Virus record (IMG/VR): IMGVR_UViG_3300017655_000001
Span: 1-64,000 of that record
DNA: 64,000 nucleotides
Source: a virus
Taxonomy: Duplodnaviria > Caudoviricetes
Strand: one strand, 5' to 3'
Program-made: the position numbers and the translations under genes
Shown: one piece after another, positions 1-64,000 of the stretch
How the letters are laid out: each line of letters opens with the position of its first letter
Position numbering within the stretch: the stretch's first letter is position 1
The notes under the pieces: generated by a model
Told to the model about the DNA's origin: nothing
What the model saw: the letters and a program-made list of their open reading frames with translations, nothing else
The model's database searches: none

Positions 1-323
1 TCCATATCATTGATGCACTGCCTAACAAAATTTGCCTTTTCAGCAAGCTCTTCCTCATATCCTTCGGGGATCTTGATAGTCCATGGAACTCGTGCAATCA
101 TCATCTCAACAAGTTCGAGGGCAGGGGCGATAGCACCATCTTTTGCCATTCGTTTATAGGTATCACCAGCATGGGGCCAACGAAGTTCTTTACTGCATTC
201 CTCGAAAATTTGACCTCCCAAAGTCAGGGTGCCAAGGAACCCACTCTCTGAAAATGAAAGGGTGGGAATATCGTTATCCCCTTGGGTTAGGGAAACTTCT
301 TCATTATCAATTTCTTCTGCCAA
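1..323 (-). CDS. Portal protein, N-terminal part (runs off the window)
   Basis: TTG start at 323 after an AGGAG RBS just past the terL stop. Frame is open to the window edge: MAEEIDNEEVSLTQGDNDIPTLSFSESGFLG...EECSKELRWPHAGDTYKRMAKD. Position after terL and sequence style fit a portal. Not in the ORF track. Confidence 0.8.
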   Translation of the reverse strand, partial: MAEEIDNEEVSLTQGDNDIPTLSFSESGFLGTLTLGGQIFEECSKELRWPHAGDTYKRMAKDGAIAPALELVEMMIARVPWTIKIPEGYEEELAEKANFVRQCINDM

Positions 324-335
324 AGAAGATTCTCC

Positions 336-1754
336 TTACCTGAGAAACGGATTATCCATCCGAAGATTAGTTGATTGTAAGCTGGACAAAAAGTTTGGTA
401 TGTTAATTTGCTCAGCCAAAATAGCCACGCTATCAGACAGCGTATCGACGATATCGTCGTGTCCAGACTCACCAGAGCGTCTTTGACCAGTAAAGGCTTC
501 TAGTTCTTTGTAGACAAAGTTAAGATCATTCGAAATTTTATTCTCATAATCATGACCACAGTTTTTAAGGAAAACTATGTGTCCGTTTTGAGCCAGAGAA
601 CTTACAGGGCGGAATCTATCCAACTTACTCTTTGTTGTAGATAGTGTTCTGACTCTGAAACCTTGTTCAGATATTTCCCTTGTAAGAATACCTGTAGCGG
701 CTTTTGCAGCGGCGCCAGGATCGAGGGGTAAAATTACATCAACGTCTACACCATCTCTAATTGCGTTATTTAGAATAAATTCTTTCCAGTCACCAAAGCG
801 AATACGTGTTCTTTGCACATCATGTACAAAGTAATTACCGTTCTTTAGTTTAGAGACTTTACAACTTGCTGTGTAGTCGGGAGAATTATTTGCATCAGAT
901 TTAAGTGTAGATGCAAGGTCGTAGCTGCGAACTGTCTTAATAATTTCTGATTTTGGTGGCTCTTCAATAGCTTCAGTCACCCAGCTTCTAATGAAGTGCG
1001 TTGAGGATAATTCCCGTGCATTCCAGTCGCCAAGTAGAAGTCTGCGACGTTCAACATCAGGGAGAGCTTCAAGAGAGCCTAGGTATTCTGGTTGATTTTC
1101 AATAAGCCATGGGTTATCATAGATAGTGCCGAGTAATACCTGAAAGCTGAGTGGTCTTACTTGTTTAGGATGATCCATCGGAAGATTTGGATTGCCGTAT
1201 TTAACAATCATCTCTTCTCTAGAATCTCCCCAAAAAATAATACCTTCTCGACGAAGAATCCATCGAACTTTGCCATTCTTTTCGGGGTCAGGGAGTCCCG
1301 CATTAGGGTGGTCATCATCGTAAAGCCACCATTTTACCCAGTTGTACAAAAATGAATCTGGATCAGGGTTACAACTTAACCAGATTGAAGGGTCTAGATT
1401 AGCTTTTGTACGCAAACGAGAGATTAACCACCAAATGTGCTTTTCATCAGCATGCGTGCATTCGTCATAGAACACATTTGACAATTCTAAACCATGGTAT
1501 AACTGCCCAGCACTGTCATTTTCATAGTGTGAGAAGGACACCGAAGCTCCTCGGTCGAAAATGATACGCTGGTCTTTGAGTTTAATTTTGATATCATCTA
1601 CTTGAGAGTAGAGATGAACAGCGGCGTCAAAAAGACCACCGCTTTTCATAATAGCTGTAGAGTTTTTACGAATACAGAATCCACGGTAAAGTGGATCGTC
1701 CTTCCATCGTAAATGTCTCATTAATCCTATATGGGACTTAGAAGAACCTGCTGC
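336..1754 (-). CDS. terL: Terminase large subunit, exon 2
   Basis: Begins AAGSSKS (second half of Walker A). Contains Walker B-like FYDE, SCNP, DNP and a C-terminal nuclease region (YDLA...HDDIVD). The ORF-track start at 1811 lies inside the intron. Confidence 0.95.
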   Translation of the reverse strand, partial: AAGSSKSHIGLMRHLRWKDDPLYRGFCIRKNSTAIMKSGGLFDAAVHLYSQVDDIKIKLKDQRIIFDRGASVSFSHYENDSAGQLYHGLELSNVFYDECTHADEKHIWWLISRLRTKANLDPSIWLSCNPDPDSFLYNWVKWWLYDDDHPNAGLPDPEKNGKVRWILRREGIIFWGDSREEMIVKYGNPNLPMDHPKQVRPLSFQVLLGTIYDNPWLIENQPEYLGSLEALPDVERRRLLLGDWNARELSSTHFIRSWVTEAIEEPPKSEIIKTVRSYDLASTLKSDANNSPDYTASCKVSKLKNGNYFVHDVQRTRIRFGDWKEFILNNAIRDGVDVDVILPLDPGAAAKAATGILTREISEQGFRVRTLSTTKSKLDRFRPVSSLAQNGHIVFLKNCGHDYENKISNDLNFVYKELEAFTGQRRSGESGHDDIVDTLSDSVAILAEQINIPNFLSSLQSTNLRMDNPFLR

Positions 1755-1991
1755 CAATACTGTTATGAAGCTCGCTACACTTCTCTCAAGTTTCCCTGAG
1801 TGTCGGACCAACTCTTAATTCAAAAGAATTCTCTCTGTTTCGGAATAGCTTTATTCCTACTCTACTCACTTCCACTTACGTGTGTTTTCGATGGCCTCTA
1901 CGCACTGTCTTTAAACATTGGCACGGGATTACCCTCAGCTTTACCTGTTAGGGCTTCCCCGTTTAAGAGAGTTTTAAGGGAGGCGCAATTC
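1755..1991 (-). ncRNA. Group I intron (237 nt, no ORF) in terL
   Basis: 5' exon ends in U (GGT) and the intron ends in G. P (AAACGGGGAAGCCC), Q (GGTAATCCCGTGCCAA), R (GTAGAGGCCATCGAAA) and S (AAGAGTTGGTC) elements are present. P7 GGCCA/TGGTC, P3 CTCTCT/AGAGAG and a P9 GAAA hairpin. Splicing restores AGG-AAGSSKS in frame. Confidence 0.93.
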
Positions 1992-2081
1992 ACCACCCGC
2001 TACCAGAATCCTCGCAGAGGAGTTGAGGTAATTTTCCTGAAATGTACTTTGGGGGCCAACAATTACTCCCTCATCACTCAT
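1992..2081 (-). CDS. terL: Terminase large subunit, exon 1 (30 codons, MSDEGVIVGPQSTFQENYLNSSARILVAGG)
   Basis: ATG overlaps the stop of the upstream endonuclease (ATGA). Encodes the Q-motif region and the first half of Walker A. The spliced protein is 502 aa. Confidence 0.92.
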
Positions 2082-2935
2082 TGCTTATTCCATCCATAAT
2101 ATTTAAGCTCTGCTGCTTCACGAGCTTTTACAGCATCTTCAAAATTAACAAACATGCCTAATCGGATATGTTCATTCTCTACGTGAATTTCAGCAGACCA
2201 TTTACCTTGTTTAGTATAAAAACTAACACCTGATTTACCAGAACTGTTATTTGGATCTAAACCTTTATTATAGCCTTGTACACTATTTGAAGCCCAACGG
2301 CAGTTTTCCTTACAATAATCCCCATTGACATCAATACGATCAAGGCTCATGCCTTCTGGAGCTTCACCCATATCCTCAAAGAATTTCTCAAAAGATCCTC
2401 CTAGGCGAGGATTCCATTCAGAACAAACTTTAATGCCTTTACCGGCATGATAAGGAAAATCTTCAGCAAGTTCTGGCTTACAACGTCTCAGCATACCTTC
2501 GTGTATCTGGTAAGTCCGTGTATTAGACATTCCGTGCGTTTTCCTAGAAGCTTCTCCTACGCAACCACAACTTGAAGTATTTCCTGAGACAAGATTGTTT
2601 GTAGTTACCAAAGTAAGGTTTTCATTACCACAATCACACTTACACCAAACTTGACGTTTGTTTGCGTATGGGTGTCGTGGACCTTCAGAAACAATCTCTA
2701 ATAGTCCATAACGATTACCCGGTTGGTAACGCATCGTACTATATCCACAGCCACAAGTTCTTTTCTTTTTAGATGTCAGGTCTTTATGTTTGTAGATGGC
2801 TTCACCGCCACATTCACAAGATACTTTCCAAAGCGCTGTGTCTGCCGTATCGTCTTCTTTTTCTTCAAACCTAGAGACTACAGTAATGAATTTAATTTTA
2901 GTTCCAACTAGGTCTTTCAATTTATATTTTCTCAT
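2078..2935 (-). CDS. Free-standing HNH homing endonuclease with C-terminal AP2-like domain
   Basis: CKCDCG repeats, KTHGMS.TRTY, MLRRC, SLDRIDVNGDYCKENCRWA and an AP2-like tail (SGKSGVSF...KWSAEI...LGMF...AVKAREAAE). Confidence 0.9.
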   Translation of the reverse strand: MRKYKLKDLVGTKIKFITVVSRFEEKEDDTADTALWKVSCECGGEAIYKHKDLTSKKKRTCGCGYSTMRYQPGNRYGLLEIVSEGPRHPYANKRQVWCKCDCGNENLTLVTTNNLVSGNTSSCGCVGEASRKTHGMSNTRTYQIHEGMLRRCKPELAEDFPYHAGKGIKVCSEWNPRLGGSFEKFFEDMGEAPEGMSLDRIDVNGDYCKENCRWASNSVQGYNKGLDPNNSSGKSGVSFYTKQGKWSAEIHVENEHIRLGMFVNFEDAVKAREAAELKYYGWNKQ

Positions 2936-3133
2936 GCTTACTCTCTAATTAAATTAAAAAGTGCGTGTCATCCCGACAAGGCATGAAAAGGAGCGTTTCC
3001 CAACGGGTCCTATTAAGAAAGCGCCCTACCTCACCAACCGTATAACTACAGCCTCATGTTTGGATTTACGGAACGCTTATAACTAATGATAGCAGAGGCC
3101 GTTACTTTATAACAACTTACTATTGAAATAAAC

Positions 3134-3154
3134 AGGGCGCTTCACAGCGAGCCT
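3134..3154 (-). terminator. Probable intrinsic terminator
   Basis: GGCTCGCT-GTGA-AGCGCCC hairpin followed by TGTTTATTT, directly after the 3166 ORF. Confidence 0.5.
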
Positions 3155-3165
3155 AAAACTTTCTA

Positions 3166-3531
3166 CTATTTACTTTCTTCGACTTCTTGTCCAGCCGCTT
3201 TAAGATATTGGCGAACCATAAGATCCCTATTTCTTCCTGTAATCAGGAATGGAGGTTTCTTCACTTCACGTTTAAACGTATCCCAATCCATTTCATCAAG
3301 TTGTTCTTTAGTAAAGATTTCTTGGATGATCTGATATTGGAAACCTGGGGTATTCTCCATAATCTCGTCTGTCTCAAAATACATGAACGCTTGGTGAGGG
3401 AAACGCATGAAAGGGACTTTACCTTCCTGAAGGACAGCACCTTTGTTAGCGAGAGCAACTACGTTTTTCATGAAGTCAAAACCGAGACTATCTTTAGTGC
3501 CAGTTACGAGGACGATATATTTGTTAGCCAT
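3166..3531 (-). CDS. Hypothetical protein
   Basis: 121-aa ORF with an RBS and its own promoter. Confidence 0.75.
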   Translation of the reverse strand: MANKYIVLVTGTKDSLGFDFMKNVVALANKGAVLQEGKVPFMRFPHQAFMYFETDEIMENTPGFQYQIIQEIFTKEQLDEMDWDTFKREVKKPPFLITGRNRDLMVRQYLKAAGQEVEESK

Positions 3532-3566
3532 TATTATTAAATCCTAAATTCTGTATGTAAGGGAGA

Positions 3567-3596
3567 AGTATATCAAACTATTCCCAAATAAATCAA
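3567..3596 (-). promoter_or_regulatory. Sigma70-like promoter
   Basis: TTGATT-18-TATACT. Confidence 0.65.
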
Positions 3597-3670
3597 GTCT
3601 TTTATAAAATATTTCTATTAAAATGCTCTATATTTCAAGAGCATTCTGTAGACTTACTTTGTACAACTAC

Positions 3671-4513
3671 TTAAACAGGTTTCTCTTCCCAAAACAGGGA
3701 GTAAACGCCTGTAGCAGCACCAGAACCAAAGTTATGCAGTCTTAGATAATAAGTACCAGCACCAAGACCACGCTCTGATTGGGCACCACCACTAACAGTT
3801 TGTTGTTGTGCTGTAGCGTTAGCTGCTACAATTCTCGTGTTTTCTACAACAGTTCCGCCAGTAACACCTGAACCAAATACAACAGGAGCAGCATGTGTTG
3901 TAATCGTAATCACTGGGTTATAATATGGCTGCTTACGTTGAGCCATTCTATTCTTACCAATAATCGGTAACGCTGTATTGAATGTAGCTACTTCTGTAGC
4001 ACCTATAAGCGCTTGGAATCTAATGCTACCAGCGTCTACTGACAAACTCTGCTCAAACAATACAAAATCAATAGGAGAGACAAACTTAAATATTTGGACG
4101 TTTCCTGCTGGAATGTTAAATTCAAAGAAACTTCTAAACTCTCTCCCTTCAAATAAGCTTGTCTGTCCTTGGTCAACACGGAGCCGTCTAAATCCTTCAT
4201 CAGCAGAAGTCCAAACATCCCTTGGAAGATTTGTAACACTATAAGGAGACACAATCTCTGCTGTGTCTTGAATTACAAGCTTACCTGTAACACCCTTCAC
4301 CCAAACAATCGTATCTGATTCTTCGACATAGAAAGTTTGAGTAGTATAGATAGGAACACCACGAGCATCATCAGCAGGTTGTGTAGGAGAAACGATGATA
4401 GAGACAAGGCCACTTGTGTGGTTTGTAATTACAAAGCTTTTACTAACTGAAATTGAAGCTAATGTATTTAGATTTGAATATGATGTACTACTTGGTACAG
4501 TTACGATTTGCAC
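3671..4513 (-). CDS. Hypothetical protein, possibly virion-associated (beta-rich)
   Basis: 280-aa ORF, GTG start after AAGGGGG, T/S/V/G-rich composition. Confidence 0.65.
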   Translation of the reverse strand: MQIVTVPSSTSYSNLNTLASISVSKSFVITNHTSGLVSIIVSPTQPADDARGVPIYTTQTFYVEESDTIVWVKGVTGKLVIQDTAEIVSPYSVTNLPRDVWTSADEGFRRLRVDQGQTSLFEGREFRSFFEFNIPAGNVQIFKFVSPIDFVLFEQSLSVDAGSIRFQALIGATEVATFNTALPIIGKNRMAQRKQPYYNPVITITTHAAPVVFGSGVTGGTVVENTRIVAANATAQQQTVSGGAQSERGLGAGTYYLRLHNFGSGAATGVYSLFWEEKPV

Positions 4514-4574
4514 AGAATTCCCCCTTATAGGAATAATTGTTTTTTGTTTTGAAACGGGGAAATTGAAAACAAGT

Positions 4575-4731
4575 ATTAGCCGCCACTCTATCCTGCTAGC
4601 TAATGGTGAGGATACGAAAGTCTATCCTCTTCTCCGCACTGTCCGTTTAGGACAAAGCTTAAATAAATGGACAGCCGCCAGACTGTCCGGGGTTCAGAAC
4701 TAGGCTGCTCTGATACCAGGCCGAAGCCTGA
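4575..4731 (-). ncRNA. Candidate structured RNA (six tandem hairpins)
   Basis: CAGGC-TTCG-GCCTG, TCAGAGC/GTTCTGA, GGACAG/CTGTCC, TGTCC/GGACA, GAGGATA/TATCCTC and ATTAGC/GCTAAT stems back to back in an ORF-free gap. Confidence 0.5.
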
Positions 4732-4733
4732 TG

Positions 4734-4770
4734 TGGTGCCGATAATCTGATTTGAACAGATAACCTATCG
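4734..4770 (-). pseudogene. 3' half of a tRNA (Thr-like), 5' half missing
   Basis: CGAT-AGGTT-ATCTG-TTCAAAT-CAGAT-TATCGGC-A-CCA: 3' anticodon strand, variable loop, perfect T-arm, acceptor strand and CCA. Starts 1 nt after the HNH stop. Confidence 0.8.
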
Positions 4771-4771
4771 A

Positions 4772-5476
4772 CTAATATGATTTACCTTCTTGGTAACGAA
4801 CTCTGCGATTATGTCTTCCGTTACCAATATTCTTACCCTTATATGTGTCGGTCTGAGAGTGACAGTTAGGACAGATTAGACACACATTATCTGGTGATGC
4901 ATTTTCACTATTACCATCAATGTGCTCAACCTCTAAAACTATGTCTTTTCCGTTCCAGTCAGTCAATCCACAAACTGAACACTTGTAACCATGGACTATA
5001 GTAAGGAAGTTCTTAAGAACCCTGTTAACAAAAGATTTACCATGCAAGTACCAATCTAAGAAGTTATCTTCTACTTTCTTTTCTGCGGCACATTTCTGCG
5101 AGCAATACTTACTTGTTGAATTTCTCAGAGGAAAGAATATTTTACCACAATTCAGGCACTCGCACTCTTGCTTTATTTTTCTAGACTTGGTTGTCTTATT
5201 ATTAACAGATACTGCACAACTTCTTGAGCAAAATTCGTTAATACGCTTTTCGTAAGAGATGACTGTCTGACAATGTCTGCACTTACGGGGATTCTCATAG
5301 TAAAGTTTTCTTGCAAAACTTGCGTTTAATTTATAAAGCCTAAGACCCCTATTCATACAAGCATTGTAGCTTGGTAGACCGGCATCTTTAAGGTCAGCTT
5401 TTGTAATAGGTAGCTGCTTTACTTTGTAAATTTCCCAAAGACGTTCCACAATTTCATCTAAAGTTATTTCGTACAT
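4772..5476 (-). CDS. HNH endonuclease (Zn-finger repeats + HNH)
   Basis: FCSRSC and YCSQKC repeats; CSVCG...LEVEHIDGNSENASPDNVCLICPNCHSQTDTY. Confidence 0.92.
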   Translation of the reverse strand: MYEITLDEIVERLWEIYKVKQLPITKADLKDAGLPSYNACMNRGLRLYKLNASFARKLYYENPRKCRHCQTVISYEKRINEFCSRSCAVSVNNKTTKSRKIKQECECLNCGKIFFPLRNSTSKYCSQKCAAEKKVEDNFLDWYLHGKSFVNRVLKNFLTIVHGYKCSVCGLTDWNGKDIVLEVEHIDGNSENASPDNVCLICPNCHSQTDTYKGKNIGNGRHNRRVRYQEGKSY

Positions 5477-5503
5477 TTGATATCCTAATATATCTTAATA
5501 AGA

Positions 5504-5553
5504 AACAGCTATCCGTGATTAGGCACGGCAGGGGAGCTACCCTTTTCGCTGTT
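5504..5553 (-). ncRNA. Three-way-junction RNA motif, copy 1 (between tRNA and HNH)
   Basis: AACAGC-GAAAA-GGG(TAGCT)CCC-CTG-CCGTG(CCTAAT)CACGG-ATA-GCTGTT. A homologous copy is at 6786-6838. Confidence 0.75.
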
Positions 5554-5555
5554 AT

Positions 5556-5630
5556 TGGAGGCAAAGCTGAGAATCAAACTCAGGTCACGGCGTTACAAAG
5601 GCCGGGTAATGATCACTATACGACAATGCC
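5556..5630 (-). tRNA. Atypical tRNA, anticodon TGT (Thr) in a non-Thr-like body
   Basis: Cloverleaf GGCATTG...CTTTGCC-T-CCA, anticodon loop TTTGTAA, T-stem CTGAG/CTCAG. Has two acceptor mismatches, a C31-C39 mismatch, no D-loop GG and T-loop TTTGATT. Confidence 0.65.
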
Positions 5631-5638
5631 GAAACTAG

Positions 5639-6028
5639 TTAATCTTCTTTCTTTGGAAGCATATGGAGCGAGAAACGAACAGGTTTCTCTGTAGCACCAA
5701 CAGAATTATCTTCTTCTGGTGTATCTTCTGTATTCTCTTCCAAAGATTTCTTAATTGTATTTCTACGCTGTTCTTCGTTGATAGCTGCTGATGTGGTTGA
5801 AACTACACGTTCCACAACCCACTTTGCAGAGCTTAATTGGTCCTTTGGGATATCTTCACCATTAATTGATTTCTCAATAATGGCAAGAGCAGGATCTTCA
5901 AGCTTTGAAAGCTTTGTTAGGAGTTTACGAAGTTCGCTCTTCTTGACCCTTGGTCCGCGAATTCCTTTTGAATTGCGATTTTCAGGATTACTTGTAAAAC
6001 CCTGAGTATTATTCTTAGGGGCTGCCAT
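5639..6028 (-). CDS. Putative terminase small subunit
   Basis: N-terminal GFTSNPENRNSKGIRGP resembles the TerS NP.GRP-type motif. Helical middle, acidic tail, 129 aa, same strand as and upstream of terL. Confidence 0.5.
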   Translation of the reverse strand: MAAPKNNTQGFTSNPENRNSKGIRGPRVKKSELRKLLTKLSKLEDPALAIIEKSINGEDIPKDQLSSAKWVVERVVSTTSAAINEEQRRNTIKKSLEENTEDTPEEDNSVGATEKPVRFSLHMLPKKED

Positions 6029-6066
6029 CGCAGATACCTCTTGTAATTATTCTAGACAGAAATCTT

Positions 6067-6255
6067 TCTGAAACCTACTAATCAAAAATAGGCTTTAGAA
6101 AGAAGCAGCTATCAACAGGAGAATGAATTGATAGCTGCACATAGCTCTACAACATGGAGGAGAAAGACATATTATAGAGAAGAAGCTTCACGTATGAAAG
6201 GAGAGTAAAACACGTGAAGCATACACATCGTTACTTGCTTTATTTCGCTGATGTG
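6067..6255. ncRNA. Array of five hairpins, three with AGGAGA (+) / UCUCCU (-) loops
   Basis: Stems GCAGCTATCAA/TTGATAGCTGC, CTCTACAACATG/CATATTATAGAG and GCTTCACGT/ACGTGAAGC with loops CAGGAGAATGAA, GAGGAGAAAGA and ATGAAAGGAGAGTAAAAC. Confidence 0.7.
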
Positions 6256-6261
6256 AATTAG

Positions 6262-6756
6262 TCAGTCAAAGAAGCCATCTCTTTCGAGATTATCAAACTC
6301 CCAATGACAGTTTGGACACAGGGGTATTACATTATCTTCACTATTAACATCTCGCAAAAGCTCGTGATCTTGGAAGTCAGATACTGCTCTGATGTGGGCA
6401 AGCTCTACGTGCTTATCGTATCCACACTTCCTACAACACTCTAAAGCTAAATGTTTTAGCCAAGATCTAGCAAAACTTCTAACGTGAGCATTAATCCAAG
6501 ATGGATGTTTACCCGCAACGGAGAGTTTTGTTCTGTACTCCCCTAAAGTTTTATCTCTATACTGATTTTCTTTATGTTCTAACCAATGTTCTTCGCAAAG
6601 TGTACTCCTATAATTTCGTACTATTTTATCACAACGAGAACAGACCTTTTTACACTTTCTCTTTGGATGCAATTTATTAGTATAATTTGCGGAACAACTT
6701 CTTGAACAAAACTTAGGATTTGTGGTTTCTGTACCACAGTTTAAACAATTATTAAT
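6262..6756 (-). CDS. HNH endonuclease; probable true start is ATT at 6756
   Basis: CRKCGY...VELAHI...DNVIPLCPNCHWEFD. The frame extends upstream through INNCLNCGTETTNPKFCSRSC, with a GGAG RBS 8 nt before the ATT. Confidence 0.85.
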   Translation of the reverse strand: MNNCLNCGTETTNPKFCSRSCSANYTNKLHPKRKCKKVCSRCDKIVRNYRSTLCEEHWLEHKENQYRDKTLGEYRTKLSVAGKHPSWINAHVRSFARSWLKHLALECCRKCGYDKHVELAHIRAVSDFQDHELLRDVNSEDNVIPLCPNCHWEFDNLERDGFFD

Positions 6757-6785
6757 TTTAAAATCTCCGATCAGACGGTATTGGT

Positions 6786-6838
6786 GAAAGCTAGTTAGTA
6801 GATCGGTACTAACAGGAGTTGCAACTCTTTTCGCTTTC
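6786..6838 (-). ncRNA. Three-way-junction RNA motif, copy 2
   Basis: GAAAGC-GAAAA-GAG(TTGCAA)CTC-CTG-TTAGTA(CCGATC)TACTAA-CTA-GCTTTC. Compensatory changes relative to copy 1. Confidence 0.75.
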
Positions 6839-6860
6839 TTGTATCAGCAATTGCTGAATG

Positions 6861-6943
6861 TGGCACAGCAGGTGCGGTTTGAACGCACATTTTCAGTTCC
6901 AATTACCCGTAGCAATTTAGAAGACTGCTGGGACTACTGCTGC
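6861..6943 (-). ncRNA. D-armless tRNA-like RNA, anticodon-like TCT, long variable region
   Basis: Acceptor GCAGCAG/CTGCTGT-G-CCA, 6-nt linker in place of the D-arm, AGCAGT(CTTCTAA)ATTGCT, T-arm GTGCG(TTCAAAC)CGCAC. Confidence 0.7.
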
Positions 6944-6952
6944 GTAAATTCG

Positions 6953-7024
6953 CTGGCATGGTTGAATTCGAATCAACGACCGGACGGTTAACAGCCGTCT
7001 GCTCTACCACTGAGCTACACGCCA
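6953..7024 (-). tRNA. tRNA-Asn(GTT), CCA not encoded
   Basis: TGGCGTG TAGCTCAGTGGTAGAGC AGACGG CTGTTAA CCGTC CGGTC GTTGA TTCGAAT TCAAC CATGCCA G. Confidence 0.93.
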
Positions 7025-7033
7025 TTTGCAAAA

Positions 7034-7621
7034 CTAGAATTTAAATCCGAAATGCTCTGGAATAGACTTCCTTGCATATTCGAAATAAATATTATCTTTC
7101 ATGAAGAAGTTATCATCAGCTTTAAACTTAACAACTTCTACAAAATCTTCAAATGTTCCGCCATCAAAGAAGTCATGGAACCATTGATGATTCATCACAA
7201 CATCTGGATAAGCTGAAACAACAATCTGATTTGTCCTGAACATTGTGGAATGATCTAGGAACTCAAATCTGTGATCGCACAATACAACATCAAAACTACA
7301 ACCAACCCAAGCTTCTTTGTGTCCGTAATGGACGAGTTTAACACGACCGCCATTTGGGAATGTGTAAATACAACTTGCTTGAGAATAGCGGTATTGCTCG
7401 CCATCTAGAAGATGCTTAAATATTTCATTACTAGCACCAGCCCTGTCTGGGAATGTGCTAATCATCAAAACAAACTTGTTATTGTCTCGTGCTTCGTGGA
7501 TAGCTTTGATAGCCAGTCCGTATGTAACACCAGCACCGGGTTCACAAGAAGCGATAGTGAGCTTTGCTTTTGATTGCATCAATTGGTATTGGGCAGGTAA
7601 AACAGGTTTAAAACTTGACAT
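7034..7621 (-). CDS. Degenerate terminase-ATPase-like protein (TerL N-domain paralogue)
   Basis: Aligns by eye with TerL in this window: Q-motif, EPGAGVT vs AAGSSKS, TFPNGGRV...G.SFDVVLCD vs FDRGASV...GLELSNVFYDE, and DDNFF vs YDNPW. Confidence 0.6.
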   Translation of the reverse strand: MSSFKPVLPAQYQLMQSKAKLTIASCEPGAGVTYGLAIKAIHEARDNNKFVLMISTFPDRAGASNEIFKHLLDGEQYRYSQASCIYTFPNGGRVKLVHYGHKEAWVGCSFDVVLCDHRFEFLDHSTMFRTNQIVVSAYPDVVMNHQWFHDFFDGGTFEDFVEVVKFKADDNFFMKDNIYFEYARKSIPEHFGFKF

Positions 7622-7669
7622 AGCGTCTTTTCCTTATTTCATAGCGAAATGTTTTATTTTGGGAGTTAC

Positions 7670-7743
7670 TTGGCCTGCCCAGACTCGAACTGGGACCGAG
7701 ACAATTATGAGTTGTTCGTGCAATACCCATACACCACAGGCCA
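7670..7743 (-). tRNA. tRNA with CAT anticodon (Met or lysidine-modified Ile2), CCA not encoded
   Basis: TGGCCTG/CAGGCCA acceptor, CTCATAA loop, CCCAG-TTCGAGT-CTGGG T-arm. C4/C5 in the acceptor is compatible with Ile2. Confidence 0.88.
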
Positions 7744-7839
7744 TCAAAGAATTCCCGCATGTGCGGGCTATGCTGTAGTCACGTTTCAGTCGTCAGACGC
7801 ACACACAGCTTGTCTTTTAATTGCCTTTCGGTCAACTCT

Positions 7840-8100
7840 TTAACAGGTAATTGTATAAGGCGGTTTGAAGTCTGGATCCCAATTCACTTCCTTACTAATC
7901 AAATCAGAAACCTTTTTCCAATCTGTATTTGGAGTGGTTGGTGCAATCTGTTTAAGTAGTGTGCTACGATCAGGAGTCTTCTTATCAAACACAAGCTTTA
8001 GATGATCTTTAATCACCAACCATTGCTTGTCTGAAATACTCTCTGTCTCGGTTAGCTCTACAAAGCCTTGGAGCCAGAAAACAAAATCTTTTTCGGTCAT
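7840..8100 (-). CDS. Hypothetical protein
   Basis: 86-aa ORF with GGAG RBS, directly after a promoter. Confidence 0.75.
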   Translation of the reverse strand: MTEKDFVFWLQGFVELTETESISDKQWLVIKDHLKLVFDKKTPDRSTLLKQIAPTTPNTDWKKVSDLISKEVNWDPDFKPPYTITC

Positions 8101-8125
8101 TTATTATTTCTCCCATTCAAGATAC

Positions 8126-8154
8126 AGAATATCAGACTTTTAAGAAAAAGTCAA
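8126..8154 (-). promoter_or_regulatory. Sigma70-like promoter driving the tRNA cluster
   Basis: TTGACT-17-TATTCT. Confidence 0.7.
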
Positions 8155-8179
8155 TAGGTAAACGAAAATAATTCAAAAA

Positions 8180-8344
8180 TTATTCGTAATTTGGTAAAAT
8201 AGTATGAAATTGGGTCTGTCCTTTTTCTGTCAAGGATTCAAAAGCGTACTCAAATCGAAACTTAGCTGTTTCTTCTTGTTGTTCTAATTGAAATTCTTTA
8301 ACACAAAGACAGACCACTTCATCGCAATATTCGCAGTAGTCCAT
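8180..8344 (-). CDS. Small hypothetical protein (54 aa, MDYCEYCDEVVCLC...)
   Basis: Below the ORF-track cutoff; read directly. Follows the promoter at 8379-8408. Confidence 0.55.
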   Translation of the reverse strand: MDYCEYCDEVVCLCVKEFQLEQQEETAKFRFEYAFESLTEKGQTQFHTILPNYE

Positions 8345-8378
8345 AGTCTCTAATCTTTTTATTGTAATTGATTAAGAG

Positions 8379-8408
8379 ACTATATCAAAACTGACTTACT
8401 AATGTCAA
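8379..8408 (-). promoter_or_regulatory. Sigma70-like promoter
   Basis: TTGACA-18-TATAGT. Confidence 0.7.
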
Positions 8409-8895
8409 GCTTTTGATAGAAAATTTTTATTATAGTATTCTATGTAATCAGCCGTTCCTTTAGCTCTTTCCTTATCCTTAATAGGTATTCCAACTTGGGT
8501 TACTCCTCTATTAAACCAGATATATTCGCTTGTAAAATCATTATAGTTCGGGGAGTAACCTTCATAGAAAAGCTGTTCCGCTTCTTTAAATCCATACCAC
8601 CAAGTATCTACGTTCATTTCTTGTTTCCTTAATTATCAAATCCCCAATACCCTTCCCAATCATCTACGTCAAAATAATTGTAGAAAAGTTGATCAAGATA
8701 CCCCGCATATTTACCTTCGTAAAACATAACAGGTTCGTATCCAAACGTTACATCATCCACTTTAAACTTATTAAAGTCTCTTCCAGTGTTTTTGCAAACC
8801 CATGCAATCTCTTTAGTGTATTGCTTAATGTCAGCCCATCGTTGGCCTTTAAGATCTACTGTTGGTAGATTTTGTTCATAGAATTTGTATTTCAC
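8405..8895 (-). other. Two small hypothetical CDS (8405-8617, 8629-8895)
   Basis: Tightly packed ORFs coupled to the 8892 gene. Confidence 0.7.
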
Positions 8896-10244
8896 TTCTT
8901 ATCCACCTTACAAAAAGTTTTATCTCCCAAGACATCTTCCCAAGCTGAATACATAGCCTCTCTCAAATCATTTTCAGCAGATGCTTTTACAAGACAGCTA
9001 TCGTGATACACCAAAACTGTATGATCTTTCTGCACCATCCTTTCAATAATACCCATCATAATATCAGAGTCAATCTTTTGTAGAACAACTCCCTTATCTG
9101 AGTAGAAACTTGAGCGAATCAAATCATTATGTTGCCTAATCGCTGTCAAAATCTTCTTAACTGGAATAGACCCTACAATACCCACAAACTGTTTATCAAT
9201 CTGATCTTTCTTAACATCTTCTCTAACCTTACCACTCATAGCCCCAACAGCCTGCGCTTCATCCACTGAGTTGATACCAATAAGGATAGCAAGCTTTGCT
9301 AGATTTCGCAATGGATTATGTTTCTTGCCAATCAACTTACTGTGATTATTAATCTCCTCTTCATCTGTCTCTACAAACGATAGGTCAGCATTATACGGAT
9401 TAAAGTCTTCACCAAATAATTCATAAGCATTTGTACCATCTTTTAAAAGCATCTGATAGCAAATACTAGGATGGATGGCATTGAAGTCAAGTTCAACAAC
9501 AGGTTCACCATCAATTTCTAGATACTCATTACGCAAACGTTGGGGCAGAAGTTGTACACCACCACCTGCTGCATAGATACGGCCAGCGACGTGCATTGTG
9601 TCTAGGAAAACACGTTTATATTCTACTGTTGCGATTTGTTTACCGTTATACTTAATGTCTGCACCTTTTAAACTGCTGTTGTATGTTTCCATCTTTTCTC
9701 TAGCCTCTTTAATGCCAATTTTTCCACGAGTACCTAGTATGTCTCCGGTCTTCCTATCTCTTACTTCTACAGAATCTTCTACATGCCACTCATCAAACAG
9801 ATCAACCATGTTATCACTATCCCAAAGATCAATCAATCTTTTTCTGAAGATTACACAAGATGAGATTACATATTCAGGAACTCGTTTACCTTTATCGTAT
9901 CTCCAAGAGTCAACAAAGCCTTTGTAAATATGAATATAAGATTTTTCTTCTAGGAATTGGAGAAGACCCTTAACACCTCTATACCCAATCTTAGTTTTGT
10001 TATTCGTGTAATAGGATGGATCTAGACTAACCCTCATCCCTTCTGCTGTGTTGTTCATAGCACGAGCAAAATTAGACACAAACCATTTAACAGCAGTATC
10101 CCATTTACCACCACTATGTTCATTCAGTGAATCAGTGATGTGTTGATAATACTGAGACTGATGGTAGTGTAGGTAGGTGTTAGAGCAAGACAGAGAAATA
10201 GCATGTCTATCTAAAGCACTCATCTTACTTAAATCATAAATCAT
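8892..10244 (-). CDS. Family A polymerase-like (palm/fingers only) protein, paralogue 1
   Basis: GRIYA..Q.LP..R, motif A-like VELDFNAIHP, motif B-like RNLAKLAILIG and motif C-like VYHDS. No exonuclease domain evident. Confidence 0.6.
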   Translation of the reverse strand: MIYDLSKMSALDRHAISLSCSNTYLHYHQSQYYQHITDSLNEHSGGKWDTAVKWFVSNFARAMNNTAEGMRVSLDPSYYTNNKTKIGYRGVKGLLQFLEEKSYIHIYKGFVDSWRYDKGKRVPEYVISSCVIFRKRLIDLWDSDNMVDLFDEWHVEDSVEVRDRKTGDILGTRGKIGIKEAREKMETYNSSLKGADIKYNGKQIATVEYKRVFLDTMHVAGRIYAAGGGVQLLPQRLRNEYLEIDGEPVVELDFNAIHPSICYQMLLKDGTNAYELFGEDFNPYNADLSFVETDEEEINNHSKLIGKKHNPLRNLAKLAILIGINSVDEAQAVGAMSGKVREDVKKDQIDKQFVGIVGSIPVKKILTAIRQHNDLIRSSFYSDKGVVLQKIDSDIMMGIIERMVQKDHTVLVYHDSCLVKASAENDLREAMYSAWEDVLGDKTFCKVDKK

Positions 10245-10488
10245 CTTATCCTCATAGTTGTGTGTGTTGTAATGTTAGTAGATAGAGAGATGTTATAGCT
10301 ATGCTAGTATTGTCAAACGCTGAAGTCTACAACCCGCATGGATAAAGGGCTACAGAGGAGATGTGCTCTCCATAGTTCATTTTTTGATCAATTGTAAACC
10401 TAACAACCTCTCGTTGCATAGGGAAGACATTACCATAGAACGACAGCTTGTCAAGAACATTCCACACAAAAATATTTTCCATTACCCC

Positions 10489-10517
10489 TTGCATCCATCC
10501 CCACACCCTGCTATTCT
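10489..10517 (+). promoter_or_regulatory. Sigma70-like promoter starting the plus-strand block
   Basis: TTGCAT-17-TATTCT. A divergent TTGACA on the minus strand lies near 10449-10454. Confidence 0.65.
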
Positions 10518-10581
10518 ATACCCCACAGAGCACAGAGATGTGCAAACATAAATTAAATGCCTGAAGGGATTAGGAGAGGAA

Positions 10582-11719
10582 ATGAAATTTTACGTTGTAT
10601 TTGAGCACTGGTATAATTATTGTGATCAATGGGATGTTGCAGAGTCTTACTGGTTAAGTGAAGAAAAAGCAATTGAACGTGTTATTGAACTTGAGTCTAA
10701 AACTAAGATTAGTGAAAACTATTGGGTAGATTACGAAAGTATTCAAACTGAGGATTAAAGCATGCAACAGAAAAGTAAAGAATTCTTTGAAAAACTGGCT
10801 TCCCTTCTTGAAGAATATGGTGTAGAAATAGAAATCACAGAATCGTGTTACGGTTATCAAGGATTTCAAGTGGATGGGCTGGAATTCGGTATTCCGTATG
10901 TTGTAGAGGATGGAGAATTCAGTTACAATAGCGTAGATTATGTAGAGCTTGCTGGACGATTCCATAAAACAGAAGATATTCGTGAGGAGATTGGGAAGTG
11001 AAAAGTATTCAAATTTGGGTTGTGCATGAAACGCAAGGCGGTAAGCTGGTTCGTGCTTTCACTACAGAGCAAGATGCTTGGAGTTTCCTGCAGTGGTCGC
11101 ATGCTGAAAAAGAATTAGATGGAAGATATTTTACAGTGAAACCAATTTGGCTAGAAGACTGGAGTAAGAAATGAAGACTATTCCTAACGTTCCATACGGC
11201 TGGATGGATTTTGTCTCTCGTGTAAAAAGCTTGACAACGAGCCCACTCTCAGCAGATAATTATTCAGTGATGATGCGAGAATATTACATTCTTGGTAAAA
11301 CACCACAGGAGTATGTGAATAGCTTGAAATAAATTTTTGAAATAAGGAGAGTATTATGTGCGATTTTTACGAAGAAATTTATGAGATGTGTCAAGAAGCG
11401 ATTGATCCGCATTTAAAACCTAATCAACATGGGATGTACAGCATTACTAAAGAAAGTTTAATCCCTAGTGTTGTAGAAAGTCTTGAATATCTTATTGAAT
11501 TCTGGCAAGCTAACAAGAATAAGGAAGGTATTGACCTATGTGGAGCACGGAATGTCTAAAATCAAAATCATTGAACGTCCATACGGAAAGAAACGTTATT
11601 GTGTGTATTTTGGGAAGCAGCTGATGGACAGGTTTAGTAGTAAAGAAAATGCGAATCATTATGCTAGTATGTATTTGGTTCCTCCGTATAGCCTAGAGAC
11701 GAATAACTGGTATAGTTAA
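10582..11719 (+). other. Run of about six small hypothetical CDS
   Basis: Includes 10762-11001 and 11356-11559 plus several sub-60-aa ORFs read directly (MKFYVVFEHW..., MKSIQIWVVHET..., MKTIPNVPYGW...), each with a GGAG/GAGG RBS. Confidence 0.7.
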
Positions 11720-11730
11720 AGGAGGATAGA

Positions 11731-12312
11731 ATGAAATATGAACTTCAAATGATTCATCCTTTCACACGAGAACCTGTTGTATTCCAGATCAGTGAATTCG
11801 TTCACAAGGCTTATCAGTTTGCAAAGAAAGCCCACCAAGGTCAGAAGAGGAAATATACGGGTGAAGATTATATAAATCACCCTGTAGAAGTTATGAGTAT
11901 TGTTTCAACTGTAACACACACAGAAGAAATGCTTGCTGCTGCTCTACTTCATGATAATTTTGAAGATTGCGGTATCACTCTTTACCAAATAAAGAAAGAA
12001 TTTGGTTGGCAAGTTATGGCTTATGTAAACGACCTGTCAGATGTATCCAAGCCGGAAGACGGGAACCGCGAATTACGCAAGAAGCTAGATCGTGATTGGA
12101 TCGCTGAAGCTTATCCTGCTTCTAAAACAATCAAGCTTGCAGACCTCATCAGCAATAGCCGTTCAATCGTAAAACACGATAAAGATTTTGCTCGTGTGTA
12201 CATCAAAGAGAAAGAATTGCTTCTTGAGGTGTTGACAGAGGGTGATGCTACATTATACGCTAAAGCTAAGCAAATCGTTGAAGAAGCTAAAAAGGAGTTG
12301 GAATTAGAATGA
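11731..12312 (+). CDS. Stand-alone RelA/SpoT-type HD hydrolase (Mesh1/SAH-like)
   Basis: AYQFAKKAH.GQKRK..GE.YI.HP, AALLHDNFED and KTIKLADLISN. Confidence 0.88.
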   Translation: MKYELQMIHPFTREPVVFQISEFVHKAYQFAKKAHQGQKRKYTGEDYINHPVEVMSIVSTVTHTEEMLAAALLHDNFEDCGITLYQIKKEFGWQVMAYVNDLSDVSKPEDGNRELRKKLDRDWIAEAYPASKTIKLADLISNSRSIVKHDKDFARVYIKEKELLLEVLTEGDATLYAKAKQIVEEAKKELELE

Positions 12313-15300
12313 CAAACAAAGAAGCTCATCTGCGGACAATTGCTATATTTGCATTGTCCTTCATAGTCATCGGGATTGTGGCAACACTGTTTTATTTCTT
12401 CCCTCAAGTGATGTCTGGAATCACTGTATTTGGATTCTTTGCAATCTGCTTTGGGATGGCTTATAATTCATTTTACCAAGCGCACAAGAACAGCGGAAAA
12501 GAGCCTAAATAAATCGTGCAAAGCCCTAAGCAGTAGGGTAGGATACTCCCTATCGGGGGAATAAGAGAAGTCGCTTATTTAGGAAGAGAATCGTACAGAA
12601 AAGAGGAGATTTATGCGAAGAATTATGTGTTTCTTCGGTGTGCATAGGTGGCAGTATCTAGGTACGCTTGATTGGAGTGATGGGACAGGTACTAAAACGT
12701 ACTGGTGTTACCATTGCAAGAAATTAAAAATGGAGGGTACAAAACTATGAAACAAGAGGATATTGACTTCTTCCAAAGAATTGATGCCAAGAAAGAGAAT
12801 GGTAGCATCCAATCAATCCTTTCAGAAGGTAATCTACAAGCATTGAGCTTTGAATCTGTAGCTAAACGTATTATTATGAATCTTCTGAATGACAGGCAAG
12901 CTATTTTGACGGAAAATAAGGCTATGTCGAGCTATCTTAAGAAGATTGGTCACTACACTGCTGAAGCTTTGGGGATTAAAGAATGAAATGGTCTGACCTG
13001 CTGACAACAAAAGATATTGAAAATCTTTTGAAATTAGCTTACTATCGTACTTTTAAAGGAGAGAAGAAATGAGCGACGTACAAAAAGTTGTAAATGAGAT
13101 TAACGAGAAACTGTTCAACGACCCTGTATCTGAGACTGACTACTTCCGTTACCTTGAATACACAACTACACCTATTGGTGACTTCGTTAAATATATGGGG
13201 AACTTCATCTGGGACTCTGAGAATGATTACCGTGAATGGATTGATGATGAACAAGAACCACTGGAAGGTTATCTAGTCAAACAGATGATTGAAATCAATA
13301 AAGTAATTGTTAGCAGTCTTCGTGTTCTTGACAAACGATACAAAGCAATTGCCAAAGTAATGGATAACCGCTTGAAAGGTGATGGGTTGCGTGCAAATAT
13401 TCTGGAACGCACACAAGAATTTGTTGACAGTCAAAATAAATAAGTAGGATAATAAACATGAGTGGTAAATTTGTAAGTTTGGTGCTGGTGGATCGTCAGT
13501 CAGATAACCTTGATGAGGAATGGGGTCGCGGGTTTAAAGGAATTACCCACCTAGAGTTTGAAACTGCGCAAGATGCCAGACAGTTTTATGTAGAACAAGA
13601 CTATCTTTATCAGGACGGTATTTGGAAAGATACTCGGTTTGTGATTATCCCATATATGGGCAAGAAGTAATGGACGAAGAAATTGTTTGTTATCAAATCG
13701 AGATTCTTGTGCCGACAGGAACGCACAAGTACATTTACTCAGACAAGATTCCAACAAACGAGGAAGTCCAAACTGAGTATGGGTTGTTCGCAAGAGTTGG
13801 TTCAGTAAATGGTCTGATGCATATTGTTCAACACAGGCAACAATTAGAATCTTATAAAACTCTGTTGAATTTTTATCAAGAGTCCTACAAAGAAGATAGG
13901 GGGATTAAGTGAACGAAGACAAAATTCAGATTTGGGGTAAATGGGTTGGACATGAGACAGACCATCCTGACTGCCTTCTACTAGAAACAGAAATCCATTT
14001 GAACGGTAAGAAAGTAGATTGGAATTTTGTAGATGTCTATTCTTTGGCCTTGTACTACAAAAACTGCAAACCATACAAAGATTATCCCTATTCTTACTTT
14101 GAACCTTTCAGTTGTTCATGCGGTATTGCAGGATGTGCAGGTATTTGGGGCGGAATTGATGTAAAAGAGCGTAAACACTCCATTCAATGGAGTGCCAAGA
14201 AAGAGCACGGATACGGTTTCCTTGAGAAAAGCTTTTATTCGTTTGACAAGAAGCAGTATCTGAAAGCTTTTAATGATTTTCTTTTCTGGCTAAAGATGGA
14301 ATGCGATTATGATTATAAGCTCTGCGTAGATATTGGACATTATGAAGGTGGTGAGACTACAGTAGGCGAATTCTTTGAATGGTTGGAGACAAAACAATGA
14401 TTTACATTCTCGCTTGGCTCATATGTGGTGTTTGCTCTTTTTATCTACTTAGGTCTTTCCTCTATCGCATCACAGAGGATCAAGGAGGATTGTTCCATTG
14501 CATTCAAGAATTGTTTGAGCAAATGGATAAGGAGGATATTGAAAAGGGTGGTTTCGCAGACGAAACCTGGAAATTAGCTGATGAAAATACAATGTTGGCG
14601 GTTGTTCATACACTATTTCTTGTAATGAGCCTAATTATTTGGCCAATTGTACTTGCAGCTTTGCTTTATTGGATGTATACTAGTGCTACTTGGGACGATT
14701 TGATTTATGAGAAGGAGAATGTAAATGAGTGAGGTAAATGAAGTTCCTAGCTTTTGGGCTTTCTTTATACCGTGCTTTTTAGTTCTAATGCTATTCTTGG
14801 TGATGGGAGGAGAGAATTCAAAGAAAGCTAGAGAAGAATGTGAATCTAAAGGTGGTCAGTATTTTGAATCTAGGGGTAAGTCAGCTATTTGCCACAAAGG
14901 ATTAGTGCCATGAATGACACACACGTTTTGAAAAACAGTCTTAAAATCCTGTATGCCGATCATCCTGAAATCTTAATGATGCTTGATCAGATTTCATTTG
15001 ATAAATTGAATGTGCAATGGAAACAAGAATTGTTCTCTCGTATAAATCCAGAAACGTATTATTTGGTTGAAGAATTTCTTGCATCTGAGCTTTACAGTAG
15101 TTACACTCAAGCTGTTCATGCAGCGACTCTAGCGATGACAAGACCACTTAGCGATTTGATGAACTTTGTACTTGAAACTAATAAAGGAGCATTAAGCTAA
15201 ATGTCGACAAAACAACAATACCAATCCGTCCTAGACGACATGAATGTCTTGGAAGACCAATTTGATTTATCTGTTGCGCTTATTTCATCGCTTGATGATG

Positions 15301-15608
15301 GGTCAGAAGTGTATCCTCATACTTCGGATATATACACACAAATTGCTAATATTAAATCATGGAGTAGTGATAAGATAAATGAGATTGAGAAGCAAGAAAT
15401 GCTTGAGGGATTTTTAGCAGGAATGAGGGGTTTGTTTATTGAGTATGGGGCTAAATTGGAGATTGTGAGTACTGCTGAGGGTGTAGGATACGGCCTTCAG
15501 TACGGGGAAGGTGGTAGTGAAGCTGGATTTAAGCTAACAATTGAGAAAGAAGGGTTGACTGCTGAGAAGATTTATGAAACAATGATTCTGCAAGGCAATA
15601 ATATCTAA
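12309..15608 (+). other. Run of small hypothetical CDS, several with TM segments
   Basis: ORFs 12309, 12705, 13069, 13458, 13622 (true start about 13669), 13909, 14379, 14725, 14889 and 15201, with overlapping stop/start codons. Confidence 0.7.
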
Positions 15609-15626
15609 CTGAAGAAGGAATACAAG

Positions 15627-16409
15627 ATGAGTGCTAAAAATCGGGCTGTACTAGTTGTTGTAGACGGGCAAGAAATCGAAGTACCTCGGAAACGTACTCG
15701 AAAAACTCGGAATGGTGGTGTCAGCCAAGAAAACAAAGAAAAGTATGCACATACTAGCAGTCTGCGTAAACCGCTAGTGCCGATGAACGATAAACAAAAA
15801 GACTACATCAAGGCTGTTCAAGAGGATGCTTGTGTAATTTGTGTCGGTGTATGGGGAAGTTCAAAAACCTTTATCCCCTCGGTAATCGCATCTGATTGGT
15901 TGATGGACAAGAAGATTGATAAGGTAATTATTGCACGCCCGGCAGAAGGTAAAGGCAAGTCTGTAGGTTTCCTAAAAGGCAGTAAAGATGAGAAAATGGA
16001 ACCATGGTGCGCTCCAATCACCAACACAATGAAAGAGCGTATGGGTGTTGCACATTTTGAAGCAATGCTTGCAAATGGTAAAATTGAACAACTCAGCTTG
16101 GAGCATGTAAAGGGCCGGTCTTGGGACAACTGTCTAATCCTCGTGGATGAAGCGGAGGATCTGGACCCTGAAGTTGCAAAAAGTCTTGTCGGGCGCCAAG
16201 GATACAACAGCACCACGGTTATTACGGGCGATCTACGACAACAAGACCTTAAGAAAAACTCCGGTTTGCAATACTTACTTGACGTTGCAAAATATGCAGA
16301 CATTCCCGTAACATTGATTGACTTTGATTCTTGGGATTATTGCGTTCGTTCAGAAGAAGCTAAGATGTGGGGTCAAGCGTTTGAGAAGTATGAAAATCGA
16401 GGGAAGTGA
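15627..16409 (+). CDS. phoH: PhoH-like ATPase
   Basis: KQKDYI, G.WGSSKT, IIARP, GFLKG...EKMEPW, KGRSW, LVDEAE and ITGDLRQQDL. Confidence 0.93.
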   Translation: MSAKNRAVLVVVDGQEIEVPRKRTRKTRNGGVSQENKEKYAHTSSLRKPLVPMNDKQKDYIKAVQEDACVICVGVWGSSKTFIPSVIASDWLMDKKIDKVIIARPAEGKGKSVGFLKGSKDEKMEPWCAPITNTMKERMGVAHFEAMLANGKIEQLSLEHVKGRSWDNCLILVDEAEDLDPEVAKSLVGRQGYNSTTVITGDLRQQDLKKNSGLQYLLDVAKYADIPVTLIDFDSWDYCVRSEEAKMWGQAFEKYENRGK

Positions 16410-17356
16410 TGACTCATAGTATCGATATTACTGGAATTAAGTCCGGTAGACTTACCGCAGTAAGGGAACTACACAAAGAGGGTAGGCACTGGTTATGGGA
16501 ATGCAGTTGCGAATGTGGGGAGAAAGCCGCGTTCCCTAATAGGTACATACGGCTTGAGTTGGTAAGTAATTGCGGGAAATGTGGAAGTAGCACTCGTAAA
16601 AATGCAACATATATTGGAACTAAGGTTTTTAATAACGAAGGTTATGAAGCTGAGGTTATCGGATTTGTTTCTTCCAGCCCCTCAATTTTCAAAGTTAGGT
16701 TTAATGATGAATACCATGCTGAAGTTGAAGTAGCCTGTGGTAATTTCACAAGGGGTAGCTTTTCAAATCCGTATCACAGAAGTGTTGCTGGAGTAGGTTA
16801 TTTTGGAATTGGTAAGTTTATTGCTAAGAAAAATGGAAAGCATACACTAGAATACGAAGACTGGAATAGTATGCTAAAAAGGTGTTATAATTCAGAGGAA
16901 GCAAAGAAATCTTACAAAGATAAGTATGTAGTGGATATGTGGCACAACTTCCAAAATTTCGCAGAATGGGCAACATCGCAAAGGAATTTTGGAAGGAAGG
17001 GTTGGGATCTTGAAAAAGATTTGCTTATTAAAAATAATAAGGTTTACAGCCCAGAAACCTGCGTCTATCTACCACGTGAAATTAATTCCTTTATTAAAAG
17101 GAAGAGCTTCAATGCGTTACCCCTAGGTGTGGACGTTGCGTATAATTATGATGGCACAGCTTACTATCGGGCACAGTCTACGGAGGATGGTAAAAACATC
17201 TGTCTTGGAGGATTTGAAAGAGTTGAAGAGGCATTTCTTGCCTACAAAGTACACAAAGAGATGCTGGCTAAAAAGTTGGCTAATAAGTGGAAAGACGAAA
17301 TTCCAGAAGTTGCGTATAAAGCGCTTTACAACTATACCGTTGAAATTACTGATTGA
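16406..17356 (+). CDS. Homing endonuclease (HNH-type)
   Basis: WECSCECG, WNSMLKRCY, WHNFQNFAEW, WDLEKDLL...KVYSPETCVYLP and an AP2-like tail. Confidence 0.85.
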   Translation: MMTHSIDITGIKSGRLTAVRELHKEGRHWLWECSCECGEKAAFPNRYIRLELVSNCGKCGSSTRKNATYIGTKVFNNEGYEAEVIGFVSSSPSIFKVRFNDEYHAEVEVACGNFTRGSFSNPYHRSVAGVGYFGIGKFIAKKNGKHTLEYEDWNSMLKRCYNSEEAKKSYKDKYVVDMWHNFQNFAEWATSQRNFGRKGWDLEKDLLIKNNKVYSPETCVYLPREINSFIKRKSFNALPLGVDVAYNYDGTAYYRAQSTEDGKNICLGGFERVEEAFLAYKVHKEMLAKKLANKWKDEIPEVAYKALYNYTVEITD

Positions 17357-17366
17357 GGGAATAAAA

Positions 17367-18167
17367 ATGCAAGATGAATTTATGATGCCAATGCTACAAC
17401 CACTAGGTTCAAAAACCTTTACTACCGAAGTTCGTGGTCAACAACACACTTACTATCTCACTGGTGATGTGACAGAGCCAGATAACTACGTGGATCTTTG
17501 CAACCTGCTTCGTTCCTGTTCGCCGCAAGACGAGGTGCTGATCCGAATCAACAGCCGAGGTGGATCTGTAGCAAGTGAACGAATGATTGTCAACGCGATT
17601 CAAGAATGTCAAGGTACCGTGGTTGCTTATATTGAGTATTTCTGTATGAGCGCTGCAACAGGGATCTTCTTGGCGGCGCACCATCATGCATGGGCTGAAC
17701 ATATTCAATTCATGGTGCATTGCGCATTCTGGGGATCAATCGGTAAAAATCCTGACGTTAAGAGTCAGACAGAGTTCGGTGTAAAACAACTTGAAGAAGA
17801 AATTAACTCGACGTACAAGGGGCTACTCAGCGATGAAGAGCTAATTCAGTGCAACGAGGGGAAAGAATTCTGGTTTGGTGCAAAAGAACTAGAAGAACGT
17901 ATGAAAAGTTTCCTTGAATATCGTAATTCTCTTCCTTGTGATTGCGGGTCGCCTGAATGTCCCCGTAGTCCTGAGAATATGGCTCTACTTGAAGAGGAAG
18001 AAGACTTCGAGATGCCAACCCTAGACACCATGATTGCTGACGCAGTTGCACAAGGGATTGAGCAATACGAAAAGAAAAAGGCTGATGCTGAGAAGAAAGC
18101 TGCTCGTAAAGCTAAGCCAAAAGTCAAACCTATTGTTGAAGAAGCTCCACCTGCACCAATTCAATAA
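17367..18167 (+). CDS. clpP: ClpP-like serine protease
   Basis: INSRGGSV, CMSAAT (catalytic Ser) and FMVH (His). True start is MQDEF at 17367 (GAGG RBS); the track start at 17127 overlaps the endonuclease. Confidence 0.88.
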   Translation: MQDEFMMPMLQPLGSKTFTTEVRGQQHTYYLTGDVTEPDNYVDLCNLLRSCSPQDEVLIRINSRGGSVASERMIVNAIQECQGTVVAYIEYFCMSAATGIFLAAHHHAWAEHIQFMVHCAFWGSIGKNPDVKSQTEFGVKQLEEEINSTYKGLLSDEELIQCNEGKEFWFGAKELEERMKSFLEYRNSLPCDCGSPECPRSPENMALLEEEEDFEMPTLDTMIADAVAQGIEQYEKKKADAEKKAARKAKPKVKPIVEEAPPAPIQ

Positions 18168-18173
18168 AATCAG

Positions 18174-18202
18174 TTGACAGAAGATAGTGTGCAGCTTACA
18201 AT
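18174..18202 (+). promoter_or_regulatory. Sigma70-like promoter
   Basis: TTGACA-17-TACAAT. Confidence 0.8.
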
Positions 18203-18393
18203 TAGGGCACACTTGATTCAAAGGAGAGGGAAATGAGTATTTACGAAGAAATGGGTTATGTCAACAGGAAAGAGTACCTGTATTCATTAGCAGAGGAGTA
18301 CGATGTTGGAGTTTCTGAAGTTTTCGCGCTAGCAGAAATTCTTGGTGAAGCAGAAGATTTTGATGGCTTAGTTTCAGCATTGGAGGATATGTA

Positions 18394-18915
18394 ATGAAGA
18401 TGGATAAAGTAGCAGGTAGTGGTAATGATGAGTTTTACACCCCAGAGTACGCAATTGTTCCAATTCTGAAGTATGTAAAACCTGGGAGTGTCGTTTGGTG
18501 CCCATTCGATACAGTGAAGTCCAATTTTTATAAGATGTTGATCAATCACGGATGTAAAGTACTTTTGTCTCACATTGAAGATGGGAGAGACTTCTTCAAC
18601 TATGAGCCTGAAGAGCATTACGACTACATTATTTCTAACCCACCTTACTCTGTTAAGGGGGAAGTTTTCGAAAGATTGTTTAAACTAGAAAAACCTTTTG
18701 CAATGCTAGTTGGAGTAGTCGGACTTTTTGTATCACAAAAACGGTTTGATTTATTTAAAAATAATTGGTTTGAAATTATGTATCTAAATCGTCGTGTTTC
18801 TTACTTCAAAAACTACGAAGATCAAAAACCATCACTAAATCCCCCTTTCAGTAGTGTATACGTTTGTTTTGATATGCTGCCTGAGACGATTGTCTTTGAA
18901 GAAATTAAAAAGTAA
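18394..18915 (+). CDS. DNA N6-adenine methyltransferase-like protein (orphan)
   Basis: DEFYTP, VWCPFD, DFF and IISNPPYS (motif IV). Confidence 0.82.
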   Translation: MKMDKVAGSGNDEFYTPEYAIVPILKYVKPGSVVWCPFDTVKSNFYKMLINHGCKVLLSHIEDGRDFFNYEPEEHYDYIISNPPYSVKGEVFERLFKLEKPFAMLVGVVGLFVSQKRFDLFKNNWFEIMYLNRRVSYFKNYEDQKPSLNPPFSSVYVCFDMLPETIVFEEIKK

Positions 18916-18924
18916 GGAGACGTC

Positions 18925-19476
18925 ATGTCTAAAGAAATCAAAACAACAATCGTAGATGCTGCTGAGATTGACAGCTACAACGACGAAGAAGGGTTCACTT
19001 TCAAACACCCTTCAAAATTTTATGTATTGACAAGCCTTAATCAACTAGTTTATATTCACGTTCGTAGTCGAGCAGAAGCGCAAGCGTGGGCTGATGAAAA
19101 TTGGGGAAAGAATTTCTATATTGTTCGACAAGCTAAAATGTCTACAGGTTCGGGTGAGTATACGTGCAGTGGCTCGAACTCGCGTAAAGGTTTTGCTAGC
19201 CATCTGCGACCAACTGTTTAATTAAGGAGAAATTTAATGCGAAATATTGATCTAATCAAAAAGCTAAGCATGTTTGATCCAGAAGGAATTGTAGTGTTGC
19301 GGAACACAGAAGGAAATTCACCAACACTTCATAACGTAGAACAAGAAGAAGGTGTTCACGATTTAGATGGCTGGGATTTGCTTGGTGATTGGAAAGATGT
19401 AAAAGAGATGGAAGATTTTTATGGGTCTTCTGATAGTGATCCTCTAGCTTTTGTTTCGTTGATCGTATTGAGTTAA
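18925..19476 (+). other. Two hypothetical CDS (18925-19221, 19237-19476)
   Basis: ORFs with AGGAG RBS. Confidence 0.7.
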
Positions 19477-19478
19477 TT

Positions 19479-19883
19479 ATGAAATACGACCAGATGTACA
19501 TGGACTTTGCCGTCCGTGCAGCACAAGAGAGTAAATGTCCACGTAAACAGGTTGGGTGTATTATTCTTGCTGATTCAGGAATGGTAAGTCCGGGGCTAAA
19601 TGGTCATGCTTCGGGTGGACCTAACGAATGGGAATTCAAGGAAGAAGGGGATCCTGAAGTTGTCCATGCAGAAATGCAAGCTCTTGGAAAAATGTTAGAA
19701 CAAGGTGTGTCAGCTAAAGGTGCAACTGTCTACGTAACGTTGAGTCCGTGTATTGAATGCTCGAAGCTGCTTGTTCGTGCCAAAGTTAAGCGAGTGGTTT
19801 ATCTTGAGGATTACCGTAAGAGAGACGGATTAGATTACTTAATCAAGTACAATATCCTAGTAGAAAAATACAATCAAACATAA
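19479..19883 (+). CDS. dCMP deaminase
   Basis: SKCPRKQVGC, HAEMQAL, VYVTLSPCIECSKLL and VVYLEDYR. Confidence 0.9.
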   Translation: MKYDQMYMDFAVRAAQESKCPRKQVGCIILADSGMVSPGLNGHASGGPNEWEFKEEGDPEVVHAEMQALGKMLEQGVSAKGATVYVTLSPCIECSKLLVRAKVKRVVYLEDYRKRDGLDYLIKYNILVEKYNQT

Positions 19884-19884
19884 T

Positions 19885-19913
19885 TTGCATAGCCTTTATT
19901 CTTGGTGTACTAT
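19885..19913 (+). promoter_or_regulatory. Sigma70-like promoter
   Basis: TTGCAT-17-TACTAT. Confidence 0.7.
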
Positions 19914-19946
19914 TAACACTGTGAGTAAGGGCTATTTTTATTGGAG

Positions 19947-22900
19947 AAAAGAAATTGGCTACCAAAAACATGATTTATCGAGAATTGCTTTCACTACAAA
20001 AGAACTTGGAGAAGGCTTGTAATCGAGCAGAGAGGATTAGTAAGAAAATAGACATTCCAAGCTTTGCTGAACTGTTCTTCTTGAAGACTCAACTAGATGA
20101 AATAATCGAAATGGTGAAGGAGAAATAAAATGAACACACAACAACATTATGACGCTCTTATTCGTATTCAAAAACAAATGATTGAATGGGCAAGTTATCA
20201 ACCAGAGCATCACCACAAACTTTATGGTGGGAAAGAGATTAATGAATGTGTCCAACTTTGTAAGAAGCTTGTTTCTGACTTACAATATAAATTAGAGCTT
20301 GAAGAATCAGCCAAGCTTGAGCTATACTTTGCTAGTGATTCGCTAGCACTTCATAATATGAATTAAGGGGGTTTTATGAAACATGTAATTTCATTTAACG
20401 ACGATACTGATAGGTTCGTAATGGAAGGAGTAGAAGAGACTTTTATCAGCAGTCATTTGTGGACTATTGCAATTAAAGAAAATTTAGAACACGAGTTTAT
20501 AAAAACCATTAGTGAGTCACATGCACTGTCAATGCTTCTTGAGAGTGGCGTTGAAATTGAACTTGTAGACATTGATTGGTAAGGAGAGAAAGATGAAAGT
20601 AGAAATCAAGAACACCCAAGACATTCAGCAATTCTCAGTAGATGCCTATATGATTGAACTGGGATACAAACGGACGGTTGATGGGAAACGCTATGAATTC
20701 ATGTATCCTGTAAAGACAGGTGAACGATTTATCAGTATGCGCACAGCAGTAGAATTGCATAATATTGAATGGGTTTATGATGAAGCAAGTAAGCTATATT
20801 ACCCCGGACCTCGTGATTCAGTGTTTAAGCTTTCTCCTTACGAATATGAGAAGAGTCAGTCACGTAAAATTGTTTCTCGTGTATCTTTGCAGCAAACAAA
20901 GAATGGTATTTTGAAGTGCCAAAAGAATCTTGTTGAATTTATGGCGCCGTTCTACTACGAGCAATTTATTGGAGAATAATCATGCTACCATCTACTGAAC
21001 GTGAGTACAGAGAGAAGATTAAACAAGCAGAACAGAAAGCTACAGAGAATTACTTCCTCGGCCTTCGTAAGGCATTAGGTGTTGTTAATCGTGCTGATTA
21101 TCTTACAGAAGAACAGAAACAGAAGCTTGCAGAGGACTTCTTGAAATGATCCGTCGAATTGCAGCCCTTCGTTACGTGTGCAAGAAGTACAATCTAGGTT
21201 ACAATTGGAAGATTAATCACTTCAAAGATGTAGGCGCTATTTGCTGGCTTGTAAACGAGGAAACTGCTCGATACGAATGGCTTGAAGTGAGTTTGTTTAG
21301 TAAGAATTTTTGGGATATTCTGTGGCATGAAGTTGGACACCTGTGCTTGAAACGCTCGATGGATTACCAAAGCAAGCACTGCAAATCTTTAGGTATTTCC
21401 TGGAGGTGGGGAGCAATGGCTTCTGATGTTTTGATGGCTGAGGAAGCTTTAGCGTCTAAATTCTCAATCCGTATGCAGAAAGGCAAAGCCAATAAGAAAT
21501 GGCTTGAGAAGTGTTGGCATAGCTACACAAGTTGGATTCTTAAAGATTACACAGAATCAGAGAATTTGGATTTACATGTAACAACAATTGCTAAATATTC
21601 AAAGGTGTTCAGATGACCGAAGAAGTAAGACTCTACTCTACAGTGGCAGGTGAGCTAGTAAAGCTTGTGCAAACAGAAACACCAAAATGCTTTGTAGAAT
21701 ATGAGCAGTATTTAGCTTTGGAGAAAGCTTACAAAGAACTTATGGAGAAAGAATATGACTGAAGAAATTAAACAAAATATTTTACAATTAGAGGGGGTGG
21801 ACTTCGTTCACATAACAGAAAACAGGAGTTGTGTTTACGATAAAAAGAAAGGACTACCACCTCTAAGCTTTAAGCTGTATGTTAGGGGCGGTAAGAAGAA
21901 AGAAATTGCCGAAATCCTGTGGTTATATAAACCACTTGGTATCTTGTCTATAGGGAATACATCTGTTAAGGTAAAAGACCGATACGGTTACAAATGGGAA
22001 GTGAACTTCGAGAGGCTTTTGTAATGATTGAGTTAAAACTTGTACCAGAATATGACAACCCTACAGACGAAGAGCGTAAGGAGATTTTTGAATACTACCG
22101 TAGAATCATTGTCAATGCGCAAGAGAATGCGCGGGGTGCTATCCTAGATATGTGCGGGAATAAGGTTTGGGTAGAGACTATTGAAGAGTATGAAGCACGA
22201 ATGGAGAAAATGAAGAGTGACAACTGAGAATTTAAAGCAAATCCACATCACAAACATATCGGGAAAGCCTGAGCTATACATTGACGGTCTAATTATCCTT
22301 GACAAGATAAATTCAGTATATTTTGAAGATGCTATTTATCGAGCACGTAATAATGAAATCGTGACAAGTAGTGGGAAACAATCGATTTTGAGTTTGGTGC
22401 AACGTGGGTATCAAGTGTTTTACCTTTCGTAAGGAGATGTTATGGAGAATAAATGTTCTGAGTGTGGTATGACAGGATTTCACAAAATGTCGTGCAGTCA
22501 GCAATATAAAAGTCGTGATGCTTTAAAGGAGAATTGGGAGAAGTTGAAGGAGATGCAGTATTATAAATTTAAAGGAAATCTTCGATGAGCTATTCAGCGT
22601 ACTACACACCAGACGGGTGGACCTTCTTAAAGATACAAGTAGAAGGATGTGATCCACGAATCAAGGTGTTTGGTTCTTGGTCTGGTGGTTACTTGAGTGG
22701 AGACTCATGGCGTGTGAATTCTGGCTGTACAAAGATTGAAGAGAATGAGAATGAATACATTGTTTCTGGATATTCAGGAAGTCAATATATCCTAATTAAA
22801 CAAAACAATCACATTACAAGCTATAACAAAGGAGTATTAGAGGATATGATTCAAGAACTACTGTCTTATGGCCATAAAGCAGAAATCATCTCTGTACAAG

Positions 22901-25024
22901 AAGCGATAACGTTTATAGAGGATTAGATATAATGAAAACCTTCATAGCTTTCTCTTTCATTATAGCTTTAACAGCATGTGCCCATACACAACCTAGACTC
23001 AGCGGCACAGGGACACAATACCAAGCTTGGCAAACACAAGTATTAGAAGAATGTGCTAGGAAAGCAGCTACAATTACTGTAGAATTAATGGGAGAGAAGG
23101 CTAAGGAGGGGATACTCCTTTCAGTCGTACAGGGACATGCTATAAACAGGTATGTATTAGAACTTTGTTATAAGAGGAATGGGATTGTAATATGAGTAAG
23201 GATGTGGATAAAGCTCAGCTTAAGTACATTCAAGATGGTCAGATAGCTTTTGTCGGTTTCCATCTCCCGAGAAAGACTTATGTTGAGAAAGTTAACAATG
23301 TTTTCTTGCTGTACGAGTGGAAAGATTCTAGTAAAGTGTTTTATCATTGGACTACAGATGTGCAAGACGTATTAGACAGGGCTTACAATTTGGAGGGGAA
23401 TTGATGACTGAACTTCACACAACAATGACAGTAGGACAGCTTAGGAAAATGAAGCCTAGGCGTTTTGTACTGCTAGGAATAACACATCAAAACTCAACAG
23501 AATATTTTACAGATTATGATGTTGTGTTTGCAGATAACTATTGCTATAAGATCCATAGGCTTTCTGGAGAAACAACTATACTTGATACACAGCTTTTTGG
23601 TAAAGATTGGAGTAAAGAAGTAGAAGGGCTTCCAGAAGATAAAGAAATCCAAGTACCTCTGCATGTGTATAAGAATTATTTAGAACAGGAGAAATTGATA
23701 TGAAAATTAAGGGTAGTATTTCAGTAGATTGTGAAGTATCAGAAATTGATGTGGTAAATGCTGCTTACAGTGTTTGGAAAGAGTCAGTCAACCGAAAAGG
23801 ATGGGCAGTCATTGGTGGATATTGGAAAACAGATACTGAGTTTGGGATTAAGACTGAACAAATGAGCGCATCGGAAATTCTTATAGATGCGGAGTTTGAT
23901 AAAATTATCGCCTTCATTCGGTGGATTAAATGAAAGAAAATCTTAAATTTGTTGCCGGACTGATTATCCTAATCCTTCTAGGATTCTTAGCCTATTGTGC
24001 TGTAACAGGCTTTGGTGTTATGATTGGCTTCATCTTTGTAATCTTCCCTGTGTGGCAGATTGTAGTGGGAACTGTTCTTGGTAGTGTTGGTGTATTGTTG
24101 TATTTAATGGAGAAGAAATAATGAAGTTTAAATACAAACAACGAGATTGCGATTGGTGCACAAAAGAATGGGAAGGCTATGAAACAAAACCCGGACATGT
24201 GCAACACGTAGAAGATGGTCCTTGGGAAGTTTGTGGTGTATGTGAAGGAACAGCATCAATTGACGATACTTGTTACTGTCATGCCCATTATAACGGAGAA
24301 TGTTGCTGTGATTATCAAGGGTGGACAGAATGATTCTTATTACAGAAGAAATGAAACAAGCTGCACAGCAAGCTAAGAAAGACAAGATTGCTTATGCTAA
24401 AGAACATCTTGATTTAGATTGGGGTGATGATGAGAAGCATTGGAAGGCTACAGCAAAGCTTTACGGTGTACGTCTGCCCGCTTATTACCATAGCAGTGAG
24501 GAAACTAAATATGCTCGTAGGTTTATTAATAAGCTAGGTGGAGATATGAATGAATATCTTGAATACTGTGGTTGCCGTACACTGAAAGAACTGGTAAACT
24601 TGAACCCAACACATAACGCTGTTGCTTTCTGCGGATTTATTCTTGAATGGTGGCACGAGAAGCAAACAGAGACTATTGAATTTGAGGAAGACGAATAATG
24701 ACAACAGTTCAAGTAGATCCTAAGAAGCTTTATGAGTTATGTAAAGAATTCTTTGAAAGGGAAGATCAAAAACGTAAACAAGAAGTGGTGGAATGGCGTA
24801 AACAGTTATACTCTAAGCGCAGGATGTTTGGACTACTCCCACCAAAGTACACTAAAGAGGAGGTGGAGTCTTGGGAGGTTCCAGGTATTTATCAATCAAT
24901 GGAATTTCAAACTATGTGGCCCCATCACCAACTGTACTCAGCCATGTTAGCTGCAAATGTGGCAATGAAATGCGATGTTCGGATTATTGATGTAGATGCA
25001 AGACTTTTTGCTGCTCTTAAATAA
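19947..25024 (+). other. Run of about 20 small hypothetical CDS
   Basis: ORFs 20130, 20376, 20572, 21146, 21755, 21994, 22217, 22585, 22932, 23192, 23347 (true start about 23404), 23700, 23930, 24121, 24321 and 24698 plus shorter ones, contiguous with RBSs. Confidence 0.7.
22932..23195 (+). CDS. Predicted lipoprotein
   Basis: MKT + hydrophobic stretch + LTAC lipobox. Confidence 0.65.
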   Translation: MKTFIAFSFIIALTACAHTQPRLSGTGTQYQAWQTQVLEECARKAATITVELMGEKAKEGILLSVVQGHAINRYVLELCYKRNGIVI

Positions 25025-25065
25025 CACATTACCACGGGAAATTCTGAATAAATAGACGTTTTCTC

Positions 25066-25094
25066 TTGTAAGACGGGAATATGTGTGCTATTAT
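25066..25094 (+). promoter_or_regulatory. Sigma70-like promoter
   Basis: TTGTAA-17-TATTAT. Confidence 0.55.
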
Positions 25095-25137
25095 GTGTTT
25101 CGTTTAAATTAATGCTATAAAATACGGGGTAATTGAT

Positions 25138-27021
25138 ATGGAAAAGTTAAAACCAACCATCAAAAGAGTTGAGTGTAGTCCTGAGCAATACGTATGTAAG
25201 TATTCAGAAGACCTTTATGTAGAAGTTCTTAATGCTTCTGAACAAGAGTTTTGGAATTATCTTTGTGTAGGCGTGGGTAAAACTCCAACAGAGGCTTACC
25301 AAGACTGGTTAAAGGATTGCGATACTTGGCACGAACATAAAGGTCCTATCTTAGATGGTGAATAATGGAAAACTACGTAAAACCAAACGGCTGTTATGCC
25401 GAATCTGGCTATGACTTCTTTGAGCAACAAGTAAAGGAAGAGTTTGAAGAGTATTCTCTAAGAAAAGGCTATGATATTACACGAGACAAGGAATATAGTT
25501 TCTTCTATACTGATGGTAGAACAGAAGATGCTTGGAGAATGTACCGTGTTGCTCATGTGAAGAGTATTGACATTGATTGGGATAAGGTAGAATATGTCTT
25601 GTATGACGATGTTCCTATGACACAAGAAATTGTTTTTGAATGGAAGGAGATTTAAATGGAAAACGAAGAAGATTTTGTAAAACTCAGTGAGCTTAAGTCT
25701 GATTACTCTGGGCATGATACAAGAGAAGTTAGGGAATGGGAGTACATTCAAATTTCAGGGGACGAAGACTTTGGTACTCGCCTATATTGGTCAGCATTTA
25801 AAGACTCGTCTGGTTTTGAAGCCTTTATGTTGGAAGATGTAGCAGATTTAGGAGATTATCAGCTAGTTACAGTGGTTATTCAGGTGAGCGCCATGTTTGA
25901 CGGAGCTAGGCATATGTATTTTAACAGCGGTGTTGAGGATATGGGATATCTATTTTATCCAAGCACAAAAGATTTGATTAAAGGTCTTGAGTTTATCCGG
26001 GAGCTAGAGTTAAAGTATTGCTGGGATTGTGACAAATGAATATAGAAACTCTTAAAGCTTTGTACAGTCAGATGAAGAGCTATGAAGATAGGATGTGGAT
26101 GCGTTTTGCTTCACAAAACATTCTTATTGCTAGAGAGGAGAGGAAATGAGCAGGAAAGAAGATTTTGAAAAGGCCATGTCAGAGTATTTTCCAAGTCTAA
26201 GTCTTAAACCGGGTAGGCTTAATGATTACAAAGATAGCCATGTTCAGATAGCCTGGTTCTTTTATGAAGAGGCGTTAGATCACGCAGAGAGGAAGAGGAA
26301 GCAAAAGTGATTGGATTTATAATGCTAGTTTTGATGATGTTATTTATATACTTTGCATTTTACAAATAAGCCCTTTCGAGGGCCTTTTATCGTTTAGGAG
26401 AAAATATGGCTAAGAAGCTAGACTTTAACAAGGTTCCAGAGTACACAGAAAAGGATGGACTGCTTATGCAAGCAAACACAGACAACCTGATCAGTATGGG
26501 TGTAAAAGAATGGAAGAAACGAAAGAAGAATGGAGTAGCTGTTATGACGGAGGTTGAGCAGAATGAGATGTTGCGTAAGATTGAGGAAGAGATGCTAGAT
26601 GGCTAGAGGAAGGAAACCAATCATCTTGGTGAACGATATTAAGGAACGCTTTACAGAAGAGTGGTGGGGAAGAGAAGACCTGGATATGTGGCCTTTATGG
26701 ATTGATGATATTGTGTCTGGCGTAGCTAGACTTGATTGGTACGGAGACAGACCAAACCAAATTCCCCTTGCCACCACAAACATAATCAAATGCTTTGTTT
26801 TCTTAGATGAAATATCAACCGAAAATATCATGAAGCTTTTGGAATACAAGAAGAGTCAAGCAAAGCTATATTTGAAAGCTTGCCAACTGTGCTACCCTTT
26901 CTTCAAGCGTTCACTGGAAAACAAAGAAACCCTAAACACAAGATACAGAAGAGAAAGTATTGTGAGCTATGAACAAGGACTGAAATATCACTATGATGTG
27001 CAGCACAGAAGTCATATTTAA
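25138..27021 (+). other. Hypothetical CDS 25138, 25365, 25656, several <60-aa ORFs, 26406 and 26599
   Basis: Contiguous ORFs with RBSs. Confidence 0.7.
26370..26390 (+). terminator. Intrinsic terminator
   Basis: GCCCT-TTCG-AGGGC then CTTTTAT. Confidence 0.8.
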
Positions 27022-27083
27022 TTAAGGTAATTAGATTTTAATTAAGCCGGTATAATAATATACAGTTAGGAGAAAAGTAGTAA

Positions 27084-28238
27084 ATGGAAGAGTGGAAAGT
27101 AGTACCAGAGTATTCTAAATACGAGGCATCAACAACAGGTGTTATTAGAGACTCACAAACAAAAGAGTTGCGTCCATTAACTTGGAATAATAATTTCCTG
27201 TGTACGAATATGCGTAGAGATGATGGTGTCAAGGTTTTGTGTAAAGTTCACAGGATTGTAGCTCTGACTTTCTTAGATAATCCTGAGCAGGCTCATAACG
27301 TAGTGCACATCAATGAGGATAGGTCTGACAACTCAGTAGGTAATCTGAAATGGAAACCAAAACTTGTTAAAGAGGTTGTTTCTAAAGAGATGCCAACACT
27401 AACCTTCCTAGGTAAGACATACACTTATGTGGAGTTTTGTGAACAGGCTAAGTGTGAAATATCTATGCTCAAACACAGGCTCAACAAGGCTGGTTGGAGT
27501 GTAAGAGAGTGTTTTACAGGTATTAAAGAGTTCACTGGAGATGGTTATTCCGGTGAGGGTATGTGGTTTACAAACAAGAAAGAGTATCAAGCTTGGATGT
27601 GGTTAAAAGAGCTTGAGAAAAGAGAACTAAAACGTAAGCAAAAGGAAGACGACAAACAACAACGAATTAAAGAACGTGCTGAGTATAAGAAGTATGGAGT
27701 AGGGGTATTTGAGAACTTTCCTGTGAAGGGGATCGTTGATCGTATTACTACGAAAGCTTATAGAGCCTGGGATGCAATGTTAGGAAGATGCTATGCACCT
27801 AATAAGAAAAGCTACCAATCTTATGGTGCAAAAGGTGTTTACGTTTGCGACTCTTGGTTATATTTTCAGGAATATGTTAAATGGTATGACTCACAGTACA
27901 AAGAAGATGATTGGCATGTAGACAAGGACATCTTGGTAAAGGGTAATAAAATCTATTCTCCAGAGACTTGTGTAATGGTGCCTCCCGAAGTGAATACATT
28001 CTTTGCAAGTTTAACTAGAGATGGCGAGACAGTTAAGGGTTTTATTCAGAATGGTCCGGGATTCACATCAGGGGTGTACATTGAAGGAGAGAAGATTCAG
28101 AAGTATTTTAGAAGTGAGCAAGAAGCCTCTGAATACTATTGGACTAATAAACGTCAAGCAGCTTACAATCTAACCCTTAAATACCCTAATATTGACCAAA
28201 GGGTTAAAGACAAACTGCTTAGACTGGAAATATCCTAA
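27084..28238 (+). CDS. Homing endonuclease (NUMOD4/HNH plus a second nuclease-like module)
   Basis: EEWKVVPEYSKYEAS.TG, VHRIVA.TF, VVHINEDRSDNSV.NLKW; then WDAMLGRCY, VCDSWLYFQ and WHVDKDILV...YSPETCVMVP. Confidence 0.88.
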   Translation: MEEWKVVPEYSKYEASTTGVIRDSQTKELRPLTWNNNFLCTNMRRDDGVKVLCKVHRIVALTFLDNPEQAHNVVHINEDRSDNSVGNLKWKPKLVKEVVSKEMPTLTFLGKTYTYVEFCEQAKCEISMLKHRLNKAGWSVRECFTGIKEFTGDGYSGEGMWFTNKKEYQAWMWLKELEKRELKRKQKEDDKQQRIKERAEYKKYGVGVFENFPVKGIVDRITTKAYRAWDAMLGRCYAPNKKSYQSYGAKGVYVCDSWLYFQEYVKWYDSQYKEDDWHVDKDILVKGNKIYSPETCVMVPPEVNTFFASLTRDGETVKGFIQNGPGFTSGVYIEGEKIQKYFRSEQEASEYYWTNKRQAAYNLTLKYPNIDQRVKDKLLRLEIS

Positions 28239-28250
28239 CCCCCTATTTTT

Positions 28251-28285
28251 AACCCTCTTAGGCTTTTCCTTTGAGGGTCTTTTTA
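28251..28285 (+). terminator. Intrinsic terminator ending the plus-strand block
   Basis: ACCCTC...GAGGGT stem followed by CTTTTTATT. Confidence 0.65.
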
Positions 28286-28326
28286 TTGGCTGAAAATATG
28301 CCTCTCGGGCTATGACCTTTTTAACA

Positions 28327-28355
28327 ACTCTACCACCCCACTACTATCCTGTCAA
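28327..28355 (-). promoter_or_regulatory. Sigma70-like promoter with no downstream ORF
   Basis: TTGACA-17-TAGAGT, pointing at the 28251 hairpin and antisense to the endonuclease gene. Confidence 0.6.
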
Positions 28356-28495
28356 TTAGATTTCAAAATATCCTAATAATATATTTCTATCAAAGAAGGG
28401 TAATCGATAGAGAAAGTCTTAAACATAGTAGTTAAGAGAGAATGTATTAGAAGAGAAGAATTGATAGATGGAATCTATAGTTATGGGTATAAGAA

Positions 28496-28514
28496 AGCCC
28501 TCTTAGTGAGGGCT
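28496..28514 (-). terminator. Intrinsic terminator ending the minus-strand block
   Basis: AGCCCTC-5-GAGGGCT then TTCTT on the minus strand. Confidence 0.7.
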
Positions 28515-28530
28515 GTTTGAGTAGGGATTG

Positions 28531-29092
28531 TTAAAACGGTTCACCCCACTTTTCTTGTACGTCCTGTTCTGCATTAATAAATACTTGATCTGTATATCTA
28601 CCTTCCCCAATTTGCTTAGCCCAATAGTCTAAACGTTGGTTACGGTAAACTGCTACTTTCATGCCTGTCTCAATGCTGCCGTAACCTTTAGGTGGATTCT
28701 TCATGCTAGCGCAGTTAGTCATCAGTTTGTTTACGTTTGCTTTGGAAGCTTTCATGGTAATTTCCTCTGAGGGTTTTCTGTTTCAGTACGCACAGTTTAG
28801 CCATGTTTAGAGTGGTGCGCAAGAGGTATTTTCAAATTTTCCAATCTTTTACATACTCGGCATTGATATAGAATTCCTCTAAGTAGTCTTTTAGATTCTC
28901 GAAATCTACCATAGTATTGATTTTCTGATTAACAGATTTCTCCCCATCGAGTTTGACTGTTATGTGTGCTGTATCTGTCCTTGCTTGGGAGGGTTTCTGT
29001 GAAAGTGTCAATACCCCCTTATGGCCATTAACAGACAATTCCGCTAAAACAATTTTATAGTTTTCTGAAATCAGTTTAGTTTGAATATTCAT
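28531..29092 (-). other. Two hypothetical CDS (28531-28755, 28832-29092), each with its own promoter
   Basis: Promoters TTGCGC-17-TAAACT (28794-28822) and TTGACA-17-TATAGT (29130-29158). Confidence 0.75.
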
Positions 29093-29558
29093 TTGGTTCT
29101 CCTTCAGGATTTGTGCCTTTCATGTATTCACTATAGACCGCTATAGAATCTCTGTCAACGATATTTTCAAAGAAATTTAATTAAGCCTGCATAATAATAA
29201 GAATGTAATTTGAAAGAATGTAGAAAAGAGAAGTAATCTTTGTTTAATTGATTGTTTTCAGACGAATGGTAGAGGGAAATAGTAGAAAGTTGTTGACTTT
29301 TAAGGAGATATTGGCTATCCGGCTTAACATTCACTGACGTTCTGTAAGCCTCCTTCAGCCAAGAATACTCTTAGTCAGGCACCAATAAAGAAGGATGTAG
29401 CAAGCATCCTGTAAGGGATAGGGTCTTTTAGGGATGTTCTTAATAAGGTCTTTATACTGGCTTGTAGGGAGTAACAAGAAAGGAGCCATTAATGGCTCCT
29501 ATTGTATACTAATAGTATATTATTCTTGTTGGTTATGTATTATTCAGTGCACATGTGT

Positions 29559-29744
29559 TCACTCAGCAATGTAGCAGTCGCTCTCTTTGTAACCTTTCAC
29601 TTTCATCCACTTCTCTTCTTGTTTAGCACATATGTCAAAAGCTACTTGAGCCTCTTTTGGTGTTGTAACAGACCAGCTAGCAGGTTCGTAATCATTGCAA
29701 TTCCCGTTGATGCAAAGCTGTACATAGAGAATGATAGTGAACAT
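29559..29744 (-). CDS. Small exported Cys-containing protein
   Basis: Hydrophobic N-terminus and four Cys; loosely related to the 30356 and 30844 ORFs. Confidence 0.6.
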   Translation of the reverse strand: MFTIILYVQLCINGNCNDYEPASWSVTTPKEAQVAFDICAKQEEKWMKVKGYKESDCYIAE

Positions 29745-29916
29745 GATAAGATTCCTTTGGTATCTGTGTAAAATTACTCAGAATTGTATTTGAGCAACAA
29801 GCCCAACAACACACATCACAACAACGGCTACACAAACGTATGTAAAAGCTTTAGATTTCATGTTTATTGCTCCTAGAGGCTGTTCTGAGACAGAATTTCT
29901 CTTCTGTATATCTAGA

Positions 29917-29945
29917 ATTGTAGGGGCTTTGCAGCCCCTTGTCAA
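29917..29945 (-). promoter_or_regulatory. Sigma70-like promoter whose spacer is a terminator-like hairpin
   Basis: TTGACA-AGGGGCTGCAAAGCCCC-TACAAT. Confidence 0.7.
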
Positions 29946-29948
29946 TGG

Positions 29949-30206
29949 TTAGATGTTAATTTTTAACAATGCTTTTAGTTTCTTTTCACATTCTACGGCT
30001 TCTTCGAGATTGTCAAACAAAGCCCATTCTGTAATAGCCCCATACGTATGGTTAGTTCCACCACTGCCAATACATCCAACTTTAGCTTCCCTTTGTGCAA
30101 TCACATATTCGGTAGAGTAAAAATCAAGGGTCTCGTCAGATGATGTTACAACTACACGGTATTCTACATTAATGCTCATATCATTTCTCCTATTAACAAG
30201 CTCCAT
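29949..30206 (-). CDS. Hypothetical protein
   Basis: ORF after promoter TTTACA-17-TAGAAT (30227-30255). True start is probably MSINV. Confidence 0.7.
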   Translation of the reverse strand: MELVNRRNDMSINVEYRVVVTSSDETLDFYSTEYVIAQREAKVGCIGSGGTNHTYGAITEWALFDNLEEAVECEKKLKALLKINI

Positions 30207-30339
30207 TGCTTGTCTTCATGTTGATAATTCTATCCCCATCCCTCTCGCTTGTAAAGCTATTTTTGTAGAAATTATTATTTAATTTATTAATGAAGGTTGA
30301 AGAGGGGATAGAGAATTTCTATTGATGTGTGTAAAAGGA

Positions 30340-30357
30340 AAGGGCCATAAGGCCCTT
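30340..30357 (-). terminator. Intrinsic terminator
   Basis: AAGGGCC-4-GGCCCTT with a U-rich tail on the minus strand. Confidence 0.7.
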
Positions 30358-31429
30358 AATGCTTAATACAAACAGCAGTAGTTAATATAGTCTGAAAATT
30401 ACCATTTGGTATATTTTGTACTAAGTAAATCCTTTTTGCTTCTTCGCAAGACTCTAATGTTGTAAACCCATTTACAGACTCAATAGCTGGGCTACCGGCA
30501 GCACGAAAATCATGTGCATAGAGAATAATAGTGATAATCAGTGTGTACAATTTCTAATCTCCATAGAATCGAGCATAATCGACTGTTGATTGTTGTTGTT
30601 GCCTTTCCTTCCAAACATCATCACTACTAATCTTACTAAAGCCATATTGCATATCTACAGCATCGTAGCCATCGCCTGCCCATTTGTACAATCGTTCTTT
30701 CTTCCTATCATACTTCCATACATCTGGTGTTGTAATGTCTTGTTTAAGCCAAACAACATTACTTTCCACAAATGATACAGACAAGACAATGTAATTGAAC
30801 CCGTCTAGATAAAGCTTGTATTGATCATTTTCTTTTGGATTGTTCATACATCACTCACCACGCAGATAGCTTTAGTTCTAATCTGGTTCCAATCGTAAGA
30901 AGGTAGACGATTAGCCAAAACCTTGTTACCAGCGTTATTGCAAGCTTGTTGTGTTGTGAATCCCGGTACAATATAACTAGTCAAGGCTGTAGGGCTTTTC
31001 TGAAAATCATAGCCTGCGCTTATCATCACTATTAGCGTCCAAGTAACCATTTTTACATTTCTCCCATATAACGCTTACTCTCACGAACATTCTTACGTTC
31101 TTGTCGCCAATGTTGACTAGTGGAGTCTTTCTCTTTGTGTGTTGAGCTTTCCTTTTTACGAGAGAATTTCTCAAATGTAATGTTTTCGTAGTAGTGGTTC
31201 ATTTATCTTCTTCCATTTCTTGATAGGCAGCTTCTAAGGCATCGATAAACTTACGTGTAAACTCTTTACCAAACAAAGCTACACGAATGTCTCCATAATA
31301 CTCTTTACTTTCTTTATTGGTGGTACGAATTTCAATTCCACCAAGAGCATCACTGTCAGGACCAATCTCAATATAGACGCCTTCAGCGTCGTTGTACACT
31401 CGTCGAATTGTTTCAATACTGTAAGTCAT
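30356..31429 (-). other. Small CDS 30356-30550, 30554-30847, 30844-31050, 31199-31429
   Basis: Contiguous ORFs. 30356 and 30844 share GFTT.E/Q.C..A...A.C. Confidence 0.75.
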
Positions 31430-31696
31430 TTCGCATCTCCATTAATCTTGCATTTCCACTTTCCGTCTTCTTTCCACAATTTAAAAGAAGAATAGCCAGA
31501 GGATTGCCAATTACCTATTGTAGCAAGGCATTTGCTTAGGCTGCTCATACAATCTTACTCCCAACAGTTATTAGATTAAGTATTACTGCCAAAATGTTAA
31601 GATAGAAAAGCCAATTGAAATTCTTTTCTCCCGCAAGATGACCAGCAAGGAAACTATTTACAACAATAAAAGTTAGGTTCAGCATTTTGTTTCTCC

Positions 31697-32311
31697 TTAA
31701 AAAATGATTTGTGTTCCGATGAAGAGAATAATACTAGCTAAAGTGAAAGTTGCCCAATCATTTTTAGCTAAGAACTCTGCCACTTTTGATAGGGATTTTC
31801 TATCATGTTTAACGTTTTCTGCCTTAACCTTAGGCTCTTTAGCTTTCAAAGCCGAACGCTTGTTTTCACTAAGAATTTCCCGTGATAATGCCTTCTTTTG
31901 GTTGGGTTTCTCTTGTTCCCATCCTCTAGCTTTCTCAATTAGCTGCCATTGCCTTGACAATTTTCTTTCAAGCAAGATACGAAGCTCTGAATACTCCTCA
32001 AAAGTCATCAGATGCTTGTTCTTTTCAAGCTGTGTAAGCTTAGCTTCAAGATTAGCATAGCGCTTTTCTTGAGGGATGATGCTTTCGACAAGAGATTGTT
32101 TGGTGATGGGTTTGTCAACTTTCTGTTTTGCTTTAGGTTTACGTGCTTTGATAGCTTCATCAGAGAATGCACCAACACGAGCACGACCTTGTTTGTCAAA
32201 CGTGGCAATGTCAGCGGATTTGTCACCAAGATATTGACCGTTACCACCTGACCATTGATTGTGATCGCTGGCTGCATCGATCCACGAAGGTTGTATGTAC
32301 ATACGTGTCAT
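31697..32311 (-). CDS. Hypothetical basic protein with C-terminal TM anchor
   Basis: 204 aa, ends WATFTLASIILFIGTQIIF; promoter TTGACA-17-TATTCT at 32347-32375. Confidence 0.75.
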   Translation of the reverse strand: MTRMYIQPSWIDAASDHNQWSGGNGQYLGDKSADIATFDKQGRARVGAFSDEAIKARKPKAKQKVDKPITKQSLVESIIPQEKRYANLEAKLTQLEKNKHLMTFEEYSELRILLERKLSRQWQLIEKARGWEQEKPNQKKALSREILSENKRSALKAKEPKVKAENVKHDRKSLSKVAEFLAKNDWATFTLASIILFIGTQIIF

Positions 32312-32378
32312 AGCAAAAATCCCCTAAACCATACTTCAATGAGTACAGAATAGAGGATTTCAGAGATACTGTCAAGCT

Positions 32379-32810
32379 TTATTTTAGAGATTTTGGGGTA
32401 ACTGCTTCGATGACAGATTCACTGTCTGCTTTCACATCCACATCAGGGATAATCACCTGTGGTTTGAAGATAACACGGTAATGATAAACGCTAACATCAG
32501 TGCCTTGAAGCTGTTCGCTAAAGTATGTCACATTATCACTAAGACCTAGGGAATGTTTCTTGTACTCCTTTGGACCTGTTTTGCATGTAACATCAAGCTT
32601 TCGTGCTGTGCTAGCATCAAAAGAACAACGACCTTCAAGAGACAGCATGTAATCTCCAGTGATACCGTTATAGAACACAATACGACGATTCACTTCAAAG
32701 TTATCAGCAGCTTGTGAGAGATTGCGTGAAGCCACACGAGCATCATTATCACAACCAGCTAGGAAAGCTACAGACAGCGCTAGAATACAAGCTGTTAGGT
32801 TTTGTTTCAT
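32379..32810 (-). CDS. Predicted lipoprotein (conserved phage type)
   Basis: LAGC lipobox; DARVASRNLS.AADNFE..RRIVFYNGIT..Y.L..EGRCS. Confidence 0.75.
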   Translation of the reverse strand: MKQNLTACILALSVAFLAGCDNDARVASRNLSQAADNFEVNRRIVFYNGITGDYMLSLEGRCSFDASTARKLDVTCKTGPKEYKKHSLGLSDNVTYFSEQLQGTDVSVYHYRVIFKPQVIIPDVDVKADSESVIEAVTPKSLK

Positions 32811-34706
32811 TATTTGCTCTCCTCAAATTCAGGCATCATTTCAATTGCATAATTCAAAGCTTCCTGTTTTGCTGCCCTCCAACGAGCACCTTCCGTAAAA
32901 GGGTCCATGCCGAAAGGACATTGCATAGGGTCATCATAATCACGAATAGCTTTTTCAAGAAGCTCTTTATAGTCTTTCATTCCGTATTTCATCTTATTTC
33001 TCCTTAATAATTAAATTTCTTTCTTTGAAATCTCATCAACACAGCAATGATACAGAGCTTCGACCTCTTGTTCAAGATCTTTTTGCATCTCGTAAGAAAT
33101 ACTTCCATCCAAACCAAAAGCTTCTATAAGCGTTAAAGAACGAATTTTAGCAACATATAGCCAATTGACACAAGACTTTGATAGCATGTGCTGGTATGTG
33201 TTTCGGATGTAGGTTATCTTGTCGTCAGTGGTCATTTCAAGCTCTCTTTAATAAGCCTCAACTCTTCTTCTGTGAGCTTATTTAAGGCTTTTTTGAGATT
33301 CTCCACCTTCTGCTTTTCTCGAATCTCTTCAACATCTTTGAACTGCATCGGAGTGGTAGACTCCATGACGTAGACGTAATCTTCATGAATAATGGCATTC
33401 TTTGCCATGATACGTCCTGCACCACCATACCAACCCTTGCCGATAGATTCAAGCTCAGCGTCAGCCTTATTACGACAAACGCTTACAAGCTTACCAAGGC
33501 GTCCATATTCGTCGAGTGTTTCATACACAACCCAAACGGATTCAATCTTCATTTAATCAACTCCTCTAAAATCTTACGGCTATTCTCGCTCAATCCGCTG
33601 TCTGTGTCAAGGATGTGTTGCACTAGAAGCTTTTGACCGTCATGGATCTTAATTCCCTTTGATTGAGCTTCATAATAACCTTGAGCGGCTGAATATTCGT
33701 CAATCTGGTCACGCTCAGACCAAGTTAAGTCGTAATACCACTTATCGAAATCGTCCATCACACAATCTCCTTAAGATTCCCTAAGACACGATGATAAGCC
33801 CCAGCACGTCCTAGGTCAAGATAGCAGTTGCCGATTCGAAGGAAATTTCCTCCGTAAACCTCTTCTTTTTGAATCGTCTTGCGCTGGCCTGTGTCTTGAC
33901 ACTCGTAAGTCTTACCTAACCACATCAGTTCCATCCAACGTCTCTCAAAACGGGGTGTCCATTGGTCGAACCGTTCGTCGTATGTAAAGCCCCAGAGGCT
34001 ACTAAGTGTTGTGTTGGCAGATCGAACAAGATCACGAGCTTCTTGATAATCTACCTCAAGAGTGTAACTTGAAATAAGCTTTTCTAATAGCTTATGTAAA
34101 CTGTTTATAGCTTCGATGTTTTCTTGGCTAATGCCGCGTTGCTTGGCGAGTTCTAGGTTTGCAGACATTATACAAGCTCCGAATTGTCTGTCAATTTGTT
34201 CCACATGTCCTCTGTGACAATACAAAGCTTAGGCTTATCGTAAGTGTCCCAGCCGTGAGGACTGCGTGGACGATTATTAAGCTCTGTAACTTTGGCTTGC
34301 AAAAACTCTTTATTCAAGCAAACAATATAACCATCGGGACGAACACCCCAACCCGGCTCGTATTCAGTGCAGGCGCTGTAGTAGGCAACGTTAGTCATTC
34401 TGTTTCTCCTTAGTCTTCAAATTCATAATCTGCATCACCACAAGTGACACGCTTCAGGGTTTCAAGGTTACAATTTAACCATCCTTTCTTGTTAATGTCA
34501 ACACAAGAGTAGTAATTGGGTTTGTGAGCTACAGTGCTCTTGTGTGCCTTAGAAGAATGACCTTCAGAAAACATGGCATGCTGCATGTGCTGTACGGTGG
34601 CTACACGAAGGGTCTTGTCAGCCTTGGTAAACTCAATATGGATGAACTTGCCCTTGAACGAATCGAGCAGTTCACGCTTCTGTTGAATAGTCATTTTGCA
34701 ACGCAT
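32810..34706 (-). other. Run of hypothetical CDS (32810, 33011, 33232, 33549, 33758, 34168, 34410)
   Basis: Overlapping stop/start codons; promoter TTGCCG-17-TATGAT at 34735-34763. Confidence 0.72.
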
Positions 34707-34794
34707 GATGTGGCTCCTCTGTCTGTATGGCTAAATCATAGCTGCTTCAATTCCACCCGGCAAGCATATTTTTAAGAAATTTTAGACAAAAAGA

Positions 34795-34814
34795 AAGGAG
34801 CCGAAAGGCTCCTT
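34795..34814 (-). terminator. Intrinsic terminator
   Basis: AAGGAGCC-4-GGCTCCTT then TCTTTTTG on the minus strand. Confidence 0.8.
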
Positions 34815-35499
34815 ATAAAAACTCCTTAATCAATCTTGAAAATGCAACTGCTGCCACGATTGGAACTTGCCCATTTCCAGCGGCGCGATTGCGTTCCATC
34901 CGAAAGGCCATCCCATCAGATACTCCATGCTCCATGGGGTTACTTTTCCAAAAACCGTTACATAATTTTGGCAAGATTTGTGTTTCTGCATCGATGGTGC
35001 TGCAAAGTTTGCCATAGTGGTTGGTGTATGCAAGTAGCCAAAATCTTTTCCGTGAGTGGTCTGCACCCAAGTCTTTCGCTGATAACTGGACATATTTACA
35101 TTCATATCCGACACTTTCAAGATCTTGCTTTGCTTTGAGGATCGGCTTTTCGGATACGTTTTCTGCAAAGACAAGTGTAGGGCAAACTTCTCGTACAATC
35201 CTGTACATTTCTCCCCATAAATCTTTTTCAGCAACATTTCTTCCTCTTGCTGCATTAGAAAACGCTTGACAGGGGAATCCGCCAGAAACCAAGTCCACAG
35301 TTCCTTTCCATGGTCTTCCATCAAAAGTGCATACATCGTCCCAAATCGGGAAACTTGGGATAATTCTATCGTTCTGCCTTTGCACAAGAACATTTTGACA
35401 CCACTCATCTCGTTCAACAGCGCATACAATACTGTTTCCGAGGAGGTGGCTTGCAAGTAATCCTCCACCAGCGCCCGCGAATAGATGAAGCTCATTCAT
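34813..35499 (-). CDS. C5-cytosine DNA methyltransferase, large (alpha) polypeptide
   Basis: Motif I ELHLFAGAGG, IV GGFPCQ, VI ENV, VIII RKRFWLL and X AAGNGQVP. No motif IX or long TRD in this frame. Confidence 0.92.
   Translation of the reverse strand: MNELHLFAGAGGGLLASHLLGNSIVCAVERDEWCQNVLVQRQNDRIIPSFPIWDDVCTFDGRPWKGTVDLVSGGFPCQAFSNAARGRNVAEKDLWGEMYRIVREVCPTLVFAENVSEKPILKAKQDLESVGYECKYVQLSAKDLGADHSRKRFWLLAYTNHYGKLCSTIDAETQILPKLCNGFWKSNPMEHGVSDGMAFRMERNRAAGNGQVPIVAAVAFSRLIKEFL
34830..35495 (-). CDS. C5 methyltransferase second (beta) polypeptide in an overlapping frame
   Basis: 221-aa ORF nested in the alpha gene, ATG 4 nt after the alpha ATG. Ends with motif IX-like TPWSMEYLMGWPFGWN. Confidence 0.75.
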   Translation of the reverse strand: MSFIYSRALVEDYLQATSSETVLYALLNEMSGVKMFLCKGRTIELSQVSRFGTMYALLMEDHGKELWTWFLADSPVKRFLMQQEEEMLLKKIYGEKCTGLYEKFALHLSLQKTYPKSRSSKQSKILKVSDMNVNMSSYQRKTWVQTTHGKDFGYLHTPTTMANFAAPSMQKHKSCQNYVTVFGKVTPWSMEYLMGWPFGWNAIAPLEMGKFQSWQQLHFQD

Positions 35500-35517
35500 T
35501 TGGTTTCCTTTTAAAAT

Positions 35518-36034
35518 TTAAGAGATTTTCCAAGTCATGCCTTGGCAGTGCTCATCATAACCAAGTGAGTTAATGACCATCAAATGACGACCTTTATTTA
35601 CCACAAATGCGTCAAGACCATTTAGAGTGCTTTTGGTCTTTCCTAGTAATTCATAACCCTTAGAGATTCGATATTCAATCACAACTTTCTGCTCATTCGT
35701 TAAGAAATTCATTTTCATATCCTTGGTTAACTTGACTGTGTGATGATTATCCAACAGGATGTCGCTACTGTCAAGTAAATTCTTTACACGAAAACACACC
35801 AGCTTCTGTTAGTACATTATGAATGCTATGCAATGCAGCCCAATATTGTTTCATATCGTTGTCTGCGTGTTCAGGAATGTCAGCCCATATTGACAAATGA
35901 GAAGAGTAGGCTATTAAAGCAAGAGATAACGCATAGCTTAAGTCGTCACACGCGACTATGTAGTTTTCATCGTTGTTGTTCTGTTCTTTCAAGGCTTGGA
36001 TGATACCAAGCGCTTTAGGTTTATCGTAGCTCAT
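35518..36034 (-). other. Two hypothetical CDS (35518, true start about 35715; 35771-36034)
   Basis: ORF track; coupled starts and stops. Confidence 0.65.
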
Positions 36035-36402
36035 GTTGAAAACTCCACAACTTTAATATTCTCAAATGATTTTAAAACTTCAATACACGTTACACAAGGT
36101 TGGCTCAAACAAGGGTTGTCTTTTGCGTCCAACCTAACAACCGTAAGTCGGTAGCCTTTTCTGTACCTGTCTTTTAGCAAAGCTGCAACCTCCGCACAAA
36201 TGCATTGTTTCTCGGGTTTTCCTGCACGTTTAGAGGCTTTAGCTGTGAGTGGATGGGTCTTATGATAACTGTTCCTTCCTTCGCTAATTAGCTTCCCTTT
36301 CTTCGTAGAAATCACACAAAAATGACGACTATACCCGCGCCTGTATGGCGTCTCTTTGCATTTCTCTAGTGCGTAGTCAAACGGAGACATCAGTAATACC
36401 AA
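36031..36402 (-). CDS. Cytidine-deaminase-fold protein
   Basis: HFCVI...SEGRN, CAE and PCVTC zinc ligands. Confidence 0.65.
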   Translation of the reverse strand: MVLLMSPFDYALEKCKETPYRRGYSRHFCVISTKKGKLISEGRNSYHKTHPLTAKASKRAGKPEKQCICAEVAALLKDRYRKGYRLTVVRLDAKDNPCLSQPCVTCIEVLKSFENIKVVEFST

Positions 36403-36555
36403 GAATTATAAGTATTCTGGGCATCCTCCTGTGCATATTCGTCATACTCTTGCTGAAGTTCACGCATAGCTTGACGATATTCTTTATCAGTCAAGTTGCC
36501 GTTTTCATGTTCTTCACAAATCTCTTGTTCGGCTTTGTCGTACCAAGTTTTCATT

Positions 36556-38899
36556 TTACTCTACTCCCAATTCTTTATGTGCTTTCATTAACAAATCACC
36601 AAGTGCTTTCGATTGCATAATAAAGCCATTTACATTCTTAGCTTCAGAGGCATTCATATAAAGCTTGTAATGAGACGTAGTCTCACACTTCTGAATGTGA
36701 AACCCTGCTTGGGTAAGTTGTGATTGGATTCGTGAACTGAAGGTTTTCATTGCCCGAACTCTTTCTTCAAAGCTTCGAATTGCCTACGTCGCTCTTCTTT
36801 TTGTTTCTTTGCTTCTGCATTCTTTGCAGCGTTACGTTTATTGAAGATGATTTCCCAATCTTTCAAATCTTCCTTTTCATTCTTGATACGTCCTTGCATT
36901 TCTTCGTCATCTTCCCAAACTTCGTACCTAATAAAATAGTGGCAATCCTCATAACCTGTCCACTCGTATTGAAGTGACCATGAGATATACTTACCATATT
37001 TTTCCTCAAGCTCTTCAAGATATTTCTTAAGCTCAACCAGATTACCTTCTGGCCAATCTGTTCCTTCTTCTTTTGTAAGGATTTTACGAGTTGTGTTTAC
37101 AACAGGCTTTTTATTCTCGTCAAAGTTATATTCAGTAATCATGCAATCTCTCCTTAAAGCATTTCTGTTTTGTTAAATGGATTATGGCGCACAAACAAAA
37201 GCCTGTCAAGAAATAAATTCATTAAAAGAATCTATAAGAAGACAGGCTTTGATAGTGATTTTAATCACATTCTTTCTTTGTGAATGTGCGAACAACTACA
37301 AGCTTTTCTTCCTCTTTACACTCTAGATCGTAAGCATATTCAATCCAATCAATCTCCTCTGCATTGCCATGTTTTCCGCCGCCATACCAATAAACCCAAC
37401 CAACCCATTCGCCGTTGGGTAGTTGTGCTGCTACAGACTGCGACTCATAGTGTCGTGAATAAGGAGCTTCTACGTCTGTTTGCACCTCACCTTCTCGAAA
37501 TTCGTACAGATAATCGTAAAGCTCATCGCTGTATTCATCCCAAAGCTCTTCTACTTCATCTTGTGTAAGAGTTGGTGAAATGTCTTCTTCTTTCTCTACA
37601 CCCCAATATTGTGCAAGAATACAATACTTAATTTTAAATTCTGATTTCATTTATAAACTACCTTTGTAGTGACTACTTGTTCTTCATAACGACGAAGCCC
37701 TTCTTGTTGCACTTCAATATCCATACGACCGTTATCGTAATCTGAATACCAACTCACGAGGGCGTAAGTGTCATCATCCTTTTTGAAATAAGAGCTTACA
37801 TTAGCACCACGTTTAAATACTTCCTCCTCACGATCATACTCTGTGTCTGAGTCGTAACCATTATCTTCTGCCCAATCATACCACTTACTATTGCTGTCAA
37901 GATAAATGCTCATTCTTCTTCTCCTATATCAAATTCAAGATGTTCAATAATAGTTTCAATTTCATCTGTCACTGAATAATCATATTGCAATTCTTTCTCC
38001 AACAGATGTTTGGCGTTTTGTAGCAGTTGAATTGTGTTTTCAATAATTTGCTTGCGTTGGCTCATACGAATTTGTCCTTTGGAATATCGACAAACAAAGC
38101 AGGGAAAGTTCCTACATCTTCCATCCATTCTCCGCTCACTTCAAACTCCTCTACTTCTGTAATGCCCTGCATTTTGATATAATCAAGCCAGTCGTTAACG
38201 GCAACAGAATGTCCTTCTAAATCTAGCTTACCGTCGATGTAAACACCACACCATTCCCCATATTCGTTTGTAACGTAAGTTAGCTTCATTCTTCCTCTTC
38301 TCCATAATATTCTGTCAGAAGTTCATCCATGCAATTAGTACACATATAGAACTTACCCCAATGACTGCGATCTACAAAAGCTTTCTCGAAATAAGCAAAG
38401 CTCCCAACAGGAATATTGTGTGGTGTTTTACCCGGAGCTAGTGATAACCAGCATTCATGCTCTTTACGTGTCTTCACGATTTTCTTTGTTTGACAACTGA
38501 TTTCAGATTCATCGCCTTGAAACCAATCTTCATTAAGGTAATCTTCGTGTGTAAACTTCACTTCTTAATCTCCTTCAAGATATTCTCCAAAATCTTACTC
38601 TGCTTCTCATTCTCAATCAAGATGCTATGAATAAGGATGTAATAACCACTCATCAAGCTTGCGACAACAATTCCAGCAATCAAGAATACAATTCCTTGCC
38701 ATACACTGCCCGCCATAATTGTAATACCAGAAAAGCATAGAACAATCACAAATAGAGCGATGATAAGGAAATTGTTTGTTTTTAGTACAATGTTTTTAAT
38801 TTCGTTCATTTTATTTCTCCTTATTTTCCCATTTAGCGTCATACTGTTCGAGCAGATGACAACGAAGGTTTGCATCCATCCAATCAAAATCATCTTCAA
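36556..38899 (-). other. Run of hypothetical CDS (36556, 36747, 37261, 37647, 37910, 38062, 38286, 38558)
   Basis: Contiguous ORFs; promoter TTGACA-17-CATAAT at 37181-37209. Confidence 0.72.
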
Positions 38900-39212
38900 T
38901 GTTCAAGATTGTTTTTGTAGCACCAACATCTTCAATCTCATCCTTTTCTTCTTGAGACAGCATAGCATAGGATTCAAAATTTACAAATACAATTTCGTCA
39001 GCCCACCAAATTAAAGCTTGTGTAATTGGAATAAGAGCAAATTCTTTATCTGCTCCTACAGCCCTTGTATTGAATCCGTATTTGATATGCAAGCAATTGG
39101 CCAGGGTCGGAGATCTTAAAAGACCAGCAGAACAAACACACAAAACTTTCTTTGCTTTGGTTTGAAACCTGTTCCCTACGTTAGCAAGTTGATTCTTCTT
39201 CCCTTTAATCAT
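38811..39212 (-). CDS. Low-molecular-weight phosphatase-like protein (CX5R)
   Basis: VLCVCSAGLLRSPT P-loop, WADEIVF and LNIEDDF. Confidence 0.8.
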   Translation of the reverse strand: MIKGKKNQLANVGNRFQTKAKKVLCVCSAGLLRSPTLANCLHIKYGFNTRAVGADKEFALIPITQALIWWADEIVFVNFESYAMLSQEEKDEIEDVGATKTILNIEDDFDWMDANLRCHLLEQYDAKWENKEK

Positions 39213-40538
39213 TTACTTCTCCTCAACTTTACAAAACTTAATTGAACCGAGCTGTTTGTACCAAGCATTAATCATAAACTGCTTAACCTGATCTTTAGCC
39301 GACTTCTTGCACATCAGCCCATCGTGCCAAGGTAGTAGCACCTCGTTGATAGCCAATGTGTCACAGATTACCTTATCCATAATCTCGCTGTCAACAAATT
39401 GTAGATAAACACCACAATCAGAGAAAAACTTATCTGAAATCAATGAGTTATGCTTTTGCACGGACTCCATAACCTGCTTGAAGTCAACCTCATATAGGCC
39501 ATAATACTTAGATTTGTTTTCATCTGCCGTGTTCCACAGCGTTCTATCTTGGCCAAATTTCTGTGAGAGTGCGTTAGCAGCCTCCTTAATACTAACAGCA
39601 TTCAGCCCAATCATAACAGCCATTTTGATGAGGTTGCGTGCTGGATCATATTTTTGCTTACCGTGGCGCATCTTAAACATCTCAACAGCGGATGGGTCAA
39701 CATGGTATTCCCATAAGTCCACTCCATATGGATCAAAGCCTTCTGGTAGTTGTGCATTGATCTGCTCATAACAAACGTTAGCATGCATTGCAGAGAAATC
39801 AAGGGTTGCTAACTCTTCACCATCAATTTCTAAGAATGGCTGCAAGCTACTCTCCATGGTTTGGATACCGCCTACTGTATTGTACCAACGCCCACCAGTG
39901 GTCAGATTGTTAATGAACACGCGCTTATAGTTCTGGTCTGGTAGATCGATACCTTTCAGCGAAATTCGAGATTCAATCAAAGCAGTATTAAACATTTCAA
40001 TTGTGTTTTTCATCTGACCAACTCCGCTTACGCCTTGGGTATTCATAAGTTTCTTAGTTCCTCGCTCTTTAATTTCTAAGTCAGCATCAACTTTAGACGA
40101 CAAAACCTTATGTAAATCAATATCTTCAAACAGATGTATTAACTTCTCTTTTACCTCTGTGATCGATGTTTCAAATTCTTCTGCTTGTCCATGTACATAC
40201 TTCTTAACACCGCCTATATACAAATCAACGTAACCATCTTGTTCAAGCTTATCCAAAATTCGCATCATTCGGATATAAGAGATTTCTTGTGGGTTATGGT
40301 TATATGTGTTCTTATTCCTTGGAACCTTAATACCCTTAGCCCCGATCTTCAACATCCTAGCTGTGTTGGTGACTAAAGACCTTATTTCTTTTTCTTCCTT
40401 TTTACCATAGATTGATAGTAGATGCAATACTATTTTCTCTAAGCTTCTTGGTTTGTTGTAATAAATATTGAAATGAGTGGATGTTACCTCCTTCCACATC
40501 ATCTCTTGTTCATCTACATCTTTAATGTTAATCTTCAA
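39213..40538 (-). CDS. Family A polymerase-like protein, paralogue 2
   Basis: YKRVF...GGRWY..GGIQ, IDGEELATLDFSAMHA, RNLIKMAVMIG and PWHDG. Collinear with the 8892 protein. Confidence 0.6.
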   Translation of the reverse strand: MKINIKDVDEQEMMWKEVTSTHFNIYYNKPRSLEKIVLHLLSIYGKKEEKEIRSLVTNTARMLKIGAKGIKVPRNKNTYNHNPQEISYIRMMRILDKLEQDGYVDLYIGGVKKYVHGQAEEFETSITEVKEKLIHLFEDIDLHKVLSSKVDADLEIKERGTKKLMNTQGVSGVGQMKNTIEMFNTALIESRISLKGIDLPDQNYKRVFINNLTTGGRWYNTVGGIQTMESSLQPFLEIDGEELATLDFSAMHANVCYEQINAQLPEGFDPYGVDLWEYHVDPSAVEMFKMRHGKQKYDPARNLIKMAVMIGLNAVSIKEAANALSQKFGQDRTLWNTADENKSKYYGLYEVDFKQVMESVQKHNSLISDKFFSDCGVYLQFVDSEIMDKVICDTLAINEVLLPWHDGLMCKKSAKDQVKQFMINAWYKQLGSIKFCKVEEK

Positions 40539-40803
40539 TACTCTTACATCCTCTGATGATAGATAATAATAATGGTTAGTGATAGGTATGTAGTGCTATA
40601 TAAGATATAATCCCGTAAAAACAGTTAAACCCTTGCAGGAGTAAGGCTGTAGCGATTCTGACCCCTGAAAAGGTTGCTTGTAAAGCAGAGATATGTCCAT
40701 CTATTCTACTACAATACGCACAACAGTCTAATTCAATCTCTCTATCATTCTCACACAATTCAATAGAAACATTCTATTTGTATTCCTTGGTAAATGTGTT
40801 AAA

Positions 40804-43479
40804 TTGGTGTCTATCGAAACAAATCAAAGGAAACACATCATGTCTGATTTACTGCGTATGGATTTTATCAACAGTCTTCCACAACCTCTGTGGGTGAGGC
40901 AATGGGGCAGAGAATCGTTTGACTGGCCTGTTTACGACATTTGTGTAGAAACAGGTCTTATCCGAATCGACGTATGCGGTAAACTGGGCAAGCTTCACAT
41001 CTGCGATGTTGCGCAATTCAAAGACGATTACGGCACTGTTTATGATTCAGATGTGTTCTACAGCGATTACGAAGAAAATCCTTGACAGACACAGCCGAAT
41101 GGTGTTTAATTAACACATAGGCAGACAAACACAAGCTCTCGGAATCATCGGAGATGAACATCATGGAATACACGATTTCTATTGACAACCTCATCATCAC
41201 AGCAGACGTACACGCTTACGAAACATCTAGTGGTTATAAAGAGATTGAATATACAATCGAACGTGTATTGGAGCTTGACGAGGATGACATTCCTTATGCA
41301 CTTGACAGCAAAGAAAGTGATGATATTCTGTGTGGGCTTGAGGATGTTGTGAAAACTAAATTGATTGAAGCTATTGAAAAGGGGGAATGAATTGTGAAAG
41401 AGCTTTATGCAGAGATTGAGCGATTCCAAAAACTGAAAGAACGTACAGGTACAAACAAGAGCAGTAGCTATTCTGTGCTATTCCGATTTGATCCGTGGTC
41501 TGATAATGTAACAATCGAACTTGGTGGTTACGATGTGGGTAGCTGGCCACGACATGTTTATGTTGACTCGACTAAAGAGACTCTTCTCCAAGATTTGAAA
41601 GCTAAAGTAGATGAAGCTTATCTTGTTGTGGAAGAAGATGAAAAGGAGAGTGAATTGTGAGCATGAACCTTGCACTCAAGAAAGGTAAGATTGTAGATCA
41701 CGTCATCTTGTACCAAACTCCTACATGGGTCACTAATGAAGCATTAGAATCCAGTAACACGTTTGAATATTACAAGAATTGGGTTCTTGAAGGGCGTCAG
41801 GGTAGGTTTTATGACGCAACACTTGAACACTTTGCTGTTGTTCAAGAACTGCTGGACGATGGTTGGAAGTTTATAATGGTTTAAAACCTCCGTTCCGCGC
41901 CCAAAAACGTACATAGAAACGTTTTCTTGAAGAATCTGTGTACGTAGTAGGGAAGAGAGGAAAACGTTTTAAATAGGCTGTTTTACTAAGGAGAATTTTA
42001 TGGATTTGCATGCAGAAATTATGAATATTCCGGCAAACATTGTACTGACTGGACCCGAAGGTGTTGGTAACGTACACTCAAACCCCTACATCGCCTATAA
42101 AGAGGGTCATAGGGATGCACGACATGATGCTGCTGAATTGGCTTTGAAAGCACAAGCTAGGATTGAGGAGCTTGAGGACATTTTAGCAGCTTTTGTAAAC
42201 TGGCAGACAGACGCAGAAGGTAAGCTGTCAATGCTAGACGATGATGAGCTTTGGCTGAAAGCTGAAGATGTTCTGAATAAGAAATGATAACCGTCATCAG
42301 CTACATCGCATTGCGTTATTTCTTTGACTCTGATTGGAGTGGTATGCTATTGTTGTTGCCAATCTTCTTGGACTTGACTATTTTGAATAAATTTTGAGGG
42401 GTGTTTTATGGCTAGAATTAAATTGCAGTACTTTAAGTCTTCAGGTAAGTGGGGTTACGAAGGCGAACTTGAGTGGGCAGACGATAAATCAATGTACGGT
42501 CTTATTGATCACGTTAAAGACCTAAATCGAAATCGTAAACTGCCAGGTTTGGCTTCTGGTTCTTGGGACGGCCCTATTTACTTAAATACTGACGAACACC
42601 CTATGGGTTATCCTCTCCTGATTTTGGAGTAAATCAATGACTGACAACAATTGGTTTGACATTAAAGTAAAAGCACAATACGATCATATTCAAGAGTTGG
42701 AAGCAACTGTTCGGGAATATGAAAAGTCTGAAGAATGCTGGAATGCTTTGCTTTCCTATGTCCTCGGTCAAGGGTACACTGAAGAGCCTCTTCAATTCCT
42801 GCGCTGCTGGAATGAAGGTGACTTTGATGCATTGCGTGAAGAATGGCCTGATGCACCTAAAGAGATTTATTATGCAGATCCTTTGAATGAGGAACAGAAA
42901 TGAACCAAACAGAACACAAAAGCATTACAGCTTTGATGAAAGCTATTAAGAAAGATATGGAAAGCGGAATTACACAAATTGCTGTGATTGTTGAAGAAGG
43001 CGAAGATAAAGTAGAGAAGAAGTATATTTATAGTCGTCCGTTTGTTAATGAAATTAAGGGAGAAGAGTGATGGCTCATATTTATGAGATTTATTATGAGA
43101 ATAAACAAGGTGATATTGTACACTGTCAAGATGTATATGATGAGCAAGAAGCCCTTCATGAAATTACATCTCTTACAAACGAGTTCCCAGAGAATGAGTA
43201 CTGGTATGAGACTATTTTTGAGGATGAGCAGTGACGTTTACAATTAACATAGAAAATGGAACAAGCCTATATACAGCAGAAGACCTTATTCGCTATAATG
43301 ATGCAGGCTTGCTTTATTGTGGGGATGTTTGTCTAAGTAGTGTGATTGATAAGATTGTTGAGTATTATGAAGAGAAGCTTTCTGAGATGAAAGAGAGTGA
43401 GGGTGAGACTTATTCGGATTATCAAGAAGGCTATCAAGCGGCTGTAAGTGAAATTCGTGGATTTGTTGATAATATGTGA
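40804..43479 (+). other. Run of small hypothetical CDS (40840, 41154, 41394, 41657, 42000, 42408, 42637, 43231 and shorter)
   Basis: Contiguous ORFs with RBSs; promoter TTGACA-17-TTTAAT at 41082-41110. Confidence 0.7.
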
Positions 43480-45218
43480 GGGGAGAAGTGTTGAGTAAGG
43501 ATTATGTAATTGGAAAGAATCCTTGCCCTCGCTGTCGGCGCAGGGGGCAAGACAGGGCAGGCAATAACTTCCACTTCTATGGAGAAGGTCTTGGGGGTTA
43601 TTGCCATGCTTGTGAATACACTGTTCCTAGCGATGATTGGCTAGCAGAACATGGTGAAATTAAAGAAGATGAAGAGGAGTTTGAAGTAGTGGGTAGTTAT
43701 TTTGATAAAGAAGTGAATGAAAAGATTAAGAAGCAAACCGGGGTGGACAGTAAAAATTATCGCGGAATTCGTACTGAAATTTCACGACCATTCGGGGTTC
43801 GTTATGCCTATTCTGAAGAAGACGGCAGTGTAGTTTCTACTTATTATCCAACCACGCATGAATATGAGATTTCAGGGTATAAAGTTCGTCACCATCCTAA
43901 GCGGTTTGAAGGGATTGGGGAGACTGGTAAGGATTGTGAACTATTCGGGCAATTTCGTTTTAAAACGAATTCGGGAACTGTATTGATTTGTGGTGGAGAG
44001 CATGATACCCTGGCTGCTTTTCAGATGCTTTCTGATGCACAAAAGAATAAACAGTATGATCCTGTAGCTGTTGTTAGTCCTACTATTGGTGAATCTGGAG
44101 CTTATAAACAAATTCAGAAACAATACAACTTCTTCCAGCAAGCTAAGAAGATTGTTGTAGCAATGGATTCCGATAAGGCTGGCGAAGAAGCAGCAGAAAA
44201 GATTGTTAAGGTTCTTCCTCGGGGCAAAGTTTTCATTATGAAGATGCGCCTAAAAGATCCTAATCAATATGTAGTGGAAGGCCGGGAACAAGATTTTATT
44301 AATGATTTCTGGCAAGCAAAGCCATATAGCCCAGCAGGTGTTCACGCATCAAGTGGACTTCTGGCAGCAGCTATGGAATACGCGAACTTAAATCAGCTTA
44401 CGCTTCCCCCTTTCATGGCAAAAGCACAAGCAATGTTTGGTGGCGGTTTGGTTAAAAACGAGCTAACTTGCTGTTTTGCAAAGACCTCTGTAGGTAAAAG
44501 CTTGTTTGTAGACTCTATGGTGGTTCATTGGGTTTTGAATGAACCAACTGAAGTCGTAGGTGTCTTATCTCTTGAAGCTACCAAGGATAAATGGGCAACA
44601 AATATCCTTTCAAACTACCTTGGCGTGCGACTGATTAACTTGAAGGGCGAAGAACGGAAGGAGTATCTGTCTCGTGAGGATGTGAAAGCCAAAGCTGAAC
44701 CGTTCTTAATGAAAGAGGATGGTACTCCACGTTTTTGGGTTTGCGATGAACGTGGCGCGTCTGTTGATGTAGTCAAGGAAAAAATCCTTGAAATGATTAT
44801 TCAACTGGGCGTGACTATCCTTGTTGCAGACGTATATTCAGACTTAATGGCAGGCCTCAGTCTGGAGGCGCAAGAGGAGTTGGTAGCTTGGTTTAAAAAA
44901 CTTATCAAAGAATACCCACAAGTAAGTGTAATTCTTGTTTGTCACACTCGGAAAACTGACAACAACTCCCAGTTGACTGAAACTGATATTATTGGCACAA
45001 GTACAATCATGAAGTCTGCTGCACAAACATTCAGTCTTGAGCGAGACAAGCTTGCAGAAGATGAGATGACACGTAATTGTACCCGTGTTACAATTCACAA
45101 GAATCGTCACTTTTCAGATACTGGACCTGCTGGGGTGGTTTATTTTGATAAGGACACCAGTCGGCTGTATGATCTTGATGAATATATGCAACAACATCCA
45201 GAAATTTCGGAGTTTTAA
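43476..45218 (+). CDS. Primase-helicase (T7 gp4-like)
   Basis: Zn ribbon CPRC...CHAC, TOPRIM ICGGEHD...AMDSDKAGEEA, Walker A FAKTSVGKS, LSLE, LVCH and LERDK. Confidence 0.93.
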   Translation: MRGEVLSKDYVIGKNPCPRCRRRGQDRAGNNFHFYGEGLGGYCHACEYTVPSDDWLAEHGEIKEDEEEFEVVGSYFDKEVNEKIKKQTGVDSKNYRGIRTEISRPFGVRYAYSEEDGSVVSTYYPTTHEYEISGYKVRHHPKRFEGIGETGKDCELFGQFRFKTNSGTVLICGGEHDTLAAFQMLSDAQKNKQYDPVAVVSPTIGESGAYKQIQKQYNFFQQAKKIVVAMDSDKAGEEAAEKIVKVLPRGKVFIMKMRLKDPNQYVVEGREQDFINDFWQAKPYSPAGVHASSGLLAAAMEYANLNQLTLPPFMAKAQAMFGGGLVKNELTCCFAKTSVGKSLFVDSMVVHWVLNEPTEVVGVLSLEATKDKWATNILSNYLGVRLINLKGEERKEYLSREDVKAKAEPFLMKEDGTPRFWVCDERGASVDVVKEKILEMIIQLGVTILVADVYSDLMAGLSLEAQEELVAWFKKLIKEYPQVSVILVCHTRKTDNNSQLTETDIIGTSTIMKSAAQTFSLERDKLAEDEMTRNCTRVTIHKNRHFSDTGPAGVVYFDKDTSRLYDLDEYMQQHPEISEF

Positions 45219-45764
45219 ATGGTCGATTGGCGTGAAAGAGTCGAGTATTCAGAGGATAGTCCTTCTGGATTAATTTGGAAAACGAGTGGCCGTAATAGCA
45301 AAGTAGGAACTTCCGTAGGATACATCAGGACATCGAAAAGGGGAGTCCAAAGATGGCAAACCATGATCGGCAGCAAATCATACTTGTGCCATAGACTTGT
45401 ATGGGAACTTTTCCATGGCCCTATTGAAGATGGTCTTACGATTGATCATTTTGATAGAAATCCTTTAAATAATAGGATTGAGAATCTAAGATGCGTTCCA
45501 AATGAAATCAATGTAAGGAATAAAGGGGCCTATAGAAATTCAAAATCTGGAATAACAGGCATATGCTTTTGGACGAGCAGGAATGGGGATGAATACGTTA
45601 CTGCTCAGTGGCAGGATTTAGAAGGGAATAGAAAAGGTAAAAGGTTTCAAATAAAGAAACATGGAAAAGAAGAGGCAATCCGATTAGCTATTGAATATCG
45701 GAATGAGCAAATTAGGTTGCTGAATTTAGAGGGTGCCGGATATACTGAAGCCCACGGAACATAA
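45219..45764 (+). CDS. HNH homing endonuclease
   Basis: YLCHRLVWELFHG, TIDHFDRNPLNNRIENLR, N and SGITGI. Confidence 0.9.
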   Translation: MVDWRERVEYSEDSPSGLIWKTSGRNSKVGTSVGYIRTSKRGVQRWQTMIGSKSYLCHRLVWELFHGPIEDGLTIDHFDRNPLNNRIENLRCVPNEINVRNKGAYRNSKSGITGICFWTSRNGDEYVTAQWQDLEGNRKGKRFQIKKHGKEEAIRLAIEYRNEQIRLLNLEGAGYTEAHGT

Positions 45765-45778
45765 TTTAGGAGTAGGAA

Positions 45779-47887
45779 ATGCTAGGTGAAAATGAGATTA
45801 CGCTAGACATCGAGGCTGATGGCTTTATTTTCGAATCGACAAAAGTTTGGACTGTCTGTGCAACTAATCAGCAGACTGGAGAAAAGATTAAAGTCAATCC
45901 TTTTAAAGATCCATCCGCCAAAGCAAAGCTAATCTCATTTCTTTTTAAGAAAGAAAATCCCACGATTAGCTTTCACTTCGGTCTAGGCTATGATATGTTT
46001 GTATTGCAAAACCTTCTGGACATAAAGTTTACAGTTGGCAGAGACACAATTGAAGGAAAGCCAGTCCAGTTCATTGATACTCTTTATTTGTCAATGTTCC
46101 TTAATCCAGACCGTCAGGGACACAGCATCGAAGCTTTTGGTGAAATGCTTGGACTTCCAAAGATTGATTGGCGTGAAAAGGCTATCGAACTAGGACTGAT
46201 CGAGAAGAATGCACCCGATGGTGCCGAGTTCATGCAGTGGCATCCAGAGATGGATGTTTATTGCGAGCGAGATGTTGATGTAAACGTTCTGGTATATGAG
46301 TACCTTAAAAAAGAATGGCGGGAAGTATATGGCAAGGATTTTACAATTACTGATGCCTTTAAGTGTGGGCAAAAGTCTTTCTATCTTATGTCCTGTCAAG
46401 AATTGTCAGGCTTCAAATTTGATATTCAAGGCGGTAAAAAGCTGGCTGAACGTATTGAACAAATGATGGAAGAAATTCGTGCTGAGGTTGAACCACAACT
46501 TCCACCACGGCCTTTGAAGAAGTCAGAAGAAAAGTATTATGCAATGCCAGCTAAGCCATTCAAGAAGAATGGAGACTACTCAAGTTCTTGGACTAATTTT
46601 GTAGAAAAACATCAAGGAAAAGAGGTAGACGGTGGTTGGGAATTCTACGGTAAAGTTTATACTGTAGAAGCTGGAAAAATGCTTGATGTAAAAATGCCCA
46701 TGGAGATGGCAAACCAAGACCAGATGAAGGATTGGTTCTTGGAAAATGGATGGGAACCCACGCTTTGGAACTACAAACGCGGTCCTGATAACAAGCCATT
46801 GCGTGACCCACAAACACGGCAATTGATTCCAACCAGCCCAAAGATTCAGGAACAAGGTAAAATCTGTAAAAACCTTGAAAAGATGGAAGGTGAAATTGTA
46901 AAGAAAGTGGTTAAGTGGCTTAGTCTCCGTAACCGACAATCTGTTCTTAATGGCTGGCTAGAGAACCCACGCCTTCAGATGGATGGCCGTATTGGTGCTG
47001 GACGTACAGGCATTGCAGCGACACACCGACAAAAGCATAAAACCGTAGTTAACGTGCCTAAAGCATCAGAAAAGGTTCTATTAGGTAAAGAGTTTCGTTC
47101 ACTTTGGATTTCTGAAGACGGCTTCCTTATTGCAGCAGGGGACGCAGCAGCACTAGAGGGTCGAGTACAAGGGCACTATTGCTACAAATACGATAACGGA
47201 GCTACAGCAGAAGAACTTCTAAAGGGCGATGTACACTCTAAGAATGCTCGGTTTGCTTTCTATGACCATGTACCTGAAGTCCGTAAATTTGACATTGCAG
47301 CACCTGAATTTAGTAAAGATGACCCTGTGTTCAAACCTTATCGGGATTGGAGTAAGAACGGATATTATGCCTGTATGTATGGTTGTGCGGGGCCTAAGCT
47401 TGCTGCTACATTGGGTATTCCAGTAAAATTAGGCACCCAGAAGCTTGAAGCATTTTGGGATGCAAACCCAGCCACAAAAGCTTTAAAAGAAAATCTTGAA
47501 AAATACTGGGCAACCGTTGGCCGTGAGAAGTATCTTCCTGCTATTGATGGGCGTATGCTTTGCACTCGAAAGAAATCAGCTTTGCTGAACACCATCTTCC
47601 AAAGCTGTGGCGGGATTACTATGGATTATGCTGGGTGCTTTATGGATTCTTGGCTCGGGGGGTTGAAGTGGAAAGACCGTAAACCATACTATCTATACAA
47701 AGGATACGTTGTTCGGCGGATCGCCTATCAACATGACGAATACGAATTTGAAGCTGAGGAACCTATTGCAGAAGAAATTGCACGAATGATTGAAAAGGCT
47801 ATTGAAAAAGCAGGTGAATACCTTAAACTGAAGGTTCCCCTAGCCGGTGAGGGCAAGGTTGGCAAGTCTTGGAAAGAAGTTCACTAA
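45779..47887 (+). CDS. polA: DNA polymerase, family A, with 3'-5' exonuclease
   Basis: LDIEAD, YCERDV, motif A AGDAAALEGR, motif B SKNGYYACMYG and motif C YQHDEYE. Confidence 0.95.
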   Translation: MLGENEITLDIEADGFIFESTKVWTVCATNQQTGEKIKVNPFKDPSAKAKLISFLFKKENPTISFHFGLGYDMFVLQNLLDIKFTVGRDTIEGKPVQFIDTLYLSMFLNPDRQGHSIEAFGEMLGLPKIDWREKAIELGLIEKNAPDGAEFMQWHPEMDVYCERDVDVNVLVYEYLKKEWREVYGKDFTITDAFKCGQKSFYLMSCQELSGFKFDIQGGKKLAERIEQMMEEIRAEVEPQLPPRPLKKSEEKYYAMPAKPFKKNGDYSSSWTNFVEKHQGKEVDGGWEFYGKVYTVEAGKMLDVKMPMEMANQDQMKDWFLENGWEPTLWNYKRGPDNKPLRDPQTRQLIPTSPKIQEQGKICKNLEKMEGEIVKKVVKWLSLRNRQSVLNGWLENPRLQMDGRIGAGRTGIAATHRQKHKTVVNVPKASEKVLLGKEFRSLWISEDGFLIAAGDAAALEGRVQGHYCYKYDNGATAEELLKGDVHSKNARFAFYDHVPEVRKFDIAAPEFSKDDPVFKPYRDWSKNGYYACMYGCAGPKLAATLGIPVKLGTQKLEAFWDANPATKALKENLEKYWATVGREKYLPAIDGRMLCTRKKSALLNTIFQSCGGITMDYAGCFMDSWLGGLKWKDRKPYYLYKGYVVRRIAYQHDEYEFEAEEPIAEEIARMIEKAIEKAGEYLKLKVPLAGEGKVGKSWKEVH

Positions 47888-47903
47888 TTTCTGAAAATAA
47901 AGC

Positions 47904-47931
47904 TTTACATCCTCACAGATTCGTGTAAAAT
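47904..47931 (+). promoter_or_regulatory. Sigma70-like promoter
   Basis: TTTACA-16-(TG)TAAAAT. Confidence 0.55.
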
Positions 47932-48132
47932 AGATGGGGTAGGGTTTTAAAGATAAGGAGAAAAGATGGAAAAAGTAAAAACACTAGACACAGATTTTGT
48001 AATCAACCTACAAAAAGAAACTCTAGTATTTACACAAGACGACGATCAGTGTAATCTCTCACTGGATTGTCTTTCAGAACTAATTGACACATTGATTGAT
48101 ATTGAAGTTAAAATGAAGAAGGAGAAACAACA

Positions 48133-48318
48133 ATGAAATATGCAATGATTGGTTTGATGTTAGCCGCTCTTTCAGGCTGTGGTGCTGTAGACCGGACAGT
48201 GTCTAAATTTACGGGTAAAGGTTCTGAGGTATGCCAAGACGGCGTCGTATATCTCCAGTTCACATCGGGTACTAGCGTTAAATATGATAAGTTTGGTAAG
48301 ATTGTAACTTGCAATTAA
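48133..48318 (+). CDS. Small predicted lipoprotein
   Basis: LSGC lipobox; two further Cys. Confidence 0.7.
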   Translation: MKYAMIGLMLAALSGCGAVDRTVSKFTGKGSEVCQDGVVYLQFTSGTSVKYDKFGKIVTCN

Positions 48319-48592
48319 TAGGAGAAACAACAATGAGCAAAACCATCTACACTTATGAAATCACTGATCCACAAGTAGGGGCAATTGTTACTGACTTGGA
48401 ATCAAGGTCAATTGCTCGTGAAGAGCTACAGCTTGTAAAGAAACAAGGATTCCCTAAAGCAACCATCCAGCAAAAGAAATATGTACTTGAGACTGTCCGT
48501 CAAGTACGCTAAAGAATTCTAGCGAAAGCTTGAATAATAGCCTCAAAAGTAACGCGATAAAATTAGACGCAATTAAATAGAGAGAAATAAAT

Positions 48593-49282
48593 ATGACTAA
48601 GCAAAAAGTAGAAGTGATTGTCCGTGACCTGCCAAAGAAAAGTGACTTTGAAACTCTGAACATCTATCTGAAGAATGTTCCTGTGTTCTACCCTGTAGTA
48701 CACGAAGCGAAAAAGAAGTATCAGAGTGAAGATCGCGAGTTTAGCGTAACTGCTTTCGTTGACGAAGCTGCTAAAGACCGGTTGTTGGACGAGGTAATGG
48801 TTAACAAGACCTTCGCAGAAGTAGGTGTTTCGAAAACCAGCAAGCCACCTAGGAAGATTAAATACCCACTCTCTTCACAAGTTGAAGAAGGTAAAGCTAA
48901 TTACGATCTGGTAGATGGTCTGTGGGGCTTTAGTGTTGCTAAGGCTGAATTTAGTAAACAAGGTAATCCAATGAGCGTTAATGTGATTGACCTTGAAGGT
49001 AAACCTTTCACTGAGAACGTTGGTAATGGTTCTATTGTTAACCTGAAGCTGTTTGGTTATAAGAATCGTGATAACCAAGTTGTTGTGCAGCTAGACACTG
49101 TTCAAGTTGTAGAGCACGTAGCCTTTGAATCTCGTGGCTCTTCTGACTCAGTAGAGGATGATGTACTTGGTGTCAGTTACAGTGTTAAGAAAGCTGATAA
49201 GCCTGTAGCTCAGCAACCAGCACCACAGTCCGCTCCAGTTGTTGAGGAAGATGAAGGTTTCGACGACACGGTGCCGTTTTAA
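48593..49282 (+). CDS. Probable ssDNA-binding protein (T7 gp2.5-like)
   Basis: VGNGS.VNL...QLDTVQV.E pattern and an acidic tail ending DDTVPF; lies in the replication block. Confidence 0.7.
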   Translation: MTKQKVEVIVRDLPKKSDFETLNIYLKNVPVFYPVVHEAKKKYQSEDREFSVTAFVDEAAKDRLLDEVMVNKTFAEVGVSKTSKPPRKIKYPLSSQVEEGKANYDLVDGLWGFSVAKAEFSKQGNPMSVNVIDLEGKPFTENVGNGSIVNLKLFGYKNRDNQVVVQLDTVQVVEHVAFESRGSSDSVEDDVLGVSYSVKKADKPVAQQPAPQSAPVVEEDEGFDDTVPF

Positions 49283-49329
49283 GGTATAATTAAGCCGCAA
49301 GGACGCGGCAACATTTAAAGGAGAAATTA

Positions 49330-50246
49330 ATGAGTTTTGAACGTGATGCTACAGTAAGTGCTTATCTTACTGCGCATAAACTAGGTCTTCCGGGTTGTAA
49401 AACAGAACTAGACACCTATACGGCTCTAGCTAAAGACTTGCAACGACAGCTTCAAGCTTACCAAGAAACCGCAGCATTAACTGCAAAAGAAGTAATTAAT
49501 CAAATGTTTGCTGCTCCACAAGAACAAGCTTGTTGGCATTTACAACTGACTAAAGACGAATACTACTATCTATCCTGCATTCTGGGCCATTTAGTTCCTG
49601 CTGGTAAGATTAGTAAGAGTTTGCTTGATAAAGTGAGTTTGGATGAGCTTGATTGTGAAGACTTTGATAAGGTGTTGCTAAGCACTACTGAAATTAAACT
49701 AAATGAGGAGAATGTATAATGTCAAAACAAAATGAACTGTATGAACGAGCTAAAGCCCTGTACCAAGAAGTTGTAACCCTTGAACAAGATATTGAAGCAC
49801 TGGCTCAAGACTTCACTTTTGTAAAAGAAGAAAACGAGTCAGGCATTGATAAGAAACTTGTGAAATCAACGCTTAAGGCCGCTGAAACCTATGTTCGCAA
49901 CAATGTGGATAAGGTTGAAGATAAGATTGCCAAAGAACAAGAGTTTTTAGAGCTTTATAAAGAGCTTACTGGCGAATACAACTAAAAAATACAATTAGCC
50001 TCGGAAACGGGGCTTTTTAGTACAAAGGAGGTTAGTATGGGTTGGTCAGGTGGAACACGAGTATTTGATACTGTAGTTGAAGCACTACGAAAAGCTAAGG
50101 TTACAGATAAGCAGTTTAAAACTGTGATTGTAGATTTGAATGAAGTTTTGGAATGCCTAGATTGGGACAATCTTTGTGAGTCAGATTATTATGAAGACCC
50201 TCAAATCAAAGATATTTTTGATCTTTGGGAATATGAGGAGGATTAA
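49330..50246 (+). other. Hypothetical CDS 49330, 49719, 50037
   Basis: ORFs with GGAG RBS; terminator AGCCTCG-GAAA-CGGGGCT-TTTT at 49997-50018. Confidence 0.7.
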
Positions 50247-51244
50247 TGACGGAACTAACATCAATAATTGATCTTGATTACGTAAAGTATGCCTCAGCAT
50301 CTGTTGGTGAAAAACGCAGTATTGTCGTTACACACAAATCCTCTGGTAGGCAAAAAGAGTTCGCCACACGCACAGAGTTTTGGGGTAGAGATAAAGCCCA
50401 TAGCGGCGGATGGCTTGGTGATCTAAACTCAAAACGTGAAAGCCCATTTGCTGTAGATGAGTTTGAAATTGTAGACCTACAAACACCAGAGCCTATTGAC
50501 CATGTTCTGCACATTGCTAAAACACAAGTTGAGAATGATTTAAAACGTTTAGGGACAGATAAGTACAAGGCATTTTTAGGTAAGGGTGAGAGCTTTCGTG
50601 TTGAATTATCAACTTTATTGAAGTATAAAGACAATCGAAAAGAGATGCTTCGTCCTCTTCATATGGATGCTGTTACAGAGTATCTTGAACGTAAGTTTAA
50701 AGCTGAGATTGTGACTTCTATTGAAGCGGATGATGCTTGTGTGATTGAGTGTCAAGACAGTAAGAGTGCTGTTATTCAAGGGCTAGATAAAGATTACTAC
50801 GGGCAAAATTGTAGATTCTTTAACGTCAATAGACCAGATGAGGGGATTCAAGAGTGCAATCAATTTGGCAGGCTCTGGTTAGACGATAAGAACGATGTTC
50901 GTGGTATTGGGAGGATGCATCTCTATTGGCAAATCTGCTCTAACGACACTTCAGACAACTATGCAGCCAATTGTTTTTCAGATAAGAAGTGGGCAGGTAA
51001 ATCAGCTTACAAAGCTTTGGTAGATTGTAAGAATGATGTAGAAGCTTGGAATAAAATGAAAGAGGTTTTCCAACTGCTCTACCCTGAACCTAAAACTGTA
51101 ATAGGCTGGCGCAACGATCCTATTCAAATTACATGGGATTATGTGTTGAATGAAATGTTTATGATGGCTAGAATGCTTAAGTTTGAAGGTGAGAACTTGA
51201 ATGCTTATGATGTGATGGATAAGATGGGAATTGGTTACCCATGA
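50246..51244 (+). CDS. 5'-3' exonuclease (T7 gp6/FEN-like)
   Basis: IIDLDY, FR....KYKDNR, IEADDA, DKDY and DTSDNY. Confidence 0.88.
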   Translation: MTELTSIIDLDYVKYASASVGEKRSIVVTHKSSGRQKEFATRTEFWGRDKAHSGGWLGDLNSKRESPFAVDEFEIVDLQTPEPIDHVLHIAKTQVENDLKRLGTDKYKAFLGKGESFRVELSTLLKYKDNRKEMLRPLHMDAVTEYLERKFKAEIVTSIEADDACVIECQDSKSAVIQGLDKDYYGQNCRFFNVNRPDEGIQECNQFGRLWLDDKNDVRGIGRMHLYWQICSNDTSDNYAANCFSDKKWAGKSAYKALVDCKNDVEAWNKMKEVFQLLYPEPKTVIGWRNDPIQITWDYVLNEMFMMARMLKFEGENLNAYDVMDKMGIGYP

Positions 51245-51870
51245 CAATTCCAACACAAGCGGACATTAAAAAGAGGAAGACAAACCGAGATAAGCTAGCA
51301 AAGAAAATCACCGATGATGGTCATCTAAAAGAGCAAGAGTTAGTTCGTATCGTTCGCAAGGCTATCGACTCTGCATGGATGACAGCAGCACATAAGTTAG
51401 TCTTCCTAGAAGATAGGGTCGTTCCTGATATGGATGATTCAACTAGAACCAAATGGCTTATTCAGTGTAACATCTGTAAAGGAATGTTCAAGCTGACAGA
51501 CGTAAACGTCGATCATCGTATTGGTGAGTTTCCTTGTACAAATCGTGAGGAATTTCAATCTTACTTGTTGTCAAGGCTTGATGTAGGGTTTGATGATTTG
51601 CAGGTTTTGTGTGTTGATATTCCTAAGAAAAACCACATTGGGTGCCATCAAATCAAGACTCTTGGGGAACGATTCGGTTTGAGTTTTGAGGATGCAAAGG
51701 TTGAAAAACAAGTGATTGAAATCATGAAGAAAAAAGCTTCTGAAACCGATGCATGGTTGCTTGACAAAGGTGTGAAAGTAAGCAAAAATAAGGATGCTAG
51801 GCGTGATGCAGTGAGAGAGATTATTAGACAAGAGTCTTTGACTCAAGCGGAGAAAGAGAATGAACGATAA
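51241..51870 (+). CDS. Endonuclease (His-Me finger)
   Basis: QCNICK...VNVDH...DLQVLC...GCHQIKT. Confidence 0.75.
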   Translation: MTIPTQADIKKRKTNRDKLAKKITDDGHLKEQELVRIVRKAIDSAWMTAAHKLVFLEDRVVPDMDDSTRTKWLIQCNICKGMFKLTDVNVDHRIGEFPCTNREEFQSYLLSRLDVGFDDLQVLCVDIPKKNHIGCHQIKTLGERFGLSFEDAKVEKQVIEIMKKKASETDAWLLDKGVKVSKNKDARRDAVREIIRQESLTQAEKENER

Positions 51871-52698
51871 AATCACTAAACAACACATTTACTCAGAACT
51901 AGTTATCCGTCTTGATAAGCTGGAATACATGCTTGAGAAAGTTCTAACTTCTTTGGAAAGTAAGACTGTTAATAATGTTTCTGTATCAGTAACTGGAGAT
52001 TGCTCACCTGATGCAATTGCAGATGAAATAGGGAAGATTATGATTTGTACTGCTTGCATGCTTGGTGGAGATAGAGAACACTCTAAAGAATATTGCTCTA
52101 AGCGACCACCACAATGGCCTAATGAATCATATATCGATTACATGAAACGTATTGGTGAACTAAACACTGCACAATCAGACGAAGAAGCTTTCAGAGAGGA
52201 ATGTAAATGAAGACTTATGAATTCAAACTCACAATTCACGAAGGTAATGATGAATTTTGGGAAGAACTTGAAAACAAGTCTGGTTGTGATGAGGTAAAGG
52301 AATTACTTCTTTCAATGCTTGCTGAGTTCGGATTTTATGATGACAACTCTTCTCTTACACTTACCAAGTTTACGGAGGAATAAATGAATTATTGGACAGC
52401 TTATTTTACAGCGTCATTTATTGAATATTCAACTTTCTTCTATGTATTCACAAATCAATTGGGAATCTAGACCATGAAAGATGATAAAGTGATATCACTT
52501 TTCCCGACCAAAGATAAGAAATTCTTGAATGTTGAGAAGTTGAATGATGTGGATATTCAGAAATTTCTAGATATTCTTGATGAGAGTTTAGAAAGCTTCA
52601 TGACGATGTCGCCACATGAGAAATATAATCTTTATGCTAGCTTGGTAGGCTTTACGCACACAAGTCTTGGTATTTATATTAAAGGAGAGAAGGTTTGA
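51860..52698 (+). other. Hypothetical CDS 51860, a <60-aa ORF and 52474
   Basis: ORF track and direct reading. Confidence 0.65.
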
Positions 52699-53615
52699 TT
52701 AGTAAAGAGTGGCATAACACAGCATTAGAACTACATGAACAAGGTTTGTCGGGACGTGCAATTGCAAACCTAATTGGTAAGTCTAAGACACAAGTAAATG
52801 ATTTCTTTAAGTTTGTAAGTGAAAAGAAAGAGCAGCAAGCTGAGAAGAGAGGTCCACGTATTCTTCTTTATGATATTGAGACTGCACCCTTGAAAGCCCA
52901 CCTATGGTCAATGTGGCAACAAGGGGTAGGTCTTAATCAGATTGAAAGTGACTGGCATCTGCTGTCATTTTGTGCTAAATGGCTTGGAGAAGATGAGATT
53001 TTCTATTATGACCAAAGAAATGCCGAACATATTGAAGACGACCGAGAGATTCTTGGGTATCTTTGGGAATTATTAAATCAAGCAGATGTTGTAATCGGAC
53101 AGAATAGTAAGAAATTTGATACCCGCAAGGTTAACTCCAGGTTCATTTTGAATGGATTCCCCAAGCCCTCTACTTTCCGACAGATCGACACAATGGAAAT
53201 TGCTAAGCAGGAGTTTGGGTTTACATCTAATCGCTTGGAATACATGACTGATAAACTTTGCACCAATCATAAGAAGAGTAAACACAAGAAATTCCATGGT
53301 CATGAATTGTGGTCAGAGTGTTTAAAAGGTAATATGGAAGCTTGGGAAGAAATGGAATCGTACAATCGGGACGATGTCTTGTCTCTTGAAGAGCTTTATA
53401 ATATCCTCAGTTCATGGTCTAGTAAGCTCCCTAATTTTGATATTTATGTGGATGAATTACTGGATATGAGTGAATGGGAAAAGGATGGATTCCACTACAC
53501 TAATTTTGGTAAATATCAGAAATATCGTAACAAAAAGACTGGCGTTCAGCGCAGAAGCCGTGTAAACTTACTTTCTAAAGAAAAGCGGGAAAGTTTGCTA
53601 GTCAATATTGTTTAA
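52695..53615 (+). CDS. RNase H-like (DEDD) 3'-5' exonuclease with N-terminal HTH
   Basis: LLYDIETAP, GQNSKKFD, QIDTME, SNRLEY and YNRDDV; N-terminal GLSGRAIANLIGKSKTQV. Confidence 0.82.
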   Translation: MISKEWHNTALELHEQGLSGRAIANLIGKSKTQVNDFFKFVSEKKEQQAEKRGPRILLYDIETAPLKAHLWSMWQQGVGLNQIESDWHLLSFCAKWLGEDEIFYYDQRNAEHIEDDREILGYLWELLNQADVVIGQNSKKFDTRKVNSRFILNGFPKPSTFRQIDTMEIAKQEFGFTSNRLEYMTDKLCTNHKKSKHKKFHGHELWSECLKGNMEAWEEMESYNRDDVLSLEELYNILSSWSSKLPNFDIYVDELLDMSEWEKDGFHYTNFGKYQKYRNKKTGVQRRSRVNLLSKEKRESLLVNIV

Positions 53616-53624
53616 GGGGTAAAT

Positions 53625-54299
53625 ATGAAAGTCGGAGACACTGTTAAACTAAAGCCTGCAATGTGGCAGGGAATTAAACCAGAGAGTTATGGTCTTAGCT
53701 TTACTGGAGAGTATATTATTGACCGGTATGTAAGTGGCGACTATCCAAATATCTGGTTAAAGGGGTTTAGTGGGATCTGGGATGTTGAAGCTTTTCAAGT
53801 TGTAATTAAAGAAAAGGAGAAAGATTTGGGATCTAAATTTAAAGCAGGTGATGTTGTCTATCTTTCCCAGTCCGCAATCGATCAATTTTCACCTAACGAT
53901 TGGGGTAAATATCACCTGCCACTAGCTTTGTATAACGGAGCTAAAGGTGTTGTTGAGCTAGTTGAAAAACTGGGACACGAAGAAAGTGCCCGTGTTCATG
54001 TTAACATTGTAGGTTATGGTCATTGCTTCTTTATGGAGGAAGATTTAGAGCTGACTCCCATTAAAGAGGTTCTTCGGGATGCAGTACATAGTCCTAAACA
54101 CTACGCTGTCTTTGCTGATGTGGAAGCAATTGAAATCATTGCTCGTTCAATGACAAAGGAAATGTTTAAAGGTTATTGCTTTGGTAATCTGTTGAAGTAT
54201 CGACTTCGTGCTGGTAATAAAGACGATGTTAAACAAGAGTTGGGTAAAGCTGATAAATACAAAGAGCTTTATGAAAAGTACAAGGATCTTTGCCAATGA
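53625..54299 (+). CDS. DUF3310-like domain protein with two N-terminal SH3-like repeats
   Basis: VHSPKHY...EAIEII...GYCFGNLLKYRLRAG.K; repeats KVGDTV and KAGDVV. Confidence 0.7.
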   Translation: MKVGDTVKLKPAMWQGIKPESYGLSFTGEYIIDRYVSGDYPNIWLKGFSGIWDVEAFQVVIKEKEKDLGSKFKAGDVVYLSQSAIDQFSPNDWGKYHLPLALYNGAKGVVELVEKLGHEESARVHVNIVGYGHCFFMEEDLELTPIKEVLRDAVHSPKHYAVFADVEAIEIIARSMTKEMFKGYCFGNLLKYRLRAGNKDDVKQELGKADKYKELYEKYKDLCQ

Positions 54300-54730
54300 G
54301 ATTAATTGCTGTTGACGTAGACGGGGTTGTGGTTGATACCCACAGCCTCTACAAAGAAGCTTCAAAACACTTAGAAGATCCTCTTGATTTCTGGCGTTCT
54401 GAGGATCTTTATGATAATCTTGAACCTATGCCCGATGCTGTAGAAAAGCTTGAACAACTCAGTCAGTATTTTGGTATTGTGTTCGTAAGCCGTTTGAAAG
54501 GGAATCATCACCGCTCTAAAGTGTATTTCTGTAAGAAATGGTTTCCTTTCATGCAGGGCTTTATTGGTAGTCACGAAAAATGGTTGATGAATGATTCTGT
54601 TGTTGCTATGATTGATGACCTAGAGTCAAATCTAATAAAGTTTGATGCGCATAAACGAGTTTTGTTTGGCGTTGATGTTAAAGATTGGGAAGACTTCAAT
54701 GTGAAGGCTTTCTGTGATGAATATCTATAA
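54290..54730 (+). CDS. HAD-family 5'(3')-deoxyribonucleotidase-like protein
   Basis: IAVDVDGVVVD, LEPMPDA and MIDD. Confidence 0.8.
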   Translation: MPMRLIAVDVDGVVVDTHSLYKEASKHLEDPLDFWRSEDLYDNLEPMPDAVEKLEQLSQYFGIVFVSRLKGNHHRSKVYFCKKWFPFMQGFIGSHEKWLMNDSVVAMIDDLESNLIKFDAHKRVLFGVDVKDWEDFNVKAFCDEYL

Positions 54731-54747
54731 TTAAATAAGGAAAACAA

Positions 54748-55242
54748 GTGAACAATCTGCAAGACTTCTACAATCAAATTATCGACTGGAATAAAAAGGC
54801 TGGTGTGAAAGACCACGAATTTGGTACATTAGACTGGGAACGTGCTGTTGAGCTTCAATCGAAGCTGCTTGTAGAAGAAGCAAATGAAACAATTTCTGCA
54901 ATCACTCATGGACATATGATTGAATTACTTGACGGTGCAGTAGACACCTTCGTAATTCTTTCTAAACTGTTTGATATGCTAGAGAAAGCTGGATTTGATG
55001 TTGAAGGAGCAATTCAGCAAATCATTGACAACAATCAAAAGAAAGTATTTAACTCTTTCTATGAGGCTTGTGATGCTAAGGAGAAGCTTGAAGCTCGTGA
55101 TGATAAAGAGTATTATGTAGAAACTGCAACACTAAACGGTCTAGCTTTCTATACGGTACGTCGAGAAGATGGTAAGATTGCAAAGCCTGTTGATTTTGTT
55201 GCTGTTGAATTGAATGAGTTTGTACCAAAGGAGAGTTATTAA
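54748..55242 (+). CDS. MazG-like NTP pyrophosphohydrolase
   Basis: LLVEEANET...ELLDGAVDT...N..K...RREDGKIAKP. Confidence 0.75.
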   Translation: MNNLQDFYNQIIDWNKKAGVKDHEFGTLDWERAVELQSKLLVEEANETISAITHGHMIELLDGAVDTFVILSKLFDMLEKAGFDVEGAIQQIIDNNQKKVFNSFYEACDAKEKLEARDDKEYYVETATLNGLAFYTVRREDGKIAKPVDFVAVELNEFVPKESY

Positions 55243-55853
55243 TGAGCCAGATTAAAGTAGAAGTGCTAGATTCGATGGGAAATGACCTTGCTGTTGTTCA
55301 AGCAGCACTTTTGTCTAAGGTTTCTCGTAGGTGTTTGGAGTCTTTAAGTCGGGGATACTACGTCACCGATGAAGGTGAAGTATTCGGCCCAAAGGGTAAG
55401 CTTTCGCTTAACTCCAAGAATCAAAACGGTTATCCTATGTATTCAACTAATTGGGAGGGGGAAGTTTTTGGTGTGCCTATGCACAAGTTGGCAGCAGTGT
55501 GTTTTTATGGAGCCAAAGTTTTTGAAGAAGGTGTCCATGTTCGTCACCTAGACGGAGATAAGTTTAATCTAAGTAAAACTAACATCGTTCTTGGTACAGC
55601 ATCTGAAAATGAACTCGATAAACCTGAAGAGCAACGTTCAGCTACAGCTAAAATTGCAAGAGCTGCTCAAGGGTTCACACCAACCAACGCTAAGCTTACA
55701 CCAGAACAAGTATTAGAGGTAAGAGACTTTTATAAAAGTCTCGACGGTAAAAAGGCTGGGAACGGAGTAGTAAAAGCTTTATGTGAGAAGTTGGGTGTTT
55801 CTCGAACAGTACTGTGTAACATTAAGAATGGGGAGTATTATACAAATGTCTAA
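55242..55853 (+). CDS. HNH endonuclease fused behind a ThyX-like N-terminal peptide
   Basis: MHKLAA...HVRHLDGDKFNLSKTNIVLGT.SEN..D. The first 22 aa resemble the ThyX start. Confidence 0.88.
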   Translation: MSQIKVEVLDSMGNDLAVVQAALLSKVSRRCLESLSRGYYVTDEGEVFGPKGKLSLNSKNQNGYPMYSTNWEGEVFGVPMHKLAAVCFYGAKVFEEGVHVRHLDGDKFNLSKTNIVLGTASENELDKPEEQRSATAKIARAAQGFTPTNAKLTPEQVLEVRDFYKSLDGKKAGNGVVKALCEKLGVSRTVLCNIKNGEYYTNV

Positions 55854-56583
55854 GATTAAAGTTGAACTTGTGGATTATTGTGGATCTGACTTGAGTGTAT
55901 GCAACGCTGCGAGGACTTCTTTTGATAAGGAAAGTGATTGGGAAGAGCGAATCAGCATCCTTACTACGAAATGGGAAGAACGTGACCTGTGGTTAAGCAC
56001 CCATCAAGAAAAGGACGGTTGTTATGTCAAACTAAAAGAGTCAGATGTAAAACTGATTAATTACCTTGCATCACACAAACATTACTCACCATTTAATCAC
56101 AGCTTTATTAGCGTTCGCGTAAAGGCTCCTGTATTTGTTGCACGACAGCTTGTTAAACACAAATTTATGCCTTGGAATGAAGTAAGCCGTCGTTATGTGA
56201 AAGATAAGCCAGAGTTCTACCGGCCAGATTCTTGGCGTATGGCTGCGGATAATGTAAAACAAGGCTCTGCTGGTGATGCGGAAGAGTTGTTGAACTCCCA
56301 AGCAATGGTAATCCTCTCAAGTAACAATCTTGATGCACTTGAAAAGTATGACTGGTTGATTGAGAAAGGTATTTGTGCTGAAGAAGCCCGTATGATTCTT
56401 CCTCAAAATATGATGACGACTTGGGTTTGGAGTGGAACACTGGGAGCTTTCTGTGACATGCTTAAGCTTCGTCTTGATCCACACACTCAATATGAGACAC
56501 GGCTAGTCGCACAAGAAGTTGCAAAGATTGTTGAAGAGCTGTTCCCTGTTTCTTGGCAAGCTCTAGTAGGAGAAGTAAAATGA
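55846..56583 (+). CDS. thyX: Flavin-dependent thymidylate synthase
   Basis: HYSPFNH, PVFVARQLVKH...WNEVSRRY, EEARMILPQ and LRLDPHTQYE. True start is ATG 55846 (GGAG RBS). Confidence 0.94.
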   Translation: MSKIKVELVDYCGSDLSVCNAARTSFDKESDWEERISILTTKWEERDLWLSTHQEKDGCYVKLKESDVKLINYLASHKHYSPFNHSFISVRVKAPVFVARQLVKHKFMPWNEVSRRYVKDKPEFYRPDSWRMAADNVKQGSAGDAEELLNSQAMVILSSNNLDALEKYDWLIEKGICAEEARMILPQNMMTTWVWSGTLGAFCDMLKLRLDPHTQYETRLVAQEVAKIVEELFPVSWQALVGEVK

Positions 56584-57178
56584 AAGAAGTAGATTACAGC
56601 TTTTGTGGTTACCTAGATGAATTGTGGAACCTTTATCAAGTACGTGGCGGATTTACTAGCGCAAATGCCGCTAGGCACATTATGGATATTCGTGAAGAAA
56701 TCTACGTATCTTGGCTTGAAGATCAACCAGCACAAGAATTTTATCTAGAAGATGCGGTATGGGACGATGAAGAATGAGTGAAATTGCACGTAACATTAGC
56801 TTCTACCTGCTAATGCAAGACAAAGAAGCTAAAGCAGTAATTGAATCTGGTGATGAAAAGAAGTTTAAAGATATTCTATACAAATGGGGTTGTGATGTTT
56901 ACAACCAACCTTACGAAGTAGTGTCTTGTGAGCATCGACCAGTAGAAGGTAAACCATTTGTGTTCAATGGCCCTTTGGTTGTAAGCAGTGAACGTCTCGA
57001 TTCTGAATGGCTTGCAAGTGGCTTTGCATCATTCAATGCTAAAGTAGCAAGTACTGGCGATATTGGGCTTAAACTACAGCTTGAACAGATGAGTAAACAA
57101 GGTAGTAGTGAGAAAGCGTTTACATCGAAATCAGCAGGAAAACGTGCAGTAAAAGAAGAAAAACATAAGGAGATTTAA
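56581..57178 (+). other. Two hypothetical CDS (about 56581-56777, 56774-57178)
   Basis: Coupled ORFs between thyX and nrdA. Confidence 0.7.
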
Positions 57179-59353
57179 GTGAAAGTAACAAAGCGTGACG
57201 GTAGTTTAGAGAATTTTGAAGTAGAGAAAATTAAACAAGTTGTGGAATGGGCATGTGAGGGTTTGGATGCTAACCCTCTAGCTCTTGAGTCTAAGTTTGA
57301 TGAATTTCTTTATGATGGTATCAGCACTACAACCCTACAGCAAAATCTGATTGAGCATTCTAAAGCTCTTGTGTCGCCCCAAGAATCTGATTGGGTGTTT
57401 GTAGCTGGTCGCCTAAAGACTATGAATCGCTGGGCAGATACTCGGTCTTATAACATCAGCTTTAAAGAGTTTGTTAAGGAACAAGTAGAACTTGGGGTTT
57501 GGAAGCATCCTGCATTCACCTCATATTCTGACGAAGAACTTGATGAAATTGATACATGGATTGATGAGTCCTATGACCTTAATCATTCATACGCTTCTGT
57601 AGTAACAGCAGAGAGTAAGTATCTGATGCAGAATGAATGCCTACAGCATATGTTTGCAGGCGAAGCTATGATCCTTGCTTATGTAGAGAAGAAAGAAGAT
57701 AGAATGAAGTGGTGTAAAGTCTTCTTTGATAAGATCCGTATTCGTCGGCAAAGCTTAGCTAGTCCATGGCTTTCGAACCTACGGGCTAATGGTAACATTA
57801 GTAGCTGCTTTATTATTGCTCCAAAAGATGATTTATCAAGCATTTTTGACAACAATAAGAACGCTGCGATGATTAGTAAGGCTGGGGGTGGTCTTGGTTA
57901 TTATCTCGGTTTCTTGCGTGCTGCTGGCTCTGATTTGATGGGCAATAAAGGAGCTGCAACTGGTGTTATTGGTTGGGTGAAGATTCTTAACGACATTGCT
58001 GTGTTTGTAAACCAAGGCGGTAAACGTGCAGGTGCCATCACTCCAGCACTTCCCGTTTGGCATGCAGACATTTCAGAGTTCCTTGATCTTCAAACTGAAG
58101 CTGGCGATCAGCGACGTAAGGCACATGATGTAATGCTCCAAGTTTGCGTTCCTGATAAATTCATGGAACTGAAAGACGATCCTCTTGCTACATGGTACAC
58201 TTTCTGTCCTTATGAAGTTAAACAAAAACTAGATATTGATTTACCTGAGTGTTACGATGTTCAGTTTGAAGAAGCTTACAACACTTGCGTAGAAGCTGCT
58301 GATCGTGGATTGCTGAAGGTAGTTCGTAAGTACAATGCGAAAGAATTGTTTAAGAAACTGATGAAAGTAGCTTTTGAAACTGGTCTCCCTTATCTTGCAT
58401 TTACTGATGAAATTAACCGTAATAACCCAAACAAACACGAAGGTAATATCTATTGCGTTAACCTGTGTGTTGAATCGTTTAGTGTCATGAAGCCAGATGA
58501 GTACGCACACACTTGCAACTTACTGTCCTTGGTTACTGGGCGTATTCCGATGGAAGAACTTTCAAACGAAGCTGAAGTTGCTGTACGAATGCTGGACAAT
58601 GGTATTGAATTAACAGCGCCTCCCGTGAAGGAAAGTGCTAATCACAACTCCCGTTATCGTACAGTTGGCGTAGGAATTTTAGGTCTTCACGACATCATTG
58701 CACGAGAAGGTGTATCATTCCTGAACACTAAGTTTGTAACTGAAGTTGCAGAAAGGATTATGTATGGTTGTGTGAAAGGTAGTATTGAACTGGCTAAAGA
58801 GCGTGGTCCATATCCTGCCTTCAAAGGTAGTATGTGGGATACAGGAGAGATGATTTCCAAGTTCAATAAAGAGAGTGTTTGTGATGATTTAGACTGGCTT
58901 GCGTTGCAGAAAGAGATTGACCAGTACGGTATTCGTAATAGTCAAATGACGAGCCCAGCGCCTAATACTACAACTGCTTTGTTTATGGATGCTGGTCCTA
59001 GCTGGACCCCTGTATATTCAGCAATGTACTTTGAAGATAATAAAGATGGTCCTATGCCCGTAGTTGCAATGTATTTGAAAGATAATCCTCTTTCTTACGC
59101 ACGTAACGTTACTAAGTACAAACCGTGGGAACTTACCTCTGTTGTATCCGCATTGCAGAAGTTTACAGATACTGGTATTAGTGCTGAGTATCTGATGGAT
59201 AAGAACCAAGAAGGCTTTAAGGCTAAGTGGTTGTGGGATACTTGGGATCAGGCTTGGAAAAAGAAAACAAAGGCTGTATACTATATCCGAACCATCAAGA
59301 AAGGTGAGGAACTTGTTAAAGATAATGGTGCTTGTGTTGGTTGCGCTGGATAA
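57179..59353 (+). CDS. nrdA: Ribonucleotide reductase class Ia alpha subunit
   Basis: ATP cone MKVTKRDG, ISSCF, NQGGKRAG, NLCVE, CNL, APNTTT and KAVYYIR. Confidence 0.96.
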   Translation: MKVTKRDGSLENFEVEKIKQVVEWACEGLDANPLALESKFDEFLYDGISTTTLQQNLIEHSKALVSPQESDWVFVAGRLKTMNRWADTRSYNISFKEFVKEQVELGVWKHPAFTSYSDEELDEIDTWIDESYDLNHSYASVVTAESKYLMQNECLQHMFAGEAMILAYVEKKEDRMKWCKVFFDKIRIRRQSLASPWLSNLRANGNISSCFIIAPKDDLSSIFDNNKNAAMISKAGGGLGYYLGFLRAAGSDLMGNKGAATGVIGWVKILNDIAVFVNQGGKRAGAITPALPVWHADISEFLDLQTEAGDQRRKAHDVMLQVCVPDKFMELKDDPLATWYTFCPYEVKQKLDIDLPECYDVQFEEAYNTCVEAADRGLLKVVRKYNAKELFKKLMKVAFETGLPYLAFTDEINRNNPNKHEGNIYCVNLCVESFSVMKPDEYAHTCNLLSLVTGRIPMEELSNEAEVAVRMLDNGIELTAPPVKESANHNSRYRTVGVGILGLHDIIAREGVSFLNTKFVTEVAERIMYGCVKGSIELAKERGPYPAFKGSMWDTGEMISKFNKESVCDDLDWLALQKEIDQYGIRNSQMTSPAPNTTTALFMDAGPSWTPVYSAMYFEDNKDGPMPVVAMYLKDNPLSYARNVTKYKPWELTSVVSALQKFTDTGISAEYLMDKNQEGFKAKWLWDTWDQAWKKKTKAVYYIRTIKKGEELVKDNGACVGCAG

Positions 59354-59364
59354 GGAGATTGATT

Positions 59365-60372
59365 TTGCTAGAACGTGTAAAACTTTTTAACGAGCTTGGA
59401 GGAGACTCGTTCTCCGACCAAGCTTTGTTTGGTGGTAATCCTACAGGTATTGCTAACCTTAACAACATTCGATATGGCTGGGTAAACCCTCTTTACCGCA
59501 CTATGGTGGGCAACTTCTGGCTTCCTCAAAAGGTAAGCTTAGTAGAAGACAAGATTAGCGTAAAAACACTTACAGAAGATGAAGACAAGGCAGTACGAGA
59601 TACACTATCCTTTCTTATCTTCCTTGACAGTTTCCAAGTAAACAACCTGCCAAATATTGCGGATTACGTTACTAACCCTGCTGTTAAGAATCTTCTCACT
59701 ATTCAAGCTTTCCAAGAAGTTATTCATAGTGAAACTTATCAGTATATTATGGAAGCTTTGTATCCAAGTGAAGATCGAGATGCTATTTATAACCGGTGGC
59801 GTAACAATGAAGCACTGAAACAGCGTAATAAGTTTGTAGCAAGTATTGCTGAAGAGTTCGCAGAACACAAGACAACTGAAAATCTTCATAAAATCTTGGT
59901 TGCTAACTTGGTGCTTGAAGGTGTTTATTTTTACCAAGGATTTAATCTGTTTGACCAGCTCGCACACCGAGGGAAGATTGTAGGTACGGCTAAAGAGATT
60001 GATTATATTCGCCGTGATGAGCTTACTCATGTAGGCTTGTTCATGAATATGATTAAAGAAGTTAAACCTTCTGTTGAAATCGTCCACTCTATTTTTGACG
60101 AAGGAGTGAAGCAAGAGATTGCTCACTGTAAAACAACCTACGGTAATCGTATTCTAGGTATCTCTGAAACCAGCAGCGAGAAGTATGTTAAATGGCTAGG
60201 TAATGATCGACTTGCTCGGATTGGATACCCTCCTTTGTACGAGAACGTAGAAGATCCCTATAAACATCTAACGCAGTCTAACAAGGAAGGCAATAAGAAA
60301 GAAAACTTCTTTGAAACGAGCGTCACCAGCTATGACATGGCTGATTCTGTGGATGGCTGGGATGAGCTATGA
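59365..60372 (+). CDS. nrdB: Ribonucleotide reductase class Ia beta subunit
   Basis: NFWLP, FQEVIHSETY, LEGVYFYQGF, RDELTH and NFFE....Y. Probable TTG start at 59365 after AGGAG. Confidence 0.95.
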   Translation: MLERVKLFNELGGDSFSDQALFGGNPTGIANLNNIRYGWVNPLYRTMVGNFWLPQKVSLVEDKISVKTLTEDEDKAVRDTLSFLIFLDSFQVNNLPNIADYVTNPAVKNLLTIQAFQEVIHSETYQYIMEALYPSEDRDAIYNRWRNNEALKQRNKFVASIAEEFAEHKTTENLHKILVANLVLEGVYFYQGFNLFDQLAHRGKIVGTAKEIDYIRRDELTHVGLFMNMIKEVKPSVEIVHSIFDEGVKQEIAHCKTTYGNRILGISETSSEKYVKWLGNDRLARIGYPPLYENVEDPYKHLTQSNKEGNKKENFFETSVTSYDMADSVDGWDEL

Positions 60373-60379
60373 AATCTGC

Positions 60380-60408
60380 TTGACACACCCTAAAATCTAA
60401 TCTATCAT
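60380..60408 (+). promoter_or_regulatory. Sigma70-like promoter
   Basis: TTGACA-17-TATCAT. Confidence 0.75.
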
Positions 60409-60462
60409 TGAGGCATGTTCTGAAAAGGACATTGCCTCTTTCTTTTTGTTTGGAGAAACGAA

Positions 60463-61421
60463 ATGATGAATGAACTCAACTTTTGGTCTGTGGTATTTCT
60501 AATCGTTGCTGTACCAACTGGTTTAGTCTATTGGTGGATGACCTCCTCTTGTGCTGAGCGAGGAGAGATGGAAGGGTACGCAATCACTAAAACTGTTGCT
60601 ACTAAATGCTATGGTAGCAATGACGGTAAAGATTGGCATAAAATTTGGTACTGAGGGCTACAGAAGTGACTTGGAACTACAGACTAGCTAAAAATAAAGA
60701 TGGATTTTATGGGATTGTTGAAGTATATTACGACAAGGAGGGAGAAGTGACAGCTTGGACACAAGATTTTATTGATCCAAATCATTGGGAAAACCCTGAA
60801 GATGTGAAGAACACATTACAAAAGATGTTAGAGGCTTTTGATAAACCTTTGTTTGAGGAGATTATTCGATGAAAATTATGACTAAGGTATTACTATCTTC
60901 GCTTGGCTTTGTAGTTCTGGGCGCTATTTTGATTTGCATTCCTAGTACAATGCCCGCCGGTATTGTTTCTCTTTGTGTGGGTACAGTCGGTTTTATGATG
61001 GCACCGCTGATCAGCATGGGAATTGAGGACTCAAAATGAGAGGAAATCCATTCGTAAATCTTGTTGCAATCCTTGTAATGCTTATCTCTATTCTTACAGC
61101 AGGGAAAGTGTGGATTGATTGGAAAGTTAGTAAAGGAGAACCTGTAAGGAAAGAGGTTGTTGTTCCTCAGAAACCTCAGTATGATAAAAGTAAATTTGAA
61201 ACAAGTGTGAAGGAAACTAAAGAATGATTATGAATTTTGACGAGATCGAGCGGAGAAGTATTAAAGAATTGAAACAGACAATGGAGCGGCTTACTGATCT
61301 TAATGGTAAAACTTACGACTACTACTTTAAAGTCTATCCCGGCTCAATCGGACCGACTATTAAATTTGTATGTGAAGAGCTTGACATAGAAAAAGATATC
61401 ACCAACTATAATAATTGGTAA
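60463..61421 (+). other. Five small CDS, several with TM segments (60463, 60645, about 60869, 61036, 61224)
   Basis: Coupled ORFs. Confidence 0.7.
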
Positions 61422-61438
61422 ATTCCAGACATAAAGAA

Positions 61439-61466
61439 AACGCCCAACCAATCAAGGAAGGGCGTT
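61439..61466. terminator. Probable bidirectional terminator at the convergent junction
   Basis: AACGCCC...GGGCGTT flanked by A/T runs. Confidence 0.6.
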
Positions 61467-61526
61467 CTAGGAAAGATGTTGGCTAACATCGAATATAGGG
61501 CTTTTAGGGCTTCTTGTATTTGTTCT

Positions 61527-61886
61527 TTACTTCTCAATATTAACTGTGTTATTGAGTAAGTTATTATTTATATTTTTCGGTTGACTCTTAAGGGTTTTAT
61601 TCTCAAGCTCTAAAGCTTTAACTTTCCCTTCTAAAATATCCTGCCTAGTTGACATACTAGACTGATAATCATCTACATTACGAGAAAGCCTGTTCAGGCG
61701 CCCTTCATAGTAGTTTAGGTTATCAGTCATAGATTTGTCTATCTGTTCTTTAAGAACATTGAATCCATTCTCAAAATCAAACGATTTGTTATTGTTTACA
61801 GAACCAGTCCAAAGGATAGTTGTCATAACAATTGCAAGGAGTAAGAAACTGAGGTCTACAAGTCTTTTGACAACTTCCCAAAACAT
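61527..61886 (-). CDS. Membrane-anchored coiled-coil protein in the lysis operon
   Basis: N-terminal TM followed by heptads. Confidence 0.7.
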   Translation of the reverse strand: MFWEVVKRLVDLSFLLLAIVMTTILWTGSVNNNKSFDFENGFNVLKEQIDKSMTDNLNYYEGRLNRLSRNVDDYQSSMSTRQDILEGKVKALELENKTLKSQPKNINNNLLNNTVNIEK

Positions 61887-61895
61887 ACCTACTCC

Positions 61896-62177
61896 CTATT
61901 TGTTCTGATTCTTTATGCTTCCAAAGTAAAGATCTAAGCGTGCAATAAGATCACTCTTCATAGCTGAAATAGAGGCATTGATTTCTTCCTTAAACTCTTT
62001 AAGATCGCCTCTATCCACTTTGCTAGTCTGTAGCACAACAACTTTGTTTTCAAGATCCTTAATACGCTCTTGCTGTCCATTGTAAAGCATAGTCATAAAA
62101 CCGATAACAACAGTTAGCAGACCAATTGCAGCACGTTCAGTTAGATTAGCGATCTTCCCGTTAGCATCATTTGACAT
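61896..62177 (-). CDS. Single-TM coiled-coil protein (holin/antiholin-like candidate)
   Basis: True start MSNDANG at 62177 (GGAA RBS); TM AIGLLTVVIGFMTMLY. Confidence 0.6.
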   Translation of the reverse strand: MSNDANGKIANLTERAAIGLLTVVIGFMTMLYNGQQERIKDLENKVVVLQTSKVDRGDLKEFKEEINASISAMKSDLIARLDLYFGSIKNQNK

Positions 62178-62454
62178 TGTACAGTTCCTTCTGTTTATCG
62201 CGGTTCTGTCTGATTTTCTCAACCTGTGCTTTATACTTTGCAATACAAGATGTGTTCTTGTTGTAAGCAATAGCAAGTTCAATTAAGCTTTGACCAGCAG
62301 GAACAGCTTTACACGGATGAATTAATAAAGAATCAGGGGGCGAGACATAGGTTATCTGTTGGCTCTGTGTTACAATAGGACTGTTTGAGCAAGCCGACAA
62401 GTTCAGGGCTAAGTAACCCATCATCAGGCAAATAAACGTCTTTTTGAATGACAT
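62167..62454 (-). CDS. o-spanin (Rz1-like lipoprotein)
   Basis: LSAC lipobox, Pro-rich segment (SPPDSLLIHPC), two more Cys; overlaps the i-spanin in another frame. Confidence 0.85.
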   Translation of the reverse strand: MSFKKTFICLMMGYLALNLSACSNSPIVTQSQQITYVSPPDSLLIHPCKAVPAGQSLIELAIAYNKNTSCIAKYKAQVEKIRQNRDKQKELYNVK

Positions 62455-62743
62455 TGTTTTTATCCTTTGGTTTGGATGGGAGTTTGTTCAGTTCTTGTGT
62501 GATGCTTTCAGCTTTATCTGCAATTACATTCTTTTCAGCATCAAGCTCTACTACAGAAGCATCATCTTGTTTACACGAAGAATCTTTAGTTTCTAGGGCT
62601 TTTTTAGATGATTCTAGAGCTTTCTGAGCGCTGGTAAGGGCAACACCAAAGGTAGCCTTTTCCTCGCTTAAATCATATGTTTTATAGCCTAGAAAATAAC
62701 ATAGAAGGACAAGAACAGCTATGATTCCAAGCAAGAATTTCAT
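62333..62743 (-). CDS. i-spanin (Rz-like)
   Basis: N-terminal TM, coiled coil, C-terminal Cys pair. Confidence 0.85.
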   Translation of the reverse strand: MKFLLGIIAVLVLLCYFLGYKTYDLSEEKATFGVALTSAQKALESSKKALETKDSSCKQDDASVVELDAEKNVIADKAESITQELNKLPSKPKDKNNVIQKDVYLPDDGLLSPELVGLLKQSYCNTEPTDNLCLAP

Positions 62744-63021
62744 GGTTTATCTTCCTTCTCTTGTTCTAGCGGCTCTGGTGCAGGATAAGACCATAACTTA
62801 CGCTGTTGAATGAAACGTGCACAAACACCAAGAAGGTTCAAAGAGAACACAATTACAGCGTATGTTGTCCCTGTCATTACAGGCTCCAATAAGCCCATTA
62901 GAGGTAGGATCTGTTCAACAAAGGTAAGTACAATAGCACTAAGATAAAACCAGAAAGAATATGTCTTTAGGACAGTTCGCCAATGAGGTACAACTTTAAC
63001 TTTCTTTACTAAATTTTTCAT
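62740..63021 (-). CDS. Probable holin
   Basis: Two TM segments and a charged C-terminus; lies between endolysin and spanins. Confidence 0.7.
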   Translation of the reverse strand: MKNLVKKVKVVPHWRTVLKTYSFWFYLSAIVLTFVEQILPLMGLLEPVMTGTTYAVIVFSLNLLGVCARFIQQRKLWSYPAPEPLEQEKEDKP

Positions 63022-63577
63022 AGGCTTCTTTCATCTTAATATGATAATTATTCTTTTGGTACGCAGGTCCATTGTAGATCCTACTGAACGTCACCCAGTC
63101 TTTTTCTTGTAAAGCTTTCACAAGTCTTTTATCCGCTTTGATAAACTTAACAAAAGCTTCTAATTGACCTTGCTCAGAGTACATAGTATTTACGAAAGCT
63201 TGAACAGACAGGTAACCGAGGGCTTTCCAGTGGTAGCCCATAATTTGAAACTGTCCCCATGAAGCAGATTCTAAAGCTGTATTACGATCAATTAGTACTG
63301 CTCTTTGAAGCCTTTCGTGCTCACTTAAACCGCCCTTGTAACCGCCAGCTTTTGGGTTTACAATATCTGGGTATTTAACAGCCATGTCAGCAGATTTAAT
63401 TGGCGTGTAGTCACGCAAGCGTTGGAACATAATATGACGTTCAAAAAGAATCTTAGGGACAAGATTTCCTTGAGTGTCTTTGGTCAGTCCAGCGCCGTTT
63501 GACTCAACTGAAGCAATAGCTTTTACAGAAGCCTCTTCTACACCAAGATAACTTGCTGCTTTTTTATAATCAACCAT
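62996..63577 (-). CDS. Endolysin, N-acetylmuramidase (DUF3380-type)
   Basis: KAIASVES, ILFERH, ALESASWGQFQIMG.H, QLEAFVKFI and YNGPAY..N.Y. True start is MVDYK at 63577. Confidence 0.92.
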   Translation of the reverse strand: MVDYKKAASYLGVEEASVKAIASVESNGAGLTKDTQGNLVPKILFERHIMFQRLRDYTPIKSADMAVKYPDIVNPKAGGYKGGLSEHERLQRAVLIDRNTALESASWGQFQIMGYHWKALGYLSVQAFVNTMYSEQGQLEAFVKFIKADKRLVKALQEKDWVTFSRIYNGPAYQKNNYHIKMKEAYEKFSKES

Positions 63578-63618
63578 AATTCCCTCTTTAAATAAAGCAC
63601 ATCCTTGTGCTATTTTTG

Positions 63619-64000
63619 TCATCCGTTATCCGCAAAAGATCGCATCACCCACAAAGCACTGCCGGCGGCCCATTCCAAGGATATCCTATCGAGAGAGCTA
63701 CTGAGCACCCTATCTGACCCGCAGCGGATGTTGCCGGTACCATTTTTTACTGTGATAGTGGCGTTTCCGATTCGAAGGTCGAGAATCTGCCTATCGGAGA
63801 CGCCAGCAGCAATATTAACAAGGTCGTCCGCCACGCCGCCTTCGCCGTTTATTACATGCTGATAGGTTGTTGGTGTGATCGATCCTGAAGAAATAGTTAG
63901 AACTGCACCCGCCTGCGGGGCGGTAAGTTTTGGAACAAAGACACCTTGTGGTGTTGCAGAAAATATTTCTACTCCGGTATGCCAAAGTCTTATAGTGTCT
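63619..64000 (-). CDS. C-terminus of a tail fibre/tailspike-like protein (starts outside the window)
   Basis: The frame is open from the window edge: DTIRLWHTG...LTISSGSITPTTYQHVINGEGGVADDLVNIAAG...TVKNGTGNIRCGSDRVL. The track start at 63834 is an internal Val. Confidence 0.7.
   Translation of the reverse strand, partial: DTIRLWHTGVEIFSATPQGVFVPKLTAPQAGAVLTISSGSITPTTYQHVINGEGGVADDLVNIAAGVSDRQILDLRIGNATITVKNGTGNIRCGSDRVLSSSLDRISLEWAAGSALWVMRSFADNG

Follow-up and report, generated by a model that had tools for sequence, protein, structure and literature searches.

A three-way-junction leader with a pseudoknot at the Shine-Dalgarno sequence, a likely translational throttle of mobile nuclease cassettes in phages

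Homing endonucleases have to be expressed enough to spread and too little to harm the phage that carries them. To our knowledge, the control of this expression is so far known case by case, from gene-specific hairpins in T4-like phages. RNA structures that sequester the ribosome-binding site and limit expression have been shown for I-TevI and Aeh1 mobE, and such sequestration is predicted for I-TevII and I-TevIII and implicated for T4 segB (PMC3014915). In these T-even phages every gene has a simple local hairpin of its own, and some of the hairpins contain a late promoter that gives rise to an open transcript. Short pseudoknots with the Shine-Dalgarno sequence also serve as ligand-stabilised expression platforms in the SAM-II and preQ1-II riboswitches.

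The leader described here would resemble the T-even structures in that a cis-acting mRNA structure covers the Shine-Dalgarno sequence or start codon of a gene for a selfish nuclease and little protein is made from read-through transcripts; as with T4 segB, the two genes that we started from sit in a phage tRNA cluster. In contrast to the T-even hairpins, it is built as a three-way junction that is conserved, has fixed bases in its junction strands and presents a loop for the pseudoknot, and it recurs in more than 100 cassettes whose nucleases belong to unrelated families. The Shine-Dalgarno sequence is again held in a helix, which here is a covarying pseudoknot helix and not a hairpin. In these uncultured phages we found no embedded promoter, no alternative fold and no conserved sequence in the spacer. 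With SAM-II and preQ1-II the leader has in common that the 3′ strand of the pseudoknot is the ribosome-binding site; it differs from them in that no Rfam riboswitch model matches, the genes imply no ligand and a three-way junction of about 50 nt takes the place of the aptamer.

The window, a stretch of 64,000 nt from a phage genome of 87,438 bp, carries two copies of the leader (Table 1), at the positions where the original prediction had placed two look-alike folds and read on the minus strand. Both (5553 to 5504 and 6838 to 6786) fold as P1-GAAAA-P2-CUG-P3-(C/A)UA-P1′, and RNAfold alone returns the three-way junction for copy 1 (-16.3 kcal/mol, z -2.1) as well as for copy 2 (-12.8 kcal/mol, z -2.7). 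The covariance model R1, which was made from relatives, matches them over its full length with 61.9 and 61.0 bits, respectively. Since the third-ranked match in the window reaches 11 bits, the leader is absent from the other endonuclease genes of this genome, as had been predicted, and the 22-23-nt frame common to the two copies occurs exactly twice in the whole genome.

Table 1. Features of the two leader-bearing cassettes, in window coordinates
Feature	Coordinates	Strand	Description and basis
tRNA 3′ half	4734..4771	(-)	T arm, acceptor 3′ strand, CCA; begins 1 nt after HNH1 stop
HNH endonuclease 1	4772..5476	(-)	234 aa; phrog_1271/14736/10822; FCSRSC = residues 82-87
Pseudoknot 3′ strand, copy 1	5484..5489	(-)	AUUAGG, pairs with 5518-5523; final bases inside Shine-Dalgarno AGGA (5483-5486), 7 nt 5′ of ATG 5476; sequence and family-wide covariation
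Leader copy 1, three-way-junction core	5504..5553	(-)	sequence, RNAfold MFE, covariance model
Copy 1, P1 and J1/2	5548-5553 with 5504-5509; 5543-5547	(-)	J1/2 GAAAA
Copy 1, P2 and J2/3	5532-5542; 5529-5531	(-)	P2 GGGUAGCUCCC; J2/3 CUG
Copy 1, P3 and J3/1	5513-5528 (loop 5518-5523); 5510-5512	(-)	loop CCUAAU; J3/1 AUA
Atypical tRNA-Thr(UGU)-like gene	5556..5630	(-)	CCA encoded; two U-U mismatches in acceptor stem
HNH endonuclease 2	6262..6756	(-)	~164 aa; Pfam HNH_2, phrog_1271; FCSRSC near N-terminus
Pseudoknot 3′ strand, copy 2	6767..6772	(-)	GAUCGG, pairs with 6801-6806; overlaps Shine-Dalgarno GGAGA (6764-6768); sequence and covariation
Leader copy 2, three-way-junction core	6786..6838	(-)	sequence, RNAfold, covariance model
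Copy 2, P1 and J1/2	6833-6838 with 6786-6791; 6828-6832	(-)	J1/2 GAAAA
Copy 2, P2 and J2/3	6816-6827; 6813-6815	(-)	P2 GAGUUGCAACUC; J2/3 CUG
Copy 2, P3 and J3/1	6795-6812 (loop 6801-6806); 6792-6794	(-)	loop CCGAUC; J3/1 CUA
14-nt perfect palindrome (hairpin)	6844..6857	(-)	between tRNA-like element and copy 2; sequence
Non-canonical tRNA-like element	6861..6943	(-)	22 nt upstream of copy 2; sequence

The two HNH proteins are 31% identical, and the FCSRSC zinc motif ascribed to them is found in both. For HNH2, neither ATG nor GTG nor TTG was found at the expected place; because all three are missing there, the in-frame ATT at 6754-6756, 7 nt 3′ of GGAGA, is taken as the probable start. Where a gap of 28-30 nt between leader and gene had been predicted, we measured 27 nt from copy 1 to the HNH1 ATG (5476) and 29 nt from copy 2 to HNH2, provided that this ATT at 6756 is the start.

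In each copy the entire 6-nt P3 loop is complementary to a strand just upstream of the gene. The original prediction had recognised the three-way junction; the pseudoknot escaped it, and masking of the ribosome site, which the data favour, was absent from the functions it offered. On our model, each element serves a mobile cassette with a homing endonuclease gene as its 5′ leader. The RNA folds as a compact three-way junction, the full P3 loop of which pairs with nucleotides that enter the Shine-Dalgarno sequence of the gene. The pseudoknot would thereby hide the ribosome-binding site, few 30S subunits would load, and the output of the selfish nuclease would remain low, whatever the level of transcription of the operon around it. 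P1 would insulate the fold from the adjoining sequence, and four bases of the loop are variable and free to change together with the bases before the Shine-Dalgarno sequence, so that the module could work in any insertion site and has come to be shared by unrelated nuclease genes. We thus consider it likely that the leader is a portable, cis-acting translational throttle that masks the ribosome-binding site of mobile nuclease cassettes; that the pairing lowers translation, and acts without a ligand, we infer. One compact RNA module with a clear, testable mechanism is common to more than 100 cassettes encoding unrelated nucleases, and synthetic biology would gain a small, insulated and address-programmable throttle of translation.

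Beyond the window, pattern scans and the covariance model revealed more than 100 copies, on contigs of viruses and from metagenomes: the viral-contig scans gave 26, 59 and 101 stretches, three sets that overlap, and the metagenomes 89. One copy is located in a cultured phage, Escherichia phage EP_H11. In cellular genomes (596 Gb) 33 pattern matches were obtained, a single one of which was model-positive, on a 4-kb MAG contig; with 1 in 33, a prophage or cellular distribution was rejected, and the leader family belongs to phages. When 50 diverse copies were aligned with MAFFT, 89.6% of the cells paired, and the covariation of 0.547, compared with at most 0.107 for slid partners, was reached by none of 500 shuffles; in a model-fitted alignment of 80 distinct copies, 91.3% are paired and covariation amounts to 0.534 versus at most 0.103 in slid controls. 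Covariation among homologues, named beforehand as a test of the element, is present in all helices, the pseudoknot included, and together with RNAfold and the model scores it upholds the covarying three-way junction. Even though the pseudoknot lies outside the covariance model, both-side changes are observed at all six of its pairs in the alignment of 80 copies. Among 94 distinct copies that were parsed, 89 have a loop-site pairing that matches the extent of the P3 loop to within 1 nt. Throughout the family P1 closes the fold, P2 is a short G/C-rich hairpin, the P3 loop measures 6-7 nt and the junction strands GAA(R)(R), CUG and (C/A)UA are conserved. The pseudoknot site follows 3-17 nt past P1′ and pairs over 6-7 nt, ending with the first two purines of the Shine-Dalgarno sequence; its end lies mostly 6-8 nt 5′ of the start codon and therefore on the Shine-Dalgarno sequence. 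The leader would make a well-supported new family for Rfam.

The near-invariant GAA and UA and the mostly invariant CUG are conserved beyond the need of simple masking, which hints at a bound ligand, at a factor or at a tertiary fold that is specific. A refinement of masking that we regard as rather unlikely is a true switch, in which the junction would sense a metabolite or other small molecule, an ion or metal, or a protein of the host or the phage, and the pseudoknot would be opened or stabilised in response, such that the nuclease is made under a certain condition only, for example late in infection. It would account for junction bases that hardly change, next to the free variation of P1, P3 and the pseudoknot: where unfixed by the search pattern, J1/2 reads GAAAA, GAAGA or GAACG (and once AAAAA), J2/3 is mostly CUG and J3/1 is CUA or AUA. 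The marginal stability of the pseudoknot, about -5.5 kcal/mol for the isolated duplex of 6-7 bp, likewise resembles that of ligand-stabilised Shine-Dalgarno pseudoknots. However, the nuclease-only gene context points to no ligand, no alternative pairing is conserved and no decoy site is present, the P2 loops are variable and include a UUCG tetraloop, and any pocket would be very small. Were the junction a sensor, the leader would represent a new riboswitch-like class, a horizontally exchanged on/off control common to unrelated selfish nucleases.

Masking by the pseudoknot, the reading that we prefer, has points against it as well. In a nested-only ensemble the site is about half unpaired, and therefore all repression would rest on the pseudoknot, which is short and of low stability, leaves no loop base unpaired and may thus be strained. 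In the two window copies the 5′ end of the mRNA would in addition depend on putative tRNA processing, a further point against masking. Two further candidates were rejected. One was a second site at which the P3 loop would be parked or decoyed: upstream loop matches, at 4.36, are on a par with the 4.17 in shuffles, and the spacer has none. A kissing-loop dimer via P2 was considered for the palindromes of 4-6 nt in many loops (AGCU, UGCA, GGCC, AAUU); other loops are non-palindromic (GACG, UUCG, UCGCU, GUCU, UCAUU), and kissing is therefore not a feature of the family.

Analysis of 38 representative downstream ORFs assigned about 35 to endonuclease PHROGs of many families. Two of the proteins are GIY-YIG and one is T5orf172, one has the homing-endonuclease-associated repeat and one is weakly GIY-YIG-like; the HNH clades behind the leader comprise phrog_1035, 1271, 99, 59 and 655. 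The suggested co-occurrence with HNH genes and tRNAs consequently holds for homing endonucleases, of many families, whereas tRNAs accompany about one-tenth of the copies; the FCSRSC-type HNH family is not a defining partner of the leader. These data also bear on the proposal that the nuclease itself binds the leader, as an operator for autoregulation or as an RNA partner in a guide-like role. Such binding would fit the position of the leader just upstream of the nuclease gene, and autorepression is known for I-TevI, although at the DNA level (PMC3014915). Nevertheless, the same leader precedes several HNH clades, GIY-YIG and T5orf172 genes, the encoded nucleases have unrelated folds and DNA-binding domains, and the conserved RNA parts are unchanged across the protein families, which makes this part of the original prediction extremely improbable.

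As had been stated, the element could be assigned to no named family: Rfam searches, run with the gathering cut-off and again with E up to 10, give tRNAs only, the models for HEARO, EGFOA, RAGATH, int-alpA, riboswitches and ribozymes remain without a match at either setting, and full-text literature searches brought up no description of the motif. For the orphan motif int-alpA (RF02996, membership cut-off 35.8 bits), E up to 10 gave no match, whether the search covered the window region, a space of 96 nt or the complete genome; 15 loci of relatives had none at E up to 10 and 10 more had none at the gathering cut-off, and five other complete genomes that bear the leader had none with E up to 1. 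The leader also differs from int-alpA in having no decoy site. The family thus appears to be uncatalogued and, by the Rfam model search, separate from int-alpA.

The conserved junction and the hairpin-loop pseudoknot recall small self-cleaving ribozymes of phage contexts, and the pistol ribozyme, too, uses a 6-nt loop pseudoknot. Yet the Rfam models for hammerhead, twister, twister-sister, pistol and hatchet do not match at E up to 10, no Rfam ribozyme does so even at that threshold in the 96-nt search space, and by eye the strand order GAAAA, CUG, CUA misfits the hammerhead core. Conversely, RNA structure improves the initiation of T4 genes 25 and 38 (PMC3014915), and the leader could accordingly be imagined as a translational enhancer instead of a repressor, but an enhancer would need the first Shine-Dalgarno bases to be free, and here they are paired. 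We judge it very improbable that the leader is either ribozyme or enhancer.

Comparison of occupied with empty sites defines the border of the cassette. In EP_H11 the insertion relative to the cassette-free phage IME392 begins 5 nt before P1, and these two phages offer a cultured test pair. The largest leader clade directly follows a conserved promoter-like element upstream of the capsid gene; at this locus the leader is found in 19 of 19 occupied and 0 of 42 empty sites, and the two kinds of allele are alike through TTGACA-16-TGnTATAAC, their divergence setting in with the first base of P1. In both comparisons, the leader lies exactly at the 5′ edge of the insertion. It marks this edge of the inserted DNA, and in that sense no other part of these mobile elements is as conserved; it may serve annotation as a marker of free-standing nuclease cassettes and their boundaries. 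A stricter sigma-70 consensus did not call TTGACA-16-TGnTATAAC, the second hexamer of which ends in C. Translational coupling to an upstream stop was rejected, as the TAA string is part of the promoter-like element and is kept in the empty alleles.

Each window copy lies, as anticipated, just 3′ of a CCA-ending tRNA-like RNA, the distance from the CCA to the start of the leader being 2 nt for copy 1 and 22 nt for copy 2. The neighbour of copy 1, which ends 2 nt 5′ of P1, scores 40 bits with the Rfam tRNA model (cut-off 29), has the anticodon UGU and is called tRNA-Thr(UGU) by ARAGORN solely at a relaxed threshold. Its association with leader and HNH gene is conserved in another phage contig, L017, the homology of which to the window extends exactly over 4829-5631, so that tRNA, leader and nuclease gene form one block. 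Hence the predicted mobile unit of tRNA-like RNA, leader and HNH gene recurs for copy 1, whereas a tRNA neighbour is not general: only about a tenth of the distinct leader copies follow a tRNA. The tRNA 3′ half behind HNH1 is, to judge from its sequence, the scar of the gene that the cassette entered; contig L017 has retained a matching tRNA 5′ half upstream of its cassette.

In several contigs P1 begins 1-6 nt past the CCA of ARAGORN-called tRNAs (L060, twice, L061, L070, L109 and L115). Together with the 2 nt of copy 1, and with the P1 of the capsid-locus clade, which is situated approximately where transcription from the promoter-like element would begin, this spacing would suit an element of RNA processing or stability, one that marks the 5′ end cut from a tRNA or blocks 5′-end-dependent decay, with the ribosome-site pairing being secondary. 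Such a role leaves the covariation of the loop with Shine-Dalgarno bases in nearly every copy unexplained, and many copies are neither behind a tRNA nor at a predicted transcript start, as in EP_H11, where the leader follows 40 nt past the upstream gene; we therefore regard it as distinctly unlikely.

The tRNA-like element upstream of copy 2 has no Rfam match, ARAGORN gave inconsistent models for it and no tRNA was accepted; a specific pattern scan of viral contigs for a wider family yielded zero matches. It displays a 7-bp acceptor stem, a T arm with the loop UUCAAAC, the discriminator G and CCA, and a 6-bp stem with the loop CUUCUAA in the absence of a normal D arm. An element about 84% identical to it is found beside a homing endonuclease in PA11-like Pseudomonas phages, and the two counterparts differ by compensatory changes in three stems.

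Both three-way-junction RNAs described by the original prediction are real: each contains the described frame in its sequence, and RNAfold returns the junction as the minimum-energy fold of either copy taken alone. Read on the minus strand, where every gene of this region is encoded, each RNA (hereafter the leader) runs P1, GAAAA, P2, CUG, P3 and AUA or CUA, after which the return strand closes P1 with six pairs. P2 is a short G/C-rich hairpin (GGGUAGCUCCC in copy 1, GAGUUGCAACUC in copy 2), and P3 is a hairpin with a loop of six bases. The virus record, 87,438 bp long with direct terminal repeats, contains exactly two occurrences of the frame common to both copies. Absent from the prediction was a pairing of the P3 loop to the Shine-Dalgarno region. 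In copy 1, the loop CCUAAU (5518-5523) is complementary to AUUAGG (5484-5489), 7 nt upstream of the ATG of the downstream endonuclease gene HNH1; in copy 2, CCGAUC (6801-6806) is complementary to GAUCGG (6767-6772), which overlaps the GGAGA preceding the corresponding gene HNH2. The 5′ end of HNH2 (6754-6768, minus strand) lacks ATG, GTG or TTG, which leaves an in-frame ATT, 7 nt 3′ of GGAGA, as the sole plausible start; the ATT would be a rare, weak start codon, or else the gene has recently been damaged.

Positions of the leader copies and associated features (window coordinates unless a contig is named)
Feature	Position	Strand	Remark
Leader copy 1	5553->5504	minus	frame match; RNAfold
Leader copy 2	6838->6786	minus	frame match; RNAfold
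Clean tRNA 3′ half	4771->4734	minus	directly after HNH1 stop
tRNA-gene pieces around cassette	L017, about 4410-4450 and 3490-3530	minus	
Non-canonical tRNA-like element before copy 2	6943->6861; L001 2501-2583 (-)	minus	
Promoter-like element	L292, about 1705-1740		same relative place in L301, L364, L328, L117
Orphan leader	L021 7721-7810	minus	then six-codon ORF
Orphan leader	L050 2041-2137	minus	then directly tRNA-Leu gene
Orphan leader	L030 2866-2952	plus	pairing decayed; no gene
HNH_3 gene without leader	45219-45764	plus	abuts or overlaps preceding ORF
HNH_3 gene without leader	55242-55853	plus	abuts or overlaps preceding ORF
HNH_3 gene without leader	27084-28238	plus	62-nt gap after preceding ORF
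GIY-YIG gene without leader	genome 78192-78440	minus	outside window

Searching viral contigs with the frame common to both copies yielded 26 stretches, against a chance estimate of only a handful, and in all 26 the six P3 loop bases are the reverse complement of six running into the Shine-Dalgarno sequence of the next ORF. Wider scans of viral contigs, freeing one segment of the pattern at a time, gave 59 and 101 stretches, scans with the P2 interior free gave 62 and 54, and metagenome contigs held 89 stretches with the leader pattern. When 50 diverse copies were aligned with MAFFT, pairing held in 89.6% of cells and covariation scored 0.547, compared with at most 0.107 for slid partners; none of 500 shuffles reached 0.547. 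R1, a covariance model built from relatives, detects 104 copies across 100 loci; in the alignment fitted to it, the 80 distinct rows pair in 91.3% of cells and covariation is 0.534 versus at most 0.103. With its sequence freed, P2 covaries as GGG/CCC, GGU/ACC, GAG/CUC, GAAC/GUUC, GAUC/GAUC and GGC/GCC. The junction segments, in copies where the search pattern left them free, read GAAAA, GAAGA or GAACG (AAAAA once) in J1/2, mostly CUG and rarely CCG, CGG, CUU or UUG in J2/3, and CUA or AUA in J3/1. R1 contains P1, P2 and P3 only, the pseudoknot being left out; all six pseudoknot pairs nevertheless show changes on both sides in the 80 rows. The first two bases of the P3 loop, CC or CU, pair with the leading GG or AG of the Shine-Dalgarno sequence, and the remaining four bases vary between copies together with their partners. 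Among 94 distinct copies recovered with a strict parser, the pairing extends over the loop, give or take one base, in 89; it starts 3-17 nt 3′ of P1′ and mostly ends 6-8 nt upstream of the start codon. No conserved alternative pairing or decoy site for the P3 loop was found across the family, and self-complementarity of the P2 loops is not consistent among the copies.

Since pairing falls on the ribosome-binding site in nearly all copies and is kept by compensatory change, we take the leader to throttle translation initiation in cis and infer the repression itself from this pattern. The pseudoknot would cover the ribosome-binding site and hold initiation down, P1 would insulate the fold from upstream sequence of whatever nature, and the four free P3 loop bases would make the module portable. 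In isolation the pseudoknot duplex is weak (about -5.5 kcal/mol), and in the nested ensemble the ribosome site is about half open. Masking alone would not demand junction bases as conserved as these; they may form a tertiary clamp (one speculation is that the A-rich J1/2 docks on the pseudoknot) or bind a ligand or factor.

The genes following the leader bear on the earlier proposal that the RNA is an operator bound by the nuclease or its RNA partner. Among 38 representative downstream ORFs scanned for family matches, about 35 matched endonuclease PHROGs of many families (phrog_1035, 3322, 3118, 1271, 10822, 99, 59, 655, 6254, 8446, 15471, 681 and others). GIY-YIG homing endonucleases follow the leader in loci L060 and L048, a T5orf172 protein in L057 and a protein with a homing-endonuclease-associated repeat in L063; the protein of Escherichia phage EP_H11 has a weak GIY-YIG likeness, at one end only. 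Because the downstream genes span many families, there is no single family of protein partners, and the FCSRSC motif that the two window proteins share is incidental. The unrelated nucleases likewise argue against the operator and RNA-partner readings; the original interpretation is right in part, with the RNA itself and, for copy 1, the cassette upheld. A few copies have lost their gene, and the orphans in L021, L050 and L030 look like scars after such loss.

The leader is the 5′ edge of a mobile cassette. Compared with its cassette-free relative IME392, EP_H11 has a 1,052-bp segment in place of 183 bp, which starts 5 nt upstream of P1 and comprises the leader and one ORF. At a capsid locus, 80 loci were fetched via the neighbouring capsid protein (87-100% identical), 61 of them with enough flank. 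The upstream gene and the capsid gene are 221-367 nt apart in 42 of these, none with a leader, and 700-840 nt apart in 19, every one with the leader and then an HNH gene. One occupied and one empty allele, compared directly, are 98% identical through a conserved TTGACA-16-TGnTATAAC element and diverge where P1 begins; a cassette of ~685 nt stands in place of ~160 nt of the native capsid 5′ UTR. Many related uncultured podovirus-like contigs, a large group, conserve this element as TTGACA-15/16-TGnTATAAC (or TATATC) 5′ of the capsid gene, and the cassette is inserted just 3′ of its second hexamer, inside the native UTR. Read by eye, the element is a putative promoter; its second hexamer ends in C, so that a stricter tool consensus returns no call. 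If it is one, the leader would be the very 5′ end of the capsid-operon mRNA, and the nuclease gene would ride on what is likely one of the phage's most strongly made transcripts, where a throttle would be needed.

For copy 1, the predicted cassette of tRNA-like RNA, leader and HNH gene holds, as the block recurs in contig L017. Nucleotide-level homology between the window and L017 is confined to 4829-5631, which comprises an atypical tRNA-Thr(UGU), the leader and HNH1 minus its last ~57 nt, which show protein-level similarity only (71% identity). In L017 the block has the 5′ half of a canonical tRNA gene on one side and a decayed 3′ remnant on the other. A tRNA gene appears to have been entered and split by the cassette, which brings its own variant tRNA-Thr copy. 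CCA lies within 9 nt upstream of the leader in 9 of 89 distinct copies, and in L060 (twice), L061, L070, L109 and L115 the 3′ end of an ARAGORN-called tRNA is 1-6 nt away from P1. Proximity to tRNAs thus recurs, which fits nucleases of phage tRNA clusters, of which T4 segB is the known case (PMC3014915); a tRNA neighbour does not belong to the motif definition. The element before copy 2 combines an acceptor stem of 7 bp with a T arm and CCA; the normal D arm is missing, a 6-bp stem carries the anticodon-like loop CUUCUAA (UCU), and a D-loop-like AAUUGGA lies 3′ of that stem, not 5′. Neither Rfam nor ARAGORN accepts it as a tRNA. Its relatives, none of them found in viral contigs, occur only in PA11-like Pseudomonas phages, where they adjoin a homing endonuclease whose annotated ORF ends inside the loop of the element; compensatory changes relative to these phages fall in three stems. 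A perfect 14-nt palindrome (6844-6857, minus strand) lies between this element and copy 2.

The prediction could assign no named family, and the Rfam check agrees, with tRNA the sole match in Rfam 15, also when the search space was narrowed to 96 nt and E values up to 10 were admitted. The covariance model of the orphan motif int-alpA (RF02996) matched nothing in the window, the whole genome, 25 loci with relatives or five further leader genomes; the leader is thus distinct from int-alpA as far as this Rfam model search goes, and the two may be remote branches of one design. Full-text searches found no description of the motif in the literature. Gene-specific hairpins limit I-TevI and mobE and are predicted or implicated for I-TevII, I-TevIII and segB (PMC3014915). 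Such hairpins do the job that we propose for the leader, masking of the ribosome site, but are gene-specific, whereas the leader architecture is conserved. On the basis of these results, the leader forms a new and well-supported family of RNAs, and the function proposed for it is of a known kind, ribosome-site sequestration in homing-endonuclease mRNAs. Its conserved architecture is unusual, and the leader travels as part of the mobile cassette.

One to six leader copies are present in each of five other phage genomes, of which three are estimated to be complete, and BLAST of 50,697 GenBank phage records found the leader only in EP_H11 and one uncultured podovirus. Cellular genomes (596 Gb) gave 33 matches to the specific pattern, estimated at no more than the chance number, and a single one, on a 4-kb MAG contig, is model-positive; the leader therefore belongs to phages, mostly uncultured. 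As had been noted, the other endonuclease genes of this phage are without it: R1 matches only the two copies in window and genome, the next-best scoring 11 bits. Two of the HNH_3 genes abut or overlap the preceding ORF, leaving no room for a leader, so translational coupling may serve instead. Permuted tmRNA genes lie in or near the tRNA clusters of leader contigs (L115 250-570, L063 8181-8481 and L109 11289-11680).

Follow-up and report, generated by a model that had tools for sequence, protein, structure and literature searches.

The closest described relatives in kind of the locus reported here are the cuckoo sRNAs of alphaproteobacteria, namely alpha-r14/NfeR1 of Sinorhizobium and CcsR1-4 (RSs0680a-d) of Rhodobacter, which are represented in Rfam by ar14 (RF02344) and CcsR1 (RF02791). 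RNAs of this family consist of two to four adjacent hairpins, each with an anti-Shine-Dalgarno (anti-SD)-like pyrimidine motif in its loop; the stems are highly variable with many compensatory changes, and the loop motif is the sole conserved sequence (PMC4615179). For NfeR1, it is experimentally established that three identical anti-SD motifs act as redundant seeds that occlude ribosome-binding sites (RBSs) (PMC10746234), and in the CcsR system the sRNAs are reported to be co-transcribed with a gene for a small protein (PMC8034643). Several C-rich hairpin loops pairing with the G-rich SD sequences of many mRNAs are also described for S. aureus RNAIII, the RsaE/RoxS-type sRNAs and M. tuberculosis 6C (PMC4615179; PMC6486639).

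Here we describe a hairpin array from a Felix O1-type phage of soil that constitutes an undescribed RNA family of this known design. The array lies inside the tRNA gene cluster, just upstream of the late genes, in an ORF-free gap at positions 6029-6261 of the window (the whole 64,000-nucleotide stretch of DNA that was analysed). As the initial annotation had reported, five consecutive hairpins occupy this gap, and they form a module at 6063-6255. The description of the whole array as displaying anti-SD loops holds for the three central hairpins, which carry the motif, and the module's first and last hairpins are distinct conserved components. The features of the locus are as follows.

6262-6672, minus strand: gene for an HNH endonuclease that separates the tRNA-like element from the array as a lineage-specific insertion
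6224-6255, minus strand: H0, first element of the module, with a 6-bp stem and an A-rich 20-nt loop (AGCGAAAUAAAGCAAGUAAC)
6185-6220, minus strand: Ha, an 11-bp stem with the loop UUUACUCUCCUUUC, anti-SD core UCUCCU
6145-6179, minus strand: Hb, a 12-bp stem including two G-U pairs on minus, with the loop UCUUUCUCCUC
6105-6138, minus strand: Hc, a 12-bp stem with the loop UCAUUCUCCU, next to the U-rich tract
6097-6104, minus strand: U-rich tract UUCUUUCU, directly 3' of Hc, where the 5' arm of H4 also begins
6063-6103, minus strand: H4, closing helix of the UUUCUAAAG.../...CUUUAGAAA type, with 15-nt arms that are 87% complementary
6036-6042, minus strand: SD of P0001 (AAGAGGU), to which the loops are not complementary
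5639-6028, minus strand: P0001, a 129-aa gene whose product has a basic disordered N-terminus, two long helices and an acidic tail

The stems of Ha, Hb and Hc are unrelated to one another and each loop core reads UCUCCU on the minus strand; the corresponding AGGAGA motifs of the plus strand are found at 6117, 6158 and 6199, a spacing of exactly 41 nt. Direct-repeat identity between the units is limited to 10 nt, and type III antitoxin (ToxI-like) repeats were rejected since they need near-identical tandem direct repeats and the units share only the loop core. The 87-kb genome contains 175 TCTCC motifs, six of which lie in the loop of a hairpin of at least 9 bp. Three of these six sit in the array, compared to a background of only 1.1% for random 5-nt sites in the same genome, and a chance origin of the array is thus excluded.

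More than 15 related uncultured phages each carry the array as a single copy at the 3' end of their tRNA cluster, and between lineages its stems are wholly replaced with the loops unchanged. A plain alignment of all lineages with MAFFT and RNAalifold gave no structure because the unrelated stems were mis-registered, and a covariance model was used instead. Although built from only four arrays of one lineage, this model recovered the array in each of the other lineages, with every hit on the coding strand (in the window with 52 bits, E ~1e-10). In the resulting structural alignment of 13 sequences from P0001-linked lineages, which is fitted to the covariance model and as such biased towards structure, 97.0% of cells pair; shuffles give 66.7 +/- 1.7% (none of 500 reached the observed value) and slid partners 29-46%. 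Both sides change in 32 of its 36 pairs: 11 of 14 in helix 1 (Ha, 98.7% paired), all nine in helix 2 (Hb, 98.3% paired) and 12 of 13 in helix 3 (Hc, 94.6% paired). Within lineages, six stem changes are compensatory, 14 are one-sided with pairing kept and five break the pairing. These substitution patterns indicate that the array is a real structured RNA and that its structure is under selection.

All lineages keep UCUCC unchanged as the core of the three loops, among them a distant one (L037) whose P0001 is only 41% identical; L032 has four to five CU-loop hairpins with the core in all but one, which reads UCCUCC. The cores are spaced 36-44 nt apart across lineages, loop length ranges from 8 to 19 nt with the position of the core inside the loop varying freely, and the stems of the three hairpins measure 9-15 bp in the 13 aligned P0001-linked lineages. 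The comparison of loops with stems in relatives, which the initial annotation had put forward as a check, therefore came out in favour of its reading, with the loops conserved and the stems not. The accompanying elements are conserved as well. Most other lineages have an H0-like hairpin with a AAAGUAAAA-type A-rich loop ahead of their three CU hairpins; none was detected in L012 (or L014). After the last CU hairpin, all lineages show a U-rich tract of the (C)UUU(U)CUAA type, and H4 encloses a variable insert of 10-200 nt in other lineages.

A pattern scan of IMG/VR for three spaced UCUCC motifs returned at least 119 stretches, nearly all of them noise; among the matches listed, L037 and L032 were the only true arrays, and L088, L040, L079 and L139 were discarded as tandem direct repeats. 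Neither the array of the window nor those of 13 relatives had an Rfam match. A covariance model of 124 positions (R2) is usable for annotating the family. In a search of read runs, the phage was found in soil DNA runs and its relatives in wastewater, fermentation and plant runs. Four runs of RNA type contained contigs of relatives, from which strand, ends and level are not readable, and in a true metatranscriptome (X19) the reads cover the neighbouring genes, with the array outside the coverage.

Several observations bear on the strand. The minus strand folds at -69.1 kcal/mol (z -6.3) and the plus strand at -59.4 kcal/mol (z -4.3), and in 14 of 14 loci the coding strand gives the more stable fold. 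All hits of the covariance models fall on that strand, and the tRNAs and genes flanking the array share its minus orientation. Furthermore, all 14 one-sided stem changes that keep pairing do so through G-U on the minus (coding) strand and would be C-A mismatches on plus. Because every such change passes through G-U on the strand of the tRNAs and genes, we conclude from the sequence comparison that minus is the strand of the RNA, in agreement with the earlier suggestion that the RNA is likely made from minus. That the loops are exposed was likewise borne out by folding: the loop core has an unpaired probability of 0.92-1.0 in nine lineages, compared to 0.4-0.48 for the whole leader. Plus-strand mini-ORFs across the loops were dropped because the evidence points to the minus strand, and a promoter-like TTCATA-16-TATAAT at 6198-6171 (minus), within the array, was taken as chance because relatives do not conserve it. 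As to termination, all lineages have the U-rich tract after the last hairpin, with loops of 8-14 nt and A/U-rich stems. A scan with a terminator consensus made no call at Hc and its U-rich tract because the loop is longer than 8 nt; judged by its sequence, the tract may form the tail of a leaky intrinsic terminator.

The likeness to the cuckoo RNAs lies in adjacent hairpins of similar size, variable covarying stems and anti-SD loops (three in the array, on 9-15-bp stems). The loop motif of the cuckoo RNAs is CCUCCUCCC, whereas that of the array is UCUCCU(CC); CCUCCUCCC was never seen in the array and CCUCC occurs in some loops only. Searched against the full 87-kb genome, the ar14 (RF02344) and CcsR1 (RF02791) models gave no hit with E <= 10. 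Cuckoo RNAs are encoded on alphaproteobacterial chromosomes or plasmids, for example 3' of a DUF1127 gene, while the array belongs to a phage of virulent type, has no DUF1127 gene, ends a tRNA cluster at its 3' side and is framed by a hairpin with an A-rich loop before it and the H4 helix after it. Moreover, RBS repression by the cuckoo RNAs is experimental, whereas that by the array is predicted, from computed duplexes and RBS statistics. RNAIII, RsaE, RoxS and 6C differ from the array in their UCCC or CCCC motifs, their Gram-positive hosts and their chromosomal genes with own promoters, and no sequence or Rfam relationship to it was found. In CsrB, RsmY and RsmZ, tandem hairpins with conserved GGA loops on the transcribed strand bind CsrA/RsmA. 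These RNAs share with the array a conserved loop motif, variable stems and the tandem arrangement; a sponge of the CsrB/RsmZ type was rejected because the array has its GGA on the non-transcribed strand and its structure is selected on the UCUCCU strand. The c4 antisense RNA of phages P1 and P7 is cut from the transcript of the downstream genes, with exposed segments that cover an RBS. It is named in a review of phage sRNAs (PMC12197685). c4 targets one downstream site in its own operon, whereas the array loops match a generic class of RBSs. A c4-type antisense function was rejected, as the SD of the next gene (AAGAGGU or AAAGGU) has no complement in the loops and the region has no Rfam match.

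We also analyzed the RBSs that the loops would meet. According to a crude ORF/SD caller, which is not a curated annotation and underlies both the SD counts and the class split, AGGAGA is the most frequent SD hexamer (in 33 of the 137 ORFs with an SD, compared to 5 with AGGAGG), as had been noted from the sequence before, and AGGAG is followed by A in 33 of 47 cases. At a cut-off of -10 kcal/mol or better, the loops pair with 46-58 of the 137 RBS windows and the 16S tail with 19. The predicted RBS pairing lies 0 to 2 standard deviations above that of core-preserving flank shuffles, and the loop flanks contribute little beyond the SD core, consistent with the caution in the initial annotation that its RBS matches did not exceed what a shared SD consensus would give. 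Three of the matches named there, near 11345, 41642 and 49707, are again among the best predicted duplexes. The best predicted target is the RBS of a 73-aa gene at 41663 (-19.5 kcal/mol, 15 of 17 positions complementary to the Ha loop). This gene has no orthologue in four related records, and co-variation between loop and target could therefore not be shown.

Use of AGGAGA differs between gene classes. In genome G000, where the identity of the late block was confirmed with PHROGs, AGGAGA occurs in 1 of 42 late-block RBSs versus 31 of 91 elsewhere (p = 1.9e-5), and in the distant genome G002 in 1 of 30 versus 25 of 77 (p = 9e-4). In these two divergent genomes AGGAGA is the RBS hexamer of about one-third of the non-structural genes. 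Phage vB_PsaM_M1, which is without the three-hairpin array, shows a weaker split (AGGAGA in 3 of 26 late-block RBSs versus 22 of 98 elsewhere; GGAG in 9 of 26 versus 73 of 98), and the RBS split is thus not specific evidence for the array. With its weaker split and the one CU-loop hairpin that it keeps at the equivalent place, vB_PsaM_M1 is neither a clean negative nor a positive control. A RegB homologue, which could otherwise have explained a GGAG-based class split, was not detected.

Given that the three loops expose the exact complement of the early- and middle-gene RBS, we propose that the array RNA is a phage-made brake on translation whose anti-SD loops occlude RBSs; on sequence evidence and by analogy with the cuckoo RNAs, we give this reading about an even chance (a probability of roughly 0.5). 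The gap would encode a structured RNA of ~160-200 nt on the minus strand, co-transcribed with the phage tRNA genes, and we infer that it accumulates as a discrete RNA. H0 with its A-rich loop is followed in order by the three stable hairpins, the U-rich tract and the closing helix H4, with the three hairpins serving as rigid stalks that hold UCUCCU, often extended to UUUCUCCUCC, single-stranded in their loops. UCUCCU perfectly complements AGGAGA(A), the RBS of the phage early and middle genes, and the loops would pair with the SD regions of phage or host messages in competition with the 3' tail of 16S rRNA. The effect, presumptive in direction and timing, would be a lower rate of translation initiation and secondarily a lower mRNA stability, as modelled on the cuckoo/NfeR1 sRNAs and S. 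aureus RNAIII. Three redundant heads would allow one RNA to cover many messages, and late genes would escape because their AAGGA-type sites lack GGAGA. The multi-headed RBS-blocking RNA suggested by the initial annotation thus stands as far as its design, which matches that of NfeR1 and the other cuckoo sRNAs (PMC10746234, PMC4615179), and the gene-class-specific use of AGGAGA are concerned; the blocking itself is proposed by analogy. An objection to the brake is that a generic anti-SD RNA would hit messages of the phage itself too, and any benefit of this to the phage is conjectural.

A more far-reaching version of the translation brake compares it with phage-encoded regulators of initiation. 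The T4 proteins RegB and RegA act on early messages by recognising their SD or initiation region (in the case of RegB, GGAG), and late genes avoid the motif. GGAGA-type sites are likewise depleted in the late genes of the array phage, an analogy of function only, since RegB and RegA are proteins whereas the array is an RNA in a phage without a RegB homologue. The array could be the RNA counterpart of RegA/RegB: a mimic of the ribosomal tail, made with the tRNA and late transcripts, that would selectively occlude GGAGA-type RBSs, both those of the phage early and middle genes and those of host messages resembling them, with the late AAGGA-type genes escaping, so that one three-headed RNA would act as a class-wide temporal switch of translation. 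We put this forward tentatively, as a possible but doubtful extension.

The genomic neighbours bear on the alternatives. Without exception, the array is immediately preceded by a tRNA or tRNA-like element and followed by a co-oriented gene. A tRNA abuts it in L002, L010, L019 and L037, and the contig of a relative lacking the HNH gene joins 6255 directly to 6861. The array heads the packaging and structural (late) gene block, with the terminase a few genes downstream; TerL is 84% identical to that of Pseudomonas phage vB_PsaM_M1, from which we judge Pseudomonas to be the likely host group. P0001 is the usual but not obligatory downstream neighbour, and in P0001-linked relatives the SD downstream of the array reads AAGAGGU or AAAGGU. 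In L018 an inserted 232-aa gene separates the array from the P0001 homologue, as a gene probably does in L144, and in L032 a structural gene lies downstream of the array with the P0001 homologue 3.4 kb away in the record. phiPMW and SYP have P0001 homologues too, with a plain terminator and a promoter at the position of the array. P0001 itself had no match in Pfam, among PDB sequences or by Foldseek, and no RNA-binding family or fold was detected. Its language-model neighbours are DUF5681, which is a lead only.

The array might instead be a platform or sponge whose CU-rich loops, A-rich H0 loop and U tail bind a protein that is sequestered or recruited as CsrA is by CsrB/RsmZ; candidates are ribosomal protein S1, cold-shock proteins, Rho (YC dinucleotides), Hfq (A-rich loop, U tail) and P0001 of the phage. 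Tandem variable stems with conserved loops are also typical of protein-sponge RNAs, but the free variation of loop length and core position suits base pairing better than a fixed protein pocket, and we identified no known bacterial protein with UCUCCU specificity. The H0 loops hold two to four A-R-N triplets (read by eye), and the U-rich tract stands after the last hairpin in every lineage. P0001, with its basic disordered N-terminus and helical hairpin, would be a candidate partner as the usual neighbour, and CcaF1, a small RNA-binding protein, is reported to be co-transcribed with cuckoo sRNAs (PMC8034643). However, P0001 is not obligatorily adjacent (L018, L144, L032), stands by a plain terminator and promoter in phiPMW and SYP, and lacks a detectable RNA-binding family or fold. 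We consider such a platform unlikely, although it survives best among the alternatives.

Next in order, and also improbable in our judgement, is a junction acting in cis between the tRNA operon and the late genes, with no targets in trans: it would serve processing of the tRNA precursor, 3'-end protection or termination, or act as a 5' stabiliser or enhancer (for example by S1 recruitment) of the first late message. The constant place between a tRNA or tRNA-like element and a same-strand gene fits this reading, as do the canonical terminator and promoter in the same position of phiPMW and SYP, the U-rich tract that always follows the last hairpin, and H4, which connects the array to the region just upstream of the next SD. 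Yet termination, processing and stabilisation need no invariant UCUCC in three loops despite full replacement of the stems, the downstream SD (AAGAGGU/AAAGGU) is not complementary to the loops, and the downstream gene varies between P0001, the 232-aa gene of L018 and the structural gene of L032.

It is very unlikely that the loops are decoys for an enzyme attacking the ribosomal anti-SD tail, that is, substrates or inhibitors of a host abortive-infection RNase with CUCCU/UCCUU-type sites. In several lineages the middle loop carries CCUCCUU, the sequence of the 3' tail of 16S rRNA. One report describes a MazF toxin by which the anti-SD of 16S rRNA is removed (PMC12274833). Against this, the invariant core is UCUCC(U) and not the ACCUCCUUA of the rRNA, the loops of the window share only CUCCU or CCUCC with the tail, and nothing in the data points specifically to a decoy. 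We know of no anti-SD-removing toxin in the likely host group.

Still less probable is a plus-strand antisense RNA whose AGGAGA (GGA) loops titrate RsmA/CsrA-type proteins or ribosomes, which the initial annotation had offered as the reading for the opposite strand. Pseudomonas, the likely host group by TerL identity, uses RsmA/E with multi-GGA-loop sponge RNAs, and the plus fold also beats shuffles (z -4.3); the C-A mismatches on plus, the weaker plus fold in all 14 loci, the coding-strand-only covariance matches, the minus orientation of all neighbouring genes and tRNAs and the failure to find a conserved plus-strand promoter or terminator at the array all disfavour it. Least probable of all is an element acting as DNA, with hairpins extruded in single-stranded DNA as a replication origin, packaging signal or hairpin promoter: the terminase lies a few genes downstream and P0001 stands where a small terminase might be expected, but the G-U asymmetry and the 8-19-nt loops suit DNA cruciforms poorly, recognition by a double-strand-binding protein would be incompatible with total stem replacement, and the place inside a co-oriented tRNA transcription unit favours RNA.

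Regulatory RNAs of virulent phages are barely charted. The 2025 phage-sRNA review (PMC12197685) names no tRNA-linked RNA, the word tRNA being absent from it, and a term search of it found no RNA with anti-SD loops. The array adds a cleanly covarying RNA family with a simple candidate mechanism, three exposed complements of the phage's favourite RBS. If the translation brake is true, phages would regulate whole gene classes at ribosome recruitment by RNA rather than protein, the multi-loop anti-SD design would have arisen independently of the alphaproteobacterial cuckoo RNAs, and the avoidance of GGAGA by the late genes of this phage group would be explained.

The genome analyzed is that of an uncultured virus in IMG/VR (87,438 bp, 39.7% G+C, with terminal repeats and rated complete), of which the window comprises the first 64 kb. 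Between two minus-strand genes lies a gap at 6029-6261, whose minus strand was folded into five hairpins. The locus is laid out as follows:

7670-7743, minus strand: tRNA gene (ARAGORN)
6952-7024, minus strand: tRNA gene (ARAGORN)
6262-6672, minus strand: HNH endonuclease gene
6224-6255, minus strand: hairpin H0, with an A-rich loop
6185-6220, minus strand: hairpin Ha, loop UUUACUCUCCUUUC
6145-6179, minus strand: hairpin Hb, loop UCUUUCUCCUC
6105-6138, minus strand: hairpin Hc, loop UCAUUCUCCU
6063-6103, minus strand: hairpin H4
5639-6028, minus strand: P0001, a 129-aa ORF, function unassigned
5559-5630, minus strand: tRNA directly after the P0001 stop, called by Rfam only (40 bits, E 4e-6) and missed by ARAGORN

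The stems of Ha, Hb and Hc were mutually unrelated, each 11-12 bp long, and AGGAGA recurred on the plus strand at 6117, 6158 and 6199, with a spacing of exactly 41 nt. The fold energy was -69.1 kcal/mol (z -6.3) for the minus strand versus -59.4 kcal/mol (z -4.3) for the plus strand. Across the whole genome, about 1.1% of random sites fell within the loop of a hairpin of at least 9 bp, and six TCTCC motifs lay inside such loops, three of which were those of the array. The array is alone in the whole genome in presenting strong hairpins with such loops, and the initial annotation was therefore correct in its observation of a hairpin array here. A sigma-70-like site (TTCATA-16-TATAAT, 6171-6198, minus strand) that overlaps Ha and Hb was not conserved in relatives.

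P0001 had 47 relatives at cluster level (60-95% identity), many on 85-92 kb contigs, and we compared the DNA around 13 of them together with IMG/VR loci. The module lay on the coding strand in every one of these loci, with one array copy per genome and a tRNA, tRNA-like element or inserted ORF on its 5' side. An A-rich large-loop hairpin preceded the CU hairpins in most lineages, with none found in locus L012; then followed three hairpins with stems of 9-15 bp and loops of 8-19 nt, the U-rich tract (C)UUU(U)CUAA, the closing helix H4 and, about 25-35 nt beyond it, a Shine-Dalgarno (SD) sequence and gene. The initial annotation had suggested comparing loops with stems in related phages: the loop core UCUCC was invariant and present in each of the three loops, with cores 36-44 nt apart, while no stem sequence was common to the lineages. 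In some lineages (L006, L008, L015, L013/L014 and L012) H4 enclosed a lineage-specific insert of 60-200 nt. Inserts of several lineages shared the motif CAAC(C/T)CC(G/A)TCAATTTCT...TTTGTTGG.GT.GGGTGAGA, possibly an additional structured domain or else a promoter. An IMG/VR pattern scan added two more distant arrays, one in L037, a complete 84-kb genome with a 41% identical P0001 homologue, and one in L032, where the array directly precedes a structural gene and the P0001 homologue follows after another 3.4 kb.

Plain alignment of the lineages yielded no structure because their stems are unrelated, and a covariance model was therefore used. Built on four arrays of a single lineage, this model matched the arrays of all other lineages (E 1e-10 to 1e-19) and did so exclusively on the coding strand, and a second model built on the 13 matches also found L014, L037, L032 and four further IMG/VR loci. 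In the 13-sequence structural alignment, 97.0% of 437 pair cells held standard pairs, compared to 66.7 +/- 1.7% in shuffled alignments (0 of 500 shuffles as high) and 29-46% when partners were slid by 1-3 columns; furthermore, 32 of 36 pairs had changed on both sides. Fitting the alignment to the model introduces a bias in favour of structure; this is a minor worry, since the effect is large and the single-lineage model finds other lineages. Changes within lineages comprised 6 compensatory double changes, 14 one-sided pair-keeping changes and 5 breaks, and all 14 one-sided changes kept the pair through G-U on the coding strand, which would be C-A mismatches if the other strand were transcribed. 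The coding-strand fold was also the more stable in 14 of 14 loci. Thus, the pairing statistics, the G-U asymmetry and the fold stability reveal that selection on the structure acts on RNA from the window's minus strand, which also carries the tRNAs and genes, and this bears out the strand initially considered likely. The UCUCC cores were predicted to be unpaired in nine lineages (probability 0.92-1.0), and it is close to certain that this structured minus-strand RNA is real and conserved and that it exposes UCUCCU in three loops.

Genes have been inserted on both sides of the module. A 232-aa gene separates the array and H4 from the P0001 homologue in L018, and the approximately 900 nt between array and P0001 homologue in L144 are probably an inserted gene too; on the opposite side, the window carries its HNH gene, which is absent from several relatives. 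Mobile genes therefore flank the module and never interrupt it, and the tRNA region is a hotspot of homing-type insertions in which the hairpin module is always spared. Two HNH endonuclease genes lie in the tRNA cluster (6262-6672 and 4772-5476, both minus strand). An element of about 80 nt at 6861-6938, which has 82-85% identical counterparts in the Pseudomonas phages PA11, IME180, TC6 and others, received no tRNA call by ARAGORN or Rfam; it adjoins the array in a relative's contig that lacks the HNH gene, where 6255 is joined directly to 6861.

The large terminase shared 84% identity with its counterpart in Pseudomonas phage vB_PsaM_M1 (M1; 89 kb, Ounavirinae, Felix O1-like) and 63-65% with those of phiPMW and SYP, phages of P. 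putida and P. plecoglossicida. The window's DNA occurs in soil metagenomes, and small shares of its sequence words in wastewater, fermentation and plant runs probably stem from relatives, which were present in two wastewater runs and one rhizosphere run. The host is likely Pseudomonas-like. The three-hairpin array is absent from M1. A single 9-bp hairpin (6222-6260 of locus L020, about 40861-40899 of the record) stands immediately upstream of the M1 late block; its loop is UGUUCUCCUC, and single-stranded AUCCUCCUAC comes after the hairpin. In this cultured phage, the hairpin may represent a reduced relative of the array. Distant P0001 homologues occupy the same place in phiPMW (gp123, 7762-8187 of locus L140) and SYP, as first gene past the tRNA cluster and three genes ahead of the large terminase; the position homologous to that of the array, between tRNA cluster and homologue, is taken in both phages by an ordinary terminator and then a promoter.

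By the calls of a simple in-house gene and RBS caller, on which all RBS counts rest, AGGAGA served 33 of 137 SD-bearing ORFs and AGGAGG 5, with A following AGGAG in 33 of 47 cases. AGGAGA is thus the phage's commonest ribosome-binding hexamer, as initially noted, and the array loops are its exact complement. Pairing at or below -10 kcal/mol was predicted for the three loops with 46-58 of the 137 initiation regions and for the 16S tail with 19. Flank-shuffled loops paired nearly as well, falling 0 to 2 standard deviations short of the real ones, so pairing specificity lies almost wholly in the core and, in keeping with the earlier caution, the RBS matches hardly exceed a shared SD consensus. 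Between the Ha loop and the RBS of a 73-aa gene (41630-41665, plus strand), 15 of 17 positions are complementary, for a predicted energy of -19.5 kcal/mol; an orthologue of this gene was absent from four related records.

The array heads an extended gene block on the minus strand that continues across the genome junction; its products include terminase, head protease, major head protein, tail sheath, tape measure and baseplate. Of this block's genes, 1 of 42 had an RBS with AGGAGA, versus 31 of 91 genes elsewhere (p = 1.9e-5); for GGAGA it was 5 of 42 versus 42 of 91. The distant array-bearing relative G002, whose late block was confirmed by PHROGs, gave 1 of 30 versus 25 of 77 for AGGAGA (p = 9e-4). 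In both genomes the tRNA/packaging/structural block uses AAGGA, TAGGA or AAGAGG sites and non-structural genes favour (A)AGGAGA(A). A RegB-like endonuclease was not detectable. M1 shows a weaker split without the full array (AGGAGA, 3 of 26 versus 22 of 98; GGAG, 9 of 26 versus 73 of 98), and thus the split may predate the array or have another cause. We infer that the array RNA would act through pairing of its loops with SD regions, the best-supported mechanism, to which we give a probability of about one half.

A platform for protein binding is a distinctly less probable role. The N-terminus of the neighbouring P0001 is basic and disordered and contains a conserved GN..G..NP.NRN.KG motif; the protein also has two long helices and an acidic tail. 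Family and fold searches gave no match for it, and P0001 may be small-terminase-like or bind nucleic acids. A purely cis-acting element at the junction of tRNA operon and late genes is slightly less probable again. Simple sequestration in cis is unlikely, as the loops have no complementarity to AAGAGGU, the SD of the next gene downstream. That the array is a decoy for an enzyme targeting the anti-SD tail is very improbable. Beside the selection for minus-strand RNA structure, a plus-strand GGA decoy has a still smaller chance, and an element acting as DNA the smallest.

The array matched no Rfam family, at a cutoff of E <= 10 for the window and at the gathering score for 13 relatives. Pairing with SD regions has parallels among described RNAs. 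S. aureus RNAIII and RsaE are analogues with C-rich loops, and T4 RegB/RegA is one in function only. A further analogue is the c4 RNA of P1/P7, a phage RNA that is processed from its own operon and covers an RBS. The closest described kind is the cuckoo family of Alphaproteobacteria, with 2-4 adjacent hairpins, an anti-SD-like CCUCCUCCC in each loop and stems with mostly compensatory changes (PMC4615179); the three motifs of its member NfeR1 act redundantly as seeds in occluding ribosome-binding sites (PMC10746234), and the CcsR members share their transcript with the gene of a small RNA-binding protein (PMC8034643). On paper the array would work in a similar way, but it is not a cuckoo family member: its loop motif is a different one, neither of the Rfam models ar14 and CcsR1 found anything in the genome at E <= 10, and the genomic setting is wholly unlike. 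A 2025 review of phage sRNAs (PMC12197685) leaves tRNAs unmentioned and, as far as the terms searched, contains no anti-SD-loop RNA. The array constitutes a new RNA family.

Follow-up and report, generated by a model that had tools for sequence, protein, structure and literature searches.

Two divPolA2 proteins, each at a divergent junction of a phage genome and each beside a recognisable cis element, as candidate site-specific initiating polymerases

The phage genome studied here is complete, measures 87,438 bp, and has terminal repeats; the stretch of DNA analysed (the window) makes up its first 64 kb. Two genes on the minus strand of the window encode related proteins: copy 1 (8892–10244, minus strand) has 450 amino acids and an ATG start, and its paralogue copy 2 (39213–40538, minus strand) has 441 amino acids and a TTG start. 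These had been singled out in an earlier reading of the sequence (hereafter the original prediction) as collinear paralogues, and the two indeed align end to end and collinearly by BLASTP (29% identity, 430 columns, E = 4e-65); the four motif strings quoted for them are all found in both. A search of the complete genome with a family profile detects exactly these two copies. The phage also encodes a regular family A DNA polymerase (45779–47887, plus strand, 702 amino acids), originally stated to be complete, although its match to Pfam DNA_pol_A (PF00476, E = 5e-13) covers residues 364–700 only. A conventional primase is encoded as well, in the form of a Toprim plus DnaB_C primase-helicase of the T7 gp4 type (43476–45218, plus strand). 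This DnaB-type gene is the sole helicase found in the window.

Judged by their sequence relatives, both proteins are members of divPolA2, a family that is already known; what we describe is not a new kind of system. The family was named in 2024 (Yutin, Tolstoy, Mutz, Wolf, Krupovic, and Koonin, Virol J 21:200; PMC11348598), having been reported in 110 Rheinheimera barbaviruses and in other phages. Its members were described as being without exonuclease and thumb and as occurring as one to three paralogues per genome, with structural matches to DNA polymerases and to mitochondrial and N4 RNA polymerases, an N-terminal domain with no detectable similarity, and a variable gene neighbourhood; the functions suggested were those of a DNA polymerase for repair or of an RNA polymerase (PMC11348598). 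In the searchable literature the name divPolA2 occurs only in this paper and its preprint, and no biochemistry was found. The original description of the family as uncharacterised thus holds for biochemistry in the searchable literature, but the family had been described and named.

The distribution of relatives agrees with this assignment. By tblastn, 243 phage records were matched, 115 of them Rheinheimera Barba phages (E = 2e-11, 85% coverage), along with many Vibrio, Aeromonas, Shewanella, and Pseudoalteromonas phages; the matches to Barba, Vibrio, and Aeromonas phages span 85–100% of the length. Both copies match PHROG 4756, which is annotated as function unknown (E = 8e-85 and 6e-82), and neighbours in BFVD include a Barba31A protein (E = 1e-23). 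Matches in the ESM Atlas are to unnamed clusters only, and a megablast of the region against phage records gave no match. The family is large, with 8,200 cluster representatives (50% identity clusters) at E ≤ 1e-3, of which 5,701 remain at E ≤ 1e-10, and it occurs in marine, compost, and gut phages, ICP1 included. Five relatives of the phage carry one or two divPolA2 copies each.

The structure of copy 1 was predicted with AlphaFold2 from an 18-sequence alignment (mean pLDDT 89.8, pTM 0.85). The model has a winged-helix-like domain (residues ~30–150) followed by a family-A palm and fingers (residues ~150–450), in keeping with the polymerase palm that the original prediction had expected. The top Foldseek matches in the PDB are all family A polymerases (Aquifex Pol I, apicoplast Pol, Bst, and Klenow; E ~1e-5). 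A search with VIA-align, which is independent of Foldseek and in which the polymerase alignments span residues ~150–450 of copy 1, gave Z scores of 13.6 for apPol, 13.0 for Aquifex Pol I, and 11.6 for T7 DNAP among DNA polymerases; 12.6 for yeast mitochondrial RNAP, 10.6 for T7 RNAP, and 6.9 for N4 RNAPII among RNA polymerases; and 11.5 for Pol nu and 10.3 for Pol theta among repair-type family A enzymes. As had been claimed, there is no 3'-5' exonuclease domain in the copy 1 model, and the alignment has no conserved acidic residues in the first ~200–245 residues and none that is invariant before residue 247. Judged from the layout of secondary structure, a canonical thumb is also absent, with at most one helix (residues 178–193) at the thumb position.

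Kinship to family A polymerases is visible at the level of fold and motif only. Neither copy matches any Pfam family at E ≤ 10, and hence neither DNA_pol_A nor RNA_pol. The family profile, searched against PDB sequences, finds Aquifex Pol I at E = 0.32 only, with the motifs in correct register: GR..GGGVQLLPQ..LDYSAIHP pairs with TGR..NVQNVP..ADFSQIELR, and YHDS with VHDE. Alignment of the family by hhalign to T7 RNAP, T7 DNAP, and the PolA of the window gave probabilities below 1%, a weak test with single-sequence targets.

Conservation of the active site was evaluated in 141 diverse relatives (representatives of 50%-identity clusters, median 28% identity to copy 1). The key residues in copy 1 are R222, D253 (motif A), H258, R313 and K317 (motif B), N325, and H414-D415 (motif C). 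R222, D253, K317, H414, and D415 are each present in 141 of 141 relatives and R313 in 139, such that both catalytic aspartates, which the original prediction had found kept in the two copies, are kept across the whole set. Copy 2 retains every motif residue (GGRWY, LDFSAMH, RNLIKMAVMIGLN, and WHDG). The motif assignments made at the outset stand for LDF.A.H as motif A, RNL.K as motif B, and HD as motif C. The string KRVF..GR.Y..GG.Q, however, is not motif A; in the alignment to Aquifex Pol I it corresponds to the β-hairpin arginine, or 'TGR...NLQNIP', region that precedes motif A. With a palm predicted and both aspartates invariant, the two proteins are very probably active polymerases.

The spacing of the motifs is nearer that of Pol I than that of T7 RNAP. 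Klenow has a steric-gate glutamate in motif A (E710) and the O-helix residues F762 and Y766; T7 RNAP carries Met635 at the position equivalent to F762. When these positions are aligned by motif, rather than by superposition, the Glu710 position is His in 136/141 relatives, the Phe762 position is Leu or Met in 136/141, and the position of Tyr766 (Tyr639 in T7 RNAP) is Asn in 126/141. The other 15 have Tyr or Phe at this last position, which supports the register of the alignment. In this alignment, then, the residues by which DNA polymerases exclude ribonucleotides are replaced, and the active site is unlike the one expected in a DNA-only polymerase.

The N-terminal part was also folded alone (residues 1–205, pLDDT 81). 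For residues ~30–150, the top 50 structural neighbours are all winged-helix proteins, among them MarR, HxlR, PadR, the C-terminal domain of Crp, CodY, kleisin, eS10, eS19, the winged-helix domains of Cdc6/ORC, and T4 MotA. Because these matches score only modestly (Z 5.0–5.7; Foldseek E ≥ 0.09), we describe the domain as winged-helix-like and as a candidate front domain of DNA-binding type. Such a reading goes further than the published account, in which no similarity was detectable for this domain, and is no proof of DNA binding.

A conserved element (10307–10357, minus strand) is located ~90 nt upstream of the copy 1 start codon. Its sense-strand sequence consists of CTGTAGCCC-N11-GGGTTGTAG (10325–10357), 13 nt, and ACAATAC (10307–10313), and 3' of it is a G-poor leader (10245–10306) that contains CTATCTACTAAC. 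Copy 2 has a diverged counterpart (40623–40654, minus strand), which on the sense strand reads GCTACAGCCTTACTCCTGCAAGGGTTTAAC; the two upstream regions share short blocks only, and their global alignment is unconvincing. Read towards the gene, the consensus layout is (CTACAG)CCC-N8-11-GGSYTGTAG(AG), 13–15 nt, ACAATAC or GAATAC, a G-poor leader of ~60–70 nt, and a ribosome-binding site. Of 29 loci, 14 have the sequence GG[GC][CT]TGTAG on the sense strand at a distance of 69–115 nt upstream of the start; in one further locus it carries a single mismatch, and in two it is found on the opposite strand. Elsewhere there are 11 exact matches in 726 kb, both strands counted. Another phage has it ahead of a second, very divergent paralogue. 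Within the window, the element is essentially confined to the two divPolA2 genes.

In several loci the element is an imperfect inverted repeat. As an RNA hairpin it fares poorly: in single-sequence folds most loci fold no better than shuffles (z −0.04 to −2.4), and in the largest clade the 5' arm lacks complementarity. For these reasons the element is regarded here as a sequence motif and not as a demonstrated structure. A sigma-70 promoter was likewise considered and rejected, as the spacing from TGTAG to the −10-like ACAAT (12–14 nt) is too short and a consensus scan found no good minus-strand promoter at the element. The element could be no more than a promoter or an autoregulatory operator.

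The genome is divided into five strand blocks; on the circular map, this gives exactly two divergent junctions and two convergent ones. At both divergent junctions (10.3 and 40.7 kb) the first minus-strand gene is a divPolA2 gene. The original prediction, in which each gene heads a minus-strand operon at a divergent junction about 30 kb from the other, is thus borne out, the start codons being 30.3 kb apart. The orthologue of copy 1 keeps its junction position in most relatives of ~84–92 kb. The association is not obligate: two relatives (G001 and G005) have a single divPolA2 copy and also a second divergent junction that lacks divPolA2; in G005, as in distant phages of 115–123 kb, divPolA2 is not the first gene of its block. 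The genes downstream are small, variable, and without Pfam match, each being common to at most 1–5 of 26 related loci. No conserved partner gene adjoining divPolA2, whether helicase, SSB, CcPol-MP-like protein, or other, was found among related loci, and no linkage to a D5-like helicase, resolvase, integrase, or transposase was found at the loci. The junctions contain short two-copy repeats only, with no iterons or obvious AT-rich unwinding element. GC-skew minima sit at the junctions and are confounded there by the direction of transcription.

The two proteins resemble the divPolA2 of barbaviruses in combining a palm and fingers with a globular N-terminal domain while lacking both an exonuclease and a canonical thumb, in being additional to a regular polymerase, in occurring as more than one paralogue per genome, and in their structural matches to DNA polymerases as well as to mitochondrial and N4 RNA polymerases. 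They differ in three respects. The regular replicative polymerase with which they coexist is a PolA (45779–47887), whereas it is a PolB in barbaviruses; the N-terminal domain is winged-helix-like, at modest Z, whereas no similarity was detected for it in the published account; and there is a conserved upstream element and, in the ~90-kb phages, a conserved junction position, in contrast to the published variable neighbourhood. What is added here is a complete genome with two copies, each located at one of only two divergent junctions and each having a recognisable cis element.

A full-length homologue occurs in the Vibrio phage ICP1. This protein, ORF100 (555 amino acids), is matched by hhalign with a probability of 99.8% (E = 7.5e-30) and is encoded at 58,951–60,618 in ICP1_2006_E (MH310934). 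The coverage peak of early theta (bidirectional) replication in ICP1 lies near 60 kb (Barth et al., PMC7145576). On this coarse scale ORF100 is close to the mapped early origin, with the caveat that the phage in that study was a CRISPR/cas2-3-deleted derivative of ICP1_2006_E (PMC7145576), and owing to this deletion the position of the peak could be out by a few kb. A literature search yielded nothing on ICP1 gp100/ORF100, nor did it yield a more detailed map of the origin of this phage.

The evidence leans away from general transcription and towards the initiation of DNA synthesis at a specific site. Our preferred explanation, to which we give somewhat less than an even chance, is that divPolA2 is a site-specific initiating polymerase, which makes the first primer at the element beside its own gene. 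The N-terminal domain would position the enzyme on this specific DNA element, and the polymerase core would start a short chain de novo, with ribonucleotides or mixed nucleotides as the probable substrates. Extension of the chain by the regular PolA and the gp4-like helicase-primase would then launch replication from the site, and the two paralogues would serve two sites, one per divergent junction. Given that a Toprim/DnaB primase-helicase is present, a second primase would be needed only for origin-specific priming. The proposal that these proteins act in cis at an adjoining site had been part of the original prediction, and the evidence for it is circumstantial: the upstream element, the junction position, the winged-helix-like domain, and the location of the ICP1 origin. 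If site-specific initiation is correct, it would explain the choice of origin in such phages.

To our knowledge, biochemical precedent for a PolA-fold primase comes from CcPol-MP alone. This SCCmec primase (Bebel et al. 2020, PMC7581432; Rice 2023, PMC10061031) includes a truncated family A polymerase that is carried on a mobile element and initiates DNA de novo beside its own operon, and it thus provides an experimental precedent for priming by a truncated PolA at an origin. There are also differences. CcPol depends on MP, a small OB-fold protein whose gene lies alongside, whereas divPolA2 has no conserved neighbour; CcPol keeps the equivalents of Klenow E710 and F762 and uses dNTPs (PMC7581432), whereas divPolA2 has His and Leu/Met at these positions; and CcPol adjoins its helicase, whereas divPolA2 here does not. 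Were divPolA2 to initiate at its own sites, PolA-fold primases would no longer be limited to one example from SCCmec and would amount to a major mechanism in phages. A stronger form of the proposal, possible though we think it rather unlikely, is that divPolA2 unites initiator and primase in one polypeptide, with two to three paralogues amounting to two to three private origins. This would constitute a third, PolA-based class of replication-initiating primase that is widespread in lytic phages.

The alternative that survives best, although we regard it as unlikely, is that these are single-subunit RNA polymerases for one or a few units, the winged-helix-like domain reading a promoter, with one such promoter per paralogue. 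They would then be the smallest known of the single-subunit type. The idea is not novel, having been raised together with the multi-paralogue habit by Yutin et al. (PMC11348598). It gains from the Z scores for mitochondrial and T7 RNAP (12.6 and 10.6), which are as high as those for DNA polymerases, with N4 RNAPII at 6.9. Like T7-like RNAPs and N4 RNAPII, divPolA2 has a palm and fingers and no steric-gate glutamate (His in 136/141); Leu or Met at the F762 position (136/141) is comparable to Met635 of T7 RNAP, and the GRxY motif of the hairpin resembles GRVY of that enzyme. However, divPolA2 is half the size of the T7-like RNAPs and has no thumb, T7-type N-terminal domain, promoter-specificity loop, or intercalating hairpin. 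It has no match to Pfam RNA_pol, the position of Tyr639 is Asn in 126/141, and the motif spacing is nearer Pol I.

Transcription signals in the remainder of the genome also bear on this alternative. Many other gaps have 10–11/12 matches to TTGACA-17-TATAAT, located 16–54 nt before the next gene and scored without a shuffle control; these suggest that much of the genome is transcribed by the host polymerase. Among 50 intergenic gaps, no 9–10-mer recurs except ribosome-binding-site words; no recurrent phage-specific promoter word and no multi-copy promoter were found in the genome. The upstream element was not found at other operons in the window. A general RNA polymerase role for divPolA2, which the original prediction had offered in the form of a minimal RNA polymerase, is disfavoured by these many sigma-70-like gaps and by the lack of a repeated phage promoter word.

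It is improbable, in our view, that the proteins are accessory DNA polymerases for repair, gap filling, or translesion synthesis, acting like Pol theta or Pol nu on damaged or recombining phage DNA. An exonuclease-less family-A fold, Z scores of 10.3 for Pol theta and 11.5 for Pol nu, and Pol I-like motif spacing are as expected for such enzymes, and repair was one of the options listed by Yutin et al. (PMC11348598). This explanation leaves the winged-helix-like domain, the gene-linked element, the position at the head of an operon, and the one to three diverged paralogues unaccounted for. In addition, the residues for dNTP selectivity (the steric-gate Glu and Phe/Tyr762) are missing, whereas CcPol, which uses dNTPs, keeps both. 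We are equally doubtful that the proteins are autoregulated DNA-binding regulators, or nucleotidyl-transferases with a non-replicative (template-independent or anti-defence) product, for which the element would be their own operator or promoter: the element does lie in the promoter/leader region of the gene and is in several loci an imperfect inverted repeat, as is typical of operators, and the genes downstream are small, variable, and early-type, of a kind often serving host takeover, but the absolute conservation of a template-dependent active site (the primer/template Arg, RxxxK, and both Asp) argues that templated polymerisation is under selection.

A site-specific initiating polymerase also invites comparison with the TV-Pol family, predicted primase-polymerases of mobile elements and viruses (Iyer, Abhiman, and Aravind 2008; PMC2579912). 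TV-Pols and divPolA2 have in common a minimal family-A-like core with a β-hairpin Arg, two catalytic Asp, and RxxxK in the fingers, and some TV-Pols have an extra N-terminal domain. Unlike TV-Pols, which have a two-helix thumb and an all-helical N-terminal domain, divPolA2 is modelled with at most one helix at the thumb position and with an alpha/beta, winged-helix-like N-terminal domain, and it is here without linkage to a D5-like helicase, resolvase, integrase, or transposase. The divPolA2 profile weakly matches gp030 of Microcystis phage Ma-LMM01 (hmmsearch E = 3e-4 per genome); by hhalign the match has a probability of 49% (E = 1.7e-4, 76 columns), which is below confident thresholds for homology. 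This protein is presumably the TV-Pol that was cited from Ma-LMM01 in 2008. It adjoins transposases, and it shares GGGxQ and D-x4-H with divPolA2.

All genes of the 87,438-bp phage genome fall into five strand blocks on the circular map, on which the convergent junctions lie at ~28.4 and ~61.5 kb. The divergent junctions are at 10.3 and 40.7 kb, each headed on the minus strand by a copy of divPolA2, the half-size accessory family-A polymerase. If these two junctions were the origins of replication, fork movement would be co-oriented with every gene. The genome record has a 123-bp direct repeat at its ends.

ICP1 ORF100, a full-length divPolA2 homologue (locus L045, ICP1_2006_E MH310934, 58,951–60,618), stands sixth in an operon beginning at a divergent junction ~1.4 kb upstream. 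This protein has an extra N-terminal extension of ~150 residues, which is absent from the divPolA2 proteins of the window.

The regular PolA (45779–47887, plus strand) is matched weakly by Pfam DNA_pol_A (E 5e-13). The match is confined to residues 364–700, and no exonuclease domain was assigned to the N-terminal 360 residues.

Directly behind the stop codon of divPolA2 copy 2 begins a minus-strand ORF of 133 amino acids (38811–39212). This ORF contains the sequence CVCSAGLLRS, a C-X5-R(S/T) signature of the kind that low-molecular-weight phosphatases and ArsC typically carry; a Pfam search with it returned nothing at E <= 0.01. At the related divPolA2 locus L020, a homologue (71% identity) is located just upstream of the polymerase gene, on the opposite strand.

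Adjoining the copy 1 junction, the early rightward operon includes a gene for a 193-amino acid RelA/SpoT-type HD domain protein (11731–12312, plus strand; Pfam HD_4, E 2.7e-16), possibly a (p)ppGpp hydrolase of the phage. A homing-endonuclease-type gene with HNH_3 and AP2 domains (45219–45764, plus strand) is flanked by the primase-helicase (43476–45218) and regular PolA genes, and a second HNH_3 ORF occurs at 27084–28238.

Follow-up and report, generated by a model that had tools for sequence, protein, structure and literature searches.

A conserved site upstream of divPolA2 polymerase genes in tailed phages, a candidate DNA recognition and start site

The two divPolA2 genes of the phage described here are each preceded by an element that is conserved in the family, has a modular layout and is linked almost exclusively to genes of this kind. 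The encoded proteins have a family-A polymerase fold, as modelled, and the element shows no RNA structure. We tentatively favor the reading that it is a double-stranded DNA site which the adjacent divPolA2 would recognize and at which it would start synthesis, downstream of a host sigma70 promoter; this is possible rather than probable. From these features we infer both the protein that binds the site and the product made there.

The window, that is, the whole stretch of 64,000 nucleotides under analysis, forms the opening 64 kb of a phage record that measures 87,438 bp and carries terminal repeats. The best cultured relative, judged by the divPolA2 gene, is Pseudomonas phage vB_PsaM_M1 (Ounavirinae). 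The genes are arranged in strand blocks. A leftward block of ~36 kb, with tRNAs, terminase and structural genes, starts at 10244 and wraps to ~61.5 kb; a rightward block spans 10582-28238; a 12-kb early block runs leftward from 40538 to 28531; and another rightward block, from 40841 to ~61.4 kb, encodes a T7-type primase-helicase, PolA, an exonuclease subunit, a gp2.5-like protein and ribonucleotide reductase. Each of the two leftward blocks is headed by one divPolA2 paralogue: P0001 (8892-10244, minus strand, 450 aa; PHROG 4756, E 8e-85) opens the ~36-kb block and P0002 (39213-40538, minus strand, 441 aa, TTG start; PHROG 4756, E 6e-82) the 12-kb block. The neighbor genes at the two window loci include no paralogous pair, hence no co-duplicated flanking genes.

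As originally proposed, the two genes are polymerase-like paralogues, the proteins being 29% identical (E 4e-65). P0001 combines a winged-helix-like N-terminal domain with a family-A palm and fingers. Neither P0001 nor P0002 has a match in Pfam. In an AlphaFold model of divPolA2 (pLDDT 87.7), fold comparison retrieves DNA polymerases (apicoplast Pol, Z 13.6; Aquifex Pol I, Z 13.1) together with RNA polymerases (yeast mitochondrial RNAP, Z 12.0; T7 RNAP, Z 10.8; N4 RNAPII, Z 7.1). As modelled, the palm is thus of family A and lies about equally near the single-subunit RNA polymerases and the DNA polymerases. In the same comparison, residues ~35-147 match winged-helix domains, and this N-terminal domain holds the most conserved peptide of both divPolA2 lineages. 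Residues D253, R313, K317, H414 and D415 are invariant. The family was described, together with its paralogues, in PMC11348598 (Virol J 2024), and the proteins studied here have the features of its members: a family-A palm with motifs A, B and C, no exonuclease domain, a novel N-terminal domain, and a regular DNA polymerase encoded beside them (PolA, 45779-47887). As to function, that paper names a repair DNA polymerase or an RNA polymerase, making no choice, and the words "upstream" and "promoter" are absent from it; no later paper using the name divPolA2 was found. By tblastn, divPolA2 occurs in 243 records, including ICP1 of Vibrio cholerae, barbaviruses and Felix-O1-like phages. Scanning the viral collection with one protein at a time gave no matches, nor did a megablast search of phages. 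The phage genome has no T7-type RNA polymerase gene, although its replisome is of the T7 type. Separately, the second paralogue of the relative G006 (L043:988-2307, minus; 439 aa) represents a third, very divergent divPolA2 lineage whose motif C reads IHDSF, the form found in T7 RNA polymerase.

Upstream of paralogue 1, the parts follow one another on the minus strand. Going away from the start codon, a Shine-Dalgarno sequence, GAGGA, can be read at 10249-10253, followed by a leader of 45 nt (10254-10298) which contains CTATCTACTAAC at 10274-10285. The box, GTTTGACAATAC (10307-10318), has the family pattern wTGk-N5-AATAC and lies 8 nt downstream of the dyad core, which occupies 10327-10355, reads CTGTAGCCC-N11-GGGTTGTAG on the minus strand and matches the family profile on both strands. 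Further upstream, a sigma70-type promoter (TTGACA-16-(TGg)TAATGT, 10427-10454, minus) is directed through the element to paralogue 1. Back to back with it, a divergent one (TTGCAT-17-TATTCT, 10489-10517, plus) serves the rightward block.

The second site is a weak and degenerate copy. Its leader of 42 nt (40554-40595, minus) contains CTATCACTAAC at 40575-40585, and its box, TTTTACGGGATTATATCTTATAT (40599-40621, minus), is a lineage-2 form common to the orthologues L044, L067 and L068. The degenerate core (40625-40652) matches better on the plus strand, as TTAAACCC-N13-GGCTGTAG, and is thus inverted with respect to its own gene, an orientation call made on scores of just 7-10 bits. The only sigma70-like site upstream of this element is weak (TAGACT-16-TAGAAT, 40703-40730, minus). 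A TACTACAATAC box and a G-free stretch (40727-40765), together at 40707-40765 on the plus strand, are directed rightwards to the replication-gene block. This is the sole other intergenic, gene-directed ACAATAC box in the genome. Since it lies 54 nt from core 2, in the forward direction of that core, the second intergenic region may act bidirectionally. Over 11 nt, TACTACAATAC is identical to the box of the lineage-1 loci L008 and L010. On re-reading, the letters and coordinates first given for the two upstream regions proved correct. So did the description of the leaders as almost free of G on the coding strand, both being wholly so, and that of a C-poor half mirrored by a G-poor one at 40.55-40.77 kb, the two being in fact C-free and G-free.

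A homologous element of ~110 bp upstream of both genes had been proposed. Compared with each other, however, the two regions are no more alike than shuffled sequence: of 500 dinucleotide shuffles, 13-39% equalled or exceeded the real score, depending on which of four Smith-Waterman scoring schemes was used, so that the claim would fail on the window alone. The 16-17-mers singled out at that stage do not recur elsewhere in the window above expectation. That the likeness is a compositional chance between A/T/C-rich leaders, with no element shared by the two window loci, is nevertheless very improbable and largely refuted. A nhmmer profile built without the rows of the window and run over the whole genome, both strands, has its best match at 10307-10354(-) with E 9e-4, followed by 10326-10371(+) with E 0.025 and 40625-40656(+) with E 0.099. 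All three top matches fall within the two upstream regions of ~300 bp, and nothing else reaches E 0.5 (a match at 72255-72295 with E 0.9, a short hairpin between genes, was left out of account). The second copy attains only E 0.099, which speaks for chance as the pairwise scores do; orthologue chains nonetheless connect it to the family consensus.

Homologous loci of both lineages were fetched by profile-guided scans (31 + 11 viral, 18 metagenome). About 40 homologous loci entered the comparison, and the core alignment comprises 26 upstream regions whose genes encode homologues with 30-83% protein identity. Nearly all loci fetched have a core and a box in common. The dyad core, ~29 bp long, has the form CTnnAG-CCC-N9-11-GGG-CTnnAG and the consensus CTnnAG-CCC-TTATAnnACG-TGG-GCTGTAG, with A..CC on the left and GG..T..AG on the right (near-)invariant. 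It is followed after 7-9 bp, a spacing that is fixed, by the box, wTGk and then AATAC and/or CTATCT(A/T). After the box comes either the ribosome site directly, as in the short-leader forms L017, L018, L026, L048, L049, L051 and M1, or a G-free stretch of 40-70 nt rich in CTATCT/ACTAAC. Among 33 leaders, CTATCT is present in 21 and TACTAA in 15, and the maximum for any 6-mer in shuffles is 9. The distance from the core to CTATCT varies (12-13, 14-15, 19 or 22-24 bp), and where the motif is repeated its spacing is broad, with no helical periodicity. Since core, box and motif-bearing leaders are conserved where the pairwise alignment is not, what is shared is modular. Accordingly, the ~110-bp element stands as a set of parts common to the family and falls as one continuous alignment. 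Its second block (AACCC...GGCTRYAG) is a true conserved element that aligns across the 26 upstream regions. The first block, CTATCTACTAAC / CTATCACTAAC when reverse-complemented, is built from CTATCT and ACTAAC, motifs recurrent in family leaders.

The family model was trained on the upstream regions of these genes, so matches there arise partly by construction; independent support comes from the leave-out scan, from loci outside the training set and from cultured phages. Non-training loci with a site are L062, L075, L077, L079, L030 and the cultured phages vB_PsaM_M1 and KLEP7. To examine the linkage of gene and site, ten complete relatives were scanned with R1, a covariance model using sequence only, and five of these also with a protein profile. 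Over the 11 complete genomes scanned, 14 of the 16 sites lie directly upstream of a divPolA2 gene, which agrees with the proposal of a gene-plus-site module. One gene with one site is found in G001, G004, G005, G007, G012 and G014, and two genes with two sites in the genome of the window and in G010. In G006 there is one site at the main gene, and the weak third-lineage paralogue keeps the left half of the core only, CAAACCCCTATAAAC. In G011 both divPolA2 genes have a site and a further site is an orphan; the second gene of this genome, L062, is divergent and outside the training set (PHROG 4756, E 1.5e-51), and has its own site. G013 has one gene with a site plus one orphan site. In the closest relative, G001 (83% identity to P0001), the second divergent region has neither a second paralogue nor a second site. 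That gene and site were duplicated together, as had been suggested, is plausible; since the copies are 29% identical, separate acquisition of each is equally possible.

The orphan site of G011 (L064:1900-2100; 88.4-88.6 kb) lies inside a non-coding stretch of ~900 nt. It is surrounded by at least seven GCACTT words and followed by TATTATAAT, an arrangement suggestive of an origin or a control region. The orphan site of G013 (L063:2619-2669; 23618-23668) is well conserved (31 bits) and has no adjacent divPolA2 gene; it lies between a 35-codon ORF and a divergent gene for a P-loop protein of 424 aa (PHROG 2467). An extra match, L051:1226-1282, is inside an ORF and looks like chance. Most homologous genes compared keep the element, but the core is absent upstream of distant members (ICP1 ORF100, L005/6, L024/25 and L032), and an Aeromonas-phage lineage (L028, which is phage 2L372X, and L080) keeps only TTATCCACA-GGCTAAG and a CCCTATCTAGAG box. 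In these two loci TTATCCACA lies ~95 nt upstream of the divPolA2 start, with GGCTAAG after it and CCCTATCTAGAG just before the ribosome site. The ICP1 homologue ORF100 (L055; NC_015157, 53113-54780; 555 aa; annotated as hypothetical) sits inside an operon, with no upstream non-coding site.

Several properties of the core bear on whether the element acts as DNA or as RNA. Two-fold symmetry holds over the five inner positions of the core. When G-T/T-G wobble is counted, the inner pairs A..T, C..G and C..G are kept in 26/26, 26/26 and 23/26 sequences, respectively. In phage M1 the core is a near-perfect palindrome of 31 bp centered on GTGGCAC, with 12/15 positions symmetric. The interior of the dyad differs among lineages while the frame is kept, as expected if a binding protein co-evolves with its site. 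Moreover, with a core-only model of lineage 1, the P0002 clade (window copy 2, L044, L068, L069, L070 and L074) matches in inverted orientation only, and every other lineage in the forward orientation. A dimer-binding DNA site can flip in this way, and an RNA signal could not.

An element acting at the RNA level, namely a hairpin or protein-binding RNA in the 5'-UTR such as a translational operator or a processing or antitermination site, has a rather low probability. It would indeed lie inside the transcript predicted from the upstream sigma70 promoter, window copy 1 folds as a 10-bp hairpin, and CTATCT/ACTAAC recur in a leader that looks single-stranded. Against this, besides the inversion of the core in one clade, Rfam gives chance-level matches only, far under the gathering scores (best 21.6 bits vs. 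58), and RNAalifold finds 0 pairs on the 26 sequences. A proposed 9-bp stem pairs in 64.9% of cells vs. 65.9% in shuffles, no G-U excess is seen (28 G-U vs. 23 A-C), folding energies are close to those of shuffles (z -0.92 and -0.78), and the arms are unable to pair in the largest subgroup. Hence nothing in these sequences supports a structured RNA, and the idea that the site might be a "template" RNA is disfavored because no conserved fold was found. Among origin, binding site and template, which had been offered as alternatives, a DNA binding or start site would fit best.

How the element relates to promoters was considered class by class. Sigma70 scans give nothing at the core or the box: GGSCTG stands at the -35 position, and several lineages are without the -11 A or the -7 T. 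A sigma70-type promoter (TTGAC[AG]-16-18-TAnnnT, gene strand) is nonetheless present upstream of the element in 24 of 39 distinct loci, 50-90 nt before the core and 119-307 nt (mostly 119-205) before the start codon; this implies that the element is transcribed. The other 15 loci have no sigma70-like promoter upstream. A T7-type or other genome-wide promoter class can be set aside, as no 11-12-nt k-mer occurs more than four times and the profile matches two sites only; likewise, an ACAATAC box class is not enriched in the genome. Promoters of the N4 virion RNA polymerase are DNA hairpins with a 5-7-bp stem and a 3-nt loop; here, the interior measures 9-13 nt and the arms are not kept complementary. 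Four further candidates were rejected by eye: sigma54 (wrong GG/GC spacing), an extended -10 (TG misplaced by one to three bases), a LexA box (one subgroup fits only) and a coding leader peptide (stops, and indels not in threes).

A special promoter for the host RNA polymerase is an improbable reading too. It would have a phage activator bound to the GGGCTGTAG half-core at about -30 and a weak -10-like hexamer (GACAAT, GATTAT, TACAAT or CACTAT) 12 +/- 1 bp downstream. Such an arrangement, an activator site at about -30 with a -10 hexamer, resembles that of the MotA-dependent middle promoters of T4. In keeping with this reading, TGTAG and the hexamer are mostly 12-14 bp apart and, in the short-leader forms, the element stands just before the ribosome site. 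However, several lineages have a hexamer (CCCAAT, TGGAAT) that lacks the conserved -7 T or -11 A. A genome has only 1-3 copies, almost all of them beside members of a single gene family, the P0002 clade carries the core in inverted orientation, and no activator gene is known.

The main rival of the start-site reading is an autoregulatory operator. In that case a dimer of divPolA2, or of another phage DNA-binding protein, would block or throttle the gene by binding the core, and the leader would serve as a translation-friendly 5'-UTR. We hold this to be unlikely but well worth weighing. The site is two-fold symmetric, is flanked in 24/39 loci by a sigma70-like promoter on one side and the start codon on the other, and is nearly confined to the polymerase's own gene, as a dyad operator at the gene of its regulator should be (14/16 sites at divPolA2 genes). 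Winged-helix Rep proteins of plasmids repress their own genes at inverted repeats, which also counts in its favor. Usual operators, however, overlap the promoter, and the site here is 50-90 nt beyond it; an operator also leaves unexplained the box at fixed spacing, the family-wide CTATCT, the 15 promoterless loci and the orphan sites.

A replication origin or origin-linked site is likewise given little credence. According to this explanation the dyad, the A+T-rich asymmetric stretch and transcription would together mark a start, primed by divPolA2 or by a read-through transcript, as in T7 and T4. Both window sites lie at divergent strand-switch regions. Cumulative GC skew over the whole genome has minima at ~10 kb and ~40 kb, which are these two regions, and maxima at ~29 kb and ~61.6 kb, which are exactly the two convergent ones. 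The minima are confounded by gene strand, though, and equally explained by gene orientation. A T7-type replisome in the absence of a T7-type RNA polymerase would suit an origin, as would the G011 orphan site in its non-coding stretch with GCACTT repeats. The A+T-rich, G-free stretch of an iteron-type origin is present at the window sites, but no direct-repeat family is found at either of them beyond single 9-nt pairs. A DnaA box (TTATNCACA) occurs in perfect form (TTATCCACA), at the position of the core interior, in the Aeromonas-phage lineage alone (L028/L080), and window copy 1 has TTATCCATG, a 7/9 match. In general, the columns of the core interior have a make-up that does not fit such a box. 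Two further points weigh against an origin, namely the second divergent region of G001, which is without a site, and ICP1, where the homologue ORF100 is ~5 kb away from the early replication peak (theta origin) at ~60 kb (PMC7145576).

Returning to the start-site reading, the following course of events can be envisaged. Host RNA polymerase would start at the sigma70 promoter 50-90 nt upstream and read through the element, giving the first divPolA2 molecules. The winged-helix-like N-terminal domain would then dock, probably as a dimer, on CTnnAGCCC-N9-11-GGGCTnnAG, and the palm would start synthesis at the box, 7-9 bp downstream, or at the CTATCT motif, 13-24 bp downstream. The product would most likely be RNA for the polymerase's own operon, possibly a primer, and the G-free leader would form its unstructured 5' end. 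Because a conserved dyad with a box at a fixed distance is nearly exclusive to the gene of a winged-helix polymerase, the enzyme's own DNA target is the most economical identity for it. In favor of this reading, core and box persist even before homologues with as little as ~30% protein identity. In the short forms the box directly adjoins the ribosome site, leader length is variable elsewhere, 15/39 loci are without an upstream promoter, and by fold the protein stands as near to RNA polymerases as to DNA polymerases. Taken further, divPolA2 might be a minimal site-specific family-A polymerase of the kind "one enzyme, one site", with its winged helix on a private dyad and an RNA or primer start at CTATCT, each paralogue driving or priming its own block after a spark from the host promoter; this extension we regard as doubtful, if arguable.

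Other observations weigh against a start site. With only 1-3 sites per genome, the element is unlike the promoters that known single-subunit RNA polymerases of phages use. In the early block that follows paralogue 2 there are ~13 strong sigma70-type promoters (28355-37209, minus), so it needs no phage polymerase; because of these many promoters a late-gene RNA polymerase with a single promoter is also unsupported. As a side observation, the structural-gene block (61.5-87.4 kb, 26 kb) has only three weak sigma70-type promoters, and late genes must therefore use another promoter type. A repressor operator would just as typically show a dyad and follow a promoter, and the two orphan sites of G011 and G013 are away from any divPolA2 gene. 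An orientation-dependent promoter would not tolerate a flip of the core, unless the box alone gives the direction. Finally, the core-to-CTATCT distance is variable, CTATCT shows no periodicity, and distant members are without the site.

Known systems offer partial parallels. As with the promoters of T7, T3, SP6 and Syn5, a polymerase of the family-A/T7 fold is encoded beside a conserved site of ~50 bp, and an A+T-rich ...ACTATCTA box, which we take to resemble the CACTATAG end of T7-group promoters, stands just before the transcribed leader. Unlike those promoters, the present sites number 1-3 per genome and are nearly all at the polymerase's own gene; they are bipartite, with a dyad core 13-24 bp upstream of CTATCT, and the orientation of the core flips. 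In contrast to T7-group polymerases, the protein has 450 aa and an unrelated winged-helix-like N-terminus, and its RNA synthesis is putative. Initiators of iteron plasmids (RepA of pSC101/P1, pi of R6K) are also winged-helix proteins with a dyad before their own gene, and are autorepressed at inverted repeats at the rep promoter. Here, however, the window sites have no iterons beside them, the dyad follows the promoter instead of overlapping it and the protein has a polymerase domain. ColE2-type Rep, an origin-binding primase whose origin is downstream of rep, combines site-specific DNA binding with nucleotide polymerization at a single site beside its gene, as proposed for divPolA2; its catalytic fold is unrelated, and primer synthesis by divPolA2 is putative. 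T4 oriF/oriG and the T7 primary origin consist of a promoter with an unwinding element downstream of it. Similarly, an A+T-rich, strand-asymmetric stretch comes after the putative start signal here, at the head of a transcription unit and in a phage whose replisome is of the T7 type; those origins use a general promoter class repeated genome-wide, whereas replication from the present sites is putative. The gp43 mRNA operator of T4 and RB69 is likewise a conserved element in the 5' leader of a polymerase gene. It is a hairpin overlapping the ribosome site, whereas the present element shows no conserved pairing, stands 0-70 nt from the ribosome site and has its core inverted in one clade.

The site was not found described in Rfam or in the literature that could be searched. 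As a cis element it appears to be new, its general type, that of recognition sites linked to a gene, being familiar; the proteins are already known as a family. As a conserved site linked to the gene, it is a first concrete handle on the role of divPolA2 and provides a defined substrate, and its presence in the cultured phages M1, whose divPolA2 is UZS00904.1, and KLEP7 makes it testable. Were the enzyme to prove a mini RNA polymerase specific for a promoter, or a primase specific for an origin, no other of its kind would be as small as its 450 aa, and it might serve as an orthogonal expression tool. If the site were an operator only, it would be an ordinary regulatory feature of an unusual gene.

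Some minor observations concern the surroundings of the sites. An exact 9-nt direct repeat, GAGATGTGC, is found at 10358-10366 and 10535-10543, 177 nt apart, the first copy abutting core 1 and the second lying within the leader of the rightward gene. Three copies of AAATA(T/C)CCTAA, two terminator-like hairpins and an inverted repeat of 9 bp (AGGGTTAAA/TTTAACCCT) mark the 292-nt convergent gap (28239-28530; features at 28179-28389), at which a rightward and a leftward block converge. The orphan dyad site of G011 lies at the junction equivalent to this gap.
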